A stretch of 34,790 bases of DNA from Chthonomonadales bacterium. Its GTDB lineage: Bacteria; Armatimonadota; Chthonomonadetes; Chthonomonadales; Chthonomonadaceae. Within the stretch, counting starts at the first letter, position 1; each line of letters begins with the position of its first letter. Below, piece by piece: positions 1 to 34,790 of this stretch. The notes under the pieces were generated by a model that saw only the letters and a list, made by a program, of their open reading frames with translations, was not told the origin of the DNA and did not search any database. Both the position numbers and the translations under genes were made by a program. The DNA lies in contig JBBQPO010000022.1 in assembly GCA_038217285.1 (NCBI GenBank), forward strand, positions 1-34,790, written 5' to 3'.

Positions 1-885
1 CCCGGCCTCAAGGTGCTGCTCCCGCTGCCAAAGGGACCGGCCGATAAGCCCGCCGCCCGCATCGCACCCGGCGAGTATATCATGAGCGTGGACGGCGTCG
101 ATGTCACCTTCAACGAAACGTTCTACGAGATGCTCGAGTCGAAAGGCAACAAGACCGTCGAGCTGCTGGTCAACAGCAAGCCGACCAAAGACGGCGCGCG
201 TACCATACGTATCCGCACCATCGGGATGGGCGAGTGGGCCGCGCTCGACGAAGCCGGTCGTCTGCGGCACAATCGCGACCTGGTCGATAAGATCTCCGGC
301 GGGCGGCTCGCCTATATTCATGTCGCCGGGATGAACCCGGAGGCGCTCAAACAGTATCGACGCGAGCTCTACAGCGATGCGATCAACAAAGACGGGCTTA
401 TCCTCGATATTCGCAGCAACGGCGGCGGCATAAACTCCGTCGATGAGGCTATCCTTCAGTCGCTCTCACCGCAGGTCTACGGCTATACCCAGCCTCGGGA
501 CGCGCAGCGGGAGACCCTGCCGACCAAGGCCTGGACCAAACCCGTGGTGCTGCTCATCGATCAGCACTCCGCCAGCGCTGCCGAGACGTTCCCGTCCGCG
601 TTCCGCGCCGAACATCTCGGCAAGATGGTCGGCGTGGCCACACCCGGTTACCTGATCGGCACCTACGAGGCCACCCTGGTGGACGGCACGAAGTTCCGAC
701 TGCCGACCTGGGGCTACTTCAACGAGAAGGGTCAGAACCTGGAAAACAACGGGATCGTGCCGGACATTCATGTGGAGAATACGCCCGAAGACTATGCGAA
801 GGGCCGGGATCGCCAGTTGGAAGCCGCCATTGCGACCGCGCTTCAGGACCTCCCGCCGCACGCCGACACCACAGCGCAAAAATAG
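1..885 (+). CDS. S41 family (tricorn-like) peptidase, PDZ + catalytic domain, 5'-truncated by window edge
   Basis: The frame is open from base 1. PDZ-like segment (GPADK...IMSVDG), LILDIRSNGGG and SASAAETF catalytic motifs, and the C-terminal ENNGIVPDI..D.QLEAAI are typical of S41. Confidence 0.9.
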   Translation, partial: PGLKVLLPLPKGPADKPAARIAPGEYIMSVDGVDVTFNETFYEMLESKGNKTVELLVNSKPTKDGARTIRIRTIGMGEWAALDEAGRLRHNRDLVDKISGGRLAYIHVAGMNPEALKQYRRELYSDAINKDGLILDIRSNGGGINSVDEAILQSLSPQVYGYTQPRDAQRETLPTKAWTKPVVLLIDQHSASAAETFPSAFRAEHLGKMVGVATPGYLIGTYEATLVDGTKFRLPTWGYFNEKGQNLENNGIVPDIHVENTPEDYAKGRDRQLEAAIATALQDLPPHADTTAQK

Positions 886-902
886 ACCGACAAGGCGGCC
901 AA

Positions 903-1958
903 ATGGAGTTTTTCGGGTTGCGGAACGAGAAGAAGGAGCGGGGTCTGCCGCGCCAGGTCCGCCTACGTCGTGGCACGGCGGACGACGAGTTTCCCACGTT
1001 CGAGGCCATGCGCCGCACGATGAACATGGAGATGAACTGGGCGCATCATGCGCCCACGCGCCATCACCTGCGTACCTCGCCCAACTCCAGTTTCTGGCTT
1101 GCGGAGGAGTTGGCGCTGTTCAGCCCTCCGAAGGTGATCGGCTACGCCCACAGCATGGTGCGCGAAGGCGTCTGGTGCCTGAACGAGTTCTTCATGCTGC
1201 CAGGCCATCAGCGCCAGGGCATTGGAGGCGCGCTGTTGAACGCCTGCTTGAAGGACGGGGATCTGGCCGGGTCGCATACCCGCCTCATCCTGGCCTCCCA
1301 TCATCCCTCCGCCGACGCCCTTTATATGCGCAGGGCGGGCTGTTTTCCACGCCTTCCCATGATGCTCCTGGTCGGCTCGCTGCTGAAGCTGAGTGTGCCG
1401 GAAGCCGACGCCGCCACCATTCAGGACTCTCTCCTTCCGTCCCCTGCCCTTGCCTCCCACCCTGCTTTCCTGCCCCTGGAGGCCGAGCCTATCAACCTTA
1501 CGCCCAAGGTGCAGGCCGAACTCGATCTCCTGGACCGTGAGATCGTCGGCTATGCGCGGCCCACGGAGCACACGTTCTGGTCCGCGACGATGGGCGGTCC
1601 CTACCGCTCATCGCGTCTGTTCCGCCTGTCGGCTCCTCCCGGTGAAAAAGGCCGTCTTGTCGGCTACTCCTATCTCGGTTATGAGACGACCGGGCCCGCC
1701 CTGGCCGTAGAGGCCGCCGATCTGCCTCGCATGATCCATCATGTCGTAAAGCTCTCCCAGCGTCTGCCGCACCTCGCTGGTGAGTTCGAATTCCGTCCTC
1801 TGGAACTCCACTTCCCGCTCTGTGGCAGCAACGAAGTCATGCTCTCCTGGCTGCTCGGCTGCGGCTGGCATATCGCCTTTCAGTACCTCTTCATGTCCAG
1901 CATCCCTCTGGGTCGCCTCGACCGCTACGTCTGTCACAACCCTCTCTACTATTTGTAG
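903..1958 (+). CDS. GNAT family N-acetyltransferase (two-domain)
   Basis: Acetyl-CoA motif A (FMLPGHQRQGIGGALL) and ADALYMRRAG; 351 aa. Confidence 0.8.
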   Translation: MEFFGLRNEKKERGLPRQVRLRRGTADDEFPTFEAMRRTMNMEMNWAHHAPTRHHLRTSPNSSFWLAEELALFSPPKVIGYAHSMVREGVWCLNEFFMLPGHQRQGIGGALLNACLKDGDLAGSHTRLILASHHPSADALYMRRAGCFPRLPMMLLVGSLLKLSVPEADAATIQDSLLPSPALASHPAFLPLEAEPINLTPKVQAELDLLDREIVGYARPTEHTFWSATMGGPYRSSRLFRLSAPPGEKGRLVGYSYLGYETTGPALAVEAADLPRMIHHVVKLSQRLPHLAGEFEFRPLELHFPLCGSNEVMLSWLLGCGWHIAFQYLFMSSIPLGRLDRYVCHNPLYYL

Positions 1959-1968
1959 CCCGCAGAAG

Positions 1969-4641
1969 TCAGTTCTTGTTGGTTCGTAGGCGATGCTCGG
2001 GGATCGGTTGGGCGGCCTGCCGGGTGTTGGGATGGGTGTGCAGGTACGGGGGGACGAGCAGCGACGCGAAATGATCTTCGGCCATATACTGCCCGATCAC
2101 CTCTTCGCGACGGGCTTCCGGGACGCGCTGGAGATGCTGGAAGCACTGTTTGAGCTGGAAGTGCGCGGCGGCGTTGTCGGGATCAGCTGCGAGGGAGTTT
2201 TGGAAGGCAGCAACGGCGGCGCGGTAGTCGCCGGAGCGAAACAGGGTCAGGCCGAGATCGAACTGCAGAGCGCCGTCCTGCGGCAAACGCAGCGCCAGCG
2301 GGCGCAGCAGATTCAGCGCGCGGTCGTACTCGCCCTGTTTGCTATAGACCAGGCCAAGGTCGGCCTGCGCGGCGGGACTATCGGGGGCGACTCGCAGGGC
2401 GGCATCGAACTGCGCCCGCGCGGCCAATAGCTCCGGCTCCGCGAGATAGGCGCGACCGAGTCCTAGAAGCGGCTCGGGCCGATTCGGGGCAATATGCTGG
2501 GCGGTCACGAAAGCGCGCCGTGCGCGCGCGGCGTCCGGGGCATCTTTTGGAGCCAGCAGTCCGAGCCCATATTCGACGAAGCGCAAAGCCGTCTCCGACT
2601 CGGGCCGCGTCTTCGCCGCCATGCCAACCTGGGGAAGCACGACCGTCTCTTCCGCCAGTGTCGTGATAGGAACCTCTCCTGGCAGACCGACCCACTTTGC
2701 AAAGTCGGGGCGAAGGGCGCGATAGCGCAGTCGCGCCTGAACCGTCAGGGGTGGGGAGAATACGCGCGGAAGGGTCCATCGATAGCGGGCGATGTCGGCA
2801 CCGCCCGCAGGGATCGCGCGGCGATACGCGGTCGTTACTTGCTGCCACAACTCGTGGTGCAGGAGAGAGTTCCCATCGCGGCCCAGTGGAACGGTGCAAT
2901 AGGTATGCGTGTCCGGCGGCAAAGAGGCCCCCTTCTCCGCCATCCGTCCGCTCTCCGCCAGCAGACGCCCCCGCCCATCCCGAAGTGTGACCTCCAGCCA
3001 GGCCACCTTTATGTCCGTATAGCCTGCCGGGAACTCGTGGCCGGAGTTGCGGTTGCTCACGACGATGTCAAGCAGGCACGTTTCGCCCCCCTTAAGGGGC
3101 GTTCCGGCGGGCGGAGCGTCCAGCGGAGCGAGCCACTGCTCTTGTAGCCCTGGCCCTGCCGGACGCCGTAACGCGAAGATGTCCAGGCTCGGGCCGCTTC
3201 GGCAAGCGTCTCCCTCTGACCGGCCGCCTCGTTCTGTGCTGCCCAACGCGGCAGGAAGCCAGCCCCGAATGTCGGCGGACGCGTGCGAAAACGACCCGTC
3301 CGCGCGGTGGAGGAAATGGCAGTCCTGGCAGGTGCGCGGCGGCTCCGTGCGTAGTCCGGCGGTGCGCGCCGTTCTACCGGAAAACGGCCCGCTCTGCCAC
3401 GTCCCCCACTCGTCCGCCCCGTGTACGAACTGATAGCCGTTTTGCGGCACGTTGAAACTCTGGCGATGACAGGTTCCACAGAACTCCGAGGAAGCGTGAA
3501 TTTCCGGTTTGAGATAGGCCGCCTGGTGTGGGGCAGGCCGTACCCGCAGCAGAAAGTCGTGCAGGCGGCGCTGCCAGCCCGTCTGCCGATCTGCGAAAGG
3601 ATAGTTCTGCGGTAGGGAGAGCGTAAAGCGTCCGTTGCCCGTGCGCGCCGCCACATCCGTCACGGCATGGCAGGCCACGCACCCGACCCCTTCGTGTACC
3701 GCCAGTCCGGTTCCTGCCCGTGCTGTAAGCGCCGGTTGGCCTGTACACACCACGCTCAACGGCGCATGGCATCCAGCGCACCATCGGGCCGCCGTCTCCC
3801 CGACATGCGTTCTGTACTCTCCCAAAACGCGCTGGTAGACCGGATCGCTTGCAGCCTGCTGATGCACCGATCCCTGCCACTCCCGCAAGGCCGTCGCATG
3901 ACAGCCTGCCCTGCCGCAGTAGTCCGCCTCCTGAGCGTCATGCCGGCTGCCGGTCACCAGCCGGACGCCTGCAGGGAAGAACGGGTTTTCCGCCTGCGCC
4001 GCATTGGTCGCGGTCATATCCCGGTAGTAGGGTGCAGCGTCGTAGTGGGGCGCTAACACCGCCCCACCAAGGCCCAATGTGCCGAAACCCAGCACGAGAA
4101 GGAAGAGGGAAGAGCGCCGACGCAGGCGAGGGGAGACGGAACCCGCGCCGTGGTCCAGGTACGGCCCTACGGAGGAGGGCACGACGGCGCTCTCCGGGGC
4201 AGGTCTCTTCTCGCCCTTGCGCAATGGGCCTCTGCACCAGGCCCACCCTGCTCCGAAGACCAGAACGGCGAGGAGCCCTGCAAGGAGGTGCGTCCACCAC
4301 ACTCCCCGGTCGTGCGCCGTGCTCACGCCGGTCGCCGCGCGCGCGGTCAAAAAGACGCCCGTCAGAGCGCAGACTCCGAACGCCAGTCGAAAAAGGCCCC
4401 ACCGACCGGGGCGCCCCTTCGCCCGTAGAATGGAGACCGTAATCGGCACGATCAGGAGCAGTCCCAGCCCGATGTGCAGGAGGACGACGCAGGCGGCCTC
4501 CCAGCCCATGGCGCCCTGCGCGGGTCCGAGCAGGATGAGAGCCGAGAGAGTCAGAAGAGCCAGACCGACCGTCAACAGTCGTGACGGTCCCTGGCTCTCC
4601 GGGGTTCTCTCCGCAGGATGCGGTCTTTCCCGCTCCTTCAT
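1969..4641 (-). CDS. Membrane-anchored multiheme c-type cytochrome (c554-like) with C-terminal TPR repeats
   Basis: N-terminal hydrophobic helices; heme motifs CAGCH, CVACH, CGTCH, CQDCH plus the variant CGRAGCH; TPR-like repeats at the C-terminus (LGLGRAYL, DLGLVYSKQGEY, FDLGLTLFRSGDY). Confidence 0.85.
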   Translation of the reverse strand: MKERERPHPAERTPESQGPSRLLTVGLALLTLSALILLGPAQGAMGWEAACVVLLHIGLGLLLIVPITVSILRAKGRPGRWGLFRLAFGVCALTGVFLTARAATGVSTAHDRGVWWTHLLAGLLAVLVFGAGWAWCRGPLRKGEKRPAPESAVVPSSVGPYLDHGAGSVSPRLRRRSSLFLLVLGFGTLGLGGAVLAPHYDAAPYYRDMTATNAAQAENPFFPAGVRLVTGSRHDAQEADYCGRAGCHATALREWQGSVHQQAASDPVYQRVLGEYRTHVGETAARWCAGCHAPLSVVCTGQPALTARAGTGLAVHEGVGCVACHAVTDVAARTGNGRFTLSLPQNYPFADRQTGWQRRLHDFLLRVRPAPHQAAYLKPEIHASSEFCGTCHRQSFNVPQNGYQFVHGADEWGTWQSGPFSGRTARTAGLRTEPPRTCQDCHFLHRADGSFSHASADIRGWLPAALGSTERGGRSEGDACRSGPSLDIFALRRPAGPGLQEQWLAPLDAPPAGTPLKGGETCLLDIVVSNRNSGHEFPAGYTDIKVAWLEVTLRDGRGRLLAESGRMAEKGASLPPDTHTYCTVPLGRDGNSLLHHELWQQVTTAYRRAIPAGGADIARYRWTLPRVFSPPLTVQARLRYRALRPDFAKWVGLPGEVPITTLAEETVVLPQVGMAAKTRPESETALRFVEYGLGLLAPKDAPDAARARRAFVTAQHIAPNRPEPLLGLGRAYLAEPELLAARAQFDAALRVAPDSPAAQADLGLVYSKQGEYDRALNLLRPLALRLPQDGALQFDLGLTLFRSGDYRAAVAAFQNSLAADPDNAAAHFQLKQCFQHLQRVPEARREEVIGQYMAEDHFASLLVPPYLHTHPNTRQAAQPIPEHRLRTNKN

Positions 4642-4645
4642 AGGT

Positions 4646-6091
4646 TCAGGCCTTCTCCGGTACCTCGAAGCCCTTGCGGTACTCGCGGGTCAACAGGGCA
4701 TTGGCCTGCGGACTGTTCCGGAACTTCTCGGCACGGGGATCGAACTTCAACTGCGGGCCGACCATATACTTCGTCTCGGCGAGATTGATGCCGTTGTCAG
4801 ACAGGTGCTGTTCGAAACGGCCGAACGTCTCATAGGACTCTTTGTCGTCGCCGAACGCTTTGGTTTTCGGGTTGAACGGCTGCGCGGAGCCCAGGCGATA
4901 GGAGATGTTGCCCAGGTGGCAGAGGGCGCTGGAGAGATGGCCTTCCAGAATTTCGCCGTGCAGGTCCGACGCCTTGCGGGAGTGCACCGCTTCGATGAAG
5001 TTGCCGAAATGGTCGCCGCCGCCGGAGAAGTCCATAATCTTGTTATGACTGTTGTCGAAGACCGCCACTTTGCCGTAGTTGTCGGAAAACGCCACATAGC
5101 CTTCGGTGCCATAGACGATATTACCGATTTTCACGCCCTCGACGCCCTCTGTTTTCAGGCCACGCACCTCGAAAATAAGGTGGGAGTCGCCGTAGTCGAA
5201 GAACGAGATCTCCGTGTTGGGCGTCTGGCCGTCATCGACATACCCGAAGCGGCCGCCGACGCTGATCACACTGTTCGGCAGAGCGTTCTTGTTCAGCGCC
5301 CAGCGGGCGATATCCATCTGGTGAATACCCTGATTGCCGAGATCGCCACTCCCGTAGTCCCAGAACCAGTGCCAGTCGTAGTGGAACTGTCGGCGCTCGA
5401 CCGGCTTCTGAGGCGCAGGGCCCAGCCAGAGGTCGTAGTTGACGGAGGTGGGAGGCATCTGAGGGCCGGTCACTTTGCCGATGCTGCCGCGTGGTTTGAA
5501 GCAGAGCCCGCGTGAGAGCGTCACCTTGCCCAGTTTGCCGGAGTGAATGTAGTCCATCGCGTCCCGACAGGCCTTGTTGGAACGCGACTGGGTTCCGGCC
5601 TGACAGATACGATTCAGTTTGCGAGCCACCTCGACCGTGCGCCGACCTTCCGAGACATTGTGGCTGATGGGCTTCTCGACATAGACGTCTTTCCCATGCT
5701 GCATAGCCCAGATCGCCGCCAGAGAGTGCCAATGGTTGGGAGTGGCGATAGAGACGGCATCAATCTCTTTCATCGCTAGAAGATCCCGGATGTCCTGCAC
5801 CGCTTTGGGTTTGGGCTTGCCGCTCTTCTCGATGAGGTCGGACGCCTTTGGAATGACCGCCGAGTCCGCATCGCAAAGCGCGACGATCTCGACATCGTCA
5901 TGGCCCAGGTAGCCGCGAATATGATCCAGTCCACGCCCATGCACACCGATGACCGCGATATGGATCTTGTCGTTGGCGGCGACACGGCGGCGTGTCGTAC
6001 GGGGAACGGCGACCACCTCTGTGGCGGCCAGACCTGTCATGGCAGTCAGCAGCGACTGCTCCAGAAAACGTCGGCGTGAAATACTATCCAT
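4646..6091 (-). CDS. Gfo/Idh/MocA family oxidoreductase with Tat signal
   Basis: SRRRFL twin-arginine leader; IAVIGVHGRG; DAVSIATPNHWH; KDVYVEKP; NQGIHQMD; RBS GGAGG upstream. Confidence 0.93.
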   Translation of the reverse strand: MDSISRRRFLEQSLLTAMTGLAATEVVAVPRTTRRRVAANDKIHIAVIGVHGRGLDHIRGYLGHDDVEIVALCDADSAVIPKASDLIEKSGKPKPKAVQDIRDLLAMKEIDAVSIATPNHWHSLAAIWAMQHGKDVYVEKPISHNVSEGRRTVEVARKLNRICQAGTQSRSNKACRDAMDYIHSGKLGKVTLSRGLCFKPRGSIGKVTGPQMPPTSVNYDLWLGPAPQKPVERRQFHYDWHWFWDYGSGDLGNQGIHQMDIARWALNKNALPNSVISVGGRFGYVDDGQTPNTEISFFDYGDSHLIFEVRGLKTEGVEGVKIGNIVYGTEGYVAFSDNYGKVAVFDNSHNKIMDFSGGGDHFGNFIEAVHSRKASDLHGEILEGHLSSALCHLGNISYRLGSAQPFNPKTKAFGDDKESYETFGRFEQHLSDNGINLAETKYMVGPQLKFDPRAEKFRNSPQANALLTREYRKGFEVPEKA

Positions 6092-6117
6092 CCTGCATCC
6101 TCCCTGTCAACCGTTGT

Positions 6118-7428
6118 CTACCGCGACGCAAGCGCGCCGTGATCTGACCAGAACTGTTCATAGACTTCCTGCACTCTTCTGGCGGTAAGTTCGATGGTGA
6201 AATGTTCGAGCACCCGCATTCGTCCCGCCGCACCCTTCTCTGCCGAACCCACCGGATCCCGCAGCAGACGCATGATCGCCTCCGCCATCGGAGTGCTCTC
6301 GCCCATCGGAACCAGCCAACCTGTCACTCCGTCCTCCACGATCTCCGGAACGCCGCCGCCGTTGGTCGCCACCACCGGCTTGCCTGCCACCATGCCCTCC
6401 ACCACCACCTGACCGAAAGGCTCCCCGATCGTCGAGGCATGCACCAATATGTCCAACTGACTGATCAGAGCCGGCACATCCTTGCGAAAGCCCGTGAACT
6501 CCACGCAGTCGGAAAGGCCCAGCGTCTCACACAACTGCCGCACCTCCGCCTCGTAGGCGTCTTCCCCGAACATGGCCGATCCGATGATCTGATAGCGTGA
6601 GGTCGGAAACTGCTTGCGCACCTCCGCCGCCGCTGCCAGGAAGATGTGCTGCCCCTTCCACGGGCTCAGACGCCCCACCAGACCGATCACGGGGCTCTGG
6701 CCATAGCCGCGTATCGGCTTGATCTCGGGCACGGCCGCATCCTCGACCCCATCGTGCACGACCCGCACGTAGGTCTTTGTGACGCCGCTATGGATCACCG
6801 CAGCACGCCCCTCGACATCGAGGCAGAGGGTTTTCAGGGTGGCTTCCGAGTTGGTAATGATATAGTTGGGCAGGATACGACACAACCAGCGGAAGCCGGT
6901 AACGGCCGGCTTCGGCAGGTAGTCTGTCGCGATTCGGTCTCGAATATGCCATATCACCGGAATACGGGCCAGGCGACCGGCGATCCCGCCGATCACATCG
7001 GATTTCAACGAGTTCGTATGCAGCAGATCCGCTTTGCGCGCTTTCAGAAAACGCGCCAATCGCCATGCATAGCGTACCACGTTGAGGGCCGCGCCAGGTC
7101 GGAGCAGTCCGCGCGCTCCAAGGCTGTCTTTCCGTGTTTCCGAGACACTTTCGTCCAGGAGGAGGACATGGGTTTCCACGCCTGAATCGACGAGTTTCGC
7201 CAGCAAGGGTCCCTCCGCGCTCAACACCACCACCGGCAGATAACGGCGACGGTCGAGATGCTGGACGAGGTGCAGAAGAGCGATCTCCCCTCCGCTCATC
7301 ATGGCCGTATGATCGAAAAAAACGATGACGCGGGGCAGAGTTTCACTCGCCTCCCGCGCTCCGTCACTCTGCAGGGGAACGCTCTCCCCAGGACCACCCA
7401 TAAACACGGTACTGCAGATAGGTTTCAT
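6118..7428 (-). CDS. Glycosyltransferase family 4
   Basis: SGGE motif, VGRLSPWKGQ and EPFGQVVVEGM (GT4 EX7E motif). Start moved to ATG 7428 (7401 also possible) because a promoter-like motif lies at 7496-7521. Confidence 0.9.
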   Translation of the reverse strand: MKPICSTVFMGGPGESVPLQSDGAREASETLPRVIVFFDHTAMMSGGEIALLHLVQHLDRRRYLPVVVLSAEGPLLAKLVDSGVETHVLLLDESVSETRKDSLGARGLLRPGAALNVVRYAWRLARFLKARKADLLHTNSLKSDVIGGIAGRLARIPVIWHIRDRIATDYLPKPAVTGFRWLCRILPNYIITNSEATLKTLCLDVEGRAAVIHSGVTKTYVRVVHDGVEDAAVPEIKPIRGYGQSPVIGLVGRLSPWKGQHIFLAAAAEVRKQFPTSRYQIIGSAMFGEDAYEAEVRQLCETLGLSDCVEFTGFRKDVPALISQLDILVHASTIGEPFGQVVVEGMVAGKPVVATNGGGVPEIVEDGVTGWLVPMGESTPMAEAIMRLLRDPVGSAEKGAAGRMRVLEHFTIELTARRVQEVYEQFWSDHGALASR

Positions 7429-7495
7429 ACGGTTCAATCGAAAACTCCCGGCCTGAATCGTCAGGGACACTTGCAGTTCTGATCTGTCTTTACTG

Positions 7496-7521
7496 TAGAC
7501 GATAGAAGAAGCGTACAGTTC
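7496..7521 (-). promoter_or_regulatory. ECF-type promoter GAAC-N16-CGTCTA upstream of GT4
   Basis: The minus strand reads GAAC tgtacgcttcttctat CGTCTA, preceded by an A/T tract. The same motif and spacing occur at 18165-18190. Confidence 0.6.
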
Positions 7522-7589
7522 ATTAAAAGCCAAAAAAATTGGCTGTGCGCTCGGTCATGAGGCGATTGAGCGGCTCCTCGTTATTCCGA

Positions 7590-8105
7590 TCAAAAGCGGC
7601 GTTTGAACCAGGTGGAGATTCCGTCCGCAATCGAGTGGGCGCTTCCGGCCAGGATAAAGCCTGCGAACAGGACTGCGGTCCAGTCCGGATGGAGGTGCGC
7701 GAAAGAGTACACAGAGAGCCAGCCTGCCTGGGTCATCTGATTCGCATCGACGTGCGGCCCTAGGCGACTAAAAAGCCATAGGCTGAGCCAGAACAGGAGC
7801 GTACAGGCGGTGGCCAGATAGCCCACGCGAATGACGCCTCCCATGACCAGCCCGTGCGACATCCAGGAGCGGTGCGGCACACACTGTCGGTAGGGCCACC
7901 AGATAAAACGCAGCGGCCCCCATCGCCGATACTCTTTCGAATCCAGGTCCAGATCGCCCGCACAGGCATAACCGGCGAACACATAGGATGCCGTGAAGAG
8001 AACCGCCAGAGTCGGATCGGGATGCGGTGCTATTTGGAAATAGGCAATATCCGCGCCTACCGCCGTGATCAACGTTATGGCATCGTGGGTTGGTGCATTC
8101 GGCAT
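7590..8105 (-). CDS. DUF2227-like putative metal-binding membrane protein
   Basis: MPNAPTHD start, GDLDL, RRWGPLRFIWWPY, HRSWMSHG and AHSIAD motifs; in-frame ATG at 8105. Confidence 0.8.
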   Translation of the reverse strand: MPNAPTHDAITLITAVGADIAYFQIAPHPDPTLAVLFTASYVFAGYACAGDLDLDSKEYRRWGPLRFIWWPYRQCVPHRSWMSHGLVMGGVIRVGYLATACTLLFWLSLWLFSRLGPHVDANQMTQAGWLSVYSFAHLHPDWTAVLFAGFILAGSAHSIADGISTWFKRRF

Positions 8106-8205
8106 GGGCGGAAAAGGAATTCTTAGAGATGCGTCGGGGCATAGTAAGGCGTTGGCGTATACAAAGCTATGGTTGAGTGTACCACAATCGGGCGCACAAA
8201 TAGGT

Positions 8206-9207
8206 CTATTGCGGGGGTTTTTGAGCAGGAGGGGCGAGGACACGCAGCGCCAGGGGAACGATCTCCATACTGACCGGCAGGTAGGCGATAATGTGATCGT
8301 CGGCATGGACGGGCAAAGGGTGATTGACGCGATGTATCCGCCGGATTTCGACCCGCCCGGCGCGCCGGACCCGTACTTGGGGCAGGCTCAGATGTGTGCC
8401 TCTCATCAGGGCCAGACCGAAACGCATGAGTTCCCAACGCGACATCGCGCCCACCGTCACGACATCGAACAGTCCGTCGTCGAGGGAGGCGTCGGGTGCC
8501 ATAGCCCAGTTCTCCCCGATATACCGGGAGTTCGATACGGTTACCAGAACGACCTCCTCTTCCTGCGCCTGACCGTCCAGCGTCAGATTGAGGCGGCGCG
8601 CGCGCGGGTTCCAGAGGAGCGGCATAGTGACGTTGAAGATTCGTCCAACTTCGTGGCGGTGCGCCTCTTCGTCTCCCATGGCGGAGAGGGAGTCCGCGAA
8701 CAGTCCGACGCCGACCGCCTCGATGAAATATTCGTTCTTAATGCGGCCGACATCGATAACGCGCTCGAAACCACGGGCCAGTGTTCGGAAGGCTTCCTCC
8801 AGATCGCCGGGAATGTTCAGTCCGCGGGCGAAGTTGTTGGCCGTTCCAAGCGGCAGGATCCCGAGCCGTAGCGAGGTGCCGATGAGATGCTGCACGACAT
8901 GGTGCACCGTGCCATCGCCACCGACCGCAACAATCGTGTCGTAGCCTTGCGCTTCCGCAGCGCGGATACGCTCCGCCATGCCGTCCGGCGGCGGCAGCAT
9001 CTCGACATCGGCCCGCAGTCCGACCTCACCTGCCGCCTCCGACAGAAACGTCAGGCTGACAGGAACGCGCTCAATGGGGGCAGGACGCGCCGGAGAAAAT
9101 CGCTGCGAGACTCCGGCGACATACTCTCTTAGGGCGAGCCGTCCTGCTTTCGGATTGGCGAGGATCAAACAGACAGGATCGCGGGGAGCTCTCTGCGGCA
9201 AAGTCAT
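8206..9207 (-). CDS. Diacylglycerol/lipid kinase family protein (YegS/Rv2252/BmrU-like)
   Basis: NPKAG, GGDGT, LPLGTANNFAR and DDGLFDV motifs; ATGA overlap with the PHP gene. Confidence 0.9.
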   Translation of the reverse strand: MTLPQRAPRDPVCLILANPKAGRLALREYVAGVSQRFSPARPAPIERVPVSLTFLSEAAGEVGLRADVEMLPPPDGMAERIRAAEAQGYDTIVAVGGDGTVHHVVQHLIGTSLRLGILPLGTANNFARGLNIPGDLEEAFRTLARGFERVIDVGRIKNEYFIEAVGVGLFADSLSAMGDEEAHRHEVGRIFNVTMPLLWNPRARRLNLTLDGQAQEEEVVLVTVSNSRYIGENWAMAPDASLDDGLFDVVTVGAMSRWELMRFGLALMRGTHLSLPQVRVRRAGRVEIRRIHRVNHPLPVHADDHIIAYLPVSMEIVPLALRVLAPPAQKPPQ

Positions 9208-9893
9208 CGGTTGCCGTCCCTCAACCGTCGCCAGGCCATACTGAGCGGACGACGGCCGCGCACCAGCCAGCCGGTGAGGGGACTGCGCCGCTGCCCAACG
9301 ATATGCCCGGCGGCGAGGGCCTGGAGGAACAGACTGGGGTCAGATAGATTGGCCGGGGCCTCGAACTCGTTGAGAACGGTGCCGATGGCCCGCAGGTTAT
9401 GCGCGTCGCTCCCACCGCCCGCGATCTTGCCGTGCCGGGCCGCGAACTCCGTCGCCAGCAGGTTATACCGATCACGCCCCACTTTGCCGTTGAACGTCTC
9501 GACGATATCCACCGCTTCGATGAGGGAGGAGAGCGATGCGCCGCCCGTGCGGCGTGCCTTCTGTTTATCGAAAGGATGGGGCAGATAGACCAGTCCTCCC
9601 TGCGCATGAATGGCGTGCATGGTCTCCAGGCCCGACATTTTGGGCGGAACGTGTTCGCGCAGAAACAGCCCGATCACATCGCCGTCCTGCGTCGAAACCT
9701 CCTCGCCGACGATCACGGTCAGGGTCTTGACACGCTCTCGCAGTTTCAGCGCCCCCGTGATCGTATTGTGATCGGTGACGGCAAGGCCGGTCAGGCCCCG
9801 GCGCAGGGCGTGGGCCTCGATGGCGTCCAGCGCCGTATCGCAGTCCGGCGAATATTCGGTATGAAGATGCAGGTCGTAGCGTACTTTGGCCAT
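9204..9893 (-). CDS. PHP domain phosphoesterase
   Basis: DLHLHT, AVTDHN, GEE, HPF and GGSDAH motifs. Confidence 0.92.
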   Translation of the reverse strand: MAKVRYDLHLHTEYSPDCDTALDAIEAHALRRGLTGLAVTDHNTITGALKLRERVKTLTVIVGEEVSTQDGDVIGLFLREHVPPKMSGLETMHAIHAQGGLVYLPHPFDKQKARRTGGASLSSLIEAVDIVETFNGKVGRDRYNLLATEFAARHGKIAGGGSDAHNLRAIGTVLNEFEAPANLSDPSLFLQALAAGHIVGQRRSPLTGWLVRGRRPLSMAWRRLRDGNR

Positions 9894-9923
9894 GGGAATC
9901 TGGGATCTATCTCTCTATGGGGT

Positions 9924-10733
9924 CTATCGCTCGATCAGGAAGCAGAGTTCATTTGGGAACGAGAAGCGCTGTGCGTTCCAGCCCTCGGCCTGCAGGAGTT
10001 CACGAAACCAGCCTTCGTAGTGTTCTGCACGGCCCCTGCCATGCCCTCCCAGACTGCGGGTCGGGAACGAGATCAGGAGATAGCGCGTGCGCAAGCTGCG
10101 AAGCCATCTCTGTGCCGTTCCACGTTCAGTCTGCTCCAGCACCGGCAAAAATTTCAGGATCAGCGCGACCTCCGCTTCGATCTGCGGCGCGGTCACGGCC
10201 ACGTCTTCTGCCTGCGCCTGTCCGGCGATGTCTGAGATGCGGAAAAACTCCTCCAGAAACGCCATCATATCCCCGTAGATGTCGCGGGCGGCGTAATGGA
10301 TTTCCCCTCCTTCCGCCAGCGGCATCCAGGGCAGTGTGAGCGGATTGAGCCCGCAGGCCACATCCAGGACGGACCGGACCGGCGCGATATCCGCGAGCGT
10401 CGTCGTATAAAAGGTTTCCAGATACGGCAGACGTTCCGAAGTAGAGGCGTGTTCCGCCAGGATGCTGCGGGAGACCTCCTTGCGGGCCTCCTGGTCTGCA
10501 GCCTGACGGAGCCCGGCGATCCAGTCTCCGTAACGGGGAGACCTCTCCAGATAGGCTCCTGCCACCTGATGCAGGGTGTTTTTCGTCTCTTTGACCGCCT
10601 CTTTCAGGCTGCGCCGCTTCGCCAACTCCCGCTCCCCCAGTCTCCGAATGAGATCCGGGCAGATGTGCCTATATTTCGCGCTCTCTTGCACCGTCGCCAC
10701 CAGCCGCTCCAGGGGGGACTGCTGCTCCGCCAT
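9924..10733 (-). CDS. 16S rRNA (guanine1405-N7) methyltransferase, ArmA/Rmt/Sgm (FmrO) family
   Basis: KNTLHQVAGAY, HASTSERL, VLDVACGLNPL, LILKFLPVLE, ISFPTRSLGG and NEL motifs; ATG 10733 with a GAGAGG RBS. Confidence 0.88.
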   Translation of the reverse strand: MAEQQSPLERLVATVQESAKYRHICPDLIRRLGERELAKRRSLKEAVKETKNTLHQVAGAYLERSPRYGDWIAGLRQAADQEARKEVSRSILAEHASTSERLPYLETFYTTTLADIAPVRSVLDVACGLNPLTLPWMPLAEGGEIHYAARDIYGDMMAFLEEFFRISDIAGQAQAEDVAVTAPQIEAEVALILKFLPVLEQTERGTAQRWLRSLRTRYLLISFPTRSLGGHGRGRAEHYEGWFRELLQAEGWNAQRFSFPNELCFLIER

Positions 10734-10922
10734 ACCGATCCTCTCTCTTTCCCTGACAGGGCAGGCTCTTGAATACTTTCGAGGCTCTCCTTCGTAACGA
10801 TAACTGTAGACGTGTTCTTGAGGACTCCGGGTGTACAAGCGTGAGAGGATTGTGGTACAATTCGGTCACCGAATCTTGTAAAGCAGGCGGCTCGGTACAG
10901 TAGTTCCTGATCGTCCATCCCG

Positions 10923-11705
10923 TTGGAAAGTGAGAAAATCAATATCGTGATCGTGTCATCGCTCATTCCGCAGGTCATCTCGGGTCTCTGCTGGGTTCTC
11001 TACGGTAGTTTCTACGAGTGGTACTTTCATAAGTTCTGGATGCATGTACCTCGCACCCCTAAAGAAGCGTTCCGTGGGCATACCATCGTTCATCATGGGC
11101 TCTATAAGGGCGACCAGAGCTATTTCGTTCCCGAAGATGAGCATCCCACGCATATTCTGCTCAAGCCCTATGCGCTCCCCGCGATCGTCCTGATGCACGT
11201 CCCGATCATGCTGCTGATCGAACACTTCATCCACCATACGTTTGTCGGCGGCCTCGTTGCGACCATCGTCTACTTCGTAGTCTATGAGTATACCCACTGG
11301 AATATGCATGTGCCGCGCGGGCACTACATCGAAAAATTCGGCTGGTTCCAGTTCCTGCGCAACCACCACCATCTGCACCACAAGTACTTTCAAAAGAACT
11401 TCTGTGTGCTGTTCCCGCTGGCGGACGTCGTGTTCGGCACCCTGATCACGGATGCCAGTATCGCGCGCAAAAAGGCGGAGCGTGAGGCAGCTATTGCGAG
11501 TGGCAAGATCATCGAAGAGCGCAATCGTCCCCGGCGTGCCGAGCGCGAAGCCCGGCAGTTGCGCGCCGGTGTGCGGCCTCTCTCCGATCCATCGACAGGA
11601 GCGGAAGGCGAGCGTCCCCGCCGCGTGAAGGAGAGCCGCCGCGACCGCCGTATCCGCGAAGTACGTGCCATGCAAGCGACCTTCAAACCGCGCCGCGACC
11701 GTTAA
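10923..11705 (+). CDS. Sterol desaturase / fatty-acid hydroxylase superfamily membrane protein
   Basis: His boxes EWYFHKFWMH, HTIVHH, EYTHWNMH and HHHLHH, followed by NF; exact start uncertain (TTG). Confidence 0.75.
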   Translation: MESEKINIVIVSSLIPQVISGLCWVLYGSFYEWYFHKFWMHVPRTPKEAFRGHTIVHHGLYKGDQSYFVPEDEHPTHILLKPYALPAIVLMHVPIMLLIEHFIHHTFVGGLVATIVYFVVYEYTHWNMHVPRGHYIEKFGWFQFLRNHHHLHHKYFQKNFCVLFPLADVVFGTLITDASIARKKAEREAAIASGKIIEERNRPRRAEREARQLRAGVRPLSDPSTGAEGERPRRVKESRRDRRIREVRAMQATFKPRRDR

Positions 11706-12243
11706 AGGCATTCCGGTAGAGACAGGCAGCCATCATCAAGGCGGCGATGGTCTTGGCGTCGGCGAACTCTCCGGCGAAAACCCGGCTTTCGATCTCCGCC
11801 ATCGGAATTTCGACCAGTTCGAGCTTTTCGTCCTCGTCCGGATTGGTCAGGCCCGGTGTCAGGCCCGTCGCCAGGTAGGCGTACATCAGCTCCGTCGAGT
11901 AGCCGGGAGCCAGATAAGCGGTGTAGAGCGGGCGCAGGTCGGCAGCGCGATAGCCGGTCTCCTCCTCTAACTCCCGCATGGCGCAAGCCTCCGGCTCTTC
12001 GTTCCCCTCCCGCTTTCCGGCGGGGACCTCGAGGAGCGGCTGCCCCGCCGCCAGCCGAAACTGCCGCACCAGCAGCACCATGCCGTCGTCGCGGATCGGC
12101 ACGATACAGACGGCTCCATGGTGCGCCACGATCTCGCGCTTCGCCACACGGCCGTCCGGCTGACGTATCGTGTCTACTCTCAGATCCAGCACTTTCCCGC
12201 TATATATCGGTTCGCTTCCAATGACCGTTTCCGTCAGTTCCAC
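11683..12243 (-). CDS. nudF: NUDIX hydrolase, ADP-ribose pyrophosphatase-like
   Basis: Nudix box PAGKREGNEEPEACAMRELEEETGY; LVRQFR; DAKTI; RBS GGAGAAG before GTG. Confidence 0.85.
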   Translation of the reverse strand: MELTETVIGSEPIYSGKVLDLRVDTIRQPDGRVAKREIVAHHGAVCIVPIRDDGMVLLVRQFRLAAGQPLLEVPAGKREGNEEPEACAMRELEEETGYRAADLRPLYTAYLAPGYSTELMYAYLATGLTPGLTNPDEDEKLELVEIPMAEIESRVFAGEFADAKTIAALMMAACLYRNAFNGRGAV

Positions 12244-12357
12244 GCCTTCTTCTCCCTATCCTGTTATTATCGAGCGAACCGTTTCCGACATGGTTTCGTC
12301 TCCCTCACCGTCCGGTGCAAGTTCGCAGCGCCCGCCCTCGATTCCTGCCCCCCCTTT

Positions 12358-12387
12358 TTGACAGAGAGGAGAGGGCCGGGGTAGAAT
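12358..12387 (+). promoter_or_regulatory. sigma70 promoter for VOC gene
   Basis: TTGACA (12358-12363), N18, TAGAAT (12382-12387). Confidence 0.65.
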
Positions 12388-12448
12388 GCACCCTACGCGC
12401 CGATCTTGATTCGGCCACAGGTTTACCACAACGGAGGGAGTTACGCAC

Positions 12449-12793
12449 GTGCAGTTTCACGGGGTTATGGCGATGGTATTGGTACAGGACATCGAGCGGG
12501 CTTTGCGATTCTATCGGGATACGCTGGGATTTACGGTGGCCGAAGAGGAGGAGGACTGGGTCATATTTCATGAGGGCGTCGGATTACAGGTCTCTCCCGA
12601 CCCTATTCCGGCGATCAACATCGCCTTTACCGCTGTGCAGGTCACCCTTCAAGTAGACGACGTCCAGGCCGCTTTCGCCGAACTGACGAAAAAAGGGGTG
12701 CCCTTCCTGATCCCTCCGACCAGTTCCGGCAGCGCCTCCTTCGCCACGTTCCGCGACACCGAAAACAACATGCTACAACTTATGGAGCTCTAG
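12449..12793 (+). CDS. VOC / glyoxalase family protein
   Basis: VQDIERALRFYRDTLGF, LQVDDVQAAFAELTKKGV and ATFRDTENN; GGAGGG RBS. Confidence 0.88.
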   Translation: MQFHGVMAMVLVQDIERALRFYRDTLGFTVAEEEEDWVIFHEGVGLQVSPDPIPAINIAFTAVQVTLQVDDVQAAFAELTKKGVPFLIPPTSSGSASFATFRDTENNMLQLMEL

Positions 12794-12973
12794 CCTATCC
12801 TATATCACCATTCGATATCTCGCAGAAATATTCCAAGAGCAGCGAGATAGTGATGGGATTGGGCACCCCCTTCCCATTTAGGCAACTCCCAAGAATTACT
12901 GCTCCACATTCGGACCCCTTCTGACTTCAACCGAGGCGGAATTGTGGAGCGATAATAGTTTGGCGGTTCCTTA

Positions 12974-13150
12974 GCTTATCTTGTCCCGCAAGCGCCCTGA
13001 GCGCCGCGACCGATGTGCCCGGCAATAAATTGCCGTTCTGAAAGGGCAAACCCGCCTTCGCGGGTTCAATGCCTTGGAGTCCGCGCAGGCGGACTTCCCG
13101 TTTCAGAACGGGATTTCAATCCCGCTTCTTCCCTAAGGGACAAGATTAGC
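12974..13150. repeat. REP/REPIN- or MITE-like nested inverted-repeat element
   Basis: 14-bp terminal IR (gcttatcttgtccc 12974-12987 / gggacaagattagc 13137-13150, 13/14 match) encloses 47-bp imperfect inverted arms (13020-13066 / 13078-13124), each arm containing two small palindromes. Confidence 0.7.
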
Positions 13151-13173
13151 CGCGTCTTTAAGAGACATTGAGG

Positions 13174-13971
13174 TCAGGTCTCATCCACTTCTGCGGGCCT
13201 GTTTTTGTCGCGCCAGACGAGGAAGAGTACGACTCCGGAGAGGGCCATAAGCACGAAGAACATCACGATGGGCCCCAGCGTGAAGCCCAGCATCCTGCCG
13301 CCGAAGTCGTTCATCAGCGAGTCCATGCGGTCGATCAGCAGCGCGAGACGCGCCATGATGGTCGAACCGAAGATGGCCCCGAACGAGAACATCATCAGCC
13401 AGCGGCCCAGTTTCGCCGATCCTTTCAGCACTGGGTGCTTCTGCTCAAAGGAGAAGAAGAAGTAGGACATGACGCACAGCAACACCACCAGGAAGATCAG
13501 GTTGTTGACGGCGTCGGGCCAGGAGACGGCTTTGATGGCGGGATGATCGGCAGTTTTGGCGATGGCGTCATGCGCGATCACCGGGCGGAAGGTCGTGGCG
13601 ATCTGAGGCCAGGCGTCTCCGACGAAACCCTGGAAGGTCTGTCCCGCCCCCACTCCCAGGAAGAACCCGATCACAAGCCGGGCGATCCAACTGTTCTTCT
13701 TCGAGTAGATGAAGTAGAAGCAGAGCCCCAGCGAGAGGGCGAAGATATTCCACCATTTGCCCTCGTTCCACATCGGCTCCCACCACTTGGGCAGCAGCAC
13801 GTCCGTCCAGGTATTGGCGATCAGGAAGCCGGTCGCCAGCCCCAGAAACAGGTGTTCGAACAGCCGATAGATCTTGTTCTCTTTGTAGAGCACCGAATAG
13901 AGGCCGAGTGTGCAGAGTGCCCCGAACCACAGTACGATGACGTCTTTGTTCGCTGCCAGCCATGCGCTCAT
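13174..13971 (-). CDS. Uncharacterised polytopic membrane protein (DUF6754-cluster, last gene)
   Basis: Multiple hydrophobic helices; motifs YSVLYKENKIYRLFEHLFLG and GRWLMMFSFGAIFGSTIMARL; ATGA overlap with the upstream gene. Confidence 0.8.
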   Translation of the reverse strand: MSAWLAANKDVIVLWFGALCTLGLYSVLYKENKIYRLFEHLFLGLATGFLIANTWTDVLLPKWWEPMWNEGKWWNIFALSLGLCFYFIYSKKNSWIARLVIGFFLGVGAGQTFQGFVGDAWPQIATTFRPVIAHDAIAKTADHPAIKAVSWPDAVNNLIFLVVLLCVMSYFFFSFEQKHPVLKGSAKLGRWLMMFSFGAIFGSTIMARLALLIDRMDSLMNDFGGRMLGFTLGPIVMFFVLMALSGVVLFLVWRDKNRPAEVDET

Positions 13972-14834
13972 TCGGCACCTCCGGCTTTGCGCTGTTTGCT
14001 GCGTTCGAGCAGCATCGCGATATTACCCATGATGATGAAGCTGATCAGCAGGAGATGCGCGACACCGAGGGAGTTGGAGGCGCGTGTGGCCCGTCCGAAG
14101 GTGTTCAAAAGCTGTTCGTACTCGACCGCGCCCTGCAGCCCCTGCAGCATTCCGACGATCTGTCCGCTGTCGAGATAGTTGAAGGCTTCCGGCGCCATGA
14201 CCGCTGTCGGAGCGAGCCCCATCGGGATCTTGAAGGGGCCCTGCATGAACTGAATGTAGATCGTGTAAGCGGCGGTCGGATTGACGTCCAGGATCATGGC
14301 GACATCTTTCGCGGTGTGGACGCCCTGCATCACCGGCAACGTCGCGACTGATCGATCATGGACGTCCACCAGCAGCGTTCCCGGAACATCTTTGACGAGG
14401 GCGCGCACGAAATTCTGCTGATCGACGCGGTAGCCGAAGTTGACCCAGCTCTCACCCTCTTTGATGTTGTAACCCTGTTTGTTGTACTCTTCCTGCAGGC
14501 CAAGGGCGATAGTCTGCGCCAGCGTCTTGCCCTGGGGGTCGAAGGCGAGCATGCCGAACCGCACCTTCTTTTTGTGCCACATGATCATCAGATGCCGCAA
14601 CAGGGCTTCCGACTGCGCGCCGTTCTCGCCGCGTGTCCCGGCGCTATAGTTCGGGCCGAACAACACGAAGCTGTTCTCCGGCAGGCTGTCGATCGCGTCA
14701 TAGAGAGCCTGGGTAGGCGGTGATACCGCTACAGGCACCCGAAACTTCACAAAAAACGGCAGTGTGACCGCGAGAAGCAGCATCACATAGAGAACGCGCC
14801 GATCCACCTGTTGCAGTAGGCGAAGGATGTTCAC
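13968..14834 (-). CDS. Uncharacterised membrane-anchored protein (DUF6754-cluster)
   Basis: N- and C-terminal TM helices around a soluble alpha/beta domain; DRRVLY, WVNFGY, YLDSGQIVG.L.GL.GAVEYEQL; AAGGA RBS before GTG. Confidence 0.8.
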   Translation of the reverse strand: MNILRLLQQVDRRVLYVMLLLAVTLPFFVKFRVPVAVSPPTQALYDAIDSLPENSFVLFGPNYSAGTRGENGAQSEALLRHLMIMWHKKKVRFGMLAFDPQGKTLAQTIALGLQEEYNKQGYNIKEGESWVNFGYRVDQQNFVRALVKDVPGTLLVDVHDRSVATLPVMQGVHTAKDVAMILDVNPTAAYTIYIQFMQGPFKIPMGLAPTAVMAPEAFNYLDSGQIVGMLQGLQGAVEYEQLLNTFGRATRASNSLGVAHLLLISFIIMGNIAMLLERSKQRKAGGAE

Positions 14835-14910
14835 GCGAGATTTCCTTTCCGTATCCGACCGGCGTCGCCGGGAAAATCATGGGCGGTATGCATGGCGTCC
14901 GTCTGCCTTC

Positions 14911-15717
14911 TCATGCGTCGAAGTAACTGCCGCGTTCAAGGCCGAGCCAGATACGCAGAGCGACCGCCAGGCCACCGATACCCAGTCCGAAGGCGATGGC
15001 GCGGGTGACGGCGGAGTTGGGAATGGTGAGAATCCAGGATCGGATCAGCTCGATATGCAGACTGTGAAAGGCGCTCGTCATCGGTATCCAGCGTGTCAAT
15101 AGTTGCCCGATGGCGATCTGCCCGAGCATCACGATGATGGCAGTCGCCAGCAGCAGGGTCGCTTCGACCGACCGAATCCGGAACGCCCGGTAAGCGGCGG
15201 AGACGATATAGAAGGCGACGATGGAGAACATCGTGGCGTCGAGGGAGACGAGACCGCCGACAAACAGAACGTCGTACAAATTCTTGTTGAGCGGATTGGG
15301 ATGCGCCTTTTGCAGGATGCCGATGACGGTCATCATAATCATACTGAGAAAAAATACCACGCTGTTGAAGGAGCCTGCCCCGCCTTTCATCAGCCGCTTG
15401 CCATGCACCTGGCACAGGTTGATGACGCCGAGGCCGACGGTCCATCCGAAGACGGCATTCACATAGTTGCCGAACGGAACGACCGACGGCGACAGGAAGT
15501 TGCCGATCGCCTTCGGATCGTCCGGTGTGGGCATGGGCTGGGTGGGAAGAAAGAACTCCAGGGCGGCGTAGAGACCGCCGATCAGGGTGGCGGCACGAAC
15601 GATTCCGCGGCGGAACCGCTGTGGCACCAGCATGAGGATTCCCAGCGCCACCAGGCTCAACACCAGACCCAGCAGGATCATCCCGATATTCGGCCCAACG
15701 ACTGCTTTCACAGGCAT
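14911..15717 (-). CDS. Uncharacterised polytopic membrane protein (DUF6754-cluster)
   Basis: About 7 hydrophobic helices; FYIVSAAYRAFRIRS.EA and RAI.FG.GIG....LRIWLGLER motifs. Confidence 0.8.
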   Translation of the reverse strand: MPVKAVVGPNIGMILLGLVLSLVALGILMLVPQRFRRGIVRAATLIGGLYAALEFFLPTQPMPTPDDPKAIGNFLSPSVVPFGNYVNAVFGWTVGLGVINLCQVHGKRLMKGGAGSFNSVVFFLSMIMMTVIGILQKAHPNPLNKNLYDVLFVGGLVSLDATMFSIVAFYIVSAAYRAFRIRSVEATLLLATAIIVMLGQIAIGQLLTRWIPMTSAFHSLHIELIRSWILTIPNSAVTRAIAFGLGIGGLAVALRIWLGLERGSYFDA

Positions 15718-15734
15718 AGTTTGTCACTCACTCT

Positions 15735-16505
15735 CTATTTGGGCAGGAAAAGGCTTCCAAAAGATTTACCCAGGATGGGCGCGAAAGTAGCGAGGGTGGC
15801 TCCGAAGACGATAAGCGCGATCAACATGCCCTTGGCGATGTCTTGCCCGACCATGCTGCCGAGCAGCGTAGGCTCCCGGGAGAGATAGGCGCTGGCGGCG
15901 TAGAACTCGTCTCCGATGATCACATAGTCGCAGGCCGCAATAAAGAACGGAATCTGCGTCGTGCTCGGGGTTCCCGCGACCTGAATAGCGCCGACCTGCT
16001 GCCCGACCTCTGCGAAAATAAGAGCTTCGGCGTAGAAGACTCCGAACAGGAAACTGGCGGCGACCTTCTCGCGGTAGACGATCCCGGCGGTGGCGGCAGC
16101 GAAGGCGAACTGGCGATTGGAAAGGAAGCGCACGTCGTCGGGGTTGTACTGTTCGGGGCGGCCTTCCGCGACGTAAGACTCACGCACCGCCTCCTCGACG
16201 ACCGGGTAGATCTGCGGGTCGTAGACGGGCACAATGGCCCGCGTGTTGAAGCGGGCGGAAGACTTGATGATATAGCTGGTGATGGCGAGGGCCTGGAAGG
16301 TTGGGACATCGAGCCCGCCGAGTCCGATACAGCAGAGCATCGGTCGTCCCATTTCGGTAGCGCGTCCGATGGCCTCGTCGATCGCGCTCAGTCCCTGGAT
16401 CCGGCGGATAAAGAGCTGCTTTTTCCGCGCCGTGAGTATCATAAAGAGAATGGCGAAACTCATCAGGGGAACCAGTATCCACGCCGACATATTGGCATGT
16501 TCCAT
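15735..16505 (-). CDS. DUF6754-like domain membrane protein
   Basis: IRRIQGLSAIDEAIGRATEMGRP, GAIQVAGT and QIPFFIAACDYVIIGDEFYAASAYLSREP, recognised from memory as DUF6754. Confidence 0.75.
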   Translation of the reverse strand: MEHANMSAWILVPLMSFAILFMILTARKKQLFIRRIQGLSAIDEAIGRATEMGRPMLCCIGLGGLDVPTFQALAITSYIIKSSARFNTRAIVPVYDPQIYPVVEEAVRESYVAEGRPEQYNPDDVRFLSNRQFAFAAATAGIVYREKVAASFLFGVFYAEALIFAEVGQQVGAIQVAGTPSTTQIPFFIAACDYVIIGDEFYAASAYLSREPTLLGSMVGQDIAKGMLIALIVFGATLATFAPILGKSFGSLFLPK

Positions 16506-16525
16506 AGGGAAAGCCCTTTCGTATT

Positions 16526-16846
16526 TCAGGATGGCAGGATCGGATCAGGACCCACTTCGGAAAGCGCATGCCGCTCTTCGATACCGCGAATCAGCCGCTC
16601 GACGTTTGCGCGATCCTCCAGCAGTTTGGCGTACTTCTGCACATTTTCCGGACCGAACAGCGGCGCGAGAAAGCCCGAGCCGAGCAGCAGAGACTGACTG
16701 GCAATATAGGTCAGCGGCTTGTGCATCTCCAGAAAGAAGATCACCGGCGACTCCAGTCCATAGCGATGCACCTTCTGCACGAGGCTTTCGATGAGACGAT
16801 CCCGCTCGGCATCGGGGAGTTCGGCGTCCCAGTCGAAGAAGCTCAC
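16526..16846 (-). CDS. Small conserved hypothetical protein (106 aa)
   Basis: GTG start with GGAGG RBS and a GTGA overlap with the upstream stop; motif FFLEMHKPL...SQ. The N-terminal part of the longer listed ORF is a shadow of the upstream gene. Confidence 0.75.
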   Translation of the reverse strand: MSFFDWDAELPDAERDRLIESLVQKVHRYGLESPVIFFLEMHKPLTYIASQSLLLGSGFLAPLFGPENVQKYAKLLEDRANVERLIRGIEERHALSEVGPDPILPS

Positions 16847-17385
16847 GCGTGTTCGCCTCCGGAGGCGGGCTCGGCCATCATCGGGCCAGGTTCGGGCGCT
16901 TCCGACGCTGGAAGCAGAGCGGGAATATAGTTTCGGAGGGCTTCCAGGACGGAAGCGCGGTCGCCGGGTTCGCCGCGCGGCGCAAACCGCAGCGTCACGC
17001 CGCGAAAGGCGTCCAGCCGTGACGGCGCGGGCAGGGGCGTTACCGTCACCGCGCGAGTCTCTAACACGCAGCGACGTGCTTCTTTCCAGCGCAGATGCAT
17101 CCGGCTGGTGAGACCATCTGCCCAGAGGCCCTCGGCGGTGAGGCGGTAGCGGATCGGGAACAGAAAATCGGAGCATGCGCCCAGCAGCAACGCCAGCGCA
17201 GCCAGAACAGGCAGGAGTTGCCCGAACATCATCCAAACACAACCGGCCCCCAGAAAAAGCACCATCACCAGACCGGGCAGACGGTGAGGCGCACGGCGCA
17301 CGAGATGCACACTCCAGACAAGCGTAGAGGCGTTCTCGGCCAGACTCTCTTCCGTAAATGGGACGGTTTGTGTCGTTTGCGACAT
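16843..17385 (-). CDS. Hypothetical membrane protein (2 TM + small beta domain)
   Basis: AAGGA RBS; two hydrophobic helices followed by FLFPIRYRLT.EG...SRLDAFRG. Confidence 0.7.
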   Translation of the reverse strand: MSQTTQTVPFTEESLAENASTLVWSVHLVRRAPHRLPGLVMVLFLGAGCVWMMFGQLLPVLAALALLLGACSDFLFPIRYRLTAEGLWADGLTSRMHLRWKEARRCVLETRAVTVTPLPAPSRLDAFRGVTLRFAPRGEPGDRASVLEALRNYIPALLPASEAPEPGPMMAEPASGGEHA

Positions 17386-17466
17386 AATTCCTTAGTGCCA
17401 TCACCTTCACGGCGATAGGAGAGAAACAGACCCTGCTCGGCGCACGGCAATTCTCAATTTCAGGCC

Positions 17467-17495
17467 ATTATAGAAGTTTTGGGCCTGCCTGTCAA
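17467..17495 (-). promoter_or_regulatory. Perfect-consensus sigma70 promoter for six-gene membrane operon
   Basis: Minus strand TTGACA (17495-17490), 17 bp, TATAAT (17472-17467). Confidence 0.85.
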
Positions 17496-17622
17496 GTTTT
17501 CCAGGCCGCAGCACATCCAATGTCTAAATGAACGAGGCGGCAGTCAATTCGTGACAGCACGGAACGAAAAAATTCGCGGCGCCGACCGCAAACCGCGCTT
17601 TAACGCCGTCAGACCCGCTTCC

Positions 17623-17672
17623 CAGGCTTGTCTCCTTCCGGAAACCGGGATTTCTATGGGGAAACGAGCCTG
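17623..17672 (-). terminator. Possible terminator hairpin after 17686-18096 gene
   Basis: caggcttgtctcc / ggaaacgagcctg imperfect IR just past the stop codon; no clear U-tract. Confidence 0.35.
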
Positions 17673-17685
17673 ATTCGCGTAGGGA

Positions 17686-18096
17686 CTATTTCGGTTGGTT
17701 GTTCGGATTGGGTTTGGCGTTGACCTTCGGCAAGGTTTTCCGGAGCGAGTCCAGCCACATCTGCGCCTGCTTCTGGGTCGTGACGCCGTTGGCGGCCCCG
17801 TCGGCCTTCGTCACCGTGACGAGCAGGCGCTCTTTGACCATGATCTTTGCGGAGTTCTTGTCGGCCCCGACGATACGAACGTCCTCCGGCTTAATCACCG
17901 GCGCCGCGAGAATGTCCTGCAGGCGCGTGTCCACGATCTCGGCGCGCTCCTTGGGCGACATTCCATTGACAGTAGCGTGGATGCGGAAGAGCATGACCCC
18001 GCCGACCGCCACATCGCCGTCGTCAGCATGGGCAGGAGGGGCGAGCAGGCAGCAGCCTGCCAGCAGAAGTGCGGAGACGAAAACTCGGGTTTGCAT
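17686..18096 (-). CDS. Secreted hypothetical protein (136 aa)
   Basis: Signal peptide ending PAHA; AAAGGA RBS. The ERAEIV..RL / LLVTVT..DG / AQ.W pattern resembles periplasmic N-terminal domains of some MscS-family proteins (tentative). Confidence 0.75.
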   Translation of the reverse strand: MQTRVFVSALLLAGCCLLAPPAHADDGDVAVGGVMLFRIHATVNGMSPKERAEIVDTRLQDILAAPVIKPEDVRIVGADKNSAKIMVKERLLVTVTKADGAANGVTTQKQAQMWLDSLRKTLPKVNAKPNPNNQPK

Positions 18097-18164
18097 AGTA
18101 TCTATCCTTTTCGATAGTTCGATCCCCGGACAGCCCTTGTGTTCCGGATGCCTCTCTTCTAGTA

Positions 18165-18190
18165 TAGACGGAATCCGGCCCGTTCTGTTC
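18165..18190 (-). promoter_or_regulatory. ECF-type promoter GAAC-N16-CGTCTA
   Basis: The minus strand reads GAAC agaacgggccggattc CGTCTA, about 70 nt before the ATG at 18096. Confidence 0.6.
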
Positions 18191-18287
18191 TTCCGCTCTA
18201 TTCCAGCCGGGTTGGAGAGGGGCGTATGACGCCAAGAGATGTAGTACGAACAGTTGGGAGTTGGCAGACATGGCAGTCTCCGTAGTT

Positions 18288-18352
18288 CTCATAAGCAACT
18301 CCCGCTTTTAAGCAGACATTAATCTGCTTAAAATCGGGAGTTGCTTTGTGAG
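18288..18352. repeat. Long hairpin / inverted repeat (possible terminator)
   Basis: aagcaactcccg-c-ttttaagcaga / tctgcttaaaa-t-cgggagttgctt, 23 of 24 bp paired with a 6-nt loop, extendable by about 5 bp. Confidence 0.75.
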
Positions 18353-18448
18353 TGAACTTGCTCCGTAAGTAGGCATGCTGAGCTGTCACACCTCTCAGAA
18401 TACTACCGCAGACGCCACGTGCGCCAACTCCTTTCACGCAGGCGCCCT

Positions 18449-18769
18449 CTACACTCCCGCCGCGAGGAGCGTAGAGACAAAGTTCATTACATCGGAGAGG
18501 TTTTTGAGTATCTCATCGATGCCCTTCACGTTTTGAAGGGACTCCGCGAGTGCGTCTTTCGCAGCCTGTGCATCCGCCACCGCGGCCTGAACGGCAGCGG
18601 TATCGGCGCTAAAATCCAGATTTCGAGCTGCGATTGCCTGCGCGTCTGCACGCTGTACGGCGCGCACGACCCGACCGGCCTCATCATCATTAAGACATCG
18701 GTTGAGCATCTCGCTCATATGATCATGAAGAAAGGTCGATATTGCATCCGTAAATTCAACTGGGTCCAT
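18449..18769 (-). CDS. Small helical hypothetical protein (106 aa)
   Basis: AAAGGA RBS; amphipathic Ala/Leu-rich sequence; co-oriented 75 nt downstream of the lipoprotein. Confidence 0.7.
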   Translation of the reverse strand: MDPVEFTDAISTFLHDHMSEMLNRCLNDDEAGRVVRAVQRADAQAIAARNLDFSADTAAVQAAVADAQAAKDALAESLQNVKGIDEILKNLSDVMNFVSTLLAAGV

Positions 18770-18844
18770 CGTTCTAATCCTTTCGTTTGGCAGGGGAACG
18801 TAATTTTTCGTCCCCCTGTTTCGGTTGTGTCCACGTCAGAAATG

Positions 18845-20491
18845 TCAGTTCGCTGGCGCGGGGTCTTCTGAAGTCGCTGGGGCCTGATTTTTGGGTGGAC
18901 CATCGGTCAGGTCATGGCCGATTTTCACCAGAGCCTTCAGTTTCTTTTCCATCGCATTCACCGCACTGTTTGCACCCTTGATATGACTCTGGCGGAAGAA
19001 GTACGCCTGTGCCTTGGCATGCGATACTGCCTGATCCGTCGCTGCAGGATGCGAGATCAGGTGAAATGTGTAGGGATCCAACTCCGGTTGTAACGCGCTG
19101 CGCGTGTCAAGGTCCTCTTTGGTGTCGATCAGGGCTTTGACCGTGTTGTACGACTGTACATAGTAGATCTTGCTTATCGCAAAATATTCATCTTCCTCGG
19201 CCCCATAGAGGTCTGTAATGTCCTGCACGGCCAGATTGATCTTGGGCAAATCTTTGTAGAAATTCCGTACCTGGACATCGCGGGCAAAATCTCCAAACGC
19301 CCTGGTGAAGATGTTCGCGGGGATGCCATGCCCAAGATGGAGGGGATGGTGATTCACCGCTTCGATCTGTTTCTGTACATCCTCAGCAGCCGTGATGGTC
19401 TTCCCACGGGCATCGAAGTTGATCAGATCGCCGACGGCCGTAAAGACATCGGTCAATCCCTGCGCCAGTTCGACACGACTGTTTATCGCCTCTTCCTGCA
19501 GGTGCCTCTCTTCATCGAGCATTGCTACGATCCCATCCCGCAAAAGGTTGGCCAGCAGCAATCGATTGACCCTCTCCTTAATGGGGCTAGGCAGGTCCAC
19601 CATTCTTGTGCGCGGAGCGCCGGCACTCTTATTTTGCGGTGGTCGCTGGCCGCGCAGGTCCGTGAGAAACTGCTTTCGCGCGGCCGTTATCTTTGCCGCC
19701 TCTGCGGCTTTCGCCGTATCATCCAGCGCGATTGCCGGTTCCACATCGGGCTGAAACGTATTGGCCAGCGCTTCGATCACCTCATTATTGACCAGCTCAA
19801 AACGTGCCGCCCGGTTGGTTTCGGGAGCCAGAGCCGCCAGCGCTGCGGCCAATTGCGGCTTTAGAACGACCTGCTGTTGAGGATTGGCCTTCAGCAACTC
19901 CTCTTTAATGCCGTCAACCACGTCCTGCAACGCCTTCCGCTTCTCCTCAGCGTCTTTTTGTTGCTGACCCGTAAAGTCGAGTACGGCCTGACTCTGATAG
20001 AGCACTCTCGTCTGAACGAGGGCGGTCAGATCCTTGGCCAGAGCCTTTTTTAGTTCTATGGGCGAAGCGCCGCCCGTGGGATCCGCTGCATCCAGTAATG
20101 GCCCTGCCGTAGGCAGATGTTCGCGAACCAGATGCAGGGCCGGATCTAATGGGTTCTTCAGCATATGGACCAGCAACGGCACATCTTTTATGTCAGTCGG
20201 ATCGAAAAAGTAGAGCGTCTTCTCCATAACCGGCGGACTGCCGTAAGTTAACTGCCAGATAAATAGATCGTGCGTTTTCTGGCTTTGTTGAGTCAACTCC
20301 TTGTACTGCGCCGTCAGATCGGCACAAGTACCGGCTCCCTGGAGGACGAATTTCTGGGCCGCTTTACGTTTCTGATTGTCGCTACAGCCTGCTGTCAAAA
20401 CCATAATGACCACCAGAACCATCAGCATCGAACGGTGGCGGGATGTATGCGATATGGACAGTTGACAGGGCTTTCTACTCTCGGATTTCAC
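18845..20491 (-). CDS. Large helical lipoprotein of unknown function
   Basis: AGGAGA RBS before GTG; hydrophobic stretch followed by the lipobox LTAG-C; 548 aa with coiled-coil-like segments. Confidence 0.75.
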   Translation of the reverse strand: MKSESRKPCQLSISHTSRHRSMLMVLVVIMVLTAGCSDNQKRKAAQKFVLQGAGTCADLTAQYKELTQQSQKTHDLFIWQLTYGSPPVMEKTLYFFDPTDIKDVPLLVHMLKNPLDPALHLVREHLPTAGPLLDAADPTGGASPIELKKALAKDLTALVQTRVLYQSQAVLDFTGQQQKDAEEKRKALQDVVDGIKEELLKANPQQQVVLKPQLAAALAALAPETNRAARFELVNNEVIEALANTFQPDVEPAIALDDTAKAAEAAKITAARKQFLTDLRGQRPPQNKSAGAPRTRMVDLPSPIKERVNRLLLANLLRDGIVAMLDEERHLQEEAINSRVELAQGLTDVFTAVGDLINFDARGKTITAAEDVQKQIEAVNHHPLHLGHGIPANIFTRAFGDFARDVQVRNFYKDLPKINLAVQDITDLYGAEEDEYFAISKIYYVQSYNTVKALIDTKEDLDTRSALQPELDPYTFHLISHPAATDQAVSHAKAQAYFFRQSHIKGANSAVNAMEKKLKALVKIGHDLTDGPPKNQAPATSEDPAPAN

Positions 20492-20639
20492 TTGAGTTCT
20501 CCTTTTGTGGTAATTGAGCCACGGAAACTACTCTGGCCGCACTTTTGTGACCGAGCCAGTTGGTCGGATCACTCCCTTCGCAAAATCATTCCGCCTACCA
20601 CGGACTTTCTAAGGTGATCCAGGAATGTTTCACCTATAG

Positions 20640-20666
20640 AACGTATTGTCTCGTCGCTTTCTTACA
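20640..20666 (-). promoter_or_regulatory. Candidate ECF promoter TAAGA-N16-CGTT for lipoprotein operon
   Basis: TGTAAGA aagcgacgagacaata CGTT, with an upstream A8 tract; same motif at 24725-24751. Confidence 0.5.
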
Positions 20667-20672
20667 GGCCGG

Positions 20673-20879
20673 TCAACTCTCCGGCGGAAAACTTTTTTTT
20701 AGCGATGTGCCGATCAGGGTGGCGAGGAAGCTGGCCTCTGAAAGGCGCGCTTTACAGAGCGGACAGAGGGCAAGGTGCTGATGGGCAGCGGTCAATTCGA
20801 GTTCTCCATCGCGGCAGGCGACGATCTGCTCGGGCGTAAGGTGCGCTGTGAGCGGCATGTCTGGTTGGGCGGATGACAT
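20673..20879 (-). CDS. Minimal zinc-binding anti-sigma (ZAS, zf-HC2) protein, 68 aa
   Basis: HL..EQI.A..DGEL....HxxxCxxC (HLALCPLC); lies directly after the ECF sigma gene. Confidence 0.75.
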   Translation of the reverse strand: MSSAQPDMPLTAHLTPEQIVACRDGELELTAAHQHLALCPLCKARLSEASFLATLIGTSLKKSFPPES

Positions 20880-20886
20880 GGTGCGC

Positions 20887-21615
20887 TTACGGCGTCTCAA
20901 AAAGATCGGAGTAGCGGGTACAGAGTCCGGTCTTCAGGCGCTGCTCGGCGCGGGCCAGCGCCACGCCGACGTGATTGACCGTCATGCTCATTCCCGCCGC
21001 TATCTCCCGGTAACTCTCCGCTCGATAGTGTCTTCGCCGAAGCAGTTCTGAATCGCGATCGGAAAGACCTTCCAGCACACACAAAATGGCTGCCTGTTTT
21101 TCTTTGGAGAGCAACAGCCGCTCTGGATCTATCGCTGTCTCGTCCCATTCCGGGGCGATTTCCACGACCGGGATCGATGACGCACGGGTTCGCAGCGCAT
21201 CGTAGATGAGGTGGCGAACCACAACCCGTAAATACGAGCTGAGCAGATTCCCTTCGCCGCCCTGCCACCGCCGTAGGCGGCGACAGTCCTTCTCCCAGAG
21301 ATGCAGAAACACTTCCTGGAACAGATCCGCGTGATCCTGCTGAGGAACAGACAGATCGTAGAGTTGCCGATGGATCAGCCTCTCGAATCGGCGCACGAAC
21401 CGCCGTGACGCCGCCTGGTTTCCGGCCAGGAGACGGTCGAGCAGCTCTTGATCCGCTTCCGGCCCGCCCACGTATCGGACTCTCGCCACCGGCTCGACGT
21501 TCGGCCGTAGAGAAAGCTCCAGAGCGCCTTCGGCACTCTCATAGCAGCCAGGCGAAAAACTTTCGAAATGCGCGTTTCCTGCCGCAGGATCGCAGGGGGA
21601 AATCGAGATCTGCAT
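20887..21615 (-). CDS. ECF sigma-70 family RNA polymerase sigma factor
   Basis: Region 2 (DLFQEVFLHLW, SYLRVVVRHLIYDALR) and region 4 (LSDRDSELL..HY.AESYREIA.GM.M....VGVALARA); ATG 21615 with a GAGGT RBS. Confidence 0.88.
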   Translation of the reverse strand: MQISISPCDPAAGNAHFESFSPGCYESAEGALELSLRPNVEPVARVRYVGGPEADQELLDRLLAGNQAASRRFVRRFERLIHRQLYDLSVPQQDHADLFQEVFLHLWEKDCRRLRRWQGGEGNLLSSYLRVVVRHLIYDALRTRASSIPVVEIAPEWDETAIDPERLLLSKEKQAAILCVLEGLSDRDSELLRRRHYRAESYREIAAGMSMTVNHVGVALARAEQRLKTGLCTRYSDLFETP

Positions 21616-21735
21616 GGAACCATACCTCTCACCGGGATTTGAGGGTATTGTATGGTCAATGGTGTATCCCAAAGCGTATCCGAATTGGAGAAAGTGCGTA
21701 TCCTCGGTCGCTTCTGTTAGGGGAGGTGTCTCTCC

Positions 21736-24621
21736 GTGACATCCGAAATGTCCGTCCCTCCCATGACCATCCGGCTCTTCGGAGGGGTAGAGGTCCAGGT
21801 ACAGGGGCAGCCGTTGCCGAAACTGCGCTCGCGGAAAGAGGTTCAGCTTCTGGCGCTGCTGACGCTGGCCCAGGGCCGCACACGACAACGGAGTGCGCTG
21901 GCGCAGACCCTCTGGCCGTTTCCCGATCACTCGGTCGATCAGGCGGCCCGCTACCTGCGGCGCAGCCTGAGCGAACTCAGGAAAGCGTTGGGAACCGAAG
22001 CCTACCGTCTGCCCATTCAGGCGGATCACACGCTGTGCCTGGATCTGGAAGGGGCGGAGGTCGATGTCGTCGCCTTTGACCGCGCGCTGCAGGAGGGAAA
22101 CGTCGCTGCGTTGGAATCCGCCGTCGCACTCTACCGGAGGCCGCTACTGCTCGGGCATACCGAGACCTGGGCGGAGGAGGAGCGGGAGGTCTATCGACAG
22201 CGATGTATGCGGGCGCTCCGGATGCTCAACGGCCATGCGCAGCAGCAGAACGATCTCCCGTCTCAGATCGCCTGGCTGCAGCAGGCGGTTGTGCTGGAAC
22301 CGACAGCGGAAGCGATCCACCGCGCGCTGATGGAGGCACAGACCGACCACGGCGAGAGCGCCGCCGCGTTGCTGGTCTATCAGGAGTTAAGCCGCAGGCT
22401 GCATCGCCTCTGCAATCGCGCCCCGGACCCGCTCACGACGGCGGTCTACCGCAAGATTCGGGACGGGAAACCGTCACCGCCTTTGGCTCCCACGACTCTC
22501 CTCTCTCCGGTTCGCTCTCCCGCAGGATATCTCCCCCATCCCCTGACCTCCATTCTCGGTCGGGAGGAGGAGACGCAGGCCGTACGCCGATGCCTGGAGC
22601 GCGGTCGCCTGGTGACGCTGACGGGCATCGGCGGCGTCGGCAAGACCCGGCTGGCGATTCACGTCGCACGCCTGGCAGCGGCGGAGTACCCCGACGGGAT
22701 CTGGTTCATCGATCTGGCGGATCTCACAAATTCCGAACTGATTCCTGAGAGGATCGCCGGTGTGCTGGAGATCGACCTCAGGACAAACCCAGGGCAGGCT
22801 GCCCTGCGAACCTTGCAGGAGCATCTTGGGCCGCGGCAGGCGCTGTTGATCCTGGACAACTGCGAACATCTGCACGCTGCCTGCGCCGGGTTGGCCCAGG
22901 CACTCTTGAACCGGTGCGGCAGCCTGCGCCTCCTGGCGACCAGCCGACGTCCTCTCGGCCTGATCGGAGAGAATCTCTACCGCGTGCCGCCTCTGCGGAT
23001 GCCCGATCCCTCGACACTAAGCGGCGCGGATGGCGATGTTTGGAAGCAGGTCGATTCCTACCCTGCTGTACAGCTCTTCGCGGAACGCGCTTCCGCCATC
23101 CGCTCCGACTTCTATCTTCATGCCGACAACATCCGCTCTATTGTCCGGATCTGCGCGTACCTGGACGGCATTCCGCTTGCCATTGAGTTGGCGGCGGCCC
23201 GGGTGGGCCTGATGACGGTGGAACAGATCGCCCGGAAACTGGACGACCGTTTTGCTCTTCCAGCGCAGAGTGGCCCAACAACGCCGCCCCGCCAGAAGAC
23301 ACTACGGGCGTTGATCGATTGGAGCTACGATCTGCTGACACCCGCGGAGAGGACGCTAATGATGTGTCTTTCGGTCTTCCGCGGAAGCTGGGACGTCATC
23401 GCGGCCCAGGCGGTCTGCGCAGGAGAAGACCTCGACCCGGATAGGATCGCCCGCGGGATCGAGGGCCTGGTAGACCATTCGCTGGTTCTGGCAGAACCCG
23501 GACGTGAGCAGACACGCTATCGTATGCTGGAGACCGTCCGCCGGTACGGGCAGGATCGGTTGGAACAAACAGCGCTGGAACCGGAAGTCTGGGCGCGCTA
23601 CCGGGATCACTTTCTGACGATGGTCACGCAGTTGCAGCGAGACATGCATGGGCCGGATCAGGTGAAGGCGCTGGCATGGCTGGAGCGGGAAAACGAGAAC
23701 CTCCGCGCCGTGTTGGCGTGCTGCCTGGAACGGGAAGAGGGCGAGTCAGCGCTGCGGTTGGCGGGGCTGCTCTGGCGATTCTGGTATGTGCGTGGCTACT
23801 ATGCGGAGGGCGCCGACTGGCTGGAGAGGTCGCTGGCGGCGGCAGGAGAGACGAAGGACATCGTCCTGCTCAAGGCGCTGACAGGCGCAGGCAATATCGC
23901 GTATGCGACCTCGCGTCTGCCCTATGCACGCCTCTGTTATACACGCAGCCTGGAGATACAACGGGCACGTGGCGACAGGCGCGGCGTTGCCGCGGCGCTG
24001 AGCAGTCTGGCCAATGTGGCGCAGGAAGAGGGAGACTACGCTGGTGCTCGCTCCCTCTTCGAGAGTGCGCTGGAGGTTTTTCGCAGCCTGGAGCAGAGTC
24101 AGGACATCGCCCGAACGCTGGGCAATCTTGCGCTTGTCTATGCCGCCGAAGGGGACTATGATCCGGCTCTTCCTCTGCACCACGAGAGCATAGCGTTGTT
24201 TCGTCGGAGCGGAGATGGGCACAATCTGGCGCACAGCGTGAACCTGCTGGCCGATACCCTGCTTTCCCGGGGCGACCTGGCGGAGGCGGAGGCATGCCTC
24301 CAGGAGAGCCTGGGGCTCAGCCTCGCTCAGGAGAGCCGGGCAGAGCAGGCACACAGCCTGATCTACCTGCGTAAGCTGACCGTAAAGCAGGAGCGCTGGC
24401 AAGAGGCAACCCTCCTCCTTGGAGCGGAGATGGCTCTGCGTGACGAGATGCAGATGCCTTTGCCCCCGCAGGAGGCGATAGAAGCCCATTCTTATCGAGA
24501 GCAAATCGAAGCCGGCATGGGCCGGGAAGAGTTTCAAGCGGCCTATCAGCAGGGCCGGGGCATGTCCCCGGCCGCGATAGCAGCATTCCTGTATCCCACG
24601 CTGCCGAACATGGATCCCTAA
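21736..24621 (+). CDS. AfsR/SARP-type regulator: wHTH-BTAD-NB-ARC(STAND)-TPR
   Basis: IRLFGG/LLALL/LW/LSELRKAL (SARP wHTH); DVVAF, LYRRPLL and EP..E..HRALM (BTAD); Walker A GIGGVGKT; LLILDNCEHL; GIPLAIELAAAR; C-terminal TPRs; GGAGGT RBS. Confidence 0.93.
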   Translation: MTSEMSVPPMTIRLFGGVEVQVQGQPLPKLRSRKEVQLLALLTLAQGRTRQRSALAQTLWPFPDHSVDQAARYLRRSLSELRKALGTEAYRLPIQADHTLCLDLEGAEVDVVAFDRALQEGNVAALESAVALYRRPLLLGHTETWAEEEREVYRQRCMRALRMLNGHAQQQNDLPSQIAWLQQAVVLEPTAEAIHRALMEAQTDHGESAAALLVYQELSRRLHRLCNRAPDPLTTAVYRKIRDGKPSPPLAPTTLLSPVRSPAGYLPHPLTSILGREEETQAVRRCLERGRLVTLTGIGGVGKTRLAIHVARLAAAEYPDGIWFIDLADLTNSELIPERIAGVLEIDLRTNPGQAALRTLQEHLGPRQALLILDNCEHLHAACAGLAQALLNRCGSLRLLATSRRPLGLIGENLYRVPPLRMPDPSTLSGADGDVWKQVDSYPAVQLFAERASAIRSDFYLHADNIRSIVRICAYLDGIPLAIELAAARVGLMTVEQIARKLDDRFALPAQSGPTTPPRQKTLRALIDWSYDLLTPAERTLMMCLSVFRGSWDVIAAQAVCAGEDLDPDRIARGIEGLVDHSLVLAEPGREQTRYRMLETVRRYGQDRLEQTALEPEVWARYRDHFLTMVTQLQRDMHGPDQVKALAWLERENENLRAVLACCLEREEGESALRLAGLLWRFWYVRGYYAEGADWLERSLAAAGETKDIVLLKALTGAGNIAYATSRLPYARLCYTRSLEIQRARGDRRGVAAALSSLANVAQEEGDYAGARSLFESALEVFRSLEQSQDIARTLGNLALVYAAEGDYDPALPLHHESIALFRRSGDGHNLAHSVNLLADTLLSRGDLAEAEACLQESLGLSLAQESRAEQAHSLIYLRKLTVKQERWQEATLLLGAEMALRDEMQMPLPPQEAIEAHSYREQIEAGMGREEFQAAYQQGRGMSPAAIAAFLYPTLPNMDP

Positions 24622-24724
24622 AAGCTGCCTTCACCTTCGCGCCTCTGCCTTCCTCACTCTCCGCTCTGCACCCGCCGGCCTCCTTTATGGAGTCGGCGAT
24701 TTTTTTGTTCAAATCTCTCCCTTC

Positions 24725-24751
24725 CCTAAGATCGGCCCTTTGACCGGCGTT
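24725..24751 (+). promoter_or_regulatory. Candidate ECF promoter TAAGA-N16-CGTT for 24889 gene
   Basis: CCTAAGA tcggccctttgaccgg CGTT, with an upstream T tract. Confidence 0.5.
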
Positions 24752-24888
24752 TCTTATGCGAAAGAGCTCTCCGCTCCCCGGGAAGCGGCTCATCCTCTCT
24801 TTCGAACCTGTCAATTCGGCCGATTCGCTGGCAAAGCGAACGGCATGTCCACTCCCGCCCCGGGCAGAGGAGTTATGGAGATGGTGCT

Positions 24889-25245
24889 ATGAAATTTGCT
24901 GGTTTTCTCGGAAACGCGGGGCAGGCGGCGCAGAGCGATCGCCGGGCCTCTCGGCGCGGTCCCAGTGCGCTGGCAGCCGTAGCCGCCGTGCTGTTCATGG
25001 GTCTCTCGTTGTGCGGGCAGGCCACGCCGGCCCAGGCCGCAACCTACGTCTACCTCTACACGTCCGGCGGCTCTCAGGATGTCACCTCGGAAATCCTGGT
25101 CAGCAACGGTCATACCTACGTGATGACCGCCAACCCGTTCGAAATCGTGATAGACTACGGCAAAGGACACGTCTATGACATCGACGGTTACCTGATCGGT
25201 TACATCCAAGGCGATGGGACGCCCCCTCCCGCTTCTTACAACTGA
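24889..25245 (+). CDS. Small secreted beta-rich hypothetical protein (118 aa)
   Basis: GGAG RBS; signal peptide ending PAQA; Tyr/Val-rich strands; followed by a hairpin. Confidence 0.7.
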   Translation: MKFAGFLGNAGQAAQSDRRASRRGPSALAAVAAVLFMGLSLCGQATPAQAATYVYLYTSGGSQDVTSEILVSNGHTYVMTANPFEIVIDYGKGHVYDIDGYLIGYIQGDGTPPPASYN

Positions 25246-25259
25246 TAGCCGTACATAAG

Positions 25260-25300
25260 ACGGCGGTCCTCACGAATTCAATGTTCGTGAGGACCGCTGT
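25260..25300. terminator. Hairpin between convergent genes (probable terminator)
   Basis: Perfect 14-bp stem gcggtcctcacgaa / ttcgtgaggaccgc with a 7-nt loop. Confidence 0.7.
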
Positions 25301-25323
25301 AGAGTGACGGGATCCTCAGGCAG

Positions 25324-26757
25324 TTAAAAGAAGGTTTTGCCAAAACTCATGCCGACAAATCCCTGCTTGTTGGCGGCTCTCCCCACAGAAACAGTCAACT
25401 CTGTAAAGTTGCCAAGACGCTGGCGCAAAAATACGCCGTAGGTGTCGTTGAGTTGCAGACTGTTTCGAAAGTTATATTCGACGCCGGACTGCGTTGTCCA
25501 ACGACGGATATCCCCCTTCGGCTTTCCCAGCGGGCCAGGCAAAAGGCGCGAAACGCGGTTTTGCCAGTAGACGGCAACTCCAGACCGTATCGTGGCAGCG
25601 CCGGAACCCGTTGTAGGAGTATATTGTAGCGCCTGCACGCCAACCAGAAACGTGATCCCATTATAGGGTTTCCGCGGATCGATAGGAAACAGTTTTGAAA
25701 CGCTCAATCCTGCGGTGGTAAAGGCTCCTACAGTATCGATGTGTCTGTAACTGAACTGTACCGAGGACCGCGTTTGTGACTGGATCTGCGCCACCCGGCG
25801 ATTAGCCTCCGATTGGCTCGCAATAAATGCATTCGTCGGACTGTTTTCCACGATGGCGGCGGCCAGAACCGAAGGAGACTGTTTTCCCGCAGAGAGCAAC
25901 GATTGAAAAACGGAGAGTGAATGGACCAGCGCGGGGCGTTGCGGAGACAGATCGAAACGAAACGAGGCCGCGTAGCCATTCAGATCCGAAAGGTAGGCCT
26001 GCGCTGCGACATCGAAGCCACCCAGGCCACTACTGTAGATTACTTCCGGTGTATAGACGGTCGGCCCGCCTCCCGTTCGGACCTGGATACCGGCATAGTA
26101 GCCGGAAGCGACGAGGTCGGGAGGAAACAGATTTTCGATTCCCTCCTCTTCCTGCGCGGTAAACGCCGTTGAATTTTGCAACGATGCTGGTAGGCCGATA
26201 TAGACGATGTAGTCACGAAGTAACAACCGATTGAGAATGAAGACGCCTCGATTGACAGGATTTTGATTTAGTACTGCCTGCGTATCCGGCTGTAAGACCC
26301 CGGACTTACGGAAAGCCTGGCCCTCCATGGTATCCAAATTAAAAAGAGTAGGACTGTCCAGTGCCTCCTTTCGTTTATTGTCATCAGCCAAATTTTTCAG
26401 ATGCAGGAGAATCTGCAAGGGATCCGTCGTCGTGGAGAGGGTTAGCTGAGACTTAGCCAGCGCCGTTGTCAACGCACCAAACTCAAGTTTGAAATAATCA
26501 TTGGAGTGTACGTAAGCGTTAATCTGGTTTGCCCGGTCTAAGCCGGAATAGAGCGAACTAGCCATCGGGCTCTTGTCGTCGATCGCGAGGAGGGCGGCAG
26601 ACAGATTGATGGCGTTGTTAAGGCCCGTGGAGACGGAGGTTTTCGTGGGGTCTTTCTGTAAATTGGGAATGCTTTCTTGAGCGAAAGCAGAAGCAGAAAG
26701 AAAGCAGCTCAGCAAACAGGCAAACATGAGCAACGCAAGCAATCGGATGGTACGCAT
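25324..26757 (-). CDS. Exported protein with helical N-part and probable C-terminal beta-barrel
   Basis: Signal peptide ending AFA-Q; AAAGGA RBS at ATG 26757; alternating amphipathic strands in the C-half, ending GFVGMSFGKTFF (terminal Phe typical of OM barrels). Confidence 0.65.
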   Translation of the reverse strand: MRTIRLLALLMFACLLSCFLSASAFAQESIPNLQKDPTKTSVSTGLNNAINLSAALLAIDDKSPMASSLYSGLDRANQINAYVHSNDYFKLEFGALTTALAKSQLTLSTTTDPLQILLHLKNLADDNKRKEALDSPTLFNLDTMEGQAFRKSGVLQPDTQAVLNQNPVNRGVFILNRLLLRDYIVYIGLPASLQNSTAFTAQEEEGIENLFPPDLVASGYYAGIQVRTGGGPTVYTPEVIYSSGLGGFDVAAQAYLSDLNGYAASFRFDLSPQRPALVHSLSVFQSLLSAGKQSPSVLAAAIVENSPTNAFIASQSEANRRVAQIQSQTRSSVQFSYRHIDTVGAFTTAGLSVSKLFPIDPRKPYNGITFLVGVQALQYTPTTGSGAATIRSGVAVYWQNRVSRLLPGPLGKPKGDIRRWTTQSGVEYNFRNSLQLNDTYGVFLRQRLGNFTELTVSVGRAANKQGFVGMSFGKTFF

Positions 26758-26868
26758 CGGAAAGTTCCTTTCGGGTAGCGAGGCGGGGATGGGTTCGCTC
26801 CGAAGCGTCCGGGCTGCGGTCACGGGGTCTTGCGAAAACAGATCGGCGTCAGAACCGACTAGCGGGCA

Positions 26869-29800
26869 TTATACCTCATTTTGTGAATCGATTTGCACAA
26901 GACATTCGTGGACAATGCGCGATGTTTTGTGGTCGGGGCCGTAAAAATGGAGATAGATTTCCCGAGCCTGCCAATAGTGTGCCCTGGCGGCGGCGCGCTG
27001 CTCCAGCTTCTCTTCCGCCCGGCCGATGTAGTAGTAGCAGGACGCGACATCCGGGTGACAGGCTTCGTAGGTTGCCAGATTGATCTCCAGGGCCTGAAGG
27101 TGCAGATTCAGAGCGTCTGCAGCGTTTCCCTGCGCCAGGGTCACGCGGCCGATATTGTTCATCCGGATAGCCGTTTTCGGATGTTTGGCTCCGAAAAGCT
27201 CCTGATCGATCTCCAGGGCGCGCTCCATATTGGCGCGTGCGGAAGCGAGGTTTCCAAACGCTTCGTGCAGCGTCCCAATGTTATTGGCGATGCTGGCGTA
27301 GGTGGCGCTGTTCCTGTGTGGGCAGAGGAATAGCGCCCTTCCATAGTGCGTCAGCGCTTCCTCCAGTTCGCCGCTATATTTAAGGATATAGCCTATATCG
27401 TTGTAATAGTCCGCGAGTTGGGGTGCGTCCGATTCCCAGAGCGTCTCTGCGATGCCGAGCGCCGCGCGTCCCTTCTCCAGAGCCGCCGCCGAATCGCCCC
27501 GATGCAGGACTGTAAGCGCCAGATGCATTGTCACGCGCGCGGTCCGCTCACTGACCGCGCCATCTCGCTCCTGGAACATCTGCAGACAGCGTTCATAGCA
27601 GTCCTGCGACGTCGCCAAATCGGCGTGCTCGAACATATAGCCGCCGATCTCAAACAGCAGATCACAGAGGGTTTTGCGGAGATCGTATCTTTCGCAGAGT
27701 TCTGCTGCCGCGCGGCAGTGGTCTATCTCCCCACGCACTTCCTGCCAGTCCAGACGCTCATTCGCCAAGAGTAATCGCTGCGTCAGGAGGTGTGCAGTCC
27801 GCTCGATATGTCCGTTCCGGCTTCCTCCCGCCTGATCCAGAGCGAACTCCCGCACCAGTTCATGCAGGTCGATCCATCGGTCATCATGCCGAGTGATCAG
27901 GCAGTAGGCTTCCAGGTCCGCCAGCGCCTCGGTGAACGCCATGCGCGCGGTCAGACCGGACGCTTGCTGCAGCACGTCGAGAGAGATTCCCTGTGCGGCA
28001 AAGCAGGAGGCGGTCTGCAGAAGGTGCGCGGCGGTGGCATCGAGCTCCTGATAAGAGAGATTCAGGGTATCGAAGAGGCTGCCGTCGTGACCGGTCATAT
28101 TGAAAAAGCGTTTGCGGGCCTGCGCCAGCGTCTCCAGGGGATCGGCGGTCAGACGCTCCCGATACTCCACAAAGCTGCCATGCCGCTGCACATGATGGGC
28201 TACCAGCGCCAGGGCGAGCGGCAGGCCGCCGGTCCGGGCGACGATCGCGCGGGCCGCCGCCTGCTCTTCCGGACTCTCCGCCACCCGGCGTGTCTGGAGA
28301 AGCTGCAGCGCGGCGTCCTCCTCCAGAGCCGCCACCTCGACCCTGTGAAAGCGGGGATACGCCAGATACCCTTCCCGGGTCGTCGCCACAATCCGGCAGG
28401 AACCGACCGTCGGAAGCAGCGAGAAATCTGTCCGGCCTGTCAGATTATTGAAGATCAACAGCGCAGGGTCCAACAACTTCTGCAGATGATCCCTCACCTG
28501 TTCCGCAGGATTATCGATCCCCGGCGGTATCTGAAAAAACCGGATCAGGCCGGCATATCCGGCAAGGACGGAGGTGTTGTCGGCGGCCTCCAGCCAGAAG
28601 ACCCCTCCCGGATAGTCCGCCAGAGAACGATGCGCGTACTCCAGCGCCAGTTGCGTCTTCCCTATCCCTGTCATCCCCACCAGGGCGACCGGCCTGCTCT
28701 CCGAGGCCTGGAGCAAACCCCGAATCCTCCCCATCGCTCCTTCCCTGCCCACGAAGTCGGGGTTGGGCGGGTAAGGCAGATTGGTCGGTGTCGGGGTTTC
28801 GATGTCCAGCAGTCGGGAGATGTCTCCGGCCAGGAAGAGCGCCGGCGTTCCCCAGTCCGCCGCCGTACCACTGAGGCACTGACGGGCCTGGCACAGGGCT
28901 TCCTCCAGCGGAGCAGAAGCCACGAGCGCCCCGTAGAACGTGCGGGAAAAGAGCACGGCGACCTTGTCGCGCCAGGGAAGCTGCATCGCGACTGCGGCCG
29001 GAATGCCCTTCTGCACGAGAGCAGCCCCCAGCGCCGCCGTGTGGCAGGCCGATAGGACTACCAGACGGCAAGCCGGATAGGAGAGCCAGGCCCCAAGCGT
29101 CTCTGCGGACACTTCCTTCTCCGTCTGTTTTTGATCTCCCTCCAGAATGAGCCGTCCTGCTCCCTGTCGGCTATCCCCATGACCGATAAAGTGAAGTACA
29201 TGGGGCTGCCAGGAGTCCAGCGCTTTCTCCAGACCGGAGGGGGTCGCATGAGATAACATCTGGGCCTTGATACGCCGACACTCCGGCGCTCCCTGGAGCA
29301 GCGCCAACATTCCGTTCGCCTCCTGCTCTGCCGAGGCCAGCGCCGGATAGGAGGGAGAACAGGGATCGGACCAGACGATCAGCACCCGCAGGGTATCACT
29401 CGGTACAGGCGAGACGGCGACCGGTGTAGGACTGCGGTGGATCAGATGGACGCGCGGGTTCAGACAGAGGTATCCCGGCGCTTCCTGAAGCGCCGGTGCA
29501 GCCTCCAGATAGAGGTACTCCCATGGCAGCGCCCCCAACACAGGATCGGCGATGGTCAGCCGTAGATGGATCGGCGCGGTCGGATCGGGGTGGCGCAGTA
29601 GCGCAGCGCAGAGGGGAGTCAGCACGTCGGGAGGCAGAAGCGTGGCGGTCAACTCCCGCCCCAGGGCCTCCAGCAGAGCGGTATCGACGCCGTGCTCGCC
29701 CTGGGTGTGCAACGGGCGCAGATAGAGCTTTTCCAAACGGCGCCGATCCGGATGCGGCACGATGGCCTCTCCCAACACCTTTCCGGTAGAGAGGGAGGTC

Positions 29801-29874
29801 AGAACGATGTGAACCTCCGACACCAATGCCACGGAGGCGGCTTCCAGCAGAAAGTCGTGCGCCGATGGAGACAA
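26869..29874 (-). CDS. CHAT (caspase-like, clan CD) protease - NB-ARC - TPR protein
   Basis: LPWEYL, LHFIGHG (His) and VVLSACHT (Cys) dyad, DWGTP; FVGRE, Walker A GMTGIGKT, GLPLAL, LHELVREFA; kinesin-light-chain-like TPRs (G.KHP.TA...NN.G). Confidence 0.92.
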   Translation of the reverse strand: MSPSAHDFLLEAASVALVSEVHIVLTSLSTGKVLGEAIVPHPDRRRLEKLYLRPLHTQGEHGVDTALLEALGRELTATLLPPDVLTPLCAALLRHPDPTAPIHLRLTIADPVLGALPWEYLYLEAAPALQEAPGYLCLNPRVHLIHRSPTPVAVSPVPSDTLRVLIVWSDPCSPSYPALASAEQEANGMLALLQGAPECRRIKAQMLSHATPSGLEKALDSWQPHVLHFIGHGDSRQGAGRLILEGDQKQTEKEVSAETLGAWLSYPACRLVVLSACHTAALGAALVQKGIPAAVAMQLPWRDKVAVLFSRTFYGALVASAPLEEALCQARQCLSGTAADWGTPALFLAGDISRLLDIETPTPTNLPYPPNPDFVGREGAMGRIRGLLQASESRPVALVGMTGIGKTQLALEYAHRSLADYPGGVFWLEAADNTSVLAGYAGLIRFFQIPPGIDNPAEQVRDHLQKLLDPALLIFNNLTGRTDFSLLPTVGSCRIVATTREGYLAYPRFHRVEVAALEEDAALQLLQTRRVAESPEEQAAARAIVARTGGLPLALALVAHHVQRHGSFVEYRERLTADPLETLAQARKRFFNMTGHDGSLFDTLNLSYQELDATAAHLLQTASCFAAQGISLDVLQQASGLTARMAFTEALADLEAYCLITRHDDRWIDLHELVREFALDQAGGSRNGHIERTAHLLTQRLLLANERLDWQEVRGEIDHCRAAAELCERYDLRKTLCDLLFEIGGYMFEHADLATSQDCYERCLQMFQERDGAVSERTARVTMHLALTVLHRGDSAAALEKGRAALGIAETLWESDAPQLADYYNDIGYILKYSGELEEALTHYGRALFLCPHRNSATYASIANNIGTLHEAFGNLASARANMERALEIDQELFGAKHPKTAIRMNNIGRVTLAQGNAADALNLHLQALEINLATYEACHPDVASCYYYIGRAEEKLEQRAAARAHYWQAREIYLHFYGPDHKTSRIVHECLVQIDSQNEV

Positions 29875-29913
29875 GGATGGTTCCGCCTTCTACGATGGGT
29901 GGTTGGGCGTCGG

Positions 29914-31281
29914 TCAGGACACGTTGGGACTACCGGCTTCCGAAGGAGCCAGACGCGCCCGCAGCAGAGTCAGGGATGCCAGGGCGCCATCCGTGCGTCC
30001 AGGGCAAGAGATAGACAGCGTGCGCGCCGCCTCCCCCCAATCGTCTATCGGCCAGGAATCCAGGTGCTGCCACTCCTGCGGGGCGACAGCAATATCCAGC
30101 AGCAGACGGTAGCCTTCCGCATACGCGCTCCGCGTGATCGCTGGCAGGCGCACAGCGATCTGCAGGCGTCCGTTTACCGCGTGCGGAGGCGGTCCTACCA
30201 CTTCGAGCAGTGCAGGCGGAAGGGAACTCTCGCGGCCCTGTATGGTGAGAATATTCGCCGCAAGCAGCCCAACGACCTCCTCGTTCTCTGTGGGCGGCTC
30301 TGCTGAGGCGATCAGAAACCCCTCTGCAAGCAGACTTTGGGAGAAGCGTCGGAGAGACGGAACGGGCAGCGTGAACCGTTCGGGCGGTCCCAACAGGACG
30401 ACCAGTCCACGAGCCGGGAAGGCAGAGGCTTGCGGCCCGATCCCCACACCGATCTCGGATACCGTCCAGGAAACCTGCTCTCCTGTCAGTGTGGACGAGG
30501 CGCAGAGAAAGATTTCGCCTCCTGCCGGCAGCGCCAGATACGCGGTCCATCCGGAAAAGTCGGTTGCGGGCGTGTCCGCGAAACCAACGAATGTGGCCGA
30601 TACATGCAAGGTTCCGGCAGCGTCGATGCGGGTCTCTTGCAGTCGGCACTCCCCTGCCCATGGCCCGTATACGGATAGCGTTGCGGAACTATCGCGGGCA
30701 AGTGCGGGAAGAGGTCGTCGCAACTGCGTCTGCACCTGTGCTCCAAAGGCGAGGAGGGTGATCCAGAGTGCCTGCGCCTGTGCTCTGCCCCCCCTGGCCC
30801 GCCTCCTGATCTCCGCCCAGGAGTCCGTCCCGGGAGCGCTCGGGGCGATCTCTTCCGCGGCGAACGCTTGCAGCGGCTGCGACGCCAGCGATAGCCAGGC
30901 CTGAGCCGTCTCCGCCTCTCGGGAACTCTCCCCTCTGATCGCCGCCGTCTGGTTCGACGAGAGGGACCATTGGCTCCGAGAAGAGGCGGAAATGTTCTGT
31001 TCGATCACAGCCATTTCGAGCCAGGAGAGGCTCTGCAGACGATCAAGGAGGAGGCGAACCTCGCGGACAGCTCTGCGTGTCTCGGAGGACGCTGTCAGGG
31101 CCTGCTCCACCTGTCTTGCCTCCGTTGCGGGCAAGGCGTTGCAGAGATAGCGGACCAGAACGGAGGTGCTCGGAGCGGGGGGGCGAACGTTGCGCTGTGG
31201 CCCATGCTGCTTCAGAAAAGCTTCGATCAGAGCCTCGGTTCCGTCCGAAAGCGGGAGCGGGTCGATATCGCCGTCACTCAT
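29914..31281 (-). CDS. Hypothetical protein with anti-sigma-like N-terminus
   Basis: LVRYLCNALPATEARQVEQAL..S...RRAVREVR resembles a zinc-less anti-sigma domain; overlaps the sigma gene stop by 8 bp; GGAGG RBS. Confidence 0.6.
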   Translation of the reverse strand: MSDGDIDPLPLSDGTEALIEAFLKQHGPQRNVRPPAPSTSVLVRYLCNALPATEARQVEQALTASSETRRAVREVRLLLDRLQSLSWLEMAVIEQNISASSRSQWSLSSNQTAAIRGESSREAETAQAWLSLASQPLQAFAAEEIAPSAPGTDSWAEIRRRARGGRAQAQALWITLLAFGAQVQTQLRRPLPALARDSSATLSVYGPWAGECRLQETRIDAAGTLHVSATFVGFADTPATDFSGWTAYLALPAGGEIFLCASSTLTGEQVSWTVSEIGVGIGPQASAFPARGLVVLLGPPERFTLPVPSLRRFSQSLLAEGFLIASAEPPTENEEVVGLLAANILTIQGRESSLPPALLEVVGPPPHAVNGRLQIAVRLPAITRSAYAEGYRLLLDIAVAPQEWQHLDSWPIDDWGEAARTLSISCPGRTDGALASLTLLRARLAPSEAGSPNVS

Positions 31282-32455
31282 CGTAGCCTCCTCCGCTCTG
31301 ATCCCACCAGCACTTGACGAGCCGCTTCCGCAACTGACCGCCGCTCAGCCAGGTGTTCAGCATGTTGGTGTTGAGTTTGTAGGCGACCTGATCGGAGGCG
31401 GGCTGGATACGCTCATAGACATCGAAAAGCGGAAGCTCCTCACAGTACCAGTACTGGAATGCCATTCGCTTCCATAGGCCGGAGTCGCCCAGAATACTCT
31501 CGGCGTCTACCCGTTCGTCCTCCAAGCGTTCCAACAGATCCGTCATCACAGAGGTGAACGGCAGCGCGGCCTTGATCGCCGCGATCCTCTCTTGAATCTG
31601 CGCTTCGGTGTAGCCCCATTCTCGACACGGCGACTGCGTGAGAACGGCCGAGGCAGGCGCGTTGTCCCGATACCGCAACAGGATCAGGGCCACCAGTCCC
31701 CACGAGAGCTCTCCCAGCGCCGACTCTTCCGGTGGCAAGACGAGCGCTCGGCTCCACAGCCCGTTCAGAATGTCCGGAGATATCTGGTCCACGTCGATCC
31801 CAAATAGGCAGGCGAGCAGACGTTGGCGCTCCATACAGAGTTGATGGTATGCGAGCAGCCGGACAACCCCAGGATCTCGCACCCAGGCCAGCACCCGATC
31901 CGGCGTCATTTCCGGCTCCTCCGCCGGGGGGCAGCCAAGCAGTCTGGGGATCTCCGTAGACGAGAAGCCTTCCAGGTAGTACATCTGCGCCACCAGCAAC
32001 TGGCGTTCGTATGTGGCGGCGGAGAAGGAGGGATCCAGGCCCAGCCAGAAGGCATCTGCGTAGTGAAAAATCTCCCCCAACAGGATAGCCGTCTGCACCT
32101 GTTCTACAAAACCGCGCTCCGCGAAAGGCACGTCGAACGTATCAAAATCTTCCAGTGGGATCGTCGCAAAGCGACCTTTGCGGCGTAGGATATCGACAAA
32201 GCAGGTCTTTACCGTTCGGTATAACCAGGCTCTGCCGGCCTGTTCGTTCGGCCAGACATTGACGTCACTGAGTCGGGATAGTTTGACAAACGCGTCCTGC
32301 ACGGCATCTTCGGCATCCTGCGTGCCGGCCTGACATTTCGCGACCAGATAGCGCTCCAGAGGGGCGCGAAGAGACCGACAGAGAGCCTCAAGAGCCTCTG
32401 CTTTCGCATGATCTTCGGGCAGGGACAGTCTTTTCCAGGCAAGCGCTTCGTTCAC
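31274..32455 (-). CDS. ECF-type sigma factor with long C-terminal extension (393 aa)
   Basis: Region 2 (AEDAVQDAFVKL, RAWLYRTV....VDILRRK) and region 4-like YYLEGFSSTEIPRLLG; AAGGGG RBS before GTG. Confidence 0.8.
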   Translation of the reverse strand: MNEALAWKRLSLPEDHAKAEALEALCRSLRAPLERYLVAKCQAGTQDAEDAVQDAFVKLSRLSDVNVWPNEQAGRAWLYRTVKTCFVDILRRKGRFATIPLEDFDTFDVPFAERGFVEQVQTAILLGEIFHYADAFWLGLDPSFSAATYERQLLVAQMYYLEGFSSTEIPRLLGCPPAEEPEMTPDRVLAWVRDPGVVRLLAYHQLCMERQRLLACLFGIDVDQISPDILNGLWSRALVLPPEESALGELSWGLVALILLRYRDNAPASAVLTQSPCREWGYTEAQIQERIAAIKAALPFTSVMTDLLERLEDERVDAESILGDSGLWKRMAFQYWYCEELPLFDVYERIQPASDQVAYKLNTNMLNTWLSGGQLRKRLVKCWWDQSGGGYDE

Positions 32456-32476
32456 AACAACCCCTTTTTAACAAAC

Positions 32477-34291
32477 TTAGTTCTCAGGCACCTTTATGAA
32501 GCGGTCATTGAACAGATGCTCCAGAGCGCCTACGGCCAGATGCACGCCAAGATGGACAAGTGGCGACACCTGAAACCAGTGATTGAGCAGAAGTTCGCCG
32601 CGGGCCTCCGCCAGCCTGACAATCGCTGCCCGTTCCTGCTCTGTCAGCGCTGCATCCCTGGCTGCGATGGGATCGACCTTCATGAACTCCGTATCAGGGA
32701 ACCAGCCGGAGTTCGCCAGCTCTAGCGGCGTCAAGTTATGAGGCGGAATGCGCGTCGTTTGTGGAGAAGGCGCATCCTCGGCGAAGAGCGTCTGCACAAA
32801 CGCCTCGATCTCATCGGGCCTCTTGCCTACATCTGTGCAGTGATCCGTGAGCCACAACATCAGCCAATGCACCAGCCACTGCCGGGCTTCGTGTTGGCCG
32901 GTAATGAAGTCTGCTTCGCGGAAGTCCTTGCGAAGAAAACCCCCGAAGTGGCCTCCGAAGGCGCCGGCAAGTCGTTTGGAGGAGGTCAGCTCATGGGGGA
33001 TGCGCTGCAAGGTGATCGCGGTCTTGTCGTTCAGTCCGACCGCCTCCCTGATCTTTGTCTTCAGGGCTTCCGCAGCCTCTGCTGGCAGTCCCAGGGCGTC
33101 CAAATCGGCGAGGGCCGCATCCAGGGCGCGAATCTGATCGTTGGTCTGCGCGACCGTTTTGAAGTCGCCATAGAGGGCGCTGTTAAAGTAGGCGGAGAGG
33201 ATTTTGCCCAGCATTGCGGTCGGCAGCGTAGAGTGGGCGTGGGCGGTCGTGGGCATGGTGAGCGCCTGTTCCACATCTGCAGGCAGTTGCGGCTCGGGCT
33301 CGATGATGATGAAACTGCGTCCCACCTGCCCTGCGCTCTCCGCACTGTTCGGGTTCCGCGAGGGATACCGTTCGTTCAGGTCGTTCACCGCGTCGATGCA
33401 TTTGCCGATAGGCTCGTTGTTGAACAGCCCTCCATCAACGAACTGAAACGTGGCCTCACTCGGAAGCGCGGTCTGTTGTTGAAGGCCGGCCTGTCCACTC
33501 TTGTCCGGCAGGGTGCCGTCGATGACAGCCTGCCGGAACTTTACGTATTCGGGATACTGTTCGAGGTTCCGCTGCTGGCGCTGACTGGGAAAGGCGATGG
33601 GAAAGGCGCTGGAGGCACGGGCTGCGGCGACGGCGGCATCCCAGGTCGCTTCGGGAGCCGGAGCCTCGCCTGCTTGCGCGACCGGCAGGACCATGCGATC
33701 TGCGATCATGCGGATCGTGCTGCCTTCGATGAGGAAGGGAATGTAGTCCCGATAGTCGAGAGCGTACAGTTGGGTGTTGGTCTGAGCGTGATGTTCATCC
33801 TTGCGTTTGAAATCGATCACGAACGGAATCCCGTCCAGATTGGTCATGGTGATCCAGAGGGCAATGGGTTCCTGGGGCTGTGGCGGTGCAGGCGGCGGGA
33901 TCTGCAGCGCCTCATGGACGATCTTGTCTACCACCGCCCCTGTGAAAAGCGAGTCCTCCACCTCCTTTTTACCGGAAGGACCGAGGAGGTTGTGTATCTC
34001 CAGCAGGTCGATCCAACAGGCGCGCATCCGCGCTTCCAGCGTGTCCGGCGTGGCGCCAGAGCCGATGGCCTGTGCCAGTATCAGCCCTGTAATGGAGCCA
34101 GCCGAGGCGCCTGCGATGGCATCGATCCTCACCTGCGCCTTGCCTACAATGTCTTGATGCGCGTTAAATTCGGCAAGGTCGCGATAGAGTTGACAGAGTA
34201 CCCCGGCCTCATACGAACCAAGAGCGACGCCCCCGGAGATAGAAAGGCCAAAGCGGTGGGTGCGTATCAGGTTGGTCGAAACTTCGGTCAT
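32477..34291 (-). CDS. Patatin-like phospholipase
   Basis: Gly-rich GLSISGGVALGSYEAG, nucleophile elbow GASAG, ASSAFP and catalytic DGG; ATG 34291 with an AAGGGG RBS. Confidence 0.9.
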   Translation of the reverse strand: MTEVSTNLIRTHRFGLSISGGVALGSYEAGVLCQLYRDLAEFNAHQDIVGKAQVRIDAIAGASAGSITGLILAQAIGSGATPDTLEARMRACWIDLLEIHNLLGPSGKKEVEDSLFTGAVVDKIVHEALQIPPPAPPQPQEPIALWITMTNLDGIPFVIDFKRKDEHHAQTNTQLYALDYRDYIPFLIEGSTIRMIADRMVLPVAQAGEAPAPEATWDAAVAAARASSAFPIAFPSQRQQRNLEQYPEYVKFRQAVIDGTLPDKSGQAGLQQQTALPSEATFQFVDGGLFNNEPIGKCIDAVNDLNERYPSRNPNSAESAGQVGRSFIIIEPEPQLPADVEQALTMPTTAHAHSTLPTAMLGKILSAYFNSALYGDFKTVAQTNDQIRALDAALADLDALGLPAEAAEALKTKIREAVGLNDKTAITLQRIPHELTSSKRLAGAFGGHFGGFLRKDFREADFITGQHEARQWLVHWLMLWLTDHCTDVGKRPDEIEAFVQTLFAEDAPSPQTTRIPPHNLTPLELANSGWFPDTEFMKVDPIAARDAALTEQERAAIVRLAEARGELLLNHWFQVSPLVHLGVHLAVGALEHLFNDRFIKVPEN

Positions 34292-34399
34292 TGGATTCGC
34301 CCCTTGAAAATGTGTCGAGGTGGACATGCCCTCGGGTTGGCAGGAAAGCCGTTGTCGGATCCGGACGAAAAACGTCGGCAGCAAGCATTTCGACGTGCC

Positions 34400-34453
34400 G
34401 CATCGAATCTCCTATGCAGGGCATAGGAGATTCGACGCTGTCAGGCTGACAGC
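34400..34453. promoter_or_regulatory. Hairpin plus adjacent 17-bp palindrome upstream of patatin operon
   Basis: tcgaatctcctatgc-agg-gcataggagattcga (perfect 15-bp IR, 34403-34435) and gctgtcag-g-ctgacagc (34437-34453). Confidence 0.55.
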
Positions 34454-34790
34454 AGGAATCAACTCTATAATAGTTCAATTGTCTCCCGACGAATGTCGTC
34501 TTGCTGTAGGTTGGAATGGGGTACGCTGCAGGAGGGATAACATGTTTGTCGTGTGGGGTTCGCGATCGCGTCAGGAGGATGGAGGAGTCGTAGCGGACTG
34601 GTGCGACGCCTGTCACGCCCCCCATTTCCATCGGCTTGTCCACTACTATATTGACGTTTAGACTATTTTCTCCCGTCCGAGACGGCGCTCCCAGAAGATT
34701 TGAGATCGGAAACCCTAACTCTAATGAGATGCTAGGAATTAATGGCAGGTTGGGTATAGCCCGTTCGCTGATCCAAAGCGCCATTAATTC

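Follow-up and report, generated by a model that had tools for sequence, protein, structure and literature searches.

A conserved gene module of Armatimonadota proposed as a CRISPR-independent, STAND-gated protease/anti-sigma/sigma switch

The joint action of a protease, an anti-sigma factor and a sigma factor is known from craspase, CalpL/T/S and DdvA/DdvS, as described in the available portions of PMC11506125 and bioRxiv 10.1101/2023.06.23.546230. The craspase system (type III-E: Cas7-11, Csx29, Csx30, Csx31 and CASP-sigma/RpoE; PMC10028731, available in part) has the gene of a TPR-bearing CHAT protease adjoining those of a soluble sigma-binder and an ECF-type sigma factor; the trigger is RNA-guided Cas7-11, and cleavage of the partner frees the sigma factor (PMC11506125; bioRxiv 10.1101/2023.06.23.546230). 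DdvA/DdvS of Myxococcus xanthus unites an anti-sigma domain, TPR-CHAT and an ECF sigma factor. According to the available text of PMC11506125, the anti-sigma domain of DdvA binds zinc and its TPR-CHAT part is periplasmic, both being carried on one transmembrane polypeptide that has no NTPase; the CHAT domain of DdvA has been proposed to be the site-1 protease that frees the sigma factor, and separase, another CHAT-clade protease, cuts after Arg. For CalpL/CalpT/CalpS and SAVED-CHAT/PCaspase/PCc-sigma, the available part of bioRxiv 10.1101/2023.06.23.546230 describes a signal-activated protease targeting an anti-sigma or sigma factor encoded next to it, with cyclic oligoadenylates acting through SAVED domains, in type III CRISPR or CBASS loci, and with proteases that are Lon-type or form two-step caspase cascades.

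Two further groups of systems are close to the locus described here. In the EACC2-caspase/ECF sigma/DUF1822 system, a caspase-fold protease and an ECF sigma factor are linked in the genome, and a transcriptional output was proposed (Kaur et al. 2021, PMC8195603, available in part). In antiviral STAND proteins (Avs/bacterial NLR-like) with protease effectors, the protease is N-terminal, a STAND NTPase follows and C-terminal repeats serve as the sensor; the substrate is encoded next door, and those known are latent toxins (MBL hydrolase, alpha/beta-hydrolase, Pepco, EACC1). The available portions of PMC12642450 and PMC13581612, from which this description is taken, yielded no mention of a STAND protease partnered by a sigma or anti-sigma factor.

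The window analysed here, a stretch of 34,790 nt, carries five co-oriented ORFs on its minus strand, spaced by 21, -8, 39 and 111 nt, and the ORF coordinates confirmed this layout as given in the original prediction (the 111-nt gap is counted with the barrel gene starting at ATG 26757). They encode a patatin-like phospholipase, an extended ECF-like sigma factor, a 455-aa protein, a CHAT-NB-ARC-TPR protein and a beta-barrel protein; no Pfam family was found for the third and the fifth. The ORF list allows longer starts for the patatin ORF (32477-34291, longer start 34384) and the barrel ORF (25324-26757, longer start 26823), and independent contigs favoured the shorter start codons chosen in the original prediction. 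In these contigs, a 1-nt deletion occurs at 34370 (one strain) and three indels lie within 26782-26837, indicating that both stretches are probably non-coding. Another ORF (34209-34790, minus strand), located 5' of the patatin gene, was treated as non-coding because it has neither a Pfam family nor relatives. Neither a CRISPR array nor an Rfam RNA match was present in the contig, and Pfam scans of its ORFs revealed no Cas protein, in agreement with the predicted independence from CRISPR. PADLOC-DB v2 matched no system, so the arrangement appears unnamed there, as had been supposed. At the domain level this database returned SAVED_CHAT (8e-11), mad8 (0.002) and a phospholipase effector (3e-5); the sigma factor, the 455-aa protein and the barrel had no match. 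No description of a sigma/455-aa/CHAT-NB-ARC-TPR module was found in the literature searched.

The patatin-like phospholipase (32477-34291, minus strand; Patatin, PF01734, 7e-16) contains the motifs GGVALG (51), GASAG (92) and DGG (317), and a motif check together with an alignment of nine relatives confirmed that its Ser/Asp motifs, like the CHAT His/Cys dyad of the protease, are intact. The original prediction had placed this protein inside a five-gene system, in which the activated protease would also unleash the patatin to damage membranes in the course of an anti-phage or cell-death response. Such a role is in keeping with the intact catalytic motifs, the position of the gene (co-oriented and 21 nt 5' of the sigma gene) and the weak PADLOC phospholipase-effector matches (3e-5). 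However, a patatin gene was found beside the module at none of 12 genome loci and none of 80 metagenome loci, and two genomes that carry the module (G127 and G275) have their patatin orthologues on other contigs. In addition, the 21-nt patatin/sigma junction (32456-32476) varies between strains. A 13.2-kb contig from another run, belonging to a strain of ~97% identity, contains 4782 extra bases between 32469 and 32479; position 32479 is also where a contig from a third run breaks off, and similarity to the near-identical strain stops as well ~120 nt 5' of the patatin gene. The flanks of the module are free of defence genes, which also argues against a five-gene defence system, and we regard this reading as very improbable. 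The patatin gene lies upstream of the conserved module as a neighbour specific to this strain. This revises the first reading, in which the lipase was an effector of the system; it is simply encoded next to it.

In a sample of 401 Armatimonadota genomes, the 18 loci whose CHAT domains matched best were surveyed for conservation of the remaining genes. Sigma and/or anti-sigma-like genes were located within ~10 kb of the protease gene in 16 of these 18 loci, nearly always immediately 5' of it and co-oriented, and the recurring order was extended ECF-like sigma factor, 455-aa-type protein and CHAT-NB-ARC-TPR protein. Thus, of the core genes expected to co-occur, these three form a conserved module, and the patatin does not belong to it. 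A barrel homologue was present 3' of the protease gene in 11 of the 14 loci that could be assessed. This four-gene order, without the patatin, is retained at 25–37% protein identity in several families of the phylum, which indicates that the arrangement is more than chance. Metagenome loci were seeded on the protease alone, using a four-sequence protease alignment; the anti-sigma-like gene was immediately 5' of the protease gene in 10 of 11 loci with a close relative and upstream DNA, and two of these 10 are also represented among the genome loci. At both the sigma/anti-sigma and the anti-sigma/protease junctions, the second gene begins within the first or very close to its end. The flanking genes are of the housekeeping type and differ between families, suggesting that the module genes travel as a unit; neither defence genes nor defence islands were found in the flanks. 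Trees of the sigma factor, the anti-sigma-like protein and the protease contained well-supported clades common to all three. One natural sigma/anti-sigma fusion (n=1, 706 aa) was detected; longer fused forms were searched for and none was found, which is weak evidence. Two candidates were discarded, L031 (G100, E 8.6e-4, with an internal TGA), which was rejected as a family member, and L032, a 65-residue match to the 455-aa protein in the contig scan, which was spurious.

These synteny counts make it highly improbable, and the least probable of the readings considered, that the genes are mere neighbours with no common function. The family is small and poorly sampled, which leaves some room for that reading, but the order persists at 25–37% identity across families while the flanks vary, a sigma/anti-sigma fusion protein exists and the complex model described below is high-scoring.

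The sigma factor (393 aa; 31274-32455, minus strand) was recognised by Sigma70_r2 (PF04542) with an E-value of 2e-6 and 27.8 bits against a cut-off of 24, a match found in eight of nine relatives. TIGR02937 aligned to residues 24-177 at 27.5 bits, under its cut-off of 42.9, and Sigma70_r4_2 was matched weakly in two of the nine relatives (E 0.004). A divergent sigma-4-like helix-turn-helix was located around residues 147-182. The protein continues into a C-terminal extension of ~200 aa that is conserved in the sigma alignment and contains a second sigma-4-like repeat (internal repeat). The main text of PMC7826278 does not mention CHAT, NB-ARC, caspase or patatin.

The start of the gene for the soluble anti-sigma-like protein (455 aa; 29914-31281, minus strand) overlaps the sigma gene by 8 nt. 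Its family is small and unnamed, with 230 representatives among 1.84 billion proteins, and cluster look-ups returned 'hypothetical protein' and one Armatimonadota label. No match to the protein was obtained in Pfam, NCBIfam or PADLOC, nor any PDB sequence match, and a profile search gave two chance matches (E 2). The AF2 model (pLDDT 75, pTM 0.75) consists of an N-terminal helical domain (residues ~13-187) and two beta-sandwiches (~200-300 and ~335-446). Foldseek found just low-TM two-domain Ig-like matches for the whole model, and ESM Atlas gave scores of 0.78 with zf-HC2 among the matches, at most a lead. No hydrophobic 19-residue window reached the transmembrane level. Residues 41-87 aligned by hhalign in register with 12 zf-HC2 anti-sigma domains of the same genome (probability 57%, E 1e-4, 47 columns), and the HxxxCxxC zinc ligands are absent, their positions being occupied by A, S and T in this register. 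A search of the genome with PF13490 matched 17 other genes and not the 455-aa gene. Homology of the N-terminus to zinc-finger anti-sigma domains, whose zinc ligands it lacks, is only moderately supported by sequence comparison.

The model of the complex between the sigma factor and the 455-aa protein scored 0.78 in each of three runs, compared with 0.01 for the best control, with at least 85% of contacts in agreement and a partner pLDDT of 76; of the 80 solved complexes used as a reference, 58 attain the mark set for this tool, as do 2 of the 110 mismatched pairs. Residues 6-76 of the 455-aa protein are modelled on sigma residues 103-130 and 147-182, i.e. on the sigma-4-like region. At the centre of the modelled interface lies R69, which is conserved more strongly than any other residue in the family (91% of 117 representatives). 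The model could mirror the tool's memory of solved sigma/anti-sigma pairs. Together with the hhalign result, it suggests that the 455-aa protein behaves like an anti-sigma factor, in line with the sigma-binding role predicted for it.

An AxxRG motif (A193-L-A-R196-D197; 30691-30705, minus strand) was identified in the alignment of the 117 representatives, with A193 conserved in 89% and R196 in 88%; position 197 is Gly in 72% of them, and the present protein has D197. The motif belongs to the flexible linker (pLDDT <50 at residues 194-198) that joins the helical domain to the first beta-sandwich, and it is a candidate cleavage site for the protease. An alternative is that the sigma factor itself is the substrate, the protease trimming, for instance, an auto-inhibitory C-terminal extension, with the 455-aa protein as an adaptor or inhibitor; this would be similar to the cleavage of PCc-sigma by PCaspase. 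The conserved ~200-aa extension with its second sigma-4-like repeat would suit this alternative, and sigma-factor cleavage by PCaspase in vitro is described in the available part of bioRxiv 10.1101/2023.06.23.546230. However, the conserved linear motif in a disordered linker belongs to the 455-aa protein and not to the sigma factor, and the modelled interface of the two is of the anti-sigma type. Hence, direct processing of the sigma factor seems to us improbable, and cleavage of the anti-sigma-like protein is preferred.

The protease gene (26869-29874, minus strand) encodes CHAT (PF12770, 2e-27), NB-ARC (PF00931, 2e-10) and TPR_12 (5e-28) domains; NCBIfam FxSxx_TPR aligned to residues 370-986 at 9e-61, under its cut-off. 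The catalytic His232 (codon at 29179-29181) and Cys277 (29044-29046) are invariant in all nine aligned relatives. Walker A (GMTGIGKT, residues 400-407; 28654-28677) is conserved. The acidic residue of Walker B (position 476; 28447-28449) is absent, with Asn in LLIFNNL where most relatives have Asp (hhhhDN). The same Asn occurs in the closest protease relative (L045, 66% identity), which indicates that it was inherited and is not a sequencing error; this replacement may alter nucleotide handling in both copies.

The last gene (25324-26757, minus strand) encodes a predicted outer-membrane beta-barrel protein of 477 aa counted from ATG 26757, with a signal-peptide-like N-terminus, a poorly modelled helical region, a porin-like barrel and a C-terminal Phe. 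Its model has a mean pLDDT of 65, and the top Foldseek matches were the porins KdgM (TM 0.78), NanC (0.62) and Omp33 (0.55). Past this gene, 27 nt from the stop codon, lies a terminator-like hairpin (25263-25297, minus strand; 14-bp stem with nine G-C pairs), which is probably the end of the transcription unit; hence, all genes may form one operon.

Another reading is that the sigma/anti-sigma pair merely controls transcription of the downstream genes, with the CHAT-STAND protein and the barrel forming an effector pair directed at another substrate, and the anti-sigma factor inactivated by an unrelated signal. This would agree with the hairpin past the barrel gene and with L045, which keeps the barrel gene and has no sigma or anti-sigma gene within 10 kb upstream of the protease gene. 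It would also agree with two genome loci (G248 and G183) where the protease gene is alone, which indicate that the protease can occur without the sigma/anti-sigma pair nearby. On the other hand, the anti-sigma protein has neither a membrane anchor nor a recognisable sensor, no other candidate input is encoded nearby, and several loci show translational coupling of the anti-sigma gene to the protease gene. Nor was an ECF-type promoter found ahead of the protease or barrel genes. No such motif common to the loci was detected; the regions upstream of the sigma genes showed just sigma-70-like -10 boxes, in some loci. On the minus strand, a consensus scan revealed no promoter 5' of the patatin or sigma gene, and the results of a dyad search upstream of the barrel genes did not exceed those of shuffled controls. 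Control of downstream transcription alone is therefore considered unlikely, even if it is the strongest of the rival explanations.

The reading that we prefer, and to which we give an even chance of being right, is that this conserved module of a little-studied phylum is a CRISPR-independent, STAND-gated protease/anti-sigma/sigma switch. The soluble 455-aa protein would hold the sigma factor inactive, its zinc-less N-terminal helices covering the sigma-4-like region as modelled. By analogy with STAND proteins, the CHAT-NB-ARC-TPR protein would be a cytoplasmic NLR-type receptor whose TPR array binds a ligand, and nucleotide-dependent assembly of the NB-ARC domain would switch on the N-terminal caspase-like protease. 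The substrate of this protease would be the anti-sigma protein, and the cut, most likely just behind the conserved Arg in AxxRG, would part the sigma-binding domain from the two beta-sandwiches, so that the sigma factor is freed and transcription redirected. The outer-membrane barrel, usually encoded next, may be an accessory partner or an output.

This switch would share with craspase the gene neighbourhood and the logic, with cleavage here being inferred, and would differ in that an NB-ARC STAND NTPase fused to the protease replaces RNA-guided Cas7-11. No equivalent of Csx31 was seen, a barrel gene is added, and the 455-aa family showed no sequence match to PDB chains and no Csx30-like match among the Foldseek matches listed. 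Unlike in DdvA, the anti-sigma protein is separate, soluble and zinc-less, and the protease is predicted to be cytoplasmic and STAND-gated. In contrast to the EACC2-caspase system as far as the available part of PMC8195603 describes it, the protease is fused to NB-ARC-TPR and is accompanied by a dedicated anti-sigma-like family, and DUF1822 matched none of the five proteins in Pfam. The locus also differs from those of antiviral STAND proteins in that the presumed substrate belongs to a sigma/anti-sigma pair instead of being a latent toxin, and in lacking a defence-island context.

A more far-reaching proposal, which we put forward tentatively and hold to be somewhat less probable than the switch itself, is that this is the first NLR-type (NB-ARC STAND) receptor with a protease output wired directly to transcription. 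An apoptosome-like CHAT-NB-ARC-TPR protein would sense a cytoplasmic ligand, cut a soluble anti-sigma factor of a previously unrecognised fold family at AxxR/G (between Arg and Gly) and free an ECF-like sigma factor whose sigma-4-like domains are arranged in tandem. Such a system would be a free-standing parallel to craspase and CalpL that needs neither CRISPR nor cyclic nucleotides, and it might drive an inducible immune or envelope programme in Armatimonadota. Until now, sigma factors released by proteases have been linked to CRISPR, cyclic-nucleotide signalling or membrane anti-sigma factors, and STAND/NLR-like proteases to toxin-type substrates. If both are joined in one module, bacterial NLR-like receptors can drive transcription rather than, or before, cell death. 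The module would also supply a new anti-sigma family, a directly testable candidate cleavage motif, and a compact three-protein system for how NB-ARC assembly turns on a caspase-like protease.

Five co-oriented ORFs were called on the minus strand at positions 25324–34384 of the window, which is one entire 34.8-kb contig of a 6.2-Mb assembly (95% complete). Pfam assigned a patatin-like phospholipase to the first gene, sigma-70 region 2 to the second and a CHAT-NB-ARC-TPR architecture (hereafter CHAT-STAND, 1001 aa) to the fourth, and gave no family for the third product (455 aa) or the last (499 aa in its longer model). In contigs from other sequencing runs, one nucleotide is deleted at 34370 and indels occur at 26782–26837, which makes these stretches probably non-coding and favours the shorter models of the patatin and last genes. 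DNA nearly identical to the window occurs in sediment and glacier habitats. With starts at 34291 and 26757, the originally predicted spacing of 21, -8, 39 and 111 nt was right. The patatin has its Gly-rich, GxSxG and DGG motifs, and the CHAT dyad (His232/Cys277) is invariant across nine relatives. The product of the last gene carries a signal peptide, and its C-terminal half was modelled as an outer-membrane barrel (mean pLDDT 65), whose best Foldseek matches were porins (KdgM, TM 0.78). A terminator-like hairpin (25263–25297) follows this gene. The module formed by the sigma, 455-aa and CHAT-STAND genes, often with the barrel gene, is single-copy in its own genome, which also encodes several other NB-ARC/TPR proteins.

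Convergent to the module lies the gene of a 961-aa Trans_reg_C/BTAD-AAA-TPR protein (a SARP/AfsR-like STAND regulator; 21736–24621, plus strand), and divergent from the latter is a second, ordinary ECF sigma gene with sigma-2 and sigma-4 (about 20887–21460, minus strand). Homologues of the 961-aa STAND gene are present beside the module in two same-family genomes (loci L026, with 33% identity over 850 aa, and L137). Elsewhere in the window, an FmrO-family 16S rRNA methyltransferase homologue (9924–10838, minus strand; Pfam 2e-49) lies amid housekeeping-type genes, and an 890-aa protein (1969–4641, minus strand) has a weak cytochrome c554-like match and C-terminal TPRs.

Surveys of other genomes indicated that the sigma, anti-sigma-like (455-aa) and CHAT-STAND genes travel as a unit. 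The phylum was taken to be Armatimonadota, the public label of one homologue. When 401 of its genomes were sampled with the 455-aa protein as seed, matches were obtained in 13, own genome counted. A CHAT-NB-ARC-TPR homologue was located immediately downstream in 10 of the 12 other loci and ~6 kb away in L021, and none was found in L031, a doubtful match on 2.7 kb; a sigma homologue was immediately upstream in all ten loci having upstream DNA, and a barrel homologue came next in 8 of the 12. A second survey was seeded with the CHAT domain, with no bias towards the anti-sigma, and 25 of the 401 genomes matched at E <= 1e-15. The best 18 loci (E <= 1.2e-30, 17 genomes) were assessed by profile searches and the earlier maps: a sigma and/or anti-sigma-like gene was present within ~10 kb of the CHAT gene at 16 of these 18 and absent within that distance in the genomes G248 and G183. 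The barrel gene was found at 11 of 14 assessable module loci. A metagenome survey seeded with the protease kept 80 loci, 11 of which were close relatives having upstream DNA, and in 10 of these the anti-sigma-like gene was immediately upstream of the protease (two of the 10, L048 and L050, are duplicates of genome loci). The exception, L045, is the nearest protease relative overall (66% identity); it retains the barrel gene (40% identity) and its upstream genes encode a BNR protein and a GH9 cellulase. Identities of the module proteins are just 25–37% between families, the flanks vary by family (SDR/aldolase, MFS, GntR/LacI regulator, QueF, ankyrin, transposase fragment), and well-supported clades are common to the trees of all three proteins, the fast-evolving anti-sigma being discordant at depth. 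The synteny counts, the varying flanks and the shared clades thus define a conserved core of sigma, anti-sigma-like and CHAT-STAND genes, with the barrel as a frequent fourth member.

Two loci showed additional differences. In L021 (genome G306) the sigma/anti-sigma pair is separated from the CHAT-STAND and barrel genes by the gene of a second, distinct TPR-CHAT protein of 978 aa with a C-terminal CHAT domain (3234–6170). In L029 (G098) a DNA-methyltransferase-like ORF with an SPPY motif (1035–2459) replaces the barrel gene; the P-loop of the protease homologue there is degenerate, and its N-terminal ~100 residues are missing.

The patatin, originally counted as a component, was found at 0 of 12 genome loci and 0 of 80 metagenome loci. 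Its orthologues occur in 14 of the 401 genomes; two of these, G127 and G275, also have the module, on a separate contig, and neither a sigma nor a CHAT gene was found within 1.5 kb of any patatin orthologue. In a 13.2-kb contig from another run (~2–5% differences), window positions 32469 and 32479 are separated by 4782 additional bases, exactly at the 21-nt patatin–sigma gap, and a third run's contig likewise breaks at 32479. Absence from other loci, orthologues elsewhere and the breaks at this junction indicate that the patatin gene behaves as a block of its own, next to a point prone to rearrangement, and the lipolytic arm of the original prediction found no support in conservation or genomic context. 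Similarity of the 13.2-kb contig to the window stops at 34413, ~120 nt beyond the 5' end of the patatin gene. This position falls within a perfect hairpin with an 11-bp stem (34405–34433, minus strand), which lies upstream of the patatin start at a distance of ~115 nt.

A profile of the 455-aa protein built from ten relatives and run against 1.84 billion proteins retrieved 230 representatives at E <= 1e-3, of which 163 reached 1e-10 and 78 reached 1e-30; all named members sampled were annotated as 'hypothetical protein', and no sequence match was obtained in Pfam, NCBIfam, PADLOC or PDB. The AF2 model (pLDDT 75, pTM 0.75) consists of an N-terminal helical domain followed by two beta-sandwich domains, for which Foldseek returned generic two-Ig-domain matches alone, and no transmembrane segment was apparent. 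The genome encodes 17 canonical zf-HC2 anti-sigma factors; profile-profile comparison with the N-terminal parts of 12 of them placed residues 41–87 in register with the zf-HC2 domains (probability 57%, E 1e-4), with the His and Cys zinc ligands substituted. Binding to the sigma factor, as had been proposed, is favoured by complex prediction: three runs scored 0.78, 0.78 and 0.79 against 0.01 for the best control, above a mark that 58 of 80 solved complexes passed, as did 2 of 110 mismatched pairs. Since solved structures of sigma/anti-sigma complexes exist, this pass may partly mirror likeness to them. The runs concurred in at least 85% of contacts (partner pLDDT 76), and the predicted interface joins anti-sigma residues 6–76 to the sigma linker, the sigma-4-like region (103–130, 147–182) and parts of the C-terminal extension. 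R69, the most conserved residue (91%) in the 117 full-length representatives (330–500 aa) among the 150 listed, is central in this modelled interface. In one representative, of 706 aa, sigma and anti-sigma are fused, which may be a sequencing artefact.

In our copy, as in 8 of 9 relatives, sigma region 2 scored above the Pfam cut-off; recognition of region 4 was weak, and a second sigma-4-like copy lies inside a conserved C-terminal extension of ~200 aa. The protease-NTPase retains the conserved CHAT dyad and Walker A, whereas Walker B, hhhhDN in most relatives, reads LLIFNN in our copy (Asp to Asn codon at 28447–28449, minus strand) and in L045. This change is inherited, and it could alter nucleotide handling. 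L045 is also the one close relative without an adjoining sigma/anti-sigma pair. A 25-nt tandem duplication (1.9 copies; 29043–29089) surrounds the Cys277 codon in the CHAT region and leaves the frame intact.

Computation established the synteny, the domain content and, as a model, the interface of sigma with anti-sigma; beyond this, we propose that a cytoplasmic ligand would be sensed by the STAND protein, leading to assembly and activation of CHAT, which would then cleave the anti-sigma-like protein. A candidate cut lies after R196, in a linker (pLDDT < 50) that joins the sigma-binding domain to the beta-sandwiches and in which 89%, 88% and 72% of the 117 sequences retain A193, R196 and G197, respectively; separase, which cuts after Arg, is a described precedent (PMC11506125). 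The sigma/anti-sigma pair might instead only regulate the protease and barrel as an effector pair. This we regard as unlikely, but it stays alive through two findings that speak against the proposed mechanism: no ECF-type promoter emerged upstream of the sigma genes or of the barrel genes, and L045, G248 and G183 have the protease with no pair nearby.

The favoured reading, in which CHAT would act on the anti-sigma-like protein, follows the protease, anti-sigma, sigma logic outlined for craspase (Csx29/Csx30/CASP-sigma), CalpL/T/S, SAVED-CHAT/PCaspase/PCc-sigma and DdvA/DdvS (PMC11506125). The CHAT-NB-ARC-TPR architecture is that of protease-bearing antiviral STANDs, for which latent toxins are described as known substrates (PMC12642450, PMC13581612). 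Neighbourhoods of EACC2-caspases with ECF sigma and DUF1822 were reported by Kaur et al. 2021 (PMC8195603), and DUF1822 was not found by Pfam in any of the five proteins; CHAT genes near ECF54 are mentioned in a review. A full-text search retrieved no description in main texts of a STAND-CHAT protein paired with sigma/anti-sigma, which supplementary tables might mention, and the main text of the ECF classification paper (PMC7826278) does not mention CHAT, NB-ARC or caspase. In agreement with the view of an unnamed, CRISPR-independent system, no PADLOC system matched and the window contig contains no CRISPR array. The suggested defence role was unsupported by conservation or genomic context; overall, the observation behind the original prediction was confirmed and its interpretation was borne out only in part. 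So far seen only in Armatimonadota and unlabelled metagenome contigs, the module is, as far as sequences and models indicate, a form of the protease, anti-sigma, sigma theme in which the trigger is NLR-like and the anti-sigma belongs to a new family.
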